From contig QPGO01000029.1 in NCBI GenBank assembly GCA_008632985.1, forward strand, positions 260,874 to 324,873: DNA of 64,000 nt, given 5' to 3'. The DNA is from Psammoneis japonica. Taxonomy: Eukaryota. Of the stretch, positions 1 through 64,000 are shown in pieces; within the stretch, counting starts at the first letter, position 1, and the number at the start of each line of letters is the position of its first letter. The notes beneath the pieces were generated by a model that did not search any database, was not told where the DNA came from, and saw only the letters and a list, made by a program, of their open reading frames with translations. Position numbers and translations under genes: made by a program.

Positions 1-23
1 TGCTGCGTTTTGATGCTTGTGTT

Positions 24-258
24 GGTCGAGACACAGTCCTGCAGCTGAGCAGGATGGACAAGACCTCGGAGGTTGGCAGCAATGTGAATGGCGACAGAGG
101 CAAACAGACGCTTGTTGAAAGTCGTTGTCTAGAAAATTATGATGAATGTCGTTGCTTCTGTTTGAATCGATTTTGTGATGAGCTAATTGTTTCGAAGAGA
201 AAATCTGAGTCTGGGTTGCAGTCGTGAGATGCAACCAGAATGACGTTGAGTCGTGACT
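24..258 (-). repeat. 3' LTR of Copia-1
   Basis: Matches 6715-6949 without gaps, 11 mismatched bases, all transitions. Confidence 0.95.
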
Positions 259-267
259 CTCCCTCTC
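259..267 (-). other. Polypurine tract of Copia-1
   Basis: Minus strand GAGAGGGAG immediately precedes the 3' LTR. Confidence 0.75.
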
Positions 268-279
268 AACCGAGAGAGC

Positions 280-3200
280 TTGCCAGCCCACAAGAGCCTT
301 TCTAGCCGTGCGGAACGCATCGGTCCGTAGTCCCTTCGTGAACTGATCGGCTAGTTGCTCTAGAGTGCTGACAGGTTGGATGTCGATCTCCAATTGTTCG
401 ACTTTAGTCCTAAACCAGTGGCAAGGGATGCCGATGTGTTTGGTTCGCGGAGACAACTTGGGCATGTGTGCGAACTTGAGGCACGCGGAGTTATCTTCGT
501 ACACAACGGACGCAGGTGGGACATTCTGCTCTACAGGCGAGTCATCGGTGCCTTGGGTTGCGAGCTCAAAAGCCTTGGAGTGAGTCGTGACAGGGTTTTG
601 GCGGTCAGACTTTCCGAATGCGTGGTGGTTGAGCTCCTTGAGAACTTCACGAATGGGGATGAGATCGCGCACAGCTTGAGAAAGTGCGACACACTCCGCT
701 TCCACAGTCGACAATGCTGCAAGAGTCTGCAGCTTGGACACCCAGATGAGCGGGCAGCCGGCGCAGTAGACAAGGTGTCCAGTCCTGGACTTGACAGAAA
801 CTGGGTCTTGACCATCTTCCACACCAAATGACCCCGCGAAGTCAGAATCGACGCAACAATCAACTCGATGATCTTGCACAGGCTTGAGAATGAGACCTTC
901 AGCAGCAGTTGCTTTGAGGCATCGGAGCATCCACTTCACTGCAGCAGCGTGGGACGCTCGGGGCGCAAACGAGAATCGAGCCACTTGATGTGTGGCATGT
1001 GCAATGTCTGGCCGGCTGTTCGCTGCCAAGTGCATCAACATTCCAACAACTGAGCGACAATCGCAGGGTTCATCAAAAGGCAGGCCGTCCGTGTCGGCAC
1101 CAACAGCCGCAGGCAGAGCTGGAGCAGATGCTCCATTGCAATCCTGCATCTGTGCGGTGCGCAGGACCTTGTCAATTAGACCGGGTTGAGTGAGTGGAAA
1201 TCGACCCTCGGAGAGCTTTTCGATCTTGACACCGAGAAAGTCACCGACTTCTCCTTCGTCTCTAAGTTCAAACACGTGGCGATGTTCGTCATCGGAGACT
1301 CCTAACTTGCGAATTTCGGCTTCTAGAGCTTCAGCTGAAGCTCCAGCAAAAACGGTGTCGTCGACGTGCACCACACACATCATGCCCTCTTTGAAATACA
1401 AACAGGGATCTGTGGCTGAAGGCACCCATCCGCGCTCGGTTAAACCAGCTCGTAACTTCTCGTAGAAGCCCTTGGGAGACTGTTTTAGGCCGCACAGTCC
1501 TTTCAAAAGTTTGAGAACCACACTGAGTCCCGACCTTGGCGCAAATCCCTTCGGCGGTGTTGTGCAAACTTCCTCGGCGACATCAGCTTGGCAAAAGGCT
1601 GTGGCACAGTCCACCTGTCGTGTGGTCCATCCCTCCTTTAATGCCGCAGTGAGCATGAGTCGGACACTGGACCATTGCACAACCGGCGCGCAGGTTTCGA
1701 AGTGGTCGACTCCTTCTTTCTGCAAATCACCGCGGACGCAGTGTCGGGCCTCATGCTTGAGAGGGGTTCCATCTGGGAGTCTCTTGAGCTTCAGCGCCCA
1801 TGTGCCTGGAAGTGCATTCATGTGCGGCTGACGCTCGACTGCTTTCCAGGCTCGACAATGTGTGAGTGCGTTGACTTCAATTTTCATCGCCTCAATCCAT
1901 TCGTCAGCATCCGGACCTTTCAGAGCATTGTGTGACGAAGGCATGTCAGGGTCCTTGGTTTTCTTGCTAGCTGCGCAGGCTCGTGGATCGCCGACATTGA
2001 TGGCGCCACTGTCCAAATCCGTCTCGAGAGTCGCCAGACACGCCAGTTGAGCCTCGTGTCCGATCGGCAGCGGCATTTCCTCGACGGAGCTGAAGTGGAC
2101 CTCATCTGCAAACTTGGCAGAGTTGAGCTGTCCCTTGGTTGACCGTGAAGACCGTCGCAGCCCTGGCGCTCCCTCTGGATTCGTCACAGGAGGTGTCTCG
2201 ACTGGGGGAGGAGCTGTTGGTTCCGTCGGCGCTTCGGGTGGCGGAAGTCCGTTGCCATCTTGAGGTTCAGGTGGCTGAATTGGCGTAGAGTCCGCAGAGT
2301 CTGTAGGAGTTTGAGTCGCAGGTGGGACTGGTGGCGTTGGCTGCTGAGTCACAGGTGCGACTCGATTGGCAACGTCGTCGCGAGAAGTGGGTGAATCCGG
2401 CACAGTGATCGATGGAGCAGGCTCAAAATGCCCGCGAATGCGTGTTGCTCTGGCCAGTTCTCGTTCTTGCACGTACGCTGGACATCCCCATGTGTGAATG
2501 TCGCGCAACCGATGTCTTGGCACTGTCGAACCGGTGAAAATGTCCGCTGGGCAATGTCCTTTGGAATTTGGGGTGACATTGTAGATGTGCGTGGCATGAG
2601 AAACTGCCATGGGCCACAGGGAGCTGTCAATTCCCCCCTTCCAGTGGATTGATGCATGAAGCAACATCGCTCTCGCCATGTTGGAGATGCTGCGGATGCC
2701 CCGCTCTGCGACGCCGTTCTGATGATGGGCGTTGGTTCCACAAAAACGGAGACGTTGTTCATGTTCTCGCACGTGTTGTACAAAAGCGTTGGCCTTGAAA
2801 GCGCCACTGTCGGCAAGAAATTCTTGGACGATGACCCCGTGGTCCAAAGCATGTTTCTCAAACGCTTGCTTCGCGTGCATCGTCTCAACAGCGGAGAAAC
2901 CCAGTTGGTGCTCGACCTGGACATAGCCAGAGGCGTGGTCGACAAAGACACAACCACCCTTGAATTGCTTGGACGTGGCTTTGCCATAAGAGTCGAAGGT
3001 GCGGCCTAAAAGGCGCGACTCAAAATGATCAACGCTGACAGCCTGACCCGGTCGAAGATGGTCAGCTCGAAGGGCCCCGTCGCGTTCAGGGACTGTCGAC
3101 TTGTGAGTAGATCCAAGAGAGCGTCCATGACCTTTAGCACATTCGCATGCCTCGCATCTTGGGTGGTCACACTTTGCTGCGGACTGGAAACGGTTCGAAA

Positions 3201-6200
3201 GGAACGGAACTGCGCGGAGAAGTGCTTGGACTCGACCAAAGTTCAAATGGCCAAAACGGGCGTGCATTTCGAGAAGAAGCTTTTGGCCTGCCGTGAGGTT
3301 TTGATTCTCCTCGTTAAGGATCTGAAGGTTCACTTGAGGAGCGGCAGATGCGCCCTTGGTCATCGACGCAACAGGCAAGTGGCTTGATGGATGATGTGGC
3401 ACGACCAACTTGCCTGTCCCGTCAACATGTAAACGGAAAGTGGTTTCATCGCCCTCACACTTCCCACGTACCCCCTTCTCTTCGTTGAAGAGGCGTTGAG
3501 GCGACAGCAGGCGCTGACGGGCTCCAGGGACGTAGCATGCCATGGTGTTCAGTTGGATGGTAGCCCCACTCGGCGTTGTGAACACCCACGCAACTGGACC
3601 GGTGCCCTGGATGGCAAGACCGTTGGCAATCCCATTGATCTGTAAGGGTTTCTTGGGAACAGTCACAGGCCCCGTAAAATCATCTTTGTCGGGGGCAACA
3701 GCTAACGTGGCACCAGCATCCATGACGACCGTGAGAGCCTCGTCCGACAGACCGATGAGTGCCTGCGGATCGGATGCAAGGAGGTTGGCTTGTGATTGTC
3801 CGGTGAGTAGTTGGATGGTGGAGGCACCACAGACGACTGGTCGAACACTTGCTTCCTCCAATGGTTCCACAGGATCTTGAAAATGGGCAGTGTCCACGAT
3901 GTGATGCGGCAGACAGAGCTCATCAAACCGGAAGAAATCCGGGCTGAAGTCCTCAAGAGCGTCAAAGAAATGCTTCTGGTCGTCGAGAGGTTCCAGTTCC
4001 TCACAGGTGTCAAAGAAGGCTGATTCGTCTATCGCATCAGACCGTTCAGCTACTTCTGGGCTCTCCCAGCAGGCCTTGAGACGAGTGCTCAGTGCGTGTG
4101 ACGGATGGCGCGCGACAAACTCGGTGAGCACTTGCGTGCCTTTGATCCTGTGATGTTCGAACAGTGACCCCGTATCCAACACTGTCCGGTCATCTGGCTC
4201 TTCCACAATGTGGCAGACTTGAGAGCCAGCGGTCGAAAAACGACTTGGTGCATTCGAGAATGGATGCTCGGGCTGTTGACCGGCGCAAACTGCTGACCAC
4301 ACCATCACTGCAACGGATGGGACCATCCAGGAGGCTGGAAACCCGTGCAAAGTTGGGAGTTTGCACTGGCGGCGTAGAGCTCGAGGGATGCATGGGATCG
4401 GAGCAAAGCAAAGATGCAGTGCCGTTTCCCAAAACATGGCGGCGAGCCAGAATGTGAATGGCTTGACTCGACCCAAGAGTGAGCGACGCGAAGTGGGCTC
4501 GTCTTCGACGTCCTCGTGACAATCATCCGCATCCAGGACCTCTGGATCGTAGAAATCAAAGCCACGATGCGTAACACACGGAGGCAAGTCGTGGCATGCG
4601 TCTTCAAAGTGTACGTCGTGTTCAAGGATGAGATCTAACTTGGTGTCGTCTGACAGCATGTCCGTCAAATGTGCGGGAGCATCAAAGAACTCATCTGGAT
4701 GCTTGACAGAGCACAGCTTCGAGGCCGGAAACAACTCAATAGCCGGTGGTTCGTTTTCAAAGGTAGAGAAAGCGTCGGAGCACTCGCAGAAGTCATCGGC
4801 GTCTTCGGGAGTGACAGTCTCAACCACGATGGGAGACACGACTGGATCCACGACTGAGGTGAGCACAGGTGGGCTCGTTTCGATGCAAACCACCTCAGCA
4901 CTAACGACTGCATCGCTCTCCCTCTCGGCCAAAGAAGCCGGAGTAACAACAATTGCAGCAGCAACAGGGGCGGAACAGAAATCCGGGTCGGCAACGGGAT
5001 CCATAGCCGCGCACCACATTCCCGTGAAAACCAACTCGTTGGGGTCGGATTCGTCTCCCTCTGGTGCCTTGGTGGTCTGAGCGGGCGGACCCATGGGCAC
5101 GCCACTGTCCGGATCAGCAATGGAAGACAAATTCCCGGCTGGGGTCTCCTTGGGAGGTTGCCTGCGGTCGTCGGCATGTTCCGCGGTAGAGTGCTTCTGG
5201 CAGATTCCAGGTTTGTCGGCACCCTTTGCCGTGCACGTGGCACACCACTTCCATTCCTTGCCATTCTTATCCTTCTTCGTTTCTCCGTCAAATTTAGTGC
5301 GCCAGGCAGCGATGGGTCGCCTCTTCTTCTTGGAAGGGTCGTCTGCAGGCGGCGGATTGGGAGGAGGATCGTCGCGCGGCGGTTTGGCGTTGCACTTCGG
5401 ACACGTCTTCTTGGTGCACCCCTCGAGACCGCAACCACAACAGTGCTTCGTCTTCCCAGGGTTGTCCGTAGTCGAAAGATTGCTCTCGGGTAGCTTGGCG
5501 ACTAATGCAGGCCATTCCCCGTCCTTCACGAGTTCGTTGTGTTGCTCTTGAATCCACGCAATGATGCCGACCAGTCCGAGCGTTTTGCAATCGCTGTCGG
5601 ACACGATGTCAGCAGGATTCTTGAGGCGGTGCTTGCGTTCCATGGCCTTGACGTCGTCGAGCTTGTTGCAGACTTGGCGATTGAAGCATTCAGAGGATGC
5701 AGAGGAGATCTTGTGGAGCAACTTGGAGCTTGTGTTCGCCGGAAGCGCGCAGTCGGTCTGCACAATTTTCACGATGCGAAGAGCTTCGGTGGCAAAGTCC
5801 GTGCAATCCTCGCCGGGATGGTCAACCAAACCAAGGTCTTCTGGCTGCTTCTTGGCCGTCTCAATGTCCGCCAGAGCGCTGGTGTTGCAAGTGTCGAGAG
5901 CCATCATGAATGGAACAGATCCAGGGCAGTCTTGGCAGTCCGAAAGATGGTTGAACTTGGTCTCGATTTTCTCGCGAAAGGTGTCAGTGATTCTTGAGTG
6001 AACGAGAAGTTGAGAGAGCCCGACATCGTCGAGCTCAATCTCGTTGTACTTGGCATCATCGGCAGCTGCTTTCCCAACCGTGTACTCGTTCACGAGATCG
6101 GTCACAGTAAACTCGTGAAGATGGTCGAAGACACATTGAACCTTGTCGTTGCTGTCCTTGACATGGCAGAACGTCTGCTGACCGTGGGCTTCTGCTAGAT

Positions 6201-6552
6201 CTCGAATGGTCTTGACGAAATGGTCCTTGTCAAGCTCGTTGATGGGACCGTCCGAAATCTCAAGTCGACCGTTGAACTTGGAAGTCATTGCGGAAGCTTG
6301 TTGATCGCGGAGAGATCGTTCTGTCGAGTCGAGAGCCTTGGGATGACGGCGCTGAGAGGCAAGTCGGCAGGTTCTGTCGTTGGATTGTTTGCAGTTGTTG
6401 TTGAGTTTGGAACCACCAATGTAAACCCCGTGGGTTGGGTGAATTCCACCACGCAACGGCTTGGTTGGAGCCGGAGGAGCGGTCGCCGCGGCGTCAGCGG
6501 CCATTGCATCGGCAAACGCCTTCGCCAGAACATCTTGATCGATGGCAGCCAT
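280..6552 (-). pseudogene. Copia gag-pol polyprotein, about 2090 codons, frame apparently open but with conserved Tyr replaced; natural stop lost
   Basis: Read manually (absent from the ORF track because the frame runs off the window edge without a stop). ATG at 6552 (MAAIDQDVLAKAF); gag WKWCATC..H....H; protease MDAGATLAV; integrase VSVDHFE and HQNGVAER; RT LKGLCGLKQSP and CVVHVDD (1357-1368); RNase H CVDSDFAG, EAECVALS, LADQFTKGL; ends KALVGW then CAA (280-282) where TAA is expected. Frame spot-checked at several points, not at every codon. Confidence 0.9.
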
Positions 6553-6714
6553 GACAGAGAGTGCAGCATGGGAGGTTCTTGTTAGAGTGAAGACGAGAGA
6601 AGCGAGAGAGACTCAGCTATTTCCCGGGTTTGCTTCAAAATCAAAAACCGAAAGCGTCCGTGACGATGACTCGGTCAGGAGCTCTCGTCAACGCGTGAAT
6701 TGGTCTCTGTGACC

Positions 6715-6949
6715 AGTCGAGATGCAGTCCTGCAGCTGAGTAGGATGGACAAGACCTCGGAGGTTGGCAGCAATATGAATAGCGACAGAGGTAAACAGAC
6801 GCTTGTTGAAAGTCGTTGTCTAGAAAATTATGACGAATGTCGTTGCTTCTGTTTGAATCGATTTTGTGATGAGCTAATTATTTCGAAGAGAAAATCTGAG
6901 TCTGGGTTGTAGTCGTGAGATGCGACCAGAATGACGTTGAGTCGTGACT
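6715..6949 (-). repeat. 5' LTR of Copia-1
   Basis: Direct repeat of 24-258; retains TA at most sites where the other LTR has TG or CA; followed on the minus strand by a possible primer-binding site (T)GGTCACAGAGACCA. Confidence 0.95.
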
Positions 6950-7156
6950 ATGTTGTTATCGAGCGGCGGTGCGAAGCAAAAATTCCGCCCAAACCCTGTT
7001 TTTCGGGACTCATAACCCCTGCACATGGCTTATAGACACATCACGCAAGACGCAAGTTCCAAGTTGACGATGGTCGACGTAGCCCTACTTTAAAAAGTCA
7101 GAACACAGAACCCTCTTACATCATATTGCAGAGCTTAAGGTTCTTTTAGTGCTGCC

Positions 7157-8981
7157 ATGGAGTCCACTAATGGTGTCGACAACTCGAAGCAACAGAAATC
7201 AGTAGCACAAGAGACAACCGGTGACCCGTCGCACACGTGCCCGTACTTGGATACCATTGATCGTTCCGTGTTGGACTTTGACTTTGAACCGTCGTGCTCC
7301 GTGTCGTTGGAGTCGGGTCCGCACGTTTACGGGTGCTTGGTGTGTGGTAAATTTTTTCGAGGACGCGGTCAGCATACACCCGCTTATACGCACAGTGTGG
7401 ATGATGGGCACTTTGTCTACGTTCACTTGGCACGTGGGACCTTTCACTGCTTACCAGATGATTATGAGATTAAGGATCCGTCACTTGCAGATATTTCAGA
7501 CGCTCTACATCCTCATTTTAGTCAAGACGATATTGATAAGGTCGATACAAACACTGGACTGGCTCGAGATTTGTTTGGGCGTCGGTATTTGCCCGGCTTT
7601 GTGGGCTTGAACAATCTTCACAAGACAGACGGTATCAACGCTATAGTTCAAGCCTTGGCGCACGTTCGACCTCTTCGAGATTTTTTCTTGCGCATGACAC
7701 ACAATGATGTCTCTATTGAAACTACAAAGTCAAAGAAAAAAGCTCACAAAAAGATCAAGCTGCAGCAGCAAGGGCCGCATCGCTTGTCACCGTTGGTGTT
7801 GTGTTTTGGTGAGCTCATTCGCAAAATATGGAGTGATAAGCGTTTCAAGAGTCATGTGGACCCTCACATGCTTGTTCAGGCCATTACGGTTGCATCAAGT
7901 AAGAAATTTCGAGTCGGCCATCAACCCGAAGCTGGTGAATTCATGGCGTGGCTTCTCCATCAGTTGCATGTGGGGTTGGGAGGGACGAGGAAGCCTGGAT
8001 CTAGCATTATTCACAAACTCTTTCAGGGACGTGTTCAAGTCACTACACGACAACGGCGAATTGCGGATATGTCAAATCTAGAAGAAGATGATCGGGGTGG
8101 CAGTGACGAGGAAGAAAATAACGAGGAGCACAAGCAACAGCCAGAGGTTGTAGTTGATGAAAACACGACAGATACGCACTTTTTGCAACTAACGCTGGAC
8201 ATTCCCGAGAAGCCCTTGTTTCGAGATGACGAGGGAGGCCTAGTCATTCCTCAGGAACCACTCGTCTCTGTATTGAAAAAGTTTGATGGCATGACGTTCT
8301 CCGACGCAATAGATCGGAGTGGCGTGGCACAAAAGCGTCGGTACCGTTTATTGGAGTTGCCAAATTACCTCATTTTGCACTTGGCTCGGTTCAAGAACAA
8401 TCGCTACTCCAAGGAAAAGAATCCCACCATTGTGGCCTTTCCGGTCAAGAACTTTGATTTGAGTGAATACGTTGTTCATCCGGACGGGAAGCGGGAAGAT
8501 CCTCCGACTGAGGAACAAGTCAAAGCAATGAGTGTGAGTTGAAGGACTGTCTGAAGCTATTGCTTTTTTGCCATAAACTCCTAACCTGTGTATCTCCTAC
8601 TCATTTCACTCAACATAGACCAAGCAGCTCAAAGTACTTCTCGCCAAACACGGACGACAAGAACTGGGAGCCAACATTGTCGAAAAGTCTGAACTCGTGT
8701 CCGTCACGCTTGATTTTGTCACAAAAAGTTTGCCCGACATGCTTGCCGACAAGTATGACCTTGTAGCAAACATTACGCACCACAGTCCAGCAGAAGTTGG
8801 GAGGGAGGGACAACATGATCCGTTACAAGAGGGCTCGTACAAGTGTCATGTTCAGCATCGGGGGACTGGTCAATGGTATACAATGGAAGATCTTCATGTA
8901 GAAGACACTATGCCGCAGTTGATTGGACTGTCAGAAAGCTACGTCCTCATCTTTGAACGCAAGGGTATCTATGCTAAATGA
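7157..8981 (+). CDS. USP39: U4/U6.U5 tri-snRNP-associated protein 2 (USP39/Sad1), 2 exons: 7157-8533, 8619-8981, 579 aa
   Basis: CPYLDTIDRSVLDFDFE, ZnF-UBP (YGCLVCGKFFRGRG), YLPGFVGLNN with Asp in place of the catalytic Cys, EKNPTIVAF, YDLVANITH, SESYVLIFER; GTGAGT...CATAG intron 8534-8618 joins the two ORFs in frame. Confidence 0.95.
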
Positions 8982-9309
8982 TCAGAAAATCCTTTATTAA
9001 CTACGGTGAGTTACCGCTAGAAACTCTCCCCGCTTTACGATTCCAGCTTGGATGTCGCCGTCTGACCTTTGGATTTCAAACCAAATAAATAATTTTATAC
9101 TTAAAAGCAAAGATCTACGACTTTCTGAGTCTTTTTCGCGTCTATCAATGGATAGCCGCCATGTTCATGGAGGTAGTGCAGAGGCCTCGGCAGCTGACCC
9201 GAGTGTGGAATGCTGGCATCCGCAAGAAGGGGAGTCTCGAGCAGTTTGGTATTTTGAACCGTATTGTTCAAAAATACGCGTCGAGTGATGGGGATGGCCT
9301 TCAGCTTGG

Positions 9310-9556
9310 TAGGGCCCTCTACTCTCTAGAGTAGGCCCTCCCTAATCTAGCTCTCTACTCTAGTCTCTCTAGTAGAAGTAAGGTAGCTAGCTGCTACTCT
9401 AGAGAGTAGCTACTACTAGTTGGTTATCCGTACAGATAAGAGAGGCTGACAAAGAATTGTGTGCGAGTGCACTCTAGCCCTGCTCTACAGATAGAACTGT
9501 GGAGCGAGAACAAATCGTGCCGTAGTCTCTAGGGCCCTACAGTAGCTAGGGCCCTA
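9310..9556. repeat. CTA/TAG-rich low-complexity patch with short palindromes
   Basis: About 30 TA dinucleotides in about 250 bp, mostly CTAG/GTAG/CTAC; TAGGGCCCTA at 9530-9539 and 9547-9556. Confidence 0.7.
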
Positions 9557-9645
9557 CAGACAGATCGTCCCACTCGAGTCGAATAAGTCGTTGCTGCTGC
9601 TCGAAATTCACGGTAAACACAACACACAACCAACAAACACACACC

Positions 9646-10245
9646 ATGGCGACATGCCCGACTTCTGCCTCCAGTACGACTGCAAATACAACCACATCAG
9701 AAACAACAATCATGCCTCCAGTACAGTCTATGCCCACATCGCACGAGAACTCCGAGCTCGCGGATGGCAAAGGCACCAGCACTCATGCTGGCGAATCGCA
9801 GGAATCACCCCCTTCCAAGCAAACGCCGACGCAGTGTTTGTCGCCAACCCAATTGAAAACCGATGGGGCGTCGGAATCTTCAATCATCTCGAGTACCAAC
9901 CCCGTACTGGCTTCCACATTGTCCGATAATGAGGGAGAGGTGATGAAACGAAAGCACGAACACGACAGTTGCAATGTTCGGACTAACAAGAAGAGGGGCA
10001 CGCTTCCACTTGCCACTTCGATTCATATGAAGTTGCGTGCTGCCGGGGACGCTGGGGATAAATGGTGGCATGATCTTGAACGAAAACATGGTTTGAAGGA
10101 AGAAGAATCACTCGTGGTTTATGGAATCGTCACAAAGAACTTACACAAAGAAGAGTTTCCACCGGTCGGCGAAGGCTCGAAAAAGGAGTACTTCCTTTTG
10201 GCTAAGGAGGGTTGGCGCTTGATGAAGAATACAACGCTCTGCTGA
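9646..10245 (+). CDS. Hypothetical protein (Ser/Thr-rich N-terminus, charged C-terminal part); possibly transposon-associated or a pseudogene
   Basis: 199-aa ATG ORF after an AC-rich leader; normal TA/CG content; no recognisable family. Confidence 0.4.
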   Translation: MATCPTSASSTTANTTTSETTIMPPVQSMPTSHENSELADGKGTSTHAGESQESPPSKQTPTQCLSPTQLKTDGASESSIISSTNPVLASTLSDNEGEVMKRKHEHDSCNVRTNKKRGTLPLATSIHMKLRAAGDAGDKWWHDLERKHGLKEEESLVVYGIVTKNLHKEEFPPVGEGSKKEYFLLAKEGWRLMKNTTLC

Positions 10246-11199
10246 AACTGCATCCAAAAGAAAATGCGGAACAAATTTGTCGCGATGGTGTATGGACGAT
10301 GGTTCACGCCAGTCGCTGACAACGACTTAAGGCGTGGTAAAAGAGTTTGATCAGGCCGTATCATGTCTCCGTGTCCATGTGCCTGAGAATAAAATAATAA
10401 TTTTCTTGGCGCAAAGCGTTATTTTCATTCCAACAGTTTCAGTTGGCAATGAAGAAGCATCTGATGAACCACCCAATAATGACTCTGGAGTCCTTGTTCA
10501 AGAGACCCCAAACCTCTGCCCATGTGTTGGGCTTACATTAGAAGGGATAAATCCAAATGAGGCGGGGCGGGTTTCTCTGAGGCTTTCGCCCCGGATTGAA
10601 CCTCCGGTGTCTCGCCATACAAAGTTCCCAGTGCAGAGGCCAGCCTTCTAAGCTCCATTCGCATCTTGGTGCAGTGGTTCGTAAGGGGTGAACCACAGGG
10701 CCGTAGCCACCAAGAAGCATGCATTGTGTTCTGTGCAGATGATGAGCGGGAAAGCCCAGCTTCGCATGCAGTGAGAGACGAGGAATTGTTGTTCTACAGG
10801 TGTCCTTTTAAAGAGAAGAGATTTGAGCAAACCCTGATGCCATTGTGAAATCTGGGTGCTTGGTGAAAGGATTCCACTTCAATCTTCTTTTTTCTTGAAA
10901 GCTGAAACAAGCAGGGCAACCAGTGCACAGACAACAAATGTCACCATTTTTCTTTGTTGACAGTTTGCAGCATGTGCCATGGCTTCTTTGTTGCATGGCA
11001 TGGGTCATCTTCACATGTTGACTTTCATGGCAGCACAGCTGACCTCCATCAGACTCTCACAGTCAATGTCAGATCAGATGCTTGCTTGTCTTGCATCACC
11101 AATGACATGGATGAATTGCATTGCTCCCCTCTCTTGATCCACACGGATCAACAGACAGAGCCAAAATTGCAATCACATCAAGCCAACAACCAAAGCCAC

Positions 11200-12776
11200 G
11201 AATCTGCTGCCTCCATTGATGCCCTCATGATGCTCAACCCTGCTGGCCCCTCCTGAACCAAGCTTGCCACCAGCGCTCATTTCCTTGGAGGGATGCCCTG
11301 TCAGCTCCATTAAATTTGTGGCCAAACACCTTGCCACCAAAGCTGATGCATTTGTGCCCTCCCTTTGCCTCTTCTCATCCTGCTTGCTGACAAACAAACT
11401 CAAAGCTGTTTCTTCAGACATGTGCACTCATGTCCACATCCCAGCCACCTCCTTTTCTCTGACATCTTTTACAACCTCTCCTTCACCTCTGACAATCCTG
11501 CCCATGCTTGGTCATCTTTTCTTGACTGCATCTGTGCTTCCTTCTGACACTTCCTCCATCATCTGACCGACTGCCAATCTGACCTTCTCTTCCATGCTCT
11601 TGCTTTTGCCCAGAGGCCTGCCTTCCTCCCGCCATCCCTCCTCCCTTTGTCACCTCCCTTGCTCAATCCCTTCAACACTCATGCCTTGGTGTTGACTCAA
11701 CAGGCGACCCAACCATCAAACTCCATCCAGCTCATTCTTCCACCCACCTCCATCAAGTCACTTCCTGTGACCTTTGTGGTCTTCCGATGTCTGAATCACC
11801 TCTGTGCCATGCAAGTTGTTCAATTCCTTGTCAACAACCCATCCTTCCACCATGGCTTCAACTGCTTTCTTGTCTCCCACGCAAGCCTTGCCCTGCTTTC
11901 TTTCTCATGCTTGCAAGAATGCAACCACCTCTTCCCCTGCTCCCTTGCCATTGTCCCACTCCAACACAAACTGTGCCTTCCGTCCTTCCCTCTTTACACT
12001 TGCAGGTGCAGATTGCCCCTGTGGCCACAAGCTTGATGCCTGTGGTGACCATGCCTTCTCATGCTCTGGTGCCTGCAAACCCCTCCTCTCTAACTCAGTT
12101 GGAGACATGGTCTGGTCACTCTGCCATGCTCTTGGCCCCCTTGCTGGCCTCTGCTCCACCACCTCTGATGTGATCATTGTTGAAACCCTGGGCCTCCTTG
12201 TTCCTTCCCCACCAAATGCCATGCTGACATTGGAGTGCAGTTTCACACACACAATTCTGCTGCCATTGTTTTTTCTCTGTCCCTGCTCCCATGCCACCCA
12301 CCACTGTGTGCCAGGTTTGCCACCTCCCTCCAATGATCCACTTGCCATGGCACACCACAGCAGTGCTTGGAGCAAGTTTGTTGCTCAATCTGCCCCTTCC
12401 TCCTGTGGCCCTGAAATCATCCAGTGGCTTCACAGACTGTGGCAGCATCTTCCTTCTCCCCTTCACCTTTGGCCAATTCTCTCCCCACCCTCACAACCCC
12501 CCCCAGTCCTCTCCCCAAGATTTCAATGATCTTGATTGGCTCACATTGCCTGCCAATGCTCCCTGCTTGCCCTTCTGGCCTCCTTTCGTGTGCAGATGCT
12601 GCCTGGTCCCAGCTCTGCCCTGACTCCTTTGGCACTTTTTGCCACTCTCACTCCCCATCCAAGTGGGCCTCCCAAAACCTTGCTGTTGACAACATGCCAT
12701 CTGCCCTTTCCCCTCCCACCTGTCCTGCTTCCCAGAACAATCCAGTCACCTGCCACTGCTGCCTGTCTGACCTTCC
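11200..12776 (+). mobile_element. Degenerate CRE-like non-LTR retrotransposon fragment
   Basis: C-rich; residual peptides ADKQTQ and CPCGHKLDACGDHAFSC (zinc knuckle) are collinear with the element at 48524-50632. Confidence 0.65.
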
Positions 12777-13089
12777 TGTTGGAATGTTGAGATGAGAGAC
12801 CCAAATGTTGTGTGATGTGACCCAGACAATTTGAACAGGAAGGATGTGGATCCTGATGTGGTCCACCAATGTGACCATCTTTGATGAGATCACAACTGTC
12901 ACCACATTCTTTGCATGTGTTTTATTCTCACTCTTTGGAGTGAATCATTTGGTTTGCATGATCCTCAGTTGGTGTCAAGAGGCACCTGTCATTTTGGGAG
13001 TCACGCAGTTTGCATTTGTGCCAAGGCATGCCACAGAGCTGACACATGCTGCCAAGGCCAGTGTGATGAGTTGCTCAGGAGACCTCTGA
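12777..13089 (+). repeat. 5' LTR of Copia-3
   Basis: Begins TG; aligns with 19427-19733, differing mainly by CA/TG swaps. Confidence 0.8.
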
Positions 13090-16000
13090 AGATTTTTTTT
13101 GTTTGGAAGACATTGACTTGCTTGTTCAACATTCACTCCAAAGAGTCACAGCCCTGCATTTGGTGCTCATTTGCCTCAAGACTGCCACCCACACCAAGAC
13201 ATCAGAACACCTGCAAAATGAGTGGGAGGAGGTGGTGGATCAAGCTGTCAAGGCCAAGATGCATCATGGCAGATGTGGTGGAAGTCACAGGTCATCAAAT
13301 CAGAAGATGAAGACCAGTGTCAAGAAACACCTTCAGTCTGAGATGAATTTTCATCCTTTGTCACTGAACACAGCAATTCCTGAAATGCGACATTCAAGGA
13401 AGTCCTCAAGAAGATTGCTCCACACACACAGAAAAAGCATGATCAAGGGGCACATCCAGCAAGATCCATTGAAGACATGAAGCAGAAAGAGTTCTCAAGC
13501 AAGATGCTCACATGTGTGGGATCTGACATCATGCTGCCAGCAATTGATGACCCCAACTGCCATGAACAGCTCATGAAGAAAACCAACAAAGGCAAAGGTG
13601 TGGAAATGCAGCACAAGCAGGACTGCAACGATTGGTGTGAGAAGGTCAAGAAGTTCAAAGAGAACAAAGCTGCCACATTTGCAACAGACAAAGCAGAGAT
13701 TGAAAGGCAGCCCTGATTTCAAATCTGCAAGAGAGGATCCAGCTACATTGCTGAAACTGATGATGCTTGCCTTTGATTCTGTGGTGAGAGGTGGGCACCT
13801 GTTCCATGTGCTCATGAAGGCATGGAAGAAAATCCTTGATGGAGGCAGCAGGCAGCAAGACACCAACCATTGAACAACTGCCTGTCAAGATTCAAGAACC
13901 AGCAAGACTCCACTGGAGAAGCATTGGGAGACAAGTTGCTTGAGACGTGTTCCTTTCAAGCATGAGGGAACACAAAGATGCTGACAACATGAAGAAGAAA
14001 GAAATGAAGGAGCTTGCATTTGAGATGTGGACAACACACCTGTTTGTGGCAAACAGCAATGTGATCACCACTGCAAGAACCTGAAGATGAGCTTCATGAG
14101 AGACCACAGCCTGGACAAGGACACCTGTCCAAAGGCCCCAGACAAGGCAATGGATGTTGTGCCCGACCATCCAAAAGACAATGATCTGCACAAACAGTGG
14201 AAAGACGCTGCACGGAATGACTGCAACTAGAACAACAGGACCAAGAATGGGAGTGAAAGCACTGACTCAGAGGAACAGAAGGACCAGAGTCATGCTCAAC
14301 AGAGCAACCAGAGTGACAAGTTCATGAGTCACTGTTGTGGTGCAAAAGGCCACATGACCCCCAAATGTGGCCACAAGGGCACTGTCCTCCACAACAGGTG
14401 GTGCAAGAAGACTGGTGAGAAGCCAGAAAATGGGGTCCAGAGCCATGCACAGATGCAAGGTGGAAATGACAAAGACTCATCAGTGGAGAGTGACAGTTTG
14501 AGTGTCAACACCATGAGATCCAATGGATCAACCCAGCCCAGCTGCAGCAGAGGCTCTGCACAGCAAGGGTTGCAGTTGGACATCAAAAGACTGGAAGTGA
14601 GCACAAACCAAGCCAATGCAAACATCAATTCACAGGAGATTGTCCTCAAAAATGGTTTTGCCCTTGGCATGGCAGCCAGCCAGAGACCAGTGCACAATGT
14701 GTGACTGGCAAGGATTGAGATTGATCTGTCAACCAATGCAGGTGTGGATGCCCTGGACAAAGACTGCACAATGCCAGGGTGGGGAGACACAAAGCTTGGA
14801 TCAGATGGCACAACAGCAAATGCCTTTGTTTTAAAGGATGCAAAGAACAAGTGCCGCATGACTTGTGATGACAGAGTGGCAGACAAGTTCCAACCAAGAA
14901 GACTGGAAACAAAGTCATGGTGTTCAAGGTCAACAACATTGGACTGCACATGTTTGCCCCAAGTCAAGAATTCTTCAACTGCACTGAAGAGCTGCAAGCA
15001 CATGTGAGGAGCATGTGAGCATGCTGTCAAAGGATGAGAAGAAAACTGCCAAAAAGAAGTGCAAGGGCACCTCTGCAGTGAAAAGGGTTCCAAGCTGTTT
15101 TTATGATGGAATCAGGCAAAGAATCTGTCCAACATGCTGGAAGATGTGGACAGAATGGCGGACATGTGGGGGGCATGGACACATGCACTAAAAGGAAAGA
15201 CCAAATGTGTGCACCATTCCCACAAGCCCATGAGAGGAACAATGTCACAGCATTGCCACCTGAAAATTAAGAGAAGCAGAGAGACTGCATGATGCTCTGC
15301 ATTGATGTTGTGGAAGTGTGTGGAGTCAAGATGCCACACTTGACAGACAAGACTGTCAAGCACCATTCCAGCATGAAGCTCAAGTCCAAGAACCATGCCA
15401 ACACACACAAGGCATTGGATGTGATCCTGCAACAGTGCCACATGAGCACATTCAAGATCATTTTCATTGAGTGCAACCCAGCATTCAAGGACATGTTGGC
15501 AGCAGTTGCTGATGGCATGGACCTGGTGTTGATGTCAATGAATGCCAGTGACCATGTCCATGAAGTTAAGAGAAGCGTTCAGACTGTCAAAGAAAGAGCA
15601 AGCACTTGGGTCACTGCGCACCACCTGCCACACAAGACAACACCAAAGTTGACATGTGAGCAAGCCAAAATCAAGAACGCAGTGATGACAAATGTGCACC
15701 CACAAAAGGAGGGAATCTCAGACACACACAGTGCACACATGATTGCACAACAAAGACACCTCAGCTGTGACAAACATTTTGAATTCTCATTTAAAGAATT
15801 TGTCCCATCCCATGCCAAGCCCAGCCAATCAAACACAATGGATGCATGTGGTGTTGACAGCATCTGCATGTGACCATGCCATGATGTCCTGAAGGGCAGA
15901 CACTGTGCCATGAACTTGCACAAGAGCAAGCTGCTTAATTGCTGCAGGTTTGCCATGATCCCCCTGACTGACATGCACATTCAAGCAGTCAAAGAAATCA

Positions 16001-19000
16001 CCATTGCCAAGGGCATTGAAGAATTCAAGCACACAGGCAATTGCAGGGACAACTTGTGCAACAATGGCTGGATTGCAGCAGTGGACCACAATGAAAGCAG
16101 CAACAAAAGAAACAGTGCAAGCAATGACAAACACAACAAAAACAACATTGCCAACAAAAAAGACTGTGAAGAAGAAGAAGAAGAAGTGGGAGCTTCCAGT
16201 GACAAATGTGGAGAAGCTCAAGATGTGTTGGCAGACAAAAAGCAGAGCCCAGATCAGCATCATGAGGATGACAATGACATGACCACAATGACCAAGACAA
16301 AAAGCATGAAGAACAAGAAGAACACAAAGACACATCACAGGACAGAAACAAGCAAGTGGAACAATGTGACCTGAAACAGACCAGAAGCAGCAGATCCTGC
16401 ACAGTGGTGACATGCCACAAGAAACATGAGGCTGCACAGAGAGAACCAAGAGCGCAATTCACAGGAGTGGCAGCAGACACCAAAGAAGAAAAATGGAAAC
16501 AGTTCAAAATTGAATGCTGCCATCATTTGTGGACAAATGCAAGCCTGAATCCAAAGAACAACATGCACTGCAATGCAGAATTGGAGTGGTGATTGCACAC
16601 TTCATGTGTGAGATCAATGACCAACTCTAATTGGGAGAGGACATTTCCTCAGCCCACAGCAACACCTGCCACCTGAGTGCCTGCCGCAAAGGCATTCAAC
16701 CCAAGGAGGCATGAGGCCTCAGAGAAAAAAGTTGGTCAACTGTGCAAGCAAGTGTGCTTTGTGCCAATGCAAGCCAAAGACATGACTCTGATTGAAAGAA
16801 AAAGATCTGTGACAGCTTTGATGTTCCTTGCAGAGAAACAAGATGGTCGAGTCAGAGGACGAATGGTTTGCACCAGTGGAAAACCAACAAGAGAATGGTT
16901 GGACAAAGATGAGTCAGCCAGCCCAACAGAATCATTGGAAGGAATCATGATGACAGCTGTTGTTGATGCCAAAGAAGAGCAAGACACAATGAGCCCCAAC
17001 ATGCCAGACATGTTCATGCAAATGATTGATGCCAGACCCCAAGGAGGGCAAAGAACAGATTGTGATGAAGATTGCAGGAGTGTTGGTCAACATGCTGGTG
17101 AGCAGTGATCCCAACCCATGTGGGCCACATGTGTTCCCAGAGAAGGAAAGAGAGAGTCCTCTGCACAAGAGACCATTGGAGCCATCTGTGGCATGTTGGT
17201 TGCAGCTCTGCTGTGGCATGAGCAACTCCACAAAGACCTGGAGAAAATTGGGTTTAAGTTCAACCCATGCAATCTGTGCATTGCCAATCGCACAGTCAAT
17301 GCAGCACACTGTCTGTTTCCACATGGATGACCTGCTGTCAAGCCACAAGAACTGCAAGGTTGATGACAAATTCCTGAGTTGGCTGAACAAGATGTGTGGG
17401 AGCCATGGCAAGGTCATTGCTGCTCAAGGGAAGAAGCACAACTGCCCAGGATGACCCCAGATTTTACCAAAAAGGCAAGGTGAAGGTCAACATGACCAAC
17501 TGTGCAAAGAAGATGGCAGACGAGTTTCCAGAGAAGCTTGAGAGCACGGATGCTGCCATGACACCAGCTGGGGAAAACTTGTTTGACACTGGTGGCACTA
17601 GATTGCCAGCCAAGAAAGCACATGTGTTCCATGAGTGGGTGGCCAAAGGGCTGTTTGTTTCCAGGAGAGGCCACATGGATGTGCGCTTCACTGCAATGCA
17701 TCATGTGTGCACGTGAGGGAACCTGCCAACAAGGGTTGGGGGAAGTCAGTCCATTGTGTCAAGTGTCTGAACTGGACACAAAACCAAGTTGCCACATTGA
17801 GCGCAGATCACCTCTGAGTTGTGAAGTGGTGCATGGAGACATTGCAGTGCACCCTGACTTCAAGAGCCACGCTGGAGGAGACCAATTTGCAATGGAGTGA
17901 TGCAGGCTGTGTCAAAGTGGCAGAAACTCAACACTGAAGCCGCACAGAGGCTGAACCAGTTGGAGTTGACAACGTGATAACTGTGATCTCATGGAGCAAG
18001 TTGTTCATAGAACACCAAGGTCATCCAATCAACAACAACATCCTGCACCAGGATGACAAGAGCACCATTCCACTGGAGACCAATGGGCACAGAAGTGCAG
18101 GCAAATGATCAAGAGGAGCACTCAACATTCAACATTTCTTTGTTGCCAATCAGATCAAGAAGGGCAACTTCAGAGTTCAATGACAGAAAAGATGCTTGCA
18201 GACTTGATGACCAAGCCATCACAGGGCAAGAAGTTCCACAAATTCAAGGGAGCCATTGTGGGCTGCTGAAGAGAAGGCAAGCATGAAGGACACACAAGCT
18301 GTTTGTGACATCAAACAAGAACTCTGATGCATGTGGCTGAAATTGGAGCAAGTCAGCACCCAAGAACCCAATTGTCTCACATGAGGTGTCCAGCATGAAG
18401 CAGTCTGCTGACCCTGGAGTTTGAGAAGGATGGAAAGATTGTCTGGACCTGCGCCCATGGCATGACAGACAAGTGTGCAAAAGAGCTTGAAGACAAGTGG
18501 CCCAAGCAGCAGGCAAAAGGGGTTTGATGCAATGTGCAATGTGTGCAAGGCCTGGAACAGATGGCCAGGTGAAGTTCATCAATGTGTGTCAACTGCTGCA
18601 CCAATGACCTCCATGTTCAAAAAGGGAAGTGTGAATTCACACAAGATGATGGAACAAGCAAAGGCAGCACACATGACCAAGGAGTGTCAGCACATTGTCA
18701 GGACAGGCACAACAATCCAAGGAACAAAATGTTGCAGGAGTGGCAACAATGTGGATTGTTTCAATGGATGCAATGAAGAAATGACAGTGAGGTCAAGAGG
18801 TGATGAAGGTCATGTTGTTGCCCTTGACAATGAAGACATTGGTCAACTGTGTGGGATCAGTCAACAGTGAGTTGTTCCACCTGCAGCTGTGGGATGACAC
18901 CAGGTGTGGTGCATGTGGGCCACTTGTGGAATGTGTTCCCAACCATCACAACAACATGACACATTGGTGGTTTGGTTTGGCAACAGATGACAGTGGAGTT

Positions 19001-19426
19001 GTCTGTGATGCCTTGAAGTTGGCATGCTTTTTTCAACAAGAAGCTGTGTTGAAGCAAAGCTGGTCAGAAGCGGGGCTGTTGTGATGTGGAGTTTTGCCTG
19101 TTGCTGCTCTGGAGAGTTGACAAATGGGTGGCAGAAGGAATTGACAAGATGGATGCAAAGGGGTTGTACAGCAAAGAAGCATGAGAGAAACTCTGTCTTG
19201 CCTGTGCAAAGAGTTTTGTCAACCAGGTGCATGGCATTGAAGATGAGTTTGATGTGATGCCACACTTCAAGGGCTGCAGATTGGGTCAAAGAACATTCAT
19301 GATGTGTGAGTTGCCATGTGATGACAACATTGCCATGCCAGATGAGTTGGGTGGGACTGCATTGAAGAATCTCTGATCACTGTTGTTGGGGAGGAAGATG
19401 GGTCATCAATGCAAGCAGCAGGAGTG

Positions 19427-19733
19427 TGCGGGAATGTTGAGATGAGAGACCCAGATGTCACACAATGTGACCCAGATGATTTGAGTGAGAAGGATGTGGA
19501 TCCTGACCTGGTCAATGGACATGACTTTCTTCAATGAGATCATGACCATCACCACATTCTTTGCACATGTTTTGTTCTCACTCTTTGGAGCAAATTGTTT
19601 GGCTTGCACAATTGTCAGTGTCAAGAGGCACCTGTTGTTTTGGCAGTTGCGCAGTTTGCATTGATGCCAAGGCACACCATGGCTGACACATGCCACCAAG
19701 GTGAGTGAAGTCAGTTGCTCAGGAGACCTCACA
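19427..19733 (+). repeat. 3' LTR of Copia-3
   Basis: TG...CA termini; aligns with 12777-13089. Confidence 0.8.
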
Positions 19734-19899
19734 GGATGCCCCCTTTGGGAGACATTGACTTCTGGCTCAACACTTGTCTTTCCACCCCTCCCCTCCATCT
19801 GATCAGCATCCATCTGGTGCCCCTTTTTTCTCCAGTCCTGCTTCTCCTGTGGTTTGGGTGTTGCCACACCATGAGCAGGGTGGGAAATTGCAGTGGCGG

Positions 19900-22800
19900 T
19901 CTGTCCAACAGCTTCTGGCTGTTGCCTGAATTTGGGTTTCCAAAGGGGAGCTGGTTTTCAAATGACCTTCAACATCGGCACATGTGCAGCACTCATTCTG
20001 CAGGAGGACTCTGCTTTGTGTGACCATTTGCAATGGTTCGGCAAGGACACCTGCACAAAATTTTTTCATTGCAAAACATGTGTGCAAAATGACAAATTTT
20101 CTCTTTTGTCAGGATTTGGCAGTTGTGGCTGGGGTGGCACATTGATTTGCTTTTGTTTTCCAAACCCGGCGATCTGGTTGGATGACATGGGTCACGGTTT
20201 TTTTCAGTCATTTTAGTGCTGATTTTCCCTGGTCTTGTGTGGATGATGTCATGCAATGGACAGGAACAACACATTGATTTGTTTGTGTCTGTGGTGCAAA
20301 TGTCAGATTCAATGGGTTTTTTGTCTTTTGCATCCTTCAGCGATGGGCGAGACGATGATTTCCTCAAATTTTCATCGTTTCTTTGTTTTCTTGATCTCAA
20401 AAAAGGCATTTCCTTTTTTCGTGTTCAATGTTGCAGTCAGCTGACATTTGCAGGAAGGTCATTTTCATTGCTTGACAAGGCTGGTCTCTCTTGTTTGGCA
20501 GGTTCTGTGTGACTCAAGGTCGCCAGGAAGAAGTCCTTGGGTGCTTCTGCATTGATCTTGTTTTGGTGAGCACAGTGCATCACTTTTTTGTTTTGCAGTG
20601 GCTTGTTGCAGTTTTGTTGGCTTGTTGTTGTCACAGCTTCCACAACACAAAGAGAGCTCTCTGAGCTCATGCTGAACACTTCATTTGACAATGCAGAGAA
20701 AGCCAGCACAACTTCATTCATGCAAATGAGCAGCATGACTGCATTTGTGACAATGATGAGATGAGTGTTCTGCAACTGGAAGATCAAGTTGCAGTTTTAG
20801 AGCACATCATCATTTGGATGTTGACAATCAATGTGATCTGGACTCAATGGGGCAGGATTGTTCAAGTCATTTTTGTCATTTGAAATGGATCAACCGGCGC
20901 AGATTCTAAAGATTGTTGAGACAGGTTGCAATGACAACAACAAAAATGCACAAACCAGAGTCATTTTGTGGGTTTTCACATTTGCACAACTGGTCCAAGA
21001 TGGATTTTTGTTTTTCCAATGGCTGCCATTTGACATGAGTCAACCACTCCTCCACCTTTTTTGTTGCAACTCTTGTCATCCAAGAATCAGGAGGACACAA
21101 TCTTTCAAAATCATTGTGCAGACGGATGTTGCCATGATGCTGTTTCAAAGAGAGTTGCACCCAATGACATGTGGCTCAGGGTCATTGGATTGGTCAATGT
21201 TGCAGCACATCACACTGTGATTCTCTGCCAAAATCAATGACCACAAAAGCTTCTTTAGGAATCTTGCATGGCACCACAACTGCCAACTCAAGTGCACTGA
21301 TGTTGTTCTCATCCACATGCACAAGTGTGCTGGTTTGGGAGGTCCAAATTTTTGTGTGGGACTGCAGGAGGGTCTTTTCACAAAGACACCATTGTGAATG
21401 TGATGGCTGTCTTGACTTGCATTCCTTCCTTCTCACACAAGGATTGATGCTCTTGGCACGCACAAGATCACTTCTTCATGTTCACTCATCTTTCAAGGTG
21501 CTGGCTTGAACATTTTTGAATTTGAAATTAAAGCAGGGAAAACCAATGGTGACATCTTGGATTTGATCTTGGGCGACATTCCCAAACACTGTGCAGAACA
21601 AGAAAGAAAGACTCAAAAGTCTCAACAAACCACCCCCCTGACAATTGTCATTTCAATGCCTCCATCCAACTGGATTTGAGACATTCTTGGATGCACCACT
21701 TCATTCTCCTGGTTTGTGACATCCAAGCAAAGCCTGTTCTTGCAGGTTGCTGACTCAGCAAAACCCACACCATGTCTCCAATTGCCACAAACTTTGTCTG
21801 GTTTTGAAAATGTGTGCAGAAATTTTAGCACGGCTTGCAGCATCATGAAATCACAAGACGCAAGGAACTTGTTTGAAGATTGTGAACATCTTTGTTTCCT
21901 GCCACCAACATTGACTCTGAAATGGCCAGAGTGAACAAACTCATTTCTCCTTTCTGTGGCAATGGCTCAGTCAAAACCAATGCTTTGCAAGGGCAATGGA
22001 CACCATGCATCTCATTTTCTCCTTTTGCAGCTGATCTTGCATTTTTGGCAATTCGTTCATGTTTGTCTTTGTCCTCTGCAACCACATCAACTCAGTTGAC
22101 AATGTTTGGTGCTTTCCTTCATTTTTTGAATGGCACTCCTTTTGCACTCATCAATTCTTTCCACAATGGAATGTTTTCTTTGCACACTTTGGTGTGTCCT
22201 TTTTGTTCTTTGATGCGGAATGACACATGGTCTTGTTTCGCAACTTGTGCTGTCTTTTTTCTTCTTCTTCTGCATTTCCAATTTTGCTTGACAGGGTGAT
22301 CTCCTCAAACTCCATGCTTTGTTTTCATGGTTGCAGATTCCATCCACAAACTGCAAGTGCTTTGACATTGTGCATTGGATGTGCAATTTGGAATGTGCGA
22401 TGCATTGAAAACGTGGCACTCCACACAATTTTTGGCCATTGTCTGTTGTGCTTGCAATTGGACAATGCAACAATGTGCCAGATTTCTCACAGCTTTGTGA
22501 CATGACCATGTTGTTTGCCATGAATTTTGTTGCTAAAATTGTGTGGTGTGGTGACACATCTTGCTTTTGTGTCATTTTGACATGACAAACATGCGAGTGA
22601 TCACCAGCACGCTGTTTTAGAGGATGTCTCACTGAAAAATTTGTGTGACATGTCAATGTGAACAAAACTCAAATCACACACATTTGACATTGTCTCCTCA
22701 AAATCTTGAGTCCTGTGTTCATTTTAACACAAGAGTCAAGTGATTGTGTCTTTTCAACTCTTTTCCACCAAAAATTGACACAGTCTTCTTGTGTTGAGAA

Positions 22801-25800
22801 TGTTGATTGAGAGCAGGTGTGAGCATCTTTCTCACATTGAGCTTTCCTCTTTGTTGTCACTTACATTGTTGCTCACATGTTGTTGAATGGCACCGGTGTG
22901 ACAATGGCTGAAGATTGACAATGACCGCAACATCAACAAATCTGACACCTGCGTCAAATCAGAGTCAACTGCTCCTTTTGAGCCCATTGTTGGCATGACA
23001 AGGAAGGAATCTTCAATTCAAACCCATCACTCAATTCATCGTCATCTGTTCTCAATTGCATCATCATCAAAGAAGGATCTAAAATGGGAGAAGCAATCCA
23101 TTTGGCAGAAAAAAAGACAAAGTGCATCCCGCTGATGGGGTCTCAGCGCTGACTGTGAATTGAAGTTGGGTCACATTTAAGAGGCAGATGAGCAGAGTGG
23201 CTGTGATTCACTTTTGGAATTCCCTTCTTGTTTGGATGGAGTTGTGCAAAAAAAAGAAGCAAACATGAAGAGCCAGCATGCTTGGACACTGTCATGTTGG
23301 AAGTGGAGCAGAGACACTGCGCTGCTTCTGAGAATTGGTTCAATCACAAGTGAAGCACATTTCCAGCAATGGCATTGACACTCACGTCATTTGACAAGTG
23401 GTTTTCACAGGTTTGTTGTTCATTGGCTTCATTCACGTGTGCATGGAGGAACTGAAGATGCTCATCCAGCTTGCTCTCATCAAGCTTTTTCAAAGTTTTT
23501 GGCGGATTGTCAGAAGGAACTGTCTTTTCTTTGTCTTGATCATCTCCCAAATTAATTTCTGGGCTCACATGTCCACAGTCAAGAACCTCAACAGGACACA
23601 GGCAAGTGCTGGGATGGAAGCACATGGCAGCTTAGTTTGGTTTTTCCTTCAACCAATTCTCAGTGAATCCTGTTCCATGAGTTGTCATGATCTTGACAAT
23701 GTCATCAACCAGAACAAACTGATTCAGGGAGTGTGTTTCTCCAGGCTGGGCACGCCAATTCAATTTGTTCATGTGACATTTGTTGTCCATGCAACCTTTG
23801 CTCATCTCAGCATTTAGAGTCATGGCAGACTGTTGTAAAATGCAACAATGTTTTGTTGGTTCATGATGCACTTGCATCAATTGAGAACATTGACACATTG
23901 TGACACTCTTCTCCAAAACAGCTGCTAAAACTGTCAACCAAAAATCTTCACCAATGTCCTGATTGGCAAAGATGAGTGGACATTTGCGCCCCCAATGCTT
24001 GCGGCTCTTCTCTTCCATGTCTGTGTTGCACTGCATGACATTGTTTGACAGATCTTTTCAACAACAACCGCTGTCCACAACGTTGAGTTCAACCAAGTCA
24101 TTTGCACAATTTTTTTTGGGTTTTGCACTGCTGCACTTGCTTGGGACCCTGGCTGCAAACACCATCACTGTCTTTTGCAAGACCAGCAGTGCATGGCCAA
24201 AACCCATTGTTTCTGGGATGTGCCCTGTTGTCTGCATGACCACAATTGCAACATTGACACATTCTCAGCAGACAGCTCACCTTTTTGGTCTGCAGGTCCC
24301 ATGACACACAAACCAGCTGCATTCTCTTGTGTCCTTGATGGCCTCTTGAGTTTTGTTTTTCTTGGGCAAAAGAAACATTGGCAGAGAAGAAGCACTTTTT
24401 TGTTCATTGGAAGATGAGCTCCTTTTTGCTCAACTTTAATTCCTTCCCACTCATTCTTGATTTACAAGCATTGCCATTGTTTTCTTGAGCAATCCTGGGT
24501 TTTGCAAACAAAAACATCAAAGAAAATGGCAACAATTTTGTTTGCGATTGTGGTGGCTGGGAATGAACAATTGCACATTGCAGCTCAGAAATTGAGCAGA
24601 AACCCAGAAATGTGACATTGCAGTTTTTAACACACATGTGTGGGTGTTGTTAAGATGACCACATTTTGCAACAGTGCAAAAGTGATTGTGATTCTGTCAT
24701 TTAATTGAGTTTTTAACTGCCACACATGTCATTTTAACCAACAACCAGTTTGGTTCAATCAACTTGCAGTGCAGTGCAGATTTTCTCCTTGGACATTGCT
24801 TTGAGACAAGTGCAACCTGTTTCTGCACACAACTCAAATTGAAACATCAAACTTCACATTTCAATTGAAAACTCCAATGACTGAAATGTCAGCTCCATGT
24901 GAAATGTCATTTGTGAGTGTCAAAATCATGGAGTCCTTGAGGAATGTCTCACGTGCATTGACAAAATTTGATGATCCCTTGCAATGGATTGTCTTTTGTC
25001 TTCAAAGGACTTTTCTTTCAGTTGAGCCCGGTTGCAGACAACACAAACTCAGACAACAAAAACTCACTTGGCAAAGATCGCACATTGAGCTGGTGCAATT
25101 TTCCCACTTTTCAGTTCAAGGACAAGCTTTGGTTTGCTTTTCAGAGTGACAAAGTGTTGCAACTGTTGCAGAAGCCATCTTTTTGCTGCCCAGACCTTTC
25201 ATTTGACAGAAACCCTGCCAGCTTTGGCTGGACTTGTCAAAGCTGTGGCAAACATGTTGCGCATGAGCTCCAATCTGAGTTTTTCCTTGCTTTTTGGATT
25301 TGCATTCTTTGCTTTGGAAACTTCTTGGATTTCATGGCAAAACTGCCTTTTCAAAGGTCATCAGATTCTTTCATGAGAGCGAGCTTGCATGCCAAGGTTT
25401 GGAAGGTGTTGCAATGATTGGAGCCACTTCACCCACAAAATTTGGGTGAGTTCTGGCATTGCATTCAGTGTGTTGGCAAGTTTTTGTTGTCTTTTGGGCT
25501 TGATGTCAATGCTTTTTCTTTGGTCACACTTGTGCCACTTTGAATTTTGATGTGACATCTGTGGTGCAACAACTGCAAATGCTGGGATGCAAACCTCTCT
25601 GATTTGCTGATGACATTTCAACCCTGCTGAATTGCCCGCCAACGCTGCATCTTGACAAAATGATGTGGTGATCTCTCATCCTCCTTGGGATTCAAACAGA
25701 CAATCAGCTTGTGCGCTTTGCACAAATGATGGTGAATTTGGAATCGGACGTCTGAACTTTCTTTGATTTCCTTTGACTGACTTGCCGCCATTTCACCCAA

Positions 25801-28700
25801 ACATGAAAACATTTTTTCTTCCTTGAGCATGAGTGTCCAGCATGGTTCTTGAGCAGTGCCACTCAAGATGGCCTTTTTCTTCACATTCATTGTCACATCT
25901 TCTGTCCAACCCAAGTTCTGTCTGCACTCTTCTCCCATTTTCAATTTGAGTTTGTCGGCAACAAAGCCCATGACAACATCATCTTCATTTGTCATCAACA
26001 CAGGATCTTTGACAACCAACTTAAAAAAACAAGCATGATGAGCTGTGCAATTGTGTTGTTGATCAACCACTTGTGCCAAAAACCAATGATGACATTTGAG
26101 AATGAGATGTCGCCAGTGTTTCTTGCTTGTGAAGCTCTCCAACTCTTGTTGCATCATGTGAATTGCAATGGTCACATTTGGACTTGAACTTGGTTGCTGC
26201 ATGAAAACACCTCAAATGTGCCACATTTTGGTGACTTCAAAGAAGCCAAATGCAACCAAATGTGTGCACTGTTGCCAATGCAACCATCACATTGCAGCAC
26301 AATCACTGCTCAACAATGAGTTGTTGTCGCCATTGCCACTCTTGTCTTCCAAATGTGGCTGAAACATTTCCTTGCCCTTTTCAATCAGACCATCCACTTC
26401 TGCAACTTTCTCTTGCTCCTCCTTGGTCGCAGATCCCACACTTTCTTCACAACTGGGAATTTTGCCATCACTCTTGCTTGAACTGTCCTCTTCATCCTCT
26501 TCCTCATCAACATGAGTTTTGGAAGTTGACACTCAGTGGTTTCAGTTGTGTGTCTTTTTTTTCTTGCAACCACTTTCATCGTCATCTTCCTCTGTTGGAC
26601 CAACTCCACTGGTGGCTGCATTTGCAAAACAAAAAAAGCACAACACAACAAGTGCCAACAAACAAACATGCACTCCACAATTTCCAAATTAAAGTGAGTG
26701 GACTTGCACTCCAAAAATGCTTGCATCCACTTGTGCGTGCACAACTTCTGCACTTGGCAGATTCTGCCACTTCATCACTGATGGGTTTGTCACCAACTCC
26801 AGCTGTGGCCTGGAGGAATTTCCAATGTCGCCAAATTGCAGCCATGACTGACAAGAATTGCACTCATGACCACTCTCTTCACTGTGTCTTGAGGCATCAT
26901 AACTGGCGCATTGAACCGCATTTGCACCGGACTCAACTTAAAATCACTTCCTCTAACTTGATTGCTGTCCCACACCCTGGCCTTCTTTGAACTTCACTTT
27001 TCATCTTCAAGCCTTTGTTGCTTGGTGCAATGCTTTTGCCTTGGGATGTGACTCCACAAAGTGCAATTTAAAAGTTTTGCAACAGCCATGTGTGAGCTGC
27101 TTCTGTGAGACTTCAAATGTTTTCTGAGTTTTGTCATCTTGCTTTCCATGTCCCCAAATGACTCAGAGATCATGATTTCAGTGCATCGTTGCAACCAACA
27201 AAAATTTAGAAAGTGACCCAAAGCCATGCAAAAAACATGAAACTCTCCTTTCTTCCTTGATGTCCTTTTGATTGTAAACAACAAAAAGAACAACTTAGAA
27301 AATGGCCAATTTTGCCATCTCTAATGTTTGACAAAAAACAGCTGAGTGACTCACCCAAAAGTGTTCGCTCCCTTTGGCACACCTGTCCATTGTTCTTCCA
27401 ATTTTGGAAAGTTCTGGCAATGTCCTTTGGAGTCACCATCAAAAAGCTTTGTGCCAATGAGCTTGCAAAAACAATGGGCCAGTTGCTGCATCTCTGGCCT
27501 CTCAAATTCATTCTTGCACAAGCAAGCAACGGCGGAACAACAACCAGATTACAAAGACACACAGATTGTCAAAATTCTTGAACCCAATTTTCACACTCAC
27601 CTCACAGTGAACAAATGAACTCTTTTCAAAGTGCAGCGGGTTGTTGCTGCCCTCAAAACCTTCTCAGCTGCTTTGACAACTCCTTTCTCAACATCTTTGA
27701 CTCCGTCTTTCCTCTCATGGCAGCTTGCAAGCATTTGTCAAATTTAGCAACATTTTCCATTGACACGCCAATGAAGCAGCTGTTGTCATCATTGGACAAT
27801 TGTTTGTTTGACAACTTTCCCAAATTTTCCACATCATCTGGGAACTTAGATGAAAACTCCAACAACTCTTGTTCAATTTCTGGAGTTGCAAGCAACTCAT
27901 CAAAACGTTCATTCAACTTGTTCAAACAAGCCACTCTTTCAGCCTGAGCCTCTCCTGACTCAGGTCCAGTCATTCTTGCATTCTTCTTCTCCTTCTTTCC
28001 TGCCTTCAAATCACTTTCCAAATCTTTCTCATTGAGCCCTTTCTCTTCATCTGATGTGACATCATCCTTTCCCTCAGCTTGACATGTGGTTGCATCTCTG
28101 GGCACCCCAAACAAATTTGATGTTCCAAACTTCTTTCCAACAAACCAGCCATGAAGATGACAATGTGCCCTGGATCCACTGACATGGGAGTGGCTGCAAT
28201 CTTGATTTCTCTGTTTCAGGATGATTGCTGGCCACAGGTGCATCCTGCATCTTCTTGTTTTTCTCCCCCTCCTTCAAACCATCCTCTTCTTGACTTTGAC
28301 CTTCATCTCCTCCTTGTTTGCATCATCTTCAACAGGAGCCACTGATGATGACTTGGCATTTTGCTTGTCCATGACATTTTGTTGTCCCATTGTGTGCTCT
28401 CAACTGAGTGCAACAAGCACCTGCACCGATGCTGTGCTTTCTGAAAAATGGTGCTGCAGCGAACAAATGACAAGAACCACCACTGCACCTGCACGCTGGC
28501 GCAGCGCAGTGGTCTGTTCTCATGTGACCAAACTGATCTTGTTAAAAGTTCCAAATGATCAGTTTCTTTTGTTGACATTCTCATCTTTGTGCTCCAACTG
28601 TCATTGCTCAACCCCAGCTGCTCCACAACAGAACATTGTTTGCCGTTCACCACATGAACACTTCAATGTTTTTCTGCAGCAAAGCAAAGAACATCTTGGA
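19900..28700 (-). pseudogene. Degenerate minus-strand coding relics of an unidentified large element
   Basis: Fragmented charged, protein-like frames (27653-28243, 26287-26532, 23344-23625) and weak Ulp1-like protease remnants near 20900-21330; saturated TA/CG loss prevents identification. Confidence 0.35.
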
Positions 28701-29630
28701 TGACTCTTTTTCTTTTTGAGTGAAACAGCAGATGCAAAATGATGCCATTAAATTTTGTCTTTGCAAACCAAACATCACACACAAATGACCGTTGAAAAAT
28801 GACGACGACCGCCCCTCCTCCCGAAGTGCAATTTTCCTTCATGTGCTTGTTGCTCTCACCCCACACATGTGCTGCACTGTCAAATGATGTGAGCCTGAAG
28901 CTGTGAACCCTTTCAGTTTTCAGAAAAAGGCCAAACCACAGCATGCAGCACAAAAAACATGCAGAATTCCATGGCAACACTTTGCCGTGTTGCAAATCAA
29001 AATCATGTGGTGAAAGCACAGTGAAAAGCATGAGGGGTGGAGAATGTCCACATGAGCAATGCAAGCAGTTTAATGTCACACAACTGTTGCTTGACACATG
29101 CAAAGGTCATGTGTCTCAAAACTGTCACCAGAGCAGAGATGTCAAATCAAAAATTTTGGGCGGCCCTTGTGTCACCATGGCAAAGTGCGGTGAAACGCTC
29201 GCCAAATTGCCACACAAATTGCTGGCACAATTGGCTGGAGATGCTTTGTGAGGCTCTAAATGACTGTCAAAGCAGATTCCCTTGGCATGAGATCATTGTC
29301 AAACAGGACCAGAAATGGGTTGTCTCTTTCCTTCATGCTTTTGCCGTGGTTTCCATTTTTTAACCACACGGTGAAGTGCGCACGTAATTTTGTGCCAAGC
29401 GCTGCAGCATGCTGTTGTTTTGTGGCAAGGGATTGTGCACTAAAGACCAAAGTCTGGGAATGCAGCAAATGGAAGATGGCTAGACTTGCAGTGCATTTTC
29501 CACATGAAAAAATGTCCAGGTTCTTGTCCACCGTCATGTGGAATTCTGAGTCACGAACAGTGATTCGTGGGCAACTGCAGTCTGAAATCTGTCCTTTTGA
29601 AGACGAAACAACACGGCAAAGCACGGGGCA

Positions 29631-29793
29631 CCATGGCGCCCTTTGGACGCCAATGTCTCAAAATCTGACAGGGGGCATGACCCGGTCTCAAGTGCATTTT
29701 CACTTGTCAGGCAATCTTGTGCTCACATGGCCATGAGACCGGGTCATGCCCCCCATTGGATTTTGAGACAATGGCGTCCAAAGAGCACCATGG
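29631..29793. repeat. 60-bp imperfect inverted repeat with 43-bp spacer (MITE-like or hairpin)
   Basis: 29631-29690 is the reverse complement of 29734-29793 with about 7 mismatches. Confidence 0.85.
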
Positions 29794-30276
29794 AGCTGAC
29801 GGTTTTTTGATGCTGTGATGTCAGCACTGATTTCCTCACAGGAATCCAGTGCAATCCCATGCAGAATTTCAAAAATCTCTTGGATGCACATCACACAAAT
29901 TTGCACCTCCCATTTGCTCAACAACGGTTGACGAAATCAACATTGCTGATTGCTGTTCATCTCAACAACCTTGCTCATTGTCAGTCAACGTGACGTCCAT
30001 TTAAGAAAATGCCAAAAAAGAGTGACCCTTCCAAAGCTGCAGCCTGCGCTGCCACACATCGCCTCTACACTGCACCAGCCACGGAAATTGAAAACCATTT
30101 TTGCAATTGACAGAAATGTGGTGGACACAACGAGCCACACCACATTGACTGCCAACGAGCCTTGGTCACATCTGCTGTTTTGAGAATGGAAACTCCAATG
30201 AAAGGAGGCAACTGCTCTGGCTTCAAAAACAATGAGCAGCCAACCAAGGCTTCACTGAAGAATTGGGATCCTCATC

Positions 30277-30537
30277 AAATTTTGCCAGTGCAAGTCTTGA
30301 GAGTTGCAAAGAGCGTGAAAGTTGCAAGAACCAGGTGCTGCAGCATCATTGTTGTTTGGCACAAGTTTTGTGCTACAAACAAGTTGCACTGCTGAGTGGC
30401 ACAAGCATCATGCCCACCAAATTTTGCCAGTGGTGCAATTCTCGTGAGTTGCAATGAGCAGGAAAATCACAAGAATTGCTGCACTGTCATTGTTGTTTGG
30501 CGCAAGTCATGTGCAGCGACCAAATTGTGCCAGCGCC
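30277..30537. repeat. Imperfect tandem duplication, unit about 140 bp
   Basis: Both units share AAATTTTGCCAGTG...GAGTTGCAA...TCATTGTTGTTTGGC.CAAGT. Confidence 0.6.
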
Positions 30538-31297
30538 GTTCTGTCATTTGTGCCATTGACAAATCTGTGGCAGCAACCCATTTCCAAGTGGAGAGAGACA
30601 GACACACCATTGGCTTTTTGCCTTTTCACAGCTGTCATCTTCAATGTGTGTGAGAGTGATGACGTTGTCACTTGTCACACAAAACAACACAAGACTCAAG
30701 ACTGTGGTGTGTGCGAGGCTTTGTGAGACTTTGATTGCATGTGCGGTGACCACGCAAGATGTTGCAAACACAGACATGCACAGAAGTCCACATGGCAAGG
30801 TGCGGTCTGTCCAACCTTGTGTTGCTCCCAGACTTTAGCGTTCCCTTGTTTGCGGACTGAACAATTTCTATCCTCAACTGTGCGAAGGCCCCCTTGTCTG
30901 CGCGGCGGGTGCACTCTGCCCGACCACTGTGCCAACTCACCCCAATTGTCTGACGGAATCTTTCTTTCGCTTTTCCCATCAGTTGGCCCCAATTTGAATC
31001 AAAATGCTCTTCTCCATCAATGATGTGCTTGTGTTTTCATTCAGTTTGAATTTCATTCAAAATCTTTGTTTGCGGTCACCTGTTGAATTTCTGCCTCTTG
31101 CCATCAACCCACACTTGCTCGATGCAACACAAACTGGAAAACAGCAGCTGTGGACAACTTGTCAGTTGTCGTGCTGGCAATTTCCACTTTGCCCCAACCT
31201 CAGCTGCCAAATCAAATGTCATCTCACCTTGCTTCTGTTTGTGCTTTGTGCCATTGGAGGTGGAGGCGATGCTTCCAAGCATTGCCGCCGCTTTGCA

Positions 31298-31573
31298 TGA
31301 CAGAAAATGAAGGCAAATGGCAAGAATTCAAACAACAACTCCTTGCTGCTGTCTAAATGGCAGATGAGTCTCCGCTCAGAGACCGTTGCAGGAGCCGAAA
31401 GACGCGCAAGTCGGCATGATCGGGCTGCTGTTGTCATTCTTGTGAGCCTTGTGGCTTGAAAGCAAACTACATCGCGCGTGAACGCGCGGAACCAAAGCAC
31501 ACAAAACTGTGCACGGTAAACTAAACAGCGCGCGACACTTCGCGCGCACCCAAATCCTGTTCAAATCCTGTCA
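31298..31573 (-). repeat. 3' LTR of Copia-2
   Basis: Ungapped direct repeat of 35573-35848. Confidence 0.95.
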
Positions 31574-34500
31574 CTCCCCAGTTTGCTTGAGGAGCCACAG
31601 AAACAGATTCGACTTCGGATGGAATGAAGTTCCAGAACATGAGGGGGCGGAGAAGGTCCCAGATTTGGGAGTGACCCCAATGCTTGCTGAGAATGTCAGC
31701 AGGGTTGCGGGAGCCTTCGATGAAGTGGAACTCAAGGCAACCAGAGGCAATTGCCTCACGCACACGGTGGAACGATAGTGCGGTGTGTCGCTTGTGTAAC
31801 TTGGAGTGCGGGATGGTGGCACTGTCTACAACCGACTTGTTGTCACCGAACATGTGACCAACATTACGGATCGGGACGCCAAGGCAGCGCAGGGTGATGC
31901 GCAGGTCGACAATCTGCTCAACACAAGTCCTTGCGGCAACAAATTCAGACCCGCAGGTCGCAGTCTCCACGGTGGCTTGTTTCTCAGAGAACCAATCAGC
32001 TGGGAATTTGTTGAGGAAGTGGAGCATTCCCATGACAGAGCGTCCGGTGAGCATGCAATGGTACAAGTTTGCATCGACGTAGTGGGTGGCAGTGACGAAC
32101 TTGCCAAGGGGCGGTGGAGCGTCCTTCGGGATCATCTCTTCTGCTTCGCCATACACGGAATGCATCCATTCATAGGCCGGAGCAGGGAGATCCGAACAGT
32201 CGGGCTCTTCCGTGCGAACGCGGAGAGCACCGTGTCGCATCTTGGAGAGGCACCCACAGACGCGTTTGGCACGGTCCAAGTGGCCTTGACGGGGCGCAGC
32301 TCGGAAGCTAGAGAGTGACATGACGGCCGTGGCAATGTCAATTCGACCAAGGGACACTGCCCATTGGAGTGAACCAACAAGAGACTGGAACTTGTGAATG
32401 CCATCGGGTCCCAGCAGTTCGGAAGTGTCCAGTTCGGGGTGGTCACCCTTCTCTAGAGGTGACAGGGCGTTGGTGGCAGGTTTCTCCCCAAACAGTCGGG
32501 CACAGCTGTCGACCATGCGCTCGATGTACTTGCGCGGAGACAGGCACAAGGTTCCGTCGGGTTCCCGGGAAAAGTCGCAACCCAGATGGAACTCAATGGG
32601 TCCCGCACCCTTGAGCTTGAACTTGTGATTTTTCGTGAGAGTGTCGACGAAAGATTGAGGGTCCTTCATGGCAATGGCGAGGTCATCCACATAAACGGCA
32701 ATGCATTCACAGTGGTCGCCGTTCCTGCGCATCCAAATGTCGGGTTCGGCGCGGCAGGGGAAGAAGCCTTCAGCTCGCAGGCAGTCGGCGAAGCGCTCGT
32801 GCCAGCGGAGACCGGAGCTGCGCAGTCCATGCAGTGCCTTGTGGATGACAAGGATGTGCCCTTCGAGTTTGCCGAACTCGGGTCCAGCTACAATGTAAAG
32901 CTTCTCCTTGGTGGTGGCTTCAAGGTAGGCATTGCCAATGTCGGTGGCCCATGTCTCCAACTCGTTGAGTTCGGCCAGGAAAATCATCAGCCGAAGGCCA
33001 CGGAGGGAGACTACTCCGGAGTGGACACTGTCGACAGGTACGTCCGTGAGGTGCCCGTCGGCTACGAGTCGTGCCTTGTGGCGACCGTCGTGTTTCACGT
33101 CGTGCGCTAGGTGCACTCGGATCTTCTTGTGTCCCGCAGGAGGAGTGGAAGACTTGAAGGGCCCGCAGTCATGGAAGACTTCGTATTCGTCGAGTTGGTC
33201 CATCTCGAGATTAGTTGCGTCTCCCCACTTGCGGTTGCCGTTGCGTTCGTCTAGTGACATGGCGTGTTTGTAGTTCCGGGGAACTTCGCATCCATGCTTG
33301 TAGCGAGGTGCAGTGCGGAAGGAGCGAAGCTTGGCTTGGTTGGCCATGCGAAATAGCTTCTTTTGGCGCCTCGCGATGGTGCGGAATCGCTTCCAGCCAT
33401 CCGTGTCGAGGAGTCCGTTCTCTCGTGCATAGATGGCACAGGTGACGGGGTCGTCCTTGGCGATGATGGCAAGAGGCTCGGACGTGATCTCCCCACTTTC
33501 CCATTCAAGCATGATGTTGTAGCTGGAGCCTTTCCAGGTTGGGTCGTGAGGCTTCAGAGGTCCTTCGTGCGACACGATGCGTCGAAATTTCCAAACAGTG
33601 GCATCTTCGTCTTCTTGCTCAATGTGATTCATGATGTCATTGTAGGCAAGGACTTCCTCGTATTCGTCATTGTTGACAGAGCAGACGAACTTAGTGAGCT
33701 CGGGATTGCCGTTCACTTTCCATTCGTGGTCTTCGACGGCCTTGACGATGCGAGCTCTGTGGCGTTGTCCATCCTCTTGTGGCTGCATGAGGAAGGTGCG
33801 TCCAATGATGTCTTGCGGATCGAAAACTGGCATCTTGGGTGTCCTGATCTCCCCATCAGGAGAGTCGACGGGGTTGTCGTCATGGCAAGATTTGATGATG
33901 GGTTCAGGTGGCTCCCCATCAGGAGGATCAAGACGCAGGTTTCGAACGGCAGGATCGGAGGTAGCGGAGCGGACGTTGGACCGGCAGAGGATCTTCTGAG
34001 TCTCGTCAGATAGAATCTTGAAGGTCATCTGGTGGCCGACGTGCTCAGCAATGCCAACGAAGCGTCCACGCAACTCACGGGATTCGGACGGCCAATCGGA
34101 GTCATCGAGGTGGAAGTAAACGGGTTCCCACCAATGAAAGCGAAGCAACGGGCTGATGTCCGGGGTGGAGCCAGTGAGAGTCTCGAGGGGCGTGCGCCAG
34201 TGGAGACGTGGGGACGCTGCATGGTTGAGTGTGAAGCACACGTGCATGAGCGCCAGCAGCCATGCATGGGCGGGCGAACCAAAACGATCCATGACAGTGT
34301 TCGCCATGCGCTTCACGGTCTGGTGTCGACGTTCGGCAAAGTTTTGGTGTTGCTGGTGAGGCTCACTTTGCCAGCTAGAGATGAAGAGGGCGCGTAGGAT
34401 CCCGAGCACTTTGTTGCTGATCTCAACTTGAGCATGGTCGCTAATGAGTTTGGATGGGGCACCACGTTCACGGATCTGATCCTCGAGTGTGTTGACAAAC

Positions 34501-35606
34501 TCTTTGTCCGTCTTAGTGCCGCAGACGTCAGTGACGGTAGACTCGGTGCCAACAAACAGTTGGGCGCTGGTGCAACCAGAGTCGACGGCCGGGGTGTCGG
34601 CACAAACGGTGTCAGTGGCGATGGGCTCGTTGCGGCGGTGCACATTAAGGGCGGGGTTGGGTGATTTGCAGGCCTTGCGAAGGTGTGTACCGGCGGGCAT
34701 GCGGGCGCACTGCGTGGTGCAGTCAAAAGTACGACGGACCGCATCGGCAGGTAAGAAGCCAAAGTGAGGCCGAAGAGACTCGAAGGGGGGGTCCTTGGGC
34801 TGCACAGTGCGCTCCGGAGGTGGAACGTCGTCGTCCTGGGGGCCAATCGCATGCAGATGACACTCGCAGAACACGTCGTCGTTCGGAATGAGGTGATCAT
34901 CGAGGGCGGACGCGTGATCGGCAGACAAGGAAGCGGACATGATGGTCTCGTTGACAACGACACGATGACGGCAGTTGCCGCATTCGTCAAACAGGTTGGC
35001 AGTGGGATCGTCCTGCAGGTCAGAGATCGCGTCGTGCCACTGGTCGTCGTCAGTGACAGAGTGATCGAGGACGGAAGGGTCCCATGTGTCATCACCGGTG
35101 AGGATGACATGGGGCAGGGTGTCCCATTCGGCGTCAGTGCAAGGTCGCATGGCAACATGAGGCAGGCCAGCCTTGGTGTCAATGGGGATGACACAGCCAT
35201 CAGGAGTGGCAATGCGTTGCAAGCCGTTGGGCACCTTGACAGAGCGATCGTTGACATCCTGTTTGTGCCATTCGAGCTGGCCGCAGGAATGGATGGTCTT
35301 GCCCTTGCCCGTGTGTGCGCACTGATGGAGGATGGCGATGACGGGACCACGCTGGGTCTCAACAACGGCACCAGCGGTGACAATGGGGATGTCCACCAAT
35401 TGATGATCGTCAATGCCCTGAACGTCGACTTGGTGAGAGGTGCGTGCAATGATGCGAACGTCGTCGCCAGCAATGCCGCCGTTGGCCCCACGATCGACTA
35501 GAGCACCAGTGCGTGTGGAGCGATGAGCAGAGGCAGAGCAAATGACATTGTGGTTGTTAACGCGGCGGCATCTGACAGAAAATGAAGGCAAATGGCAAGA
35601 ATTCAA
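31521..35606 (-). pseudogene. Copia pol (protease-integrase-RT-RNase H); open frame with many Tyr>Cys/His changes
   Basis: ALVDRGANGG, HQNFAERR, DVKHDGRHKARLVADG, TDIGNAYLEA, AVYVDDL, YVDANL, GDNKSVV, NPADILSKHW. Both ends of the called ORF lie inside LTRs, so its start and stop are not the natural ones. Confidence 0.92.
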
Positions 35607-35848
35607 ACAACAACTCCTTGCTGCTGTCTAAATGGCAGATGAGTCTCCGCTCAGAGACCGTTGCAGGAGCCGAAAGACGCGTAAGTCGGCACAATCGGGC
35701 TGCTGTCATTGTTCTTGTGAGCCTTGTGGCTCGAAAGCAAACTGCAACACGCGTGAACGCGCGGAACTAAAGCACACAAAACTGTGCACAGTAAACTAAA
35801 CAGCGCGCGATGCTTCGTGTGCACCTAAATCCTGTTCAAATCCTGTCA
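35573..35848 (-). repeat. 5' LTR of Copia-2
   Basis: Ungapped direct repeat of 31298-31573. Confidence 0.95.
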
Positions 35849-36067
35849 TTGCACAACAGCTCTCTTGCTCCCCATGATCGCGCTGCTTCCCCCACAATGA
35901 CGATGATGCCCCTGCTTGGCAAGATGTCTCTTCTGACCACCCATCAAGCTCACTCTCAAGGCCACTGCCAGTTGGTCCATCTCGGGCCTTGTGGCTTGTC
36001 ACAGCAACCTTCTTGCTTTTGACGCTCCTCTTCAAAAGAGCAACATCAACAGTTTGTTGCAGACCCA

Positions 36068-36493
36068 TTGCTCCCTGCCATTTCTCCCTCCCAAGTGCAG
36101 AGCCTCTTTAGTCTCTGGAATGATGCTCTCACCACACTTGACCCCAACACATTTGCCAAGCGCTGCGCCAAGAGGTTGGTGCTTTTGCCCATGGTTTTGG
36201 ACACACCCCACACCAACTGTGACTCAATCAAGTCATGCTTTGTGGATTTTTTGCAAAAGAAACCCCAGGGCATCATTCTCGAGTCCAATGTCATTCAGGG
36301 TGATGGCTGGTGCATGGATGCCGGCATTTGCCAATTTGCCGTTGGTGCCACTGGGGACAAGGTCAAGGCCCATTGCACGCATGTCTGCCAGTGCAAAGAT
36401 GGCAAATGGAAGATTGCCCACCACCGCTTCTCTGTCATGCCCAAAGCCTTCCTCCGCCAAGCATTGCGGCGCTGCAATGTGTGTGTGAAATGA
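36068..36493 (+). pseudogene. Mutated COG4875 / CaMKII-association-like (NTF2-fold) domain of iota carbonic anhydrase (LCIP63) type
   Basis: VQSLFSLWNDAL.TLDP, VLLP.V.DTP.T, FLQKKPQG.I.ES, DAGI..F, WKIAHHRFSVMP match the family pattern; the HHHSS motif is damaged and there is no Tyr. Confidence 0.8.
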
Positions 36494-37970
36494 AACAACA
36501 GGCACTCGCAAACTGCATGTCATTTGCAAGTGGTGTCTTTTGACATCCTTCCACAATGACTGGACTCTTTCTTTGTGCAATTGGAAACCACAGCACACCA
36601 ATCCTCATGCAGGAGGCAAAATGACTGTGTGAAAGAAAGCATGCACAATGGCACAGCCCATCATGACGCACTCTTCTTTTCCATTTTTCGTCTCGGGCCG
36701 GAACAAAAAAACAGAAGCCAACGTTGGAGCATTCAGAACCCAAGCTGTTGTTTGTTGTCTTGAAGCATCGCCAATTGACCAATTCTTGCTCATTGCAGTG
36801 TGAGAGATTGAATGGATCTAGCAGCATTTTTGAGTCCAGAAGGGATGCCACAGCAGCTCTCTTCCCAGGCAACAAACAAAAATCCGCCTCACTCATGGCT
36901 TGGCTGTCTGCGGCAGCCAGCGCTGACAAATCTGCTCTGCCGTCACAGCCAACAAAACCACAGCCCAAAGAGCACACATCAACTGGGCCAGCAACAGCAT
37001 GTCCGGTTGGCACTGGATCAACCAAAGAGCATGGATCAACTGGGCAAGCACAATCCTGTCCGGTTGGTGCCGGATGATGTGGAGCAGACTTGAGCCCACC
37101 CAACTCAGAAATGGCACCCACAGAGGACCACAATGACATGAGCAGGCGGTGGCTTTTTCAAGCCAGCATTGTGCAGAGCAGCAAACTGGAGGGACATGGC
37201 AGCATGACAAGAACAAGGAACCGGCCGGCAATGTCAGAGAAATGAAAAAACGATTCTCTGAGAAAAAGCGTGGGTGCAGAAAGGAAAAACCAACGCCGCG
37301 CTTGCACTTGTGGCACACGATCAATTGTCAAGTGAAAGAATGTCCCTGCAAGAGGTTTGGTTTGCTTGCACTTCGACAAGCACACCAACAGCAAGCAAAG
37401 TGCAAAAATGAGGAGCGAGTGCAAGCAATGAGCGTGTTTCAGCAAAAAGCGAGTCACGAGAAAAGACTTGCAGTGACACAAGCAACAAAAAACATCTTGC
37501 CGACAGGAACACATGAGCATTGGATCGAAATGTCCACACGTGATTGTTGGATGGGCGACGCAAAAGAAGAACACATGGTCGCATGCGGTTTTCGTGAGAT
37601 TCTGAACGGTTTCGTCCGATGCGAAAAATTGAAAACGACGGTTGGAATGCGAATGAACATGCCGTGTGCAGATGACGGTTGAACATTTTTATGATCTTAT
37701 CCGTAAAAAGGTGAACAGAACCAAAAGAAGTTCCGTCAGACAGTTCTGTAGGGAGAGAGCGATTGACGGGCAGTGTACACCCGTGTCACCGACATGGGTG
37801 ACATAGTACAGGTGGGGAGGTAGGAAATAACTGGCAATAATCAACAAATGGTACGTACTGTAACAACGAATGGCGTCTCTTTGAACGGCAATCGCAAACG
37901 CGTCGGTGCAACTAAACTAGTGACTTCCATGGGAACGTCAGAAAACTCCTAAATCTGATCCAAATTCGAC

Positions 37971-39996
37971 ATGAAAACTCAAAGATACAGAACAGCTATC
38001 GCAGTGTGCATCTGCTTGTTCCTCCCATCTGTGATTAGCTCTCCTTTGGTTCTGGACCTCTCTTACAAACAACGGTTGAATGCGGATACTATAGCTAACG
38101 CTATTGGTGATATTGTCTGGAAAGCTACGGATGACGAACGCGACGACGTAGTGGAGGTTGATGTATCATCATCCGTGTTTGGTGATGGAGACATGGAAAA
38201 AGTAGTTGAAACGTTGCTTCCGACAGATACAAAACTACCGCTTGAAGGCCGTCAAATGACATTGCATTTGGCGGCACGAATGAATCAAATGAGCCCTTTC
38301 GGTGTTACTAATATACTGAAAGCCATCACTGTACCGGAGGCGTCAGATAATGATAAGGATGGAGGAGACAGCGAGGAGTCGACAACGTCAGCATCAACTG
38401 ATCGGCCCGCGTGGTACCTACATTCACTAGATGTAGGATGGAACGATCTGAACCCACAAGCTAACGGATCCAAATCCTTTCTGTCTGCTCTTAAAAATGT
38501 TTTGGCTTCTGAGCAATGTCCACGAGTTTTGCGATTAGATCAATGTGGTGTAAGCCCAGCCTGTTGTCGAGCCATTGGGAAGGTATGTTGTTTGACAAAC
38601 CAGGAATCTTTGTGCAGACGCAAAATCTCATATCTGTCTTGCTATCTTGAAAATATCACAGGGAATTATAAATCGTTTTGAGAATCAAAACAAGACAAAA
38701 GACGATAGTCACAATTCGCTTTCGCTTCACTTGTGCGGAAACGAGGCAGTGAGGGATGCCGGTGTGGCTGCAATCGCCGCAGCTCTACGAACCTCAGCAC
38801 TGAGAAACGGCAATCAAGGAGAAAAACCTGGAGGGACAGTTGTGTTTGATGTTTTAGACTTGTCCGCTTGCGGTGTTGGAGATGCTGGTGCAGAAGCCCT
38901 TGCCATGGCATTGGAGACCCACCCTCTTTGTATTCGTCACTTGGATTTGAGTAACAATTGCATATCCGACGAAGGCGCTGCAGTCTTAGCGGATGCACTG
39001 GCAAAAGCTAGCAAGTCCCAGGGTGGTTCAGCATTCTCTCTTGAGAGCTTGGACCTAAGTAACAACAAGGATGTTGGTGACCGTGGAGCGTCAGCGCTAG
39101 CAAAAGCCATTGAGCATGGAAACCTCATGGCTGTATCTCTTCGGAGCTGCCACGTTCGTGCAGACGGCGCAAAGGCCTTTGGTCGAGCGCTTCAAGGGCT
39201 TTCCATACATAACAAAGAAGATATTGGCGATTGCATCCGAAAAGTGGATCTTAGCGGAAATCCCTTGGGTGTTCTCCGTGGCAAGACAAAAGGTGGGGGG
39301 AAGTACTCTGCAACCAAGTTGAAGAGTAAAGCGAGTGCAACAGCGTCGTCCTATATGAGCTTCATCGGCAAGAACATTCGAAGTGGGCTCAAGGATGTCG
39401 GTCTCGGCGTTGGGGGTCCGACTGCAGAAAGCGACGACGATGAAGACGAACGCATGGGGGTGAATGCCGACGATGACGTTGATCCATCAAAAGCTCGATG
39501 TGGAGCAAAGTCTTTTGTAAGTGAAGTGTTTAATGTCGCCGAAGAAATTCAAAAGAAACAAACGTCACAGGTAGACAAGAAGACTGGAACTGTTCGATTG
39601 GAACTTGGACTGAGGCACTGCTTTCTTGACACTGGAGGAGCCGATGGACTTGCAGCGGCGATAATAGAATCGAAAGAAACCTTGGGGATTGAGCTTGACG
39701 TGGACGCGCGAATGAACCATGTTTTGGAATCTGAAATGATTGCTGCGCTCCGAAATGACGATGACTATCGCAGCACTCTTGAGGAAATGGCGGAACGACA
39801 CCTTGACGCCATGGAAAGCTTGCGAATTGCGGAAGAAAGGGCCGCCCAGGCGGCTGCTGCTGCAGCTTCACGTGTGTCCCGACCATGGGATGAGTCGGGA
39901 GAAGACGACGAACGTGGAATATATGGTATCCATGCTTACGACAATGATTACGATTCTGACGCGTTATACGACGAAAATGGTGACTACGACTACTAA
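37971..39996 (+). CDS. Leucine-rich-repeat (RI/NLRC3-type) protein with N-terminal hydrophobic signal, 2 exons: 37971-38582, 38662-39996
   Basis: Repeats LDLSACGVGDAGAEALA, LDLSNNCISDEGAAVLA, LDLSNNKDVGDRGASALA; GTATGT...CACAG intron 38583-38661 keeps the frame. Confidence 0.88.
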
Positions 39997-41080
39997 AGAT
40001 TGTTGTGCCAGCTACCTGTACTAGAGAGGTAGGTAAGGTCGTCTCCTGATGCGGTTACGGCATTCCCAAACCTATTTTAATACCCCTGCCACTGATTAAT
40101 CTTGCGCCTCGGCCGCCAGTATGCCTGCATTGGAAAACGAAGACAACACCAGAGTGTGAGGTCCTTGACAGTCGATAGCATCAGAAAGCAGATTTGATTT
40201 CGTAAGGCCTAAGTTGGTGGTGCATCACATTTCTCGACAGGTGCGCACTGTTAAACATGACTTTGATACTCCTTTCGGAGCATCCAAGTCAGTTCAATAC
40301 AGCGCCTAAATTTCCGTACAGGTCTATGATATGGATGGGATATCATCATTGGCCATTACACTTTCGATTTCGGCTCGAACAACAAGGGACAGCACTCACT
40401 GTTTCTGGTAGTTTTGCATAAACGAATATTCCGCAGAGCTTTTGTAACAATCTGTTTACACGAAACACCGTCAGATCAAACGAGATAGTATCTCTTTCGT
40501 TTTCGGATAAACTAGATGGTAGGCCTTCTGTTGTCGAGAATCTGTTTGAAAGGGGAGAAAACAAAAGTGTGAGGTGCAATCGAGAGCGGTTTTTCGTTGC
40601 CCAACAGAGAACAAAATTTTTCCCTTCAGAAGCTTCAGTTTGATCAAGAATACCGTTGATATTTCATTTGACACGCATGAATGATGATATTTTTGGTAAA
40701 GCGCATGCTCATCTCTAGGGAAGAGTACCTCGGCGTGCCCCGGCCGATTGAATCGCAAAAGCACGGCCATCTTACCGAAAGGACGGGTTCTAGTCCGTCT
40801 GCCAACTCAGTCATGGTCTCATCAGCCTCACAAGATCAAAGGCATGACATCGCCGTAGCGTTTGTTGTCATAATGCTGGACCCGCATCAACTAATTCATC
40901 GTCGGCAGACGCTCATGGTCGCCGCGGCGTTGTTTGTGAGGTGTGAAGTCGTGAAGTCAAAGGTCGGCGGTCGGCGGCTAGACGTTGTTATATGGGTTAT
41001 GAGTTGCTCGATATTCTCGCGCCAAAAGCCGTCCGTGCATCGTACGTCTCTTCCGCATCCCGCCAATTTCTGCATAGGAA

Positions 41081-42430
41081 ATGAAAATGGTGGACGATGG
41101 TGCTGCCGCTGATGAGCTACAAGAAAGACGGCTCGCAGAAGTGCAGTTTGTCGAATCGGCATACAGTCCTGAAGAAGCATGGTGTGATATTCACGAGGGA
41201 TCATCATCGTTACCGATGACGATACATCGAATCTTGTCGTTGAAAAATGAGAGTGACGAGGAATCTGTTCAGATTCAACTAAGTCTAGCCCTGACCTCAA
41301 GCTATCCAGTCGACAGTGCTCTACAAGTGTCTGCAACTGTCTTAGAAGATAAAGGGGAGAGTAACACTTCTCTAATGATGAAAAAGAATGCTTGGGACGC
41401 TCTTCCGAAATTGTTACAAGTGTGTCGAGAAGAAGCCGAGAACAGTGTTGGAGAGGAGGCCGTTTGGAAGGTATTCAACTCTGTAGAAGAATGGGTGCAA
41501 GAGCAATGGCCCTCGTTTTGCAAGAGAGATTGTCAGCCTGATGAAGAGTCACCAACTCAGTCGAAAGAGATCGACAACCAAAGTTGCCACTTGTTGGGAA
41601 GACGACTCATCTACAGTCATCACATTATTGCATCTTCCAAGAGAACCGCTATTCGAGACTTGACAAGTCACTACCGATTGACCGGTTACGTCAAGATTGG
41701 ATGGCCTGGTATTATTTTGATTGAAGGTAGAGAACAGGATTGTCTGGACTTTTACGATGAGATTCGACCCATGTCGTGGCAGTATTTGGTAATTCGAGGC
41801 GAGCAGCAAGAACAAGTAAGCAATGACGATGACTTTGAATCGAAACGCAAGTTCTCGACTTTTGAAGAAGTAAACGACATGTCTGTCTTGGCTCAAAAGT
41901 GTCGAGAAGTCGGATTAGAGGCATTGTTTCGAACCAGCATGAAGAATTATAAAGAAAAGGAGGGAGACGATGATGCTACGAATAACAGCATGTCGGAAGC
42001 TCGATATGGAGCTCTTGTGCTTGTGGATCACATGAACAATGGAAAGAGTTACCGCAAATGGCTACAAAAGACGAGTCGTGAAGTCAATTGCTCTGCAGTT
42101 GTGCGGCAGTGCTTTCCAAATGATAATTATGCAAAGCGACCCATCATTGTTGTCTGTGTGGTCGGAAGTAAAGAGAGTGTCTGTAGCTTCATGAAGAGAT
42201 GGCGAACCAGTCGCGTCGATGTGGATTCCCATGGACGACCGTGCCTCGAACGAAAAATGTCGGTCCTCACAGAAGGAAATGTCACGGGAAAACTGACAGA
42301 ATGTGACTCGGACAAGCTGAAGGTTGAAGAAAACATAAACACAGGCTATGAACAACTCTCGGACCTTATTCATTACCTAGGAGGTCAGGAATGGGTCTCT
42401 GCTTTTGAGGATGCTACGAACATATTATGA
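41081..42430 (+). CDS. RWD-domain protein (RWDD2/DUF1115-like) with an extra RWDD3-like C-terminal domain
   Basis: RWD E....ESAY and YP motifs; RRLIYSHHI, GWPGIILIEG; second module VDHM..GKSY..RTSRVDVDSHGRPCLERKM. Confidence 0.8.
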   Translation: MKMVDDGAAADELQERRLAEVQFVESAYSPEEAWCDIHEGSSSLPMTIHRILSLKNESDEESVQIQLSLALTSSYPVDSALQVSATVLEDKGESNTSLMMKKNAWDALPKLLQVCREEAENSVGEEAVWKVFNSVEEWVQEQWPSFCKRDCQPDEESPTQSKEIDNQSCHLLGRRLIYSHHIIASSKRTAIRDLTSHYRLTGYVKIGWPGIILIEGREQDCLDFYDEIRPMSWQYLVIRGEQQEQVSNDDDFESKRKFSTFEEVNDMSVLAQKCREVGLEALFRTSMKNYKEKEGDDDATNNSMSEARYGALVLVDHMNNGKSYRKWLQKTSREVNCSAVVRQCFPNDNYAKRPIIVVCVVGSKESVCSFMKRWRTSRVDVDSHGRPCLERKMSVLTEGNVTGKLTECDSDKLKVEENINTGYEQLSDLIHYLGGQEWVSAFEDATNIL

Positions 42431-42548
42431 CGCTTCCTTATGGAACGCCCGCACGGACCAAGTCGATTACGTCACGGAACGTCCGAGCAATTAAATTAAG
42501 GTTATGCAGCGGAAACGGGGACAGCCGCGAGAGCGTGTGTGTCGCTTT

Positions 42549-44286
42549 TCAATAGCAGCGAGCGAGCTTAAATTTGCAAAAGTAGCAGTCATTGTCGGGG
42601 CATCCAGTCAAGCACTTTTCCGGGGGAGTATTGTTGTGCTTCATCATATCCCACATGAGTTTCTCCTCTGGGCTCTCTCCAAGAGGCATGCTCTTCCCTC
42701 CGTATTCTGGCGGAATGTTCTCAACCGGAATAAACTCGCTGAGTGCCTCGAATATTTCATCCTTTCCGCGGAGAATTCTGATCTTCTTGAGAGTGTCTTC
42801 GTCCACTAAAGGTTTCAGGACATTGTATACCACTTTGAACCAGGACGGCACGTTAATCACCATCATGATACCCATTCTTTCCGGATAATGCGCACCCGTA
42901 AATTTTGTCGCTTGCTTCACAAAGTCAACCACCTCACCTTTAATTTAGAGCGAGAAGAAGAGAATCAGCCTTCGCTCTGACATCATCGTATGGGATTCTC
43001 CACAGTGGTCTAAACTTACCGGCAAAATCGCGCATGCCCATGCCTTCAAGATCCACGACGAATATCGACTTTCCAGAATCACTTCTCTCAACGTCTGTAA
43101 GATAAAGGTGAAGTTGGTAAGATCTGAAGAATCTCGCTCAGTTTAAACGCCGCATGTTTTCTCATGACTTACGCTGCCACATCGCTTCTGTAACCATTGC
43201 GTAGTGACGAAGAAGAATATCCAGATTGACACCGCCCTCTCGCAAGGCTTGCAAATCCGTCTTTGGAGGGGCTTCGTAGTACACGGGCGAGTTGTCTTTG
43301 CCTCTCAGATGAAAGTAATGGGGATAATGCTGTTTGATCAATGCAAAATGGGGATGCTTTTGCCTCAAAATGTAGTCGATACCTTGCTCCTTCCTCCACT
43401 CGAGCGTTTGCTGAAATCGCTGTTGTCCTACTTCTGGGTCACCCTTCCCGGCAGCTAGAAAACGTGGAGGAAGCTCAGTGGGTGGTGGGGGTGGAGGAGG
43501 GTAATCCAACCCTAGCAACTGCGTCTGTAACGACCTGGTTGAACGCCTCCGAGCTGACATTTTGGGCCTTGCCTCCTCGTTTTCCGATTCTACTTCCTCA
43601 GTATCAAGAAGGGTTTTATTCAACACCTGCTCTCTTGACATGTCAACACGCTCCATCCTGTATAGGCTGCGATCTACAAAAAGCAACGACAAGCACCAAG
43701 AAAATGCCACCAGCACAGGAACCTCGTTCCTCGACACACGATCCCAAGCCAGCAGCGTCGGAATCAATCCGAGCGACAGTGAAAATAGGAACATTTCTTG
43801 CATTGTTGCAGTCGTCTTCTTTTGAGAGATTTTTTGGATTAAAGAAAAAGGGCTTTCCTTTTTGGGGGTTTCGATAGCTTTGGGAGCGACTCCTTTTGTT
43901 GAAACGATCGTTTCTTCCCTTTTCGGCGCTTCTTCTTTTTGTTCTTCCGTTTTCACCTCGGGCGTGTTTGGCTTTTTCCCAGATTTTTTTCTTAACACAA
44001 GCTGTTTTTGCTCTTGAATTTCGTCAACACTATCCCGAGAAGATTCACTGCGACTGACCATTTTCTTCATGGTTCTCTTTGTCGTTTTCATACCGGCAGC
44101 AACAGGTGTAGTAATTGTAACGCCAGCGTTCTTGAAAGCTTTTGCCATGTTGACTGGCGCAAAGCTTGATGCCATAGTCATGGTCCTAGACTTGCTTCTC
44201 CGTACCGATACTTCCTCTTCTTCTTCTTCTTCTGAAGGAGGCGGAGGAGGGATATCTTCTGGCAACGAGTTTGACTTAGCCACCAT
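42549..44286 (-). CDS. CRAL-TRIO (Sec14-like) lipid-binding protein with predicted transmembrane segments, 3 exons: 44286-43173, 43094-43020, 42937-42549
   Basis: TLEWRKE, YPHYFH..GKD..PVYYE, VVDLEGMG, HYPERM..MMVINVPSWF, IPPEYGG; two GTAAGT...AG introns give a continuous frame. Confidence 0.88.
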
Positions 44287-44876
44287 CGTTTTCAAGTAAT
44301 GTTGTAATGTTGCTTGGTGGCGAGCTTCGCGCAAAAATGCAACCAACAATTTCAATTTCGGAATTTCCGTTTGACGTCACAGTACTCTGACGTACGTAGC
44401 AGATACGTAACGCAAGATTGTCTGTCCTTCGTGCCTTCAATTTTGACCATCATCCGTCATCAGGCAGTGCGTGATCATGGTTCTGTACTCTACCGGTAGA
44501 GTCTACTCGATTATCTACAACTGTATTATCTACAGTACTTGTAGTCTCTCTAGCTAGAGAGTACCGTAGGCTGCAGGAACTCCTTTCGAGTTACAACATT
44601 TTCCTTTTGCTATGCTACTGTTAAGCGTGTAGTTTTAGGAGACAGTACCAGTTTCAATTTAGTTACTAAAGAAAATGACCAAAACGTCGGAAAATCATGA
44701 CCAGTTTGACGGACAGCTTTCGAAAAGAGCCTCTAGAGTGTGAGAATTATATTATCTGTAATGAGCGGTCTTTTGAAAAAAAAAAAAAGACTATTTGAAA
44801 TTTGAAACCTAGAGAGAATCGAAGAGAAGAAATCTTATGCTGACAATATGAAATAGGGAAATAGTTTGAAAACTTT

Positions 44877-45878
44877 TTACAGCGTATCCTTTATGAACGT
44901 AAAGGCGGCAGCAGCCCTTTCAGGCATAGATTTCGGCACGTATCCGTCTGTGGATGTGATCATTTTTTCAATGTCGCGGTAGCTTGGTTGTCCATAGTCA
45001 AAAAGACGGCCACCATCACTCTTGTTCAACGGATCGTTCTCCCACTGCGTAGTTTTCGTGTCTTCTACATCTTTGGTTCCAATTTCAACCCAATCAAATT
45101 CATTGTCTTCTATTTCTTTTCTCAAAAAGACTCTCCAAGCGCCCGGATAGCATCGCAAAATACGTACTTGTTCACCCTCTACCATCAGATTCGAACAATA
45201 AAAAGTCGGCTCAAACTTTTCAACATAATTGATTTGTTCCTTGGATCCAAAAAACCCAAAATCAGATCGACGCTTCCACTGAGCATTCACCAAGATTAAA
45301 TTGCGATCGGGACCTACTTGGCTTTCAAGGCCTTGCAACAGCGGTACAGTGTCAGCCGACGGCAGCAAGACTCCACAAGCGTCGTCCTTTGCTTCTTCCG
45401 CTTGAGACAAAACTGCCCGAACGCCGTCGTTGCTGTCCAAAATAGAATCGCTAATTGTTTTTCCTCCAAGAGACTTTAGCATTCTTTCCGTAAAAGGAAA
45501 TGCAGCTTCCATCATTTGACGAGCACCGCCCGGCCAGTCGTCGAGCTCGGTGGCTCCTATGAGAGGCAGCAAGAGGCGAATGCTGTGTCGGTGAATGCCG
45601 TCCCGAGAAGCAAGACGCAGGGCCTCCGAGGCTTGGCGCACCTGGTCATCCACGCTAGTAGGAAACCGTGCCGTCAGTAGCGATTCTAACTTCTCCTCAT
45701 CCGATCCCTCAAGAGCGCGCAGAGAGACTTTTCTTGTGCACGAGGTTGGTCTCAAAGATTTCGAAATTTGTGAGAATTGAAACCCCTGGCCAAACGTTAA
45801 TGCATAGGCATTCAGAAACAACAGAAGAAAAGAAGCGTTAATCAGACTCATGCTTTTAAAAATAGCCTTTATGGTCAT
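44877..45878 (-). CDS. DUF1995-family protein, probably plastid-targeted
   Basis: Signal peptide plus Ser/Arg-rich transit-like segment; FP.S....V.QA, ILVNAQW, RILRCYPGAWRVF, PSY motifs. Confidence 0.75.
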   Translation of the reverse strand: MTIKAIFKSMSLINASFLLLFLNAYALTFGQGFQFSQISKSLRPTSCTRKVSLRALEGSDEEKLESLLTARFPTSVDDQVRQASEALRLASRDGIHRHSIRLLLPLIGATELDDWPGGARQMMEAAFPFTERMLKSLGGKTISDSILDSNDGVRAVLSQAEEAKDDACGVLLPSADTVPLLQGLESQVGPDRNLILVNAQWKRRSDFGFFGSKEQINYVEKFEPTFYCSNLMVEGEQVRILRCYPGAWRVFLRKEIEDNEFDWVEIGTKDVEDTKTTQWENDPLNKSDGGRLFDYGQPSYRDIEKMITSTDGYVPKSMPERAAAAFTFIKDTL

Positions 45879-46986
45879 ATTTCCTTGTGAGAAACAAACC
45901 GACGAAGACGCCTGACAAAGGATGATGTTGTGTGCTGGCGGGACACGTCATGTCTCGTCCGGGACTGAAATGTCAATAAAACGTTACTGAAATGAATAAT
46001 TTTTAATGATGATGTCATCCTCATTTTTTGGCGGGAAGAAAAATCGTGTCGCGTTTTTGAATTTTGAGTTGAATCCCTGGAAGCATACTGTACGGTTCCC
46101 TTGCCTGCACAGTAATGCAAATATCACATCGATACCAGTACAACAAGTCTAAGGCGCTATAGCACAAGCACTAGATTCAATGTTGCAAGCCGATCTAGCT
46201 AGAGCAAAGAGTTTCACAAAGTAAACAATTGATGCGTTCACAAAGAGCGACAATAATGATCACAATGCGACCTCCGGCGCAGAATTCCGCTTTCTCTGAG
46301 AATGAAAGCAGAAATAATAAGACCACTACAGGACCCTATAGCCGCATCAGAAACGCATGGGGTGAATATCCGGAAATCTGAAAAGGGTCGCGCCAAGCGC
46401 CAGTTAGGCCTAGTAACCTATGCAAATGCGAAGACCCAAAACGAGCTTCCTATGGCCATGTTGTTTTGGATTGGTCGAGGGTGTTTCTGGGCCACCCGTT
46501 ATCCAACATTCTGGCAGAAAAGCCTTTGCCCGTCGACAGCGAAATCCTGTTTAGTTGCTTGCAGTTTCTGGGGGTAATATCAGCAAGGTCACCTCAGCAA
46601 AGACAAAACAATTCTTGTGTTAGGAGGTGGTGGAAGGTGGGTGGCAGGGTTGCTCCGAAACTGGTTGAAAGCGGGAGTCGTTTTTTCAAGGAATCGAAAT
46701 CTCGATGGATACAACTCTTTCCATCCATCCCAGTAAAGAAGGATTGTTGCTGTCTTAGTGACGCCCTACTACTACTAGTAGTAGTAGCTAGTTTTAGCGG
46801 ATAAGTTTGTGCTACTATCTCATAGCCGGTAAAACGAACTCAAGAACGGGTTTATTGCCCAATCATCTACAATGTACGGTATGGTTATCCCCTGAGTGAA
46901 AAGTATCGCGTGGCCTTTTCTCACTTCCTCCGCACCCTCACTCACCACACTATTTATACCCGTCTAAATCGCAGCGAAAATTAGAA

Positions 46987-48291
46987 CTAGCCAAACGTAC
47001 GATTTGGTCCATTCATGATCAATGAAGCATTTCCCTTTTCGTCGATGGTCATATGCCCTCGCTTGATGAGCGCTTCACGAACTTTTTCGCGGGGTTTGTT
47101 ACACCACAGTTTATGCCGCTTCCAATCGTTTCGCTGGCACGAGGTGTTGCAATAGAAGGCAACACCACATCGCTTGCAACGGAGCTTGTCTATTGAGACT
47201 TCGGAGCACCATTGACACATGCGCGCACCTATTTCTTCTCGATAAATTGCTTTGCCAGGTTTTGGAGCTTTCTTGGGTGATGGTGCTCCTCGCGGCAATA
47301 GAGGAATGTACAGCACTGCCTCTTCATCCTTGATTCTTCGTCCGCCTAGCATGAACGCCACAGCTCCTTTCTGTTCTCGTACACTGAATCCACAGTAGTC
47401 GTAAAGAAACTCTTTGAACCCCATTGAGTGCCGTGTTCCGTCCTTTTCTTGCCGAATCTCAACTTCAGCGTTAGTAATCTGCGTTGCCTTCACCATGGTG
47501 TGTTTTGGGGGCGCGTCGTTGTTCAAGCACTCGATCGTGAAATTGCATTCAATAAACCTTCGAACATAGTACCACAGTACCTTGGCTAGACCTTCACCAC
47601 GACGCGACTGCTTGACGGCTAGCATTTCAAGGGTAGGTCCCATAGAAGAGTCAAAAGACCCATCCTCGTAAGTCATGAGACAGCGCGCAACTTCTTCGTC
47701 TTCGTGGAAGAGTGTAAATCGCGTTGCGAGCCCATCCTTACTATCATCTGTAGATCCGAATCCAGTAACCGACACAACTCGATAACCATATCCAATGTGC
47801 GTTTCAACTCGATCATGAGGAACATAGCACAACATTCCAGTTACCACCGACCCATCTTTGGTCTCCACCAACTTCTTCATGAGTTCTCTGCCTTCTGCGG
47901 TAGTGGCATGAAACGTTGCAAAGATTCCCACGTTTGGATCGGGAGAGAAGCCCTCACCATGAGGGTCATCCATGAACCCTTCAACTACTGAGTCTTTGGT
48001 CCGCTTGTTAGTGATTTCAAACTTGTACCTTTTATCGTAGTCGTCCGACGATGCCTTTGGAGGGATCTCTCGGTACTTTAGATTCTTGCTTTTCTTGCAA
48101 ATTTTGGTGAAAAGAACCTTCAAAGTCATTCGAGGATCATGGTTGTTCACAACAGCCCACATTGTGGCGTGATTTTGCATAGCTCGGGGATGAGGCGTAC
48201 CGCATTCGCCGTAATCCCAATTGTACGCCCACTCAGACGGCTCACCCACAACATTGTGAATCCAGTCATAGACTAAGTCTTCTCCGTTCAT
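46987..48291 (-). CDS. Protein with GNAT-like acetyltransferase motif and C-terminal MYND zinc finger
   Basis: LEMLAVKQSRRGEGLAKVL (acetyl-CoA motif A-like); CQWC...CKRCGVAFYCNTSCQRNDWKRHKLWC. Confidence 0.82.
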   Translation of the reverse strand: MNGEDLVYDWIHNVVGEPSEWAYNWDYGECGTPHPRAMQNHATMWAVVNNHDPRMTLKVLFTKICKKSKNLKYREIPPKASSDDYDKRYKFEITNKRTKDSVVEGFMDDPHGEGFSPDPNVGIFATFHATTAEGRELMKKLVETKDGSVVTGMLCYVPHDRVETHIGYGYRVVSVTGFGSTDDSKDGLATRFTLFHEDEEVARCLMTYEDGSFDSSMGPTLEMLAVKQSRRGEGLAKVLWYYVRRFIECNFTIECLNNDAPPKHTMVKATQITNAEVEIRQEKDGTRHSMGFKEFLYDYCGFSVREQKGAVAFMLGGRRIKDEEAVLYIPLLPRGAPSPKKAPKPGKAIYREEIGARMCQWCSEVSIDKLRCKRCGVAFYCNTSCQRNDWKRHKLWCNKPREKVREALIKRGHMTIDEKGNASLIMNGPNRTFG

Positions 48292-48523
48292 AGCTCAAGA
48301 AAATGGAAGACACAGGACGAAGACAACACGGTGCTTACTGTACCGGCGCCGATAGGAAAACGAAAGGCGACAAGACACAAGCCGGAGGAACTTTTGACGA
48401 ACTTTTCACCATGGCTTTTGTTTCGTTTCGGGATCAACATCCAACATCGCGCCCGCATCTCGCGCAGCGCCGTTCGTTGTTGGAGAACGCGGCGCGCGGC
48501 TGTGTCGCGTGGAATTGCATCAG

Positions 48524-50632
48524 CCGACTCCCAGCCACCCCGCTCCAAATCCGCCACCTCGTCATACATCGACGACACCCACATGTTCCTACCCTTTTCT
48601 CAGCTCCCTTGGTTTCTCAAGAAACTCTCTGCCTACGGTCCCCAATTCGGCATCAAACTAAACACCTCCAAGGCCAAAATCCTTACATCCACCACAGGTG
48701 CCTCTCCCATCAGCCACCTCTCACCCACTGATGCCGCGGCCCTTTCCGAAGCCCTCACCTTCCTCAACCCCAACAATGACACACACATCAAGCCCGAGAT
48801 CACCACCGGCGTCTGCTTCCTCGGACAACATGTTGGCTCCTTTGCCTTCGCCATGAACTTCCTGCAAGACAAAGCCACCTCTTTCGCCACAGACCTTCTG
48901 CGCCTTGCCACCCGCCTCGCCGACAAACAAACACAAAGCACCCCATTCCGCAAATGCTCCATCCTTCCATCACCCACCTCCTCTCCACTGACGCATGTTA
49001 CAGCCTTGTGCACTCCAATGACCTCCCACCCCCTTTCGAAATGGCATCTCCCTTCACCGACAAGATCATCGGACACTCCCTGCGTTTCCTTTCCTGTCTC
49101 ACCCAACACACAGATCCCTTCCCTGCCTCCGCTAAACTCATCGCCACCCTCCCCATCTCTTTGGGCGGCGTCGGTTACCGCAACATCTCCACCATTGCCA
49201 TCCCAGCCCTCGTGACCTCACCAATCAGATCCGTTCGACACACAAAACACGGCATCCCACTCACCGGCGGCGATGTCTTCCGACTCCCTTCAAGCCACTC
49301 CTCTGCTCTCAGCTCATGGTCCAACCCATGCTCTGCCCTTTTCCCATGCCGCATGTTCCATCACTGCACCCTGACTCTCCCACCTTACCTCTTTAAAACA
49401 TGCTGTTCAGCACCACACCCCACACGGTCTCACACAGTGACTCCACCCACACCATCACAAACACAACACCCTCCCCCAAATCCTCGCCGATCCTTGCATG
49501 CAGCCAGCTCTCCCATCTTTGCAGTCTCTGCTTGCAAGTCTCTGCCTCAACTCTCTGTCATGTGCCCCGGCCTCAAACCAGCTCCCTTTGAACCTCTTCA
49601 CACTCCTTCTCCTGTGCAAACTCCGCCTTCCTGCAATGTCTTCCAACCCACTCCAATGCAACTGCCCATGCGACCATGCTCGCCCTGACCCTTGCGGAGA
49701 CCATGCCTTCACCTGCTCCAAAATGCACAAAAGCCATCTCGCAAACCACATCCGAGACACCGTCCACACCACAATCGAAACTTTGGGCCCCCTGTCTGGC
49801 CTGTGCTCTTCTTGACAACAAGTGCACCTCGACCTTGCCAGCCTCCTGTCCGACCACCCCCTTGAACGCCCCACCAATGCAGGCGTCCAACTCACACCCA
49901 GCTCTGCACCACCTGGCACCCCTTCCACCCACCAATTTTTGGCCACAGACGTCACTGTGCTGCCCGCTGCCCCGTTTCCTGCACCTGGTTTGCCTGTCCC
50001 TGAAAACCCACTCAACAAGGCTCACCTCAGCAGCACACGGGACAAGCTCCTTGGTCACTCTGCATCATCCACTGATGGATCCGACATCATCGACGCCATC
50101 AACCAAGCCGGTCTCTTCCTTCTCCCTTTCATCCTTGACCACCTTGGCGGCATCGGCTGCCATTTCCACACCTTTTTCTTTGGCACCTCTGCCACAACTT
50201 CCTCCTCCATGCCACCCCTTCCTCCCAAACCACCCTGGACAAGTCCTGCCTCCTTTTCCAACTCTCAGCCATCCTTTTCTGCCTGCACCAACTCACTCCT
50301 TGCACCCTCCGATCTCCTTGCCAACTCCAACGCAGCCTGGAAACAACTCTCTCAAGACCGCTTGGCTCTTCACACCACACCTCAACACCATCGCTTTGGG
50401 CCTCACAAATCCTCAGTCTCAACTTCGGCTTTGCTCTTTCCACCCATCTTTCTGCACACCAAGCTCTTCTCCTCTGCCACCCTGCTGTTGCCAACTCCTC
50501 CTCTCAACTGTCTGTCCATGCTCTTGGTCCACCCTTTTTCTCCCCATCCCCTGGTGCACTTCGTGCGACCCTTCCGCCACACATTTCCCCAGACCCACCC
50601 CTTCCAATGCCATGGACTCCCCAATCACTGTA
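48524..50632 (+). mobile_element. 5'-truncated CRE-like non-LTR retrotransposon (RT, zinc knuckle, restriction-like endonuclease), degenerate
   Basis: SYIDD (48565-48576), GIKLNTSK, GVCFLG..VGS, LPISLGGVG, CNCPC...DPCGDHAFTC, RPTN..V...LATDVTV; frameshifted. Confidence 0.8.
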
Positions 50633-50649
50633 TGAAGTTAGTTCTTTTG

Positions 50650-53600
50650 TGGGGAATCGTTGTCCCAGTGAAAGGGGTGGTCAAATCATGTGGCAAGAAG
50701 CTGCAGCATGAAGTCCATCAGCTTTTTTTTGTGAAACAGCAGTCTTTTTTGCAAAACCAACAGTGGCTTTTTTTGCTGCAGCTTGGGCCCAAATCCCCAC
50801 AGTGCATGTGGTGATCCAGGGGGGGGGGCTCCTTGGCTCTCCTGACCTGTGCCCCTGTGGCAAAGTCATGGAGAAAAACACCAAAAGCAATCCATTGACT
50901 GGACATTTTCAAGAACCAGCTCCAAACTTTTCATTGCCCTGCCCTTCCAGCAAAGCCAGAAAAAATGTGCCAGAGAGAGAGAGAGAGAGAGATCCCTGTG
51001 TTGTTGTCAGCTTGCTGACCCTGCTCTTTAAACAAGCACCTCTCAAGCACACAGAAGTGCTGCCAGCAGCTGCTGTTTGTGACACCAGACTGGCCACATT
51101 TGAGCCAACTTTTTCTGGAGCACCTCTGCAGGAGCATGTGGGCCAGTGCTGTGAGTGCACCAACATCTTTTGTTTGGACAACAGTTTGTCAGCTGAGGTG
51201 GTGGGTGGTGCCCACAGTTGAAAAAGAGGGTCTTTGCAGTTTGCGCACAGCAGGCGATGCTGCAGAGCTGGTGTTGAACAGCAGCAGTGCAATTTCTGGC
51301 ACAAAACCAGTCTGCAAGTGCCCCCCTGAGCAATGAATGAAAGAATCTGAGTGCCCAATGTGAGTAAAGTCAGACCTGGCTTGCTAAAAAGAACAGGTTT
51401 TTGCTCATCATGCTGCCCCTGCAGGCACTGCAGACTTTAATTTGGTTGCTCTCCCATCAGTGAGACACAAGCTGCTGGACATTGGCTCACTTCACATTCT
51501 CACTTTTTTGCTGCTTGTCAGGTCAGCCTTTTTTGGGTCCATGGAGCACAGGCCAGGGTCTGCATGTTTTTCCTGCATCTGCAGATCATTTCCACCATGC
51601 ACTCTCTCAGGCACCAAAGCAGGACAAGTCCACATGACACATGCCCAAGCACTGCCCAGATCTGCAATCAAGAGAATTGAAAATGAATGGGGCTGATCAC
51701 CCGAATGTGCCCATGCTGGTTGGCTGTGTGAAGCCATTGTCACAGCACCTCTGCACAGGTGGGCATGATTTGGCTGCCCACACCCCTTGCTGAAAGATTT
51801 CTCACTCACAGCAGGGGGCTGTGGAAGCAATGTGCCTGTTGTTTGTGAGTCCTCCAGGAGTGCAAAAGATTTCCTTCCATCAATGAAATGGATCAGTTCA
51901 TTGAGGGCCAGCTTTCATGTGAACACATGACAAGCTTCAGTGCTCATGACTGCAGTTTCTTTGACATGGCCAATGCCAGATTCCCATGTCATTTCAGCTT
52001 GTTTGGTGCCACAGCATGAGAGCTGCGCTGCAGAGCAAATCACTGCCAACATTTGGACCAGACCGACCCACATGGGTGCTGGGTTGGAAACAGCTGAAAA
52101 TGGGCAGACCAAAACTCAGCAGTCAGCAGGATCACCATCACCAACTTTCTTGCACTGTGAGACACATCATGTTGGGGATTGAGAATGCATGCATGACTTC
52201 TGAGTTTTGCATGATGATGTCATCCTCATTTTTGGCCGGAATCATCATGCTGAAAAAAGGGGCCATTTGCCAGGCTGCAAACCATGAAACCTCCCAATGC
52301 CCATTGGGTGTCAAGAATGTCACGGCAAGGAGGGTCTCAAACACATTTGGGACAGGCCCAGACAGACAAACCTCACAAGCACTTTGACAAGCTCCCCACA
52401 CTGGAGCTCACTTTTTCTGCAACAGCACAATCAGGACACTCCCACCCTGCTCCAAAATCAGGGCTTTTTTGGCAGCAGATCACAAATGACACTGCTGGGC
52501 TGCAACCTGGCTGGCACAAGATTTGAGCCAAGCACAAGTTGCTGACACCATGCCATCACCAGCAGCACAGTGCACTCACAGGAGAAGCCAAAGACAAAGG
52601 CACAACAATGGCATGCTCCTGACCAACAGTGGCTTTCCAAAAGCTCTCACCATTGAGGGGTCCACATTCATGAATCCACCCACTGTCAGACAAGCCACAG
52701 ACTGAAGTCCAGGAAAAAATCTGATGACCGGCTAAATGTGCAGTGCACATTTTTGAGTTTTCAAGGCTCATTTTGTGCCAAATGCACAAAAACACAATGT
52801 TGTGTAGAAAAATGCACCAGGACTCTCTGTGGTGTCACACACCAAAATGTCACAACACTCTCTTGACAAGCCAGTGACTGCCACACAAAAGCAGCAATTG
52901 AAGTCAAGCAGTGACCACAAAACTCACTGTTGCCACATTGTCAGCTGTTGCCCACTCAAGCAAGTGACAGCACTTGCTGCGCCTGTTTGGTCATTCAAAC
53001 AAGCAGATCCAAGGGTGTCATGCAGGATCTCATGCTGCAAGTTCTCGTCACAGTTGGAAGGAGGTTGTGGCATCATTGACCAGCACTGCACCTGTGCAGC
53101 ATGCATGCAACCAGCTTCAGTGCATTGTTGGGTGCAAAACCTGGTCTCAACCAGCACATTTGGCCAGTCCTCTTCAGTGACAAACCAGCCTGATCAATTG
53201 CAAATCTCACTCATTTGTCCTGACAGGGGTGGCATGTGAAAAAGAGCAAATGTCCACATTCCCCAACAAATGTCTGGGTCAACAAATCAACACCATGTCA
53301 ACCCAACAAGTGTGGAAGAACAATTCAACAACTTTGCACTCACAAAATGTTCAATTTGATGTTGTCAACCAACCAGCTGACAATCAATTGGTTGACTGGC
53401 ATTTTCAAAAGACTGTTTCACAATGACAGCTCTGCAACTCAGTTTCATTCTGCCACATGAAATGCATGCACTGCCATGCAGCATTGCCCTGCTGAATCTC
53501 TCTGAAAAATGCAGTTGCTTGTCATGGTTTTTCATTTGCCAAACCCCAATCAACTCCATTTTGCAGATCTTGGTGCAGCTCACCATGTGGTCTGCAAATT

Positions 53601-56600
53601 TGCATGTGTCATGTGACCCTTCCTCTGTTTGGTTTTTTGTGGCTGGTGGAAATTGTCTTGCACAAATGCTCCCACTGGATGAGTTGTTCACTTGCTGCAT
53701 CTCACTTCATTTCCACAACCAGCTTCTTGAAGAACTTGTTGGTTCTTGGCAACCATCCCATGCTTTTGCTTGGTGTCTTGTGTTGTCTCCTGCATGTGCC
53801 TTCCTCTGCTGCACTCAAGTTGCCTGCCATCATGAAGTGCTTGAGTTGTTTTGTGCACTCCTTTCTCTTTTTCCAGGAGTCCCCTCTGCTGGGGCAATGC
53901 TTTCAAGCTTGTTTGCAACATCTGTCAGAGCTGAGAATCAGCCTTTTGCCTTCTGCTTGTCTTGCATCTTCTTGACTTTGTTGTTTTGACTCTTGAGGGA
54001 CTCCCTCCTTGCCTCCTTGAACTTGGTGAGGCTGCTGTCTCTTGAGTGGCTCCTTGTTCTGTTGCTTTTTGGTCTTGGGGGTGTTTCTCTCCAACACCAC
54101 AAATGTGCTTGATCCATCTGCATCTTGTGCTCCTCCATGGTTCAGTTTGGCATGATGGTTTTGCACAAGTCATGCTTGCCAGTTGGGCCTCCTTGTTTGT
54201 CAATGTTCACATCACAGTCTGACAGCAAAGTGCTGTCTTTTTGTTGTTCTTGCACTGCACTCTGCATGCCATGCATCAAAAATGTTCTCATCAGCAACAT
54301 GTGTGCAATTGCTTTTTGGCACTCAACACACTCACATTTTTGTTTTCAGAGATGCCATTCTTCCAATGAGTGTCTCCCATGACAGGTGATGACATGCAGC
54401 TGCAGAGGACAATGTGCAGTGTTGGGTTTGGCAATCTGTCTTGGAATCACTCCACCAGCGGTGAACTGCAACTCTGTGATCCTTGCCGCAAGTGCAAACA
54501 AGGGCTGCATCATTGACAACAGCATGATCCTGATGTTGGCATTTCCACGCCTCACAAAGGCAAATGCTCCAGCAATGGTGCTTGCCATGAAATTTGTCCT
54601 TCTGTGCCTGACAAGCATTTTGGATTGTTTTGCCACTAGAAAACCTGTCTTGTTTCATTTTCATCCCCAAAGGAACTGCAGGCAAGTCTTTTGCTGTGCC
54701 TCTGGAATGTCTGGAAGCATGCCACACATCAGCTTTGGCCTGCAATTTGGAAAAAAGTCTTTGCATGGCATGTCTGTCTCTGCTCCAATTGCTCTGCATC
54801 AGAGTGTGATGCTCAGAAACACTTTGTCCTTGACATGGCCTCTCAGCACTTTGATGACATCTCTGTTGACCTTTTTGTCATTGGCCGCTCACTTGCTCAG
54901 ATTGGCCCATCTCCTCTGAGCTGCACAGTTGCCATGCTTCCTCATTGTTTTTTTGTGTGGTGTGTTTGCCCATGCCACTGCTGCAAATCTGGTTTGTGCC
55001 CCCCCCCTTGTGTTGTCTCTTCACACCTGGTCAAGTTTTTGATCTGTTAGATTCAAAATGGCACCCACAAGTTTACAAAAGTGTCCCAATTGTTTGTGAT
55101 TGCTGCACCCCCCAGTCAAAAGACAGTCATGTCGTGCAATGGGGTGAGCAAAGCTCTCACAGGTTGGCAGCAATGTAAACAGCAAAGAGGCAAACAGACA
55201 TTGTCGTTGTTGTTGTTCTTGGAGATCATGGCAAAAGTTCATTGCCATTTTGAACAGCGATTTGAGTGGTTGGCCAAACAAATTGATGAGTCTGGGTTGC
55301 AGTCATGATCTGCAACCACCATGATGTTCAGTGGTGACTCAGAGACAGTTGACACAAACAATGCAAATGTCTTTTTCCTGGCAACCTGGCACCCTTGGCT
55401 TGTCCTGTTGCAAACCAATCAGTTTGCAAATTCCATCTCCCAGAATGATGAAAACAAACTTTTTTCAAATGAACCAGCACACTGCACAGCCAATGAGTTC
55501 CCATTGACTCAGGTCAACCACAGTTTGTCCCTCCTTGTGGATTGCAATGCATGCTGCACCATTGCCATTGCCACTGCTTTTGCCACACAAACTGGTGTGC
55601 TGATGCAACTTGACATCATCAGCCTGGGCATGCTTTCCCAAGCCACAGCATTGCTTCATCCCCCCCCCCCCCAACAGGCTTGTGACTCAGGCACATCGTT
55701 CTCCAGAGTCATTTGGTGGCCACAGTGGGCACCACTGTTGCCATTCCCTCTGCTGCTTCTTCTGCCTGTGCCTTGGGTGAGACCCAAGTTGCATCTGGCA
55801 AATTTGGTGGCAGCTGTGCCATTTCTGGTCCCTCTCTGATGTGTTCCCTTGCACAATGTGCTTTTGCTGATGTCAAGAAAAGGGGTTCAGAGGAAACTCA
55901 GGAGAATGGAGGTGACAACAGATGTGTTTAAAAAGAATGAGCTTGAAGAACCTGGTCATTTTGAAATGCTTCCTGGGGCCAGTTTCTCTCAGACACTGGG
56001 CTCTCCAATGACAGTTGTTCAATGCTGCCAGTGCCCTCTGGTCCAAGGGAACATGCCATGTTGTCAAAGTTCTCTTTGTTGACAATGACCTTGCCTGCTC
56101 TGATGATGATGATGCACAAAGAACTTCTGTTGGCATCCTGGACAATCGCAGCAACCCTAACAACAGTGCTCTTGCTGCTGCTCAAGCTGACAGCTCTGAC
56201 AAAGTGCTGGTCAGTTTGACAGCAGCTTGAGCAATTGAAAGAGCAAAGCTGGTGCTGTCAGCTGTGCTGCCAATGACAGTGACAGGTGACAGAAAAATTA
56301 AACAACTGTTGCTGCAGGTGTTGTTGTTGATGGCATTCGCAATGTGTCAGCACACAAACCATGGAGTGCTCTCCTTCAATGACTGTGCTGTCTTGTGCAC
56401 TTTCTAAGGCTGCAGTCTGTGAAAAAGGGTGTCATCAATGGCACTGCAAAAGAGGCTGGTGCCAGTGCTGAAGCCATGGCCCTTGCTGAAAATGGCAAAA
56501 TGCAGATGTCTCTTTGGGCAGCACACTTCCTGGGGTTGACAACAACAACTGCAAACACTGCACTGCTTCTTTTTGTTTGACATCTTCAGTTCTGAGCTGG

Positions 56601-58040
56601 GTGACAAAGGCAGAAATGTGGCTGACATGCCGGGCACTCAGCCAGCTGCTTAAAAAATGTGAAAGCTGGAAAGACAGATTGCTCCATGTGATCAACAAGG
56701 CTGATGGCAATGATCTTGAGTGCACAGGCATGATTGAAGGGTGAGAAGTTTTCAAAGAAAAAGCTGAGTGTGCTCCTGATGGCTCCTCACACACAGCAGA
56801 TGATGACAAAGATGGCAGCACATGCAAACCAAGGCAGCTCAAGCACAGGAGAAGTTGTCAAGGCAGCTGATTTTAGACAAAAAGGTGGCTCAAATTCTGG
56901 CAATGACAGCAAAGCCAAACTCAAAGCTCTGAGCCGGGATTTTGCCAATGGTCATTGAGCAAGAAGCAGACAACAAGTGTGCAAAAATTTGCTGCTGGCT
57001 CAACTTCAGACCAAGGCAACAATGAAAGCTTTAAGCTCAGCAGTGCAAAAAGGAGCCACGTGGCTTTGTTCTTTAACAGGGGATGGCAAACCTGTTGCTT
57101 CCCTGCCCTGATGATGGTGCTGCTGAAGCTTGCAAAGCACTGGGAAATTCTGGCTGTGACAGAGCTCCTGGTTGCCCTGCAAGTGACCCTGATGGCATCT
57201 CTCATAGAAGCCCCAGCAATCTTTCCAAGACATTGGGAACTTTTGACAGCAGCTGTCCTGACAGCACAAAACAAAGAGTTCCTGATGACACAAATCTGTT
57301 CCCAAGCCCTGCAAATTTGACACACTTGGTCAAGTTTCATGCTTCCAAAAGCTTCCAAACCAACCAAACATTTGGCTGACAAAATGGCAATTGTGTTGGA
57401 CAAGAAGGTGCCACATTCTTTTAAAGTTTGAATGGCATGCCTGAACTGCAGCTGGAATTTGCCGAGCAAGCAAAATGCTCAGATTTGGTTGCATCTGATT
57501 TTCAATGACAAATTTTAGAGCAGCTTTGTTTTTGATTGGGCAACAACTGCAACAGTGAGAGCTTCAAATCTCCTCTGATTTCACTTTCCAGCAAAAAGTC
57601 TGCAGGAAATCCCCGTCATCTTTTGGGCAAATGCCTGCCTGGGAAAAACAAACGCTTTAGTGCAAGGCATTGGGAGAGGCCCAGGCATCACAAAATCAAT
57701 GGTCAGCCCAATTTTTGCCCTGGCAAGTGAACACCGAGAAGTCATTTGAAGCTGTGTCATTTGGATTTGTGCAGCTCATCTTCAAACCACGCAGCAACTG
57801 TTGCCCTGAAATGCATTGGGAAACCATCGAAGAGGCTCCCAGAATCCCAGCCATTGAATGGCAAGGCCATCTGGCTCATAAACCTGGACATTGCCCAGAA
57901 ATCACCCCAACCCGCAATCAAAGACAAGGTCACCAAGCAACCCTGACATTGTTTGGAAGTTGTGAGCTTGACTTTAGCAGATTTTGAAGAAAATTTGAGT
58001 TGAGCCAACACCAGGCTTAGAGCTTAGAGCCCGCAGCTTG
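50650..58040. other. Second large TpA- and CpG-depleted degenerate domain, content not identifiable
   Basis: TA and CG almost absent with strong TG/CA excess; only short Cys/His-rich junk ORFs. Confidence 0.88.
50972..50992. repeat. (AG)10 microsatellite
   Basis: Seen directly. Confidence 0.9.
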
Positions 58041-58668
58041 TGGCTTTTATTTTTGAAGTCCTGGCTGATTGCCGCATTTGCAGTGCACAAAAGCTGATGA
58101 ACTGTCCAACTTTCCATTCAGCCCAAGATGATGGTCATAAAAAAATTGCAATTCGAGCACACAACATAAAGACGATTGTGAATTGTGAACGAAACATGTC
58201 AGGGTAATGCGCGTAGATGGGGATGTAAAGAAACATGATATAGAGTGGTGTCGTTCTACCAAGAAGACTTGCTGACTACTTGTCGCAGGAGAGCAAGCTG
58301 AAAAGAAGAACTCCAAGAAATGAGCCAGGGATAACGTAGGCGTAGATAGGGATGCCAAGAAACACAATAGCTTTCCGCCAAGAAGACTGTTGCTACGATG
58401 CTATAAATAAAGTGCGAGGATACCCGAAATCGTGTCACAAGTGGCATAATAATGAAAATAGAATTAACATTAGGAATGCTCAAAAGCTTCAACAGATTTT
58501 AGCAGACCCTGCCAGCTTCAATCGAATTCAGAAGGGGGTGAGAATATTACTACTACGACAAGTAACGCAATAGATGAAATCCATGTCTGTCTACACCATC
58601 ACAAACGACCTGAACATGACGATGTTAGCTAAAAATTAACAAGATTTGAGTCAGTAGAGGCTGTTGCC

Positions 58669-60213
58669 TTAATAGAGCCACCAATTCGCGGCCAGCCAAG
58701 TAGCAGCGGCTGCTGGTCCGATAGGACCCAGGTGGCTGACCAAACCAGCCGATACTGCGGCAGGAATATAAATTGTGGCCAACGTCCAGTATTGGAGCCA
58801 CTTTTCTGGAACCATTTCCGGAGTTTGTGCCGTTACTCTAGCGCGATCTGTCCCAGGGGGCACTTGGACAATGGCGTTGGCGAATTTCCTTGGCTCATCG
58901 TAGAAATGGTTCCGCACCGGCTTGAGCGGGCTCACCATGGCGGACTTAATGCATTTAAAGCCTTCATATATTGATGGAGAGTCTTCTACCTCCTGGTAGT
59001 AGACCACATTTACATTATCGGGCCGTTTGTTAGTCAAGTACTCATCTTCGAGCAAGTCAATCAGTATAGCTTTTGGGAAGAGACGTGCACGGCGAATCAA
59101 ACCACAAAACTCGAGGCCACCGCTGGTCCACTGGGCACAGTTGCCAGACTGATACAAAGAGTTTCGCACTCCCATCATCATCTCTTCGCTTTCTTCCATC
59201 ATTTTCATTATCTTACCATCAGCAAACTCGTCATCTTGCTTCTTGACAAAGCTTTTGGCTGATTTTTCCATTTTCAGAAAGGCTTCCCGGCGCTGGTCGT
59301 CTTTTTCCCGAATCCAATCGGCCAGGTTGTAAAATGCTTTGTCAAGGGGTGAGGGTAAGACCCGCGCCAGGCGACTGAACTGAACCTCTACTAGTTGAAA
59401 TCGTGCCGCACCACGCTTAGACGATCCAGGGGCACCGCCAACCTTGTAAGGCGTGCTCCCGGAAACGGTGTGCTTTTTAGTGCCCGATGGATGATGAGAA
59501 TCATCCACGGCACCAATTTCGCTTGCGCGCGACACAGCCTGGTAGTAGGCATGCAAGGCATCCGTGGCTCCAGGAGCAACATTTTCAATCCGCACGCCCA
59601 CAAAAGGGCGGCTGTAGACGCCTCCCTGTTGCGAAATTTTTGGATCAGTGCCGTAAAAGTAGTCGGAAGGCTTGAAGAAGTTAATGAGAGTGGAATCAGG
59701 ATTGGTGAAGTCACCCATGATGTTCATGACGTGCTGTTCGTCGTCAGAGGTCGTGTACCGAATGGCAATGTGACCAAATCTGAGAAGATTCAAGTGCAAA
59801 AATTTGCTGAGGCCGCTGTTCAGATCGGCCATGTGGTCCGTCAAAATGACTTCAATGTCCGGCGGTTTGGACACACTCAAAGCTTCATCGATTTCGTCAA
59901 AGATGCTGTCTTTGTTTGCAATGGTGGGCCCATGGGGAAAGCTCCCTAGGACTGCTGGAGAGTCAGTGCCTGGCTTCTTCTTTTTCTTCTTTTTTTGTTG
60001 CTGCTCTTCAAGTAGAGTCGTCGCATTCGCCGGTTCCGTTGCAGAGTGCTCGCCAGTCAATGTTTTGTACGCAAACTGTGAGCCCGCCGCCAAAGAATGC
60101 TGAGAACTGTGAAATAGGGTCGGTCTATTACTCATGGTGATAAAAGCAGCGGCGCATCGGGATCCGACGAAGAGGAACATTGTTATAGGGGTTACAGCAT
60201 CAAATGCTTTCAT
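58669..60213 (-). CDS. Uncharacterised, probably plastid-targeted membrane protein; possible permuted papain-like His/Cys fold
   Basis: 514-aa ORF with normal composition; signal peptide ending AAAF; FGHIAIRY and GNCAQWTS motifs; hydrophobic C-terminus. Confidence 0.75.
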   Translation of the reverse strand: MKAFDAVTPITMFLFVGSRCAAAFITMSNRPTLFHSSQHSLAAGSQFAYKTLTGEHSATEPANATTLLEEQQQKKKKKKKPGTDSPAVLGSFPHGPTIANKDSIFDEIDEALSVSKPPDIEVILTDHMADLNSGLSKFLHLNLLRFGHIAIRYTTSDDEQHVMNIMGDFTNPDSTLINFFKPSDYFYGTDPKISQQGGVYSRPFVGVRIENVAPGATDALHAYYQAVSRASEIGAVDDSHHPSGTKKHTVSGSTPYKVGGAPGSSKRGAARFQLVEVQFSRLARVLPSPLDKAFYNLADWIREKDDQRREAFLKMEKSAKSFVKKQDDEFADGKIMKMMEESEEMMMGVRNSLYQSGNCAQWTSGGLEFCGLIRRARLFPKAILIDLLEDEYLTNKRPDNVNVVYYQEVEDSPSIYEGFKCIKSAMVSPLKPVRNHFYDEPRKFANAIVQVPPGTDRARVTAQTPEMVPEKWLQYWTLATIYIPAAVSAGLVSHLGPIGPAAAATWLAANWWLY

Positions 60214-61012
60214 GGTTGTTTGTAATTTTGTGGGGCATTCCTGAAAGCTTTCCCGTTTTATTCTGCCGGGGCGTGGGGCGAAAGATTTTTTTCATCTCAC
60301 AGCCGACAGCTGTCTCGCAGAACCCAGAACCAGACGCACGTCTGACATCTGAAAATTCGGATGACGTCATGTTGATCCCACGAACTCTGAGGAAGTTCCC
60401 GGGATTCGGGAAAATCATCAACGCAACACGTAAGTCTTGAGTCTACGCAATGATGCATGATTCATTCATTCTTCCGAACCCCTCCGAAGATCACCGAATC
60501 TCTTGGAAAAAAGGCATTCAAACAATCCTTGTTGGGTGTCTTTTTCTCTTTGATAGTTACTATCAACAAGAGGGAAGCGAAAATGGTGGTTGCCAGTAAT
60601 CACTCTCTAACAGTCCTGTTCAAAGCCCTTCTGTCATTTCCAACACGCTGGTGTATATTTTAAAAGTTAAAATTCAATAAGCCCCTACTAGCGTTTTGTA
60701 CCTGTTCCTAACGAACCAACGCTTCATGATTCCGCCTTGCAAACACCTTGAAGCTTACGTTTGCGATTGCTTTGTTTCCTTAAGTACTGCAATTTTGAGT
60801 GGTTGCCTTCCAAGTGGGGTATGGTTCCCAGAAGAAGCTATAAAGGGAGGCAAAGACGCATCGGAAGTTCTGATGTTGAGGTGCTCACACCGTTGAAGCT
60901 GAATGCTCGTATGGCATTGTATTGTTACGCCAAGAAGGTTGGGACGGACAAGAGACAGCAATACCCCAGAAAGATGTGGCCGCTACAATGATCTAGTCAT
61001 GTCTCGTGCTTT

Positions 61013-63369
61013 CTATTGCGCAGATTTTGGCACTTTCGATTTGAGACTTTTCACCAGCGAGCTCAAAGCAAGAGCACCACCGCTATTAGGCTGCTCTCCA
61101 GGTTCAGCAATCACGTCAGAAACTACCTTCGCTTTCTTTCGTGATTTCTTTTCCTTACGTCGCTTCGTTTGCGCGGACAGGATCTCCTTCATGGCGGGAG
61201 TTTCCTTGAAATTAGGATCAGTCCTGTCTATCCCGAATCGTCCATCATCACCATCGAGCACGGCTGCAAATCGATCATCTTTGATGTCTATCTTAAAACC
61301 TGTGCCTGAGACGTTGGCAGCGAGCTCATCTTCTTTACGCTTTCGAGATCCTCGTAGCTTTTTATCTTTGTTCTTTGAGATCCGAACTAGTCCCCTCATG
61401 TTGTAGTCTTTCGCCAGTTCTTCGCCTATGAGATAAACGATTCGTGAGATTGAGAGAACAGAATAAACACGAAAAGCATCAATGATGTACGCAAAAACTT
61501 CATGGAACGCCAAAATGACCTACCCTCGTCACCAGCAAGGAGCAGTTCGAGTTCCTCTGTGGTGCTTGTTTTATTCGTTCCGTCTTGATTATCCACAATT
61601 TCTTTCTTTCGCATCTTGGCGACAGGCTTTTCTTCCTTGCCGGGCATATCTGCGTCAAGGAAGAAGTCGTCACCATCATCGTCGCTATTAAACTCTCGAG
61701 CGTGAGCCTCCGCATCTGAGACAGAATACATGCCGTCTCCTTCTGGCAAGGCGCCATCTCGACGCTTGTTCCGAGATGCCCTTCTTCTTTCTCGTTTCTT
61801 TTCCTTTCGCTTCTCTTGATATTTTTGCCAGGGCGTCAATTCCTTGGGCTCCTCTTTGCTCGCCTGAAGCTTTGACCTGATTTTATCTTCCAGTTTCTGT
61901 TTCCCTGGGACGAAAGTAGCGACCTTGGCAAAATCTTCACCTCCATCGCTATCGCTATTTAAGCCATCTTCTTTTTCTGCTGTCGCGCTTTCGTCATCAC
62001 TGTCCAGCCCCAGTAGTTTTCTCATCTGGGAACCGCGTCCTTCATGCTCGGAATCAGAATCTTCATCGCTTGACACATCTGATGCCAGATATGCCCTCAA
62101 ATCTTCACTGTCTGCTAGGTCACCCCAAGCACCCGTTGTCCTATTGCCGTAGCCGGTTAGTTTTCGTTCTCGCTCCAAGTCTCCTTCCTCCCACGTGCAC
62201 TGAACAGAAGTTTGTTGAAGAGCCGAGACAACGAATTCAGGCGGCTCGTAGTTGCTGGGTAAAGCCGTTGCCTCATCCCTTACAGTCCGTCCTTTAATAA
62301 CATTTTCCAACTCTTTTGGCGGAATAGAACGCATATCCATTGCGGCACTTGAGTGTTCTAGTTCTAGGCCGTCCACTTCTCGGTAGGCAACGTCGGCATG
62401 CTCAGGACTGGCAAACTCAACAACAGCGAAATAATACTTGAGCTTCGAAGCTTCGTAAGCTCTAAGCTTCTCCGGATCAAAATCCGAATCGATTGAATTT
62501 GGATTTACATCAACTTCTTGTTCATCCTGTTCGTCCTCGCTACCACTGATGTCGCCGCCGTCTTCGAGATCATTCGAATTCTCATTCGACTTACTTTCGT
62601 TGTTGCTTTGTTCTTCTTTCCACAAGTCAGATGGACCTAGAGCTTCTTCTTTCTTCATTCGTTCCATCCCAAAGTCACTAGGAAAGACCTGGACTTTCCG
62701 CACGGATCCAGGAGGCGTGAAACTGCACAAAATCGAAAACAAGTCCACCGCTCTCACGTGAGTCCATTCCATATTCATGACTGCCAAAAATTGAGATGGC
62801 TCTTCCGTCAACGGCACAGGCTCCTCTTCTTTTGTAGAAGGATCCAAGATACCAGCCACAGAGTCATCGTCTTCTCTATCCGAACCATCAGACTCTTCTT
62901 CGGAGGAGTCTGATTCATCATCAGATGAAGATGAAACAGAGAGCTCGCCTCGAGACAACGAAGTGAGATAGGCAATTCGCGAAGCTGGGTCCTCCGGTGT
63001 TTCCGTTTTCTCGTTGTCTGAAGAGACTGAAGACGTCGACGATTCATCAGATTGCTCAGCTTCTGGTTCTTTCTGGGGCTTTGGTTGATCCGTCGCTTCG
63101 CTTTCAACCTTGTAGAATTCGCTCAGTTCAGCCTTCTGCTGCTCTTTCCGTTCCTTTTCCTTTTTCTTCTTTTTAGATCGGCCATATTTGTCCCGTTGCT
63201 CAACACCAAAGCGCGGATCAGTCAAGACAGAGGCAAACCGGTCATCCAGCACGACTTTTGACTGCTGTTCACGCGGTTTTCGAAATTGCGGTCGGGTGGT
63301 TGCCGCAGCAAACCGCTCGTCAAGCGGCTCGGCGCCAATATCACTCGGATTTGTTTTGTTTTTGCCCAT
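61013..63369 (-). CDS. ESF1: Pre-rRNA-processing protein ESF1, 2 exons: 63369-61524, 61425-61013
   Basis: LDDRFASV, DKYGR, LAVMNMEW..VRAVDLF, VFPSDFGMERM..E...GP, LRAYE...LKYYFAVVEF, DLRAYLAS; NUC153-like DDRF...FGIDRTDPNFK; GTAGGT...CATAG intron. Confidence 0.95.
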
Positions 63370-64000
63370 GAAACTCAACTAAGTTTTATTGTTACCTTGA
63401 CACGATGTACCTGATAGAATAGCAATCTCCCGTCAAAGTTTAGTTCTTGTCTTCACTTTTGTCACCTTTCTCATCTTGAATAATCTTGAAGAATCTCGCT
63501 CCGATATTTTTCGGTGGTTCTCAAAGCTACTGACTGGTGACGGACAGAGCAACTGCATTAAGGATGGATCTACGTGCTGCGTTCAGTTTTTTGGGAGCTC
63601 GTAATTTTTATAAAAATAACCCGGATGCATCGTAGTAAATGCGCGCGCGTTCGCAAAAAAAAGTTTCAGCGATCGGTCGAACTTTGTCCGTTCGCCAGAC
63701 ACCCTAGAATGCTTGAACGACAGGTGTGACTATGCGCGACTTTTACCTTAACGACTGTAGATATGTCAATGGCCAGTCAAATGCCACTTGTCGGCATTTC
63801 CCGGAAAGTTGCCGCCAACCTCCCACAAGAAGCCCGACCCCAGCGAAAATTGGCAGTTTTTTCGACCTGACAACAGGGCACAGGTCAACAAGTGGCATTT
63901 GAAGTGCTGAGTGTGCAGCTCTTGTGGCCGTCCAACAGCACCTGTGAGGGTTTGACGAACGCACAAGTGTTCGGGGGTGTTCCGAGGCAGGTCAAAATGA

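Follow-up and report, generated by a model that had tools for sequence, protein, structure and literature searches.

The closest described system is that of the chlorarachniophyte Bigelowiella natans, in whose mutation-accumulation lines two integrated viral regions gained 231 mutations, 230 of them A>G/T>C and all of these on TpA (Mettrop et al., bioRxiv 2026, 10.64898/2026.01.13.699255). In the accessible part of this preprint, TpA-poor coding sequences are described as enriched for reverse-transcriptase and DDE domains, and an ADAT2-like DNA adenine deaminase is proposed as the agent (10.64898/2026.01.13.699255). A TpA-specific mutation process has so far been reported only in this one unrelated alga, and we found no report in the literature of a TpA>CpA/TpG signature in diatoms.

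The DNA analysed here, a window of 64,000 nucleotides assigned to the diatom (stramenopile) Psammoneis japonica, resembles the B. natans case, as far as the accessible text describes it, in three respects: the changes are almost exclusively T:A>C:G at TpA, yielding TpG or CpA by strand; they are confined to foreign or silent DNA (host gene blocks are spared here, with TA O/E of 0.44–0.72 and CG about 1, and silencing is presumed); and long-term TpA depletion with a gain of CpA+TpG is seen in clustered regions. The two cases differ in host, B. natans belonging to the Rhizaria, and in target, which is integrated viral DNA there but LTR retrotransposons and whole inter-genic domains here. The rate was measured in mutation-accumulation lines in B. 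natans, whereas the evidence here is the accumulated footprint, and TA O/E is 0.00–0.05 here versus 0.45 in the B. natans NCLDV region. Slower CpG decay accompanies TpA loss in our window, while the accessible part of the preprint makes no mention of CpG, diatoms or retrotransposons.

Repeat-induced point mutation (RIP) of ascomycete fungi needs duplicated sequence and changes C>T mainly at CpA, making TpA, according to the portions of the sources at hand (PMC2621366, PMC7296669); diatoms carry DNMT4 enzymes related to fungal RID, described there as of unknown function (PMC9998398). Both RIP, as so described, and the process seen here are DNA-level, context-specific transitions that ruin transposons after insertion and leave a dinucleotide footprint, but they run in opposite directions. 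Fungal-type RIP, with its TpA excess, was accordingly rejected, as TpA is lost and CpA/TpG is gained here. CpG methylation of diatom transposons is likewise described in the accessible parts of two reports (PMC2806351, PMC9998398). The slow component found here, CG>TG/CA, resembles such 5-methylcytosine decay; it lags TA loss, however, and is not the dominant decay. APOBEC and ADAR footprints in LTR retroelements, a deaminase-type, context-dependent hypermutation like the present one, are described in the accessible part of one source as pre-integration editing of cDNA or RNA, strand-specific and identical in both LTRs (PMC4866542), whereas in our window the two LTRs have diverged from one another and the changes extend into flanking DNA.

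Results

Structure of Copia-2

Copia-2 (31298–35848, minus strand) is a dead, 5'-deleted LTR retrotransposon of the Ty1/copia type, a deleted derivative and not an autonomous member. Its parts are as follows.

31293–31297 (left copy) and 35849–35853 (right copy): 5-bp target-site duplication TTGCA, read directly, abutting both LTRs
31298–31573, minus strand: 3' LTR, 276 bp, TG...CA on the plus strand
31574–31584, minus strand: candidate polypurine tract by position, purine-rich on the minus strand (AAACTGGGGAG), adjoining the 3' LTR
31629–35579, minus strand: Pol-like coding remnant within the open frame 31521–35627 (1368 aa), with an RVT_2 domain
35570–35572, minus strand: junction where this copy ceases to match the rest of the family, having lost its 5' internal part
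35573–35848, minus strand: 5' LTR, 276 bp

The LTRs are direct repeats with TG...CA ends and an identity of 93.5%. The ORF matched Pfam RVT_2 (E 5.5e-27, 95.4 bits, cutoff 31.6) and was collinear with positions 549–1857 of a 60-sequence profile of full-length relatives; no Pfam match to an integrase was obtained for Copia-2 or for the intact relative P0001 (E up to 1). Neither a primer-binding site nor gag was found beside the 5' LTR, at the edge of which the profile alignment begins at position 549, and the missing part comprises the primer-binding site and ~548 profile positions, the latter presumably gag. Loose ends on both sides of 35570 were seen in up to 19 k-mer contigs, and other copies carry different sequence there.

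The copia family is present in very high copy (summed word depth 70,000–140,000 versus ~100 in the flanks), so assembly or polishing could have mixed copies. At position 31985, however, the window carries C, where T accounts for ~90% of the family depth, indicating that polishing did not pull this copy to the family majority. The TA/CG-free relic DNA was matched by k-mer contigs of run X1 at ~55–70x word depth, with, for example, no differing letter over 578 bp and a single one over 649 bp; the runs found come from one study and one sample, a sample that may be the assembly's own source, so that this confirmation is not an independent one.

Differences between the Copia-2 LTRs

The 276-bp LTRs differ at 18 columns, and recounting gave the same tally as the first-pass annotation, namely four single TA-versus-CA/TG sites, four reciprocal CA/TG doublets, five CG-versus-TG/CA sites and one transversion, with no other transitions. 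YpR dinucleotides thus hold 17 of the 18 columns, and transitions outside YpR number zero. Column shuffling (2000 rounds) produced 0.13 reciprocal doublets on average and never more than 2, against the four observed. Since nearly all differences between these paired LTRs fall on TA- and CG-type sites, the changes were made after integration. It also follows that dating by LTR divergence fails here, 17 of the 18 differing columns lying at hypermutable sites.

Losses per lineage in this pair were 12/22 for TA and 5/42 for CG, the four single TA/CA sites having their direction inferred from the ORF in place of an outgroup LTR. The counts are small, and the evidence base is one window with two young elements. 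LTR pairs alone do not decide whether TA or CG is lost faster: if ancestral CG is taken for every reciprocal doublet, pooling the LTRs gives rates of 10/32 versus 17/78 (p 0.33). The basis of the earlier reconstruction of the doublets as ancestral TA is the ORF-derived rates: a CG loss of 0.04–0.12 per lineage predicts at most ~0.2 CG-derived doublets and four are seen.

Tyrosine and arginine codons

Six peptide words quoted in the first-pass annotation were all found in the minus-strand ORF 31521–35627, each at a Tyr column conserved in relatives.

34311–34334, minus strand: ERRHQTVK (relatives ERRYQTVK), Tyr>His; Tyr in only 60% of relatives
33009–33029, minus strand: SVHSGVV (relatives SVYSGVV), Tyr>His
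32823–32840, minus strand: KALHGL (relatives KALYGL), Tyr codon TA>CA; Tyr in 100% of 60 relatives
32682–32714, minus strand: HCECIAVYVDD (relatives IYEYIAVYVDD), two Tyr>Cys, TA>TG
31941–31967, minus strand: ETATCGSEF (relatives ETATYGSEF), Tyr>Cys
31872–31892, minus strand: LRCLGVP (relatives LRYLGVP), Tyr>Cys

Tyr columns (TAY codons) were counted as conserved when Tyr was present in at least 80% of the 60 relatives. Copia-2 has 12 Tyr, 12 Cys, 6 His and 2 Phe at 32 such columns (18/32 Cys or His), while 49 of 51 conserved Arg columns are kept (47 as CGN) and 2 have become His. TA was thus lost in 18/30 Tyr/Cys/His outcomes, and CGN in 2/49 Arg codons (Fisher p 3.9e-8). Copia-1 replicates this result: at 24 Tyr columns it retains 3 Tyr, with 12 Cys and 4 His (16/24 Cys or His), and at 34 Arg columns it retains 31 (24 CGN), with 1 His and 1 Trp, giving TA losses of 16/19 versus CGN losses of 2/26 (p 1.9e-7). 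Because these outgroup-polarised losses stand so far apart in both young copies, CG loss neither equals nor exceeds TA loss in Copia-2 or Copia-1. The 64 changes of Copia-2 at 652 conserved columns include 24 TA>TG/CA, 5 CG>CA/TG and 5 other transitions.

The loss estimates for Copia-2 agree across LTRs, codons and composition, and per site the TA process is roughly 5–20 times faster than the CG process. The proposal that TA is lost faster than CG was therefore borne out in Copia-2, repeated in Copia-1 and matched by the order of loss in the window, where TA goes first. Both TA>TG and TA>CA are present in Copia-2. Pooled over conserved columns, Cys:His was 24:10 (p 0.024), a sense-strand excess of TA>TG; it did not recur when another reference was used (17:11), nor in the relative L025 (8:12), and so lends no support to any mechanism.

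Copia-1 and an old LTR-like pair

Two further LTR pairs in the window bear on timing and location.

25–258, minus strand: Copia-1 LTR, distal copy; derived CA/TG at all 8 single-site differences (binomial p 0.008)
6716–6949, minus strand: Copia-1 LTR near the gene, 190 bp from the UCH gene ORF start (7139); TA kept at 6/6 and CG at 2/2 single-site differences
12781–13131, plus strand: left arm (77% identity to its partner) of an old LTR-like pair, with no TA common to both arms
19431–19772, plus strand: right arm of the old pair

As the Copia-1 LTRs differ 8:0 by position, an effect of location or chromatin is indicated rather than homology alone. The old pair carries 18 reciprocal CA/TG doublets (19 as counted by the shuffle script, whose 2000 shuffles averaged 1.3 and never exceeded 6), which again places the changes after integration. 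Between its arms, weak tblastn matches to copia reverse transcriptase were obtained at three places in 16779–17276 (E 3e-4 to 4e-3). Scanning of the relic and flanking regions gave 101 open frames of 110 aa or more; no transposon domain of the relic blocks was detected in these 101 frames, nor with two family profiles. The one 77%-identical LTR-like pair and the three match places weakly suggest that the relic blocks may be old transposons.

Composition and domains of the window

The Copia-2 ORF has a TA O/E of 0.23 and a CG O/E of 0.95, and Copia-1 has about 0.2 and 0.87–0.97, respectively. In the relic blocks (12–28 kb and 52–58 kb), TA O/E is 0.01–0.09 and CG O/E 0.04–0.22; at their edges the values are 0.05–0.10 and up to 0.6, and in the gene blocks 0.44–0.72 and 0.81–1.08. 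The first-pass description of both copias as CG-rich and TA-poor, with relics low in both, thus stands as to composition; its view of the relics as older transposons stands weakly. In 500-bp bins TA is gone first: TA is below 0.15 in every one of the 39 bins where CG is also below that value, whereas 26 of the 65 TA-free bins still have CG at or above 0.15.

10501–37500, no strand: TA-depleted domain containing Copia-2; borders within single 500-bp bins
48501–58000, no strand: second TA-depleted domain; CG declines along it from 0.85 to about 0.05
36023–36490, plus strand: CaMKII_AD/SnoaL-like open frame in TA-free domain (E 1.8e-9); 0 Tyr, 10 Cys and 6 His in 156 aa

TA O/E is 0.00–0.1 in the depleted domains, with CA/TG mostly at 1.5–2.3, and rises to 0.43–0.75 in the bins just beyond the borders. 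Tyr makes up 1.8–3.9% of host proteins versus 1.2% and 0.6% in the two copias. The frame at 36023–36490 is a probable non-transposon pseudogene. The borders within 500 bp, the gene-side Copia-1 LTR, which is ancestral at 8/8 sites, and the absence of Tyr from this pseudogene all demonstrate dependence on the domain.

Related elements from metagenomes

TA O/E was at or above 0.40 in 78 of 80 related metagenome elements, with a median of 0.64, and CG was ~1.0–1.2 in the CG-rich ones. With P0001 as reference, the fraction of Tyr>Cys/His among 81 loci (the 80 relatives and Copia-2) had a median of 0.032, compared with 28/54 in Copia-2. Many relatives have decayed at CG alone, with CG O/E of 0.07–0.25 and TA of 0.47–0.69; in one of them (L026), Arg has changed to C/H/Q/W/* at 37/101 sites and Tyr to C/H at 0/59. 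Cytosine deamination cannot yield T:A to C:G, and this, together with the relatives that lose CG without TA, supports the earlier suggestion that the TA process is distinct from deamination of 5-methylcytosine.

Discussion

The direction of the TA change, its timing after integration, its relative rate, its domain confinement and its separability from CG loss are established by the data above. We consider it very probable that the integrated Copia-2 has undergone a domain-confined, TpA-erasing hypermutation, with fast loss of TpA and slow loss of CpG. Two context-specific transition processes would have acted on its DNA since integration, each with CA/TG as its end product: the fast TpA>CpA/TpG (T:A to C:G) would have removed about 55–65% of TA sites, and the slow CpG>TpG/CpA about 4–12% of CG sites. 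The fast process appears confined to sharply bounded, gene-free and presumably silenced domains, would go to completion in older DNA, and seems absent from most related elements in other hosts. Its chemistry may be enzymatic, with adenine in 5'-TA-3' being deaminated and then copied as G in the following round of replication; this is the most likely route, to which we give slightly less than an even chance. The CG loss probably reflects deamination of 5-methylcytosine in methylated transposons. Targeting would follow chromatin state, and the process may serve genome defence.

Other chemistries were weighed against adenine deamination. Very-short-patch repair depletes CTAG in E. coli, and by analogy a G/T-mismatch glycosylase or short-patch system in methylated DNA might resolve G.T to G:C, protecting CpG and producing TpA>CpA/TpG as a side effect. 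Such biased repair would account for slow CG and fast TA loss in the same domains, and for strand symmetry, the Cys:His ratios being inconsistent, and the present data do not separate damage on A from damage on T. It would require, however, that G.T mispairs arise in very large numbers and at TpA alone, the LTR pair having no other transitions, and relatives in other hosts lose much CG and no TA, so that methylated copia DNA does not generally show TA loss; we regard this reading as quite improbable. TET/JBP-type oxidation of T in TpA would yield 5-hydroxymethyl- or 5-formyl-uracil, which mispairs with G and gives T>C; it would be compatible both with T:A>C:G at a palindromic TpA, where the lesion may lie on either base, and, as an epigenetic mark, with domain confinement. 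The B. natans authors, in the accessible part of their preprint, prefer adenine deamination with an ADAT2-like candidate (10.64898/2026.01.13.699255), and modified thymine appears decidedly unlikely.

Editing before integration, of element RNA at UA (ADAR-like) or of cDNA and then fixed by reverse transcription, would suit a very active or abundant family and the pooled excess of TA>TG over TA>CA (24:10), but that strand bias did not recur in the other comparisons. A new insertion receives its two LTRs from one and the same set of template segments, yet the Copia-2 LTRs differ at 17 hypermutable columns and the old pair has 18 reciprocal doublets. Flanking non-element DNA and the pseudogene are also TA-free, and both strands are affected; as the sole cause, such editing is contradicted by the LTR differences, the flanks and the strands, and we hold it to be very unlikely. 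The view that there was no hypermutation, the family being intrinsically TA-poor through codon usage or the pattern an assembly or base-calling artefact of modified DNA, draws on the under-representation of TA in most coding DNA (0.44–0.72 in the window's own gene blocks) and on conceivable polishing errors in a high-copy family. It is contradicted by the normal TA of 78/80 relatives, by the replacement of invariant Tyr in reverse transcriptase and RNase H motifs, and by exact-word contigs that recover the TA/CG-free relic DNA; the mutual differences of the Copia-2 LTRs and position 31985, not at the family majority, also speak against it, and it is scarcely credible.

On sequence evidence, in named homologues of no more than 44–51% identity, a pennate diatom is the most likely host. 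If the host is a diatom, this window would add to the TpA-specific hypermutation of foreign DNA a second case, phylogenetically remote from the first, and would be the first in an LTR retrotransposon in which post-integration timing, rate relative to CpG decay and domain borders are readable from the sequence. It is conceivable, though we think it rather unlikely, that diatoms and chlorarachniophytes have in common an old, SAR-wide, chromatin-guided defence, in which adenine deamination at TpA in silenced foreign DNA rewrites domains until they are CA/TG-saturated and unable to encode tyrosine or TAA/TAG. In a bolder form, one dual-specificity ADAT2-like deaminase may be responsible for the TpA and CpG changes alike.

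Old copies in the P. japonica genome escape homology searches. Openness of a reading frame does not mark an element as active here, because TA>CA/TG never generates a stop codon and abolishes TAA and TAG. Any assembly can be screened for the footprint, namely TA O/E near 0 with CG kept, invariant Tyr replaced by Cys/His, and LTR pairs with reciprocal CA/TG doublets, which would make the spread of editing-type genome defence in marine protists testable.

Structure of Copia-2 and relation to Copia-1

The structure of Copia-2, an LTR retrotransposon at 31298-35848 (minus strand), is given by the following features.

31298-31573 and 35573-35848, minus strand: LTRs, 276-bp direct repeats, TG...CA, 93.5% identical
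both element ends: target duplication TTGCA, read from the sequence
31521-35627, minus strand: open frame of 1368 aa with a copia-type reverse transcriptase (RVT_2, E 5.5e-27)

A database search in which 8000 candidates were scored yielded 951 relatives of the Copia-2 protein at E ≤ 0.001, of which the best 120 showed 54-67% identity and were mostly about 1850-1900 aa long. Against a profile of 60 relatives, the frame at 31629-35579 aligned from profile position 549 on, at the internal border of the 5' LTR, and contigs from other copies of the family differed in sequence on both sides of 35570. Together, these data indicate that the primer-binding site is missing along with the initial portion of the polyprotein, and that Copia-2 is an internally deleted, non-autonomous derivative. 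No further DNA copies of Copia-2 or of its LTR were found in the 64-kb window. Copia-1 (25-6949), the second young element, represents a separate family, with a reverse transcriptase 23-24% identical to that of Copia-2.

Loss of TA and CG at conserved codons

The direction of change was assessed at columns with at least 80% agreement among 60 Copia-2 relatives (652 columns), where a TAY codon yields TGY through TA>TG alone and CAY through TA>CA alone. At the 32 conserved Tyr columns, Copia-2 carried Tyr at 12, Cys at 12, His at 6, and Phe at 2, while Arg was kept at 49 of the 51 conserved Arg columns (47 as CGN codons) and replaced by His at 2. TA was lost at 18/30 sites vs 2/49 for CG (Fisher p 3.9e-8). 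The 64 changes at conserved columns comprised 24 TA>TG/CA, 5 CG>CA/TG, 5 other transitions, 14 transversions, and 16 multi-step changes. Each of the six peptide words that the first-pass annotation had picked out of the Copia-2 polyprotein lies on a tyrosine conserved in the relatives, whose versions read KALYGL, IYEYIAVYVDD, ETATYGSEF, LRYLGVP, ERRYQTVK, and SVYSGVV.

The same pattern was observed in Copia-1 when 50 of its own relatives were used. Of 24 Tyr columns, 3 were kept, and the others had become Cys (12), His (4), Phe (3), Trp (1), or Val (1); 31 of 34 Arg columns were kept (24 as CGN), with one change each to His, Trp, and Gly. TA was lost at 16/19 sites vs 2/26 for CG (p 1.9e-7). 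In neither young copy, therefore, did CG loss equal or exceed TA loss, the outcome that the annotation had named as contrary to its reading. The amino acid composition of both proteins is compared with that of the relatives below.

Amino acid content of the Copia proteins
Protein; Tyr; His; Cys
Copia-2; 1.2%; 5.3%; 3.0%
Copia-1; 0.6%; 4.4%; 3.5%
120 best Copia-2 relatives; median 3.85%, minimum 2.86%; maximum 4.6%; median 0.92%, maximum 1.28%

An apparent strand bias of TA>TG over TA>CA (24:10 in the conserved-column tests) was dropped as evidence, because it was not matched with another reference (17:11) or at another locus (8:12).

Differences between paired LTRs

A column-by-column recount of the Copia-2 LTRs gave a tally identical to that of the first-pass annotation, with 4 single TA-vs-CA/TG differences, 4 reciprocal doublets (CA in one LTR, TG in the other), 5 CG-vs-TG/CA differences, one transversion, and no transitions of other kinds. 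Three TA and 16 CG were common to both LTRs. The 4 reciprocal doublets exceeded the number obtained by shuffling columns (mean 0.13, maximum 2 in 2000 shuffles). In a new insertion, both LTRs are copied off the same template segments, and the differences between them must therefore have arisen in the chromosome. The TpA conversion thus acts on DNA, after integration.

A pair of LTRs gives no direction for the differences between them, and CA/TG doublets of the reciprocal kind may derive from TA or CG; for this reason, the relatives were taken as the outgroup. With the doublets assigned to TA, loss in the Copia-2 LTRs amounted to 12/22 TA vs 5/42 CG lineage-sites, and in the pooled LTRs of Copia-2 and Copia-1 to 20/42 TA vs 7/68 CG (p 2e-5). 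With all doublets assigned to CG, the pooled values were 10/32 TA vs 17/78 CG (p 0.33), so that the LTRs alone, with their small counts, are not decisive. The assignment is settled by the rates in the open frames: if each lineage loses 0.04-0.12 of its CG, about 25 CG sites would give at most ~0.2 doublets, and a TA loss near 0.55 would give ~2, when 4 were seen. Former TA, as the annotation had proposed, is accordingly the better reading of the doublets.

Composition of the window and order of loss

The description of the young copias as CG-rich and TA-poor, and of the relic blocks (TA/CG-free DNA at 12-28 kb and 52-58 kb) as poor in both, was borne out by the observed/expected (O/E) ratios.

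Dinucleotide O/E ratios
Region; TA; CG; CA and TG
Whole window; 0.25; 0.61; CA 1.48, TG 1.49
Copia-2 ORF; 0.23; 0.95
Relic blocks, 12-28 kb and 52-58 kb; 0.01-0.09; 0.04-0.22; both near 2
Gene blocks; 0.44-0.72; 0.81-1.08

At the edges of the relic blocks, CG O/E rose up to 0.35-0.6. The order of loss was scored over 128 bins of 500 bp. A TA O/E of at least 0.15 was found in 0/39 bins with CG O/E below 0.15, and CG was still at least 0.15 in 26/65 bins with TA below 0.15. Intermediate bins lay at 28.5-31.5, 36-37.5, and 49.5-50.5 kb (TA 0.00-0.16, CG 0.26-0.66). At the domain borders, near 10.5-11, 37.5, 48.5, and 58.0 kb, TA O/E went from ≤ 0.1 to 0.4-0.9 across a single bin, and these borders were close to gene ends. 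The long intron-free ORFs in the window encode eukaryotic housekeeping domains (UCH, ESF1 RRM, RWD/Prp3, and plastid-lineage DUF1995). All named relatives of the ESF1-like protein were from pennate diatoms (Fragilaria, Nitzschia, Cylindrotheca, and Pseudo-nitzschia; 44-51% identity), and one relative of Copia-1 also carries the name Fragilaria; on this basis, the host was taken to be a diatom or something closely related.

Copia-2 is enclosed by a TA-depleted domain, and a further frame lies within TA-free DNA.

36023-36490: CaMKII_AD/SnoaL-like frame, E 1.8e-9; 0 Tyr, 10 Cys, and 6 His in 156 aa

This frame looks like a host-type gene or a passenger eroded by the TpA process, and its lack of Tyr indicates that the process is not limited to the element itself. 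The two LTRs of Copia-1 had different fates. The LTR at 6716-6949, 190 bp from the start of the UCH ORF, carried the ancestral TA or CG at 8/8 single-site differences, and the distal LTR at 25-258 was derived at every one of them (p 0.008). This suggests that an active gene nearby protects the former LTR. Because the repeats were initially identical, their position-dependent fates point to an effect of location or chromatin rather than of homology alone.

Where almost no TA is left, the stop codons TAA and TAG do not occur and TGA is the sole stop, which leaves many frames open. We counted 101 open frames of at least 110 aa over six frames in 9500-31300, 35850-38600, and 47000-58700; TA-free relic DNA accounted for most of them and its flanks for the remainder. 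An open frame in this DNA is consequently no evidence of a gene. In the block at 48300-51000, where no Pfam match was found, GC skew was very markedly negative, reaching -0.41 at the lowest, and TA and then CG dropped stepwise along the block.

Related copia loci elsewhere

To compare the decay in other copies, 80 related copia loci on metagenome contigs were analyzed. Their median TA O/E was 0.64 and their median CG O/E 0.78, and TA was at least 0.40 in 78/80. Many were CG-poor with normal TA; among them, L008, L026, L031, L052, and L065 had CG O/E of 0.07-0.22, for example 0.61/0.07 (TA/CG) in L008, 0.69/0.15 in L031, and 0.47/0.17 in L026. Such loci show CpG decay of the ordinary type, unaccompanied by the TA process. 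In L026, 37/101 Arg had changed to Cys, His, Gln, Trp, or stop, and 0/59 Tyr to Cys or His. Only two of the 80 loci were TA-poor, L025 (TA 0.01, CG 0.47) and L020 (TA 0.24, CG 0.82). L025 (5-2590), with 20/35 Tyr>Cys/His and 1/35 reference tyrosines left, is the same TA-first signature from another source. Over the 80 loci and Copia-2, the median fraction of Tyr>Cys/His was 0.032, with Copia-2 at 28/54. These data indicate that CpG decay without TA loss is common in relatives elsewhere, and that TA-first decay is particular to the P. japonica genome and at least one other source.

Relic blocks

An old LTR-like pair was found in the first relic block.

12781-13131 and 19431-19772: old LTR-like pair, 77% identical

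The arms had 0 TA and just 1 CG in common. They differed by 18 reciprocal CA/TG doublets, the next commonest adjacent double mismatch numbering 4; the shuffle script counted 19, vs 1.3 on average and at most 6 in the shuffles. Each arm resolved its ancestral TA and CG sites independently of the other. Three places between the arms gave weak tblastn matches to copia reverse transcriptase (E 3e-4 to 4e-3), and the pair probably bounds a decayed element of ~7 kb. A target duplication was sought in its flanks, and none was established. Near 18.18-18.27 kb, a peptide resembling a copia C-terminus was spotted by eye, with no search backing it. The relic blocks gave nothing with two family profiles (best i-E 0.055) and just five weak match places in tblastn with 240 transposon proteins (E 3e-4 to 7e-3), and Pfam analysis of the 101 ORFs of relic and flanking DNA identified no transposon domain.

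Support from sequencing reads

Exact-word contigs of X1, a sequencing run, reproduced the TA/CG-free relic DNA at a depth of ~55-70 (578 bp with 0 other letters; 649 bp with 1), which argues against a long-read base-calling artefact, although the reads come from one study and one sample, possibly the assembly's own source, so that this support is not independent. Copia-2 belongs to a very abundant family, with a summed word depth of 70,000-140,000 vs ~100 for the relic DNA on either side; 9776 pieces of contigs matched over 31007-36342, where variant places numbered 824. Among the places that differed between copies, transitions made up 85% (A>G 182, C>T 179, G>A 155, T>C 180; transversions 122). 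At position 31985, Copia-2 has CA and ~90% of the family depth TA. The high copy number could have led to mixing of copies in assembly or polishing. One contig of X1 at 21654-21783 (depth ~40) showed clustered differences from the assembly, including three CA-to-TG doublets, and may represent a diverged allele or a relic-DNA paralogue.

Rate and possible chemistry of TpA loss

TpA is converted to CpA/TpG at the DNA level, the conversion is confined to domains, and per site TA disappears ~5-20 times faster than CG. This factor was taken from log-survival ratios: in Copia-2, log-survival was ~0.8-0.9 for TA vs 0.04-0.13 for CG, a ratio of roughly 6-20, and in TA-free bins that retained half of their CG the ratio was ~4, under assumed starting O/E values of ~0.7 (TA) and ~1.0 (CG). 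The claim of the first-pass annotation that the TA process is faster than, and distinct from, CpG loss is thus supported in this one window by the ORF tests, the bin order, and the relatives losing CG alone.

Loss of CG would most simply be 5-methylcytosine deamination, favoured because diatom transposons are described as CpG-methylated (PMC2806351, PMC9998398). For TpA, the simplest route would be hydrolytic deamination of the adenine in 5'-TA-3' to inosine, a chemistry that we propose tentatively, at somewhat short of even chances. Biased G.T repair is an improbable source of the TpA loss, and a mutagenic modified thymine marginally more so.

The only matching description that we found is the TpA hypermutation of Bigelowiella natans (10.64898/2026.01.13.699255), where mutations were measured, whereas an accumulated footprint is seen here. 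According to that preprint, two integrated viral regions acquire ~6e-7 mutations per site per generation; 230/231 mutations were A>G/T>C, all 230 on TpA; RT and DDE domains were enriched among low-TpA coding sequences; and the authors propose adenine deamination, with an ADAT2-like candidate. The 2026 preprint itself makes no mention of diatoms, CpG, or retrotransposons. For transposons of diatoms, our literature search turned up no account of TpA loss, an apparent 'TpA' match in PMC4504042 being the word 'Tpase'. Relative to the very recently described B. natans kind, the host lineage, the timing evidence from LTR pairs, the measured order of TA loss and CpG decay, and an erosion that has run to completion are new. 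Fungal RIP is alike in purpose but runs from CpA to TpA, opposite to the TpA to CpA/TpG change of the window.

Among the TA that survive in both young elements, TAT accounted for 9.5% vs 24.5% in gene blocks, and TAG was abundant; as a lead only, given the different starting compositions, this may reflect an extended context preference.
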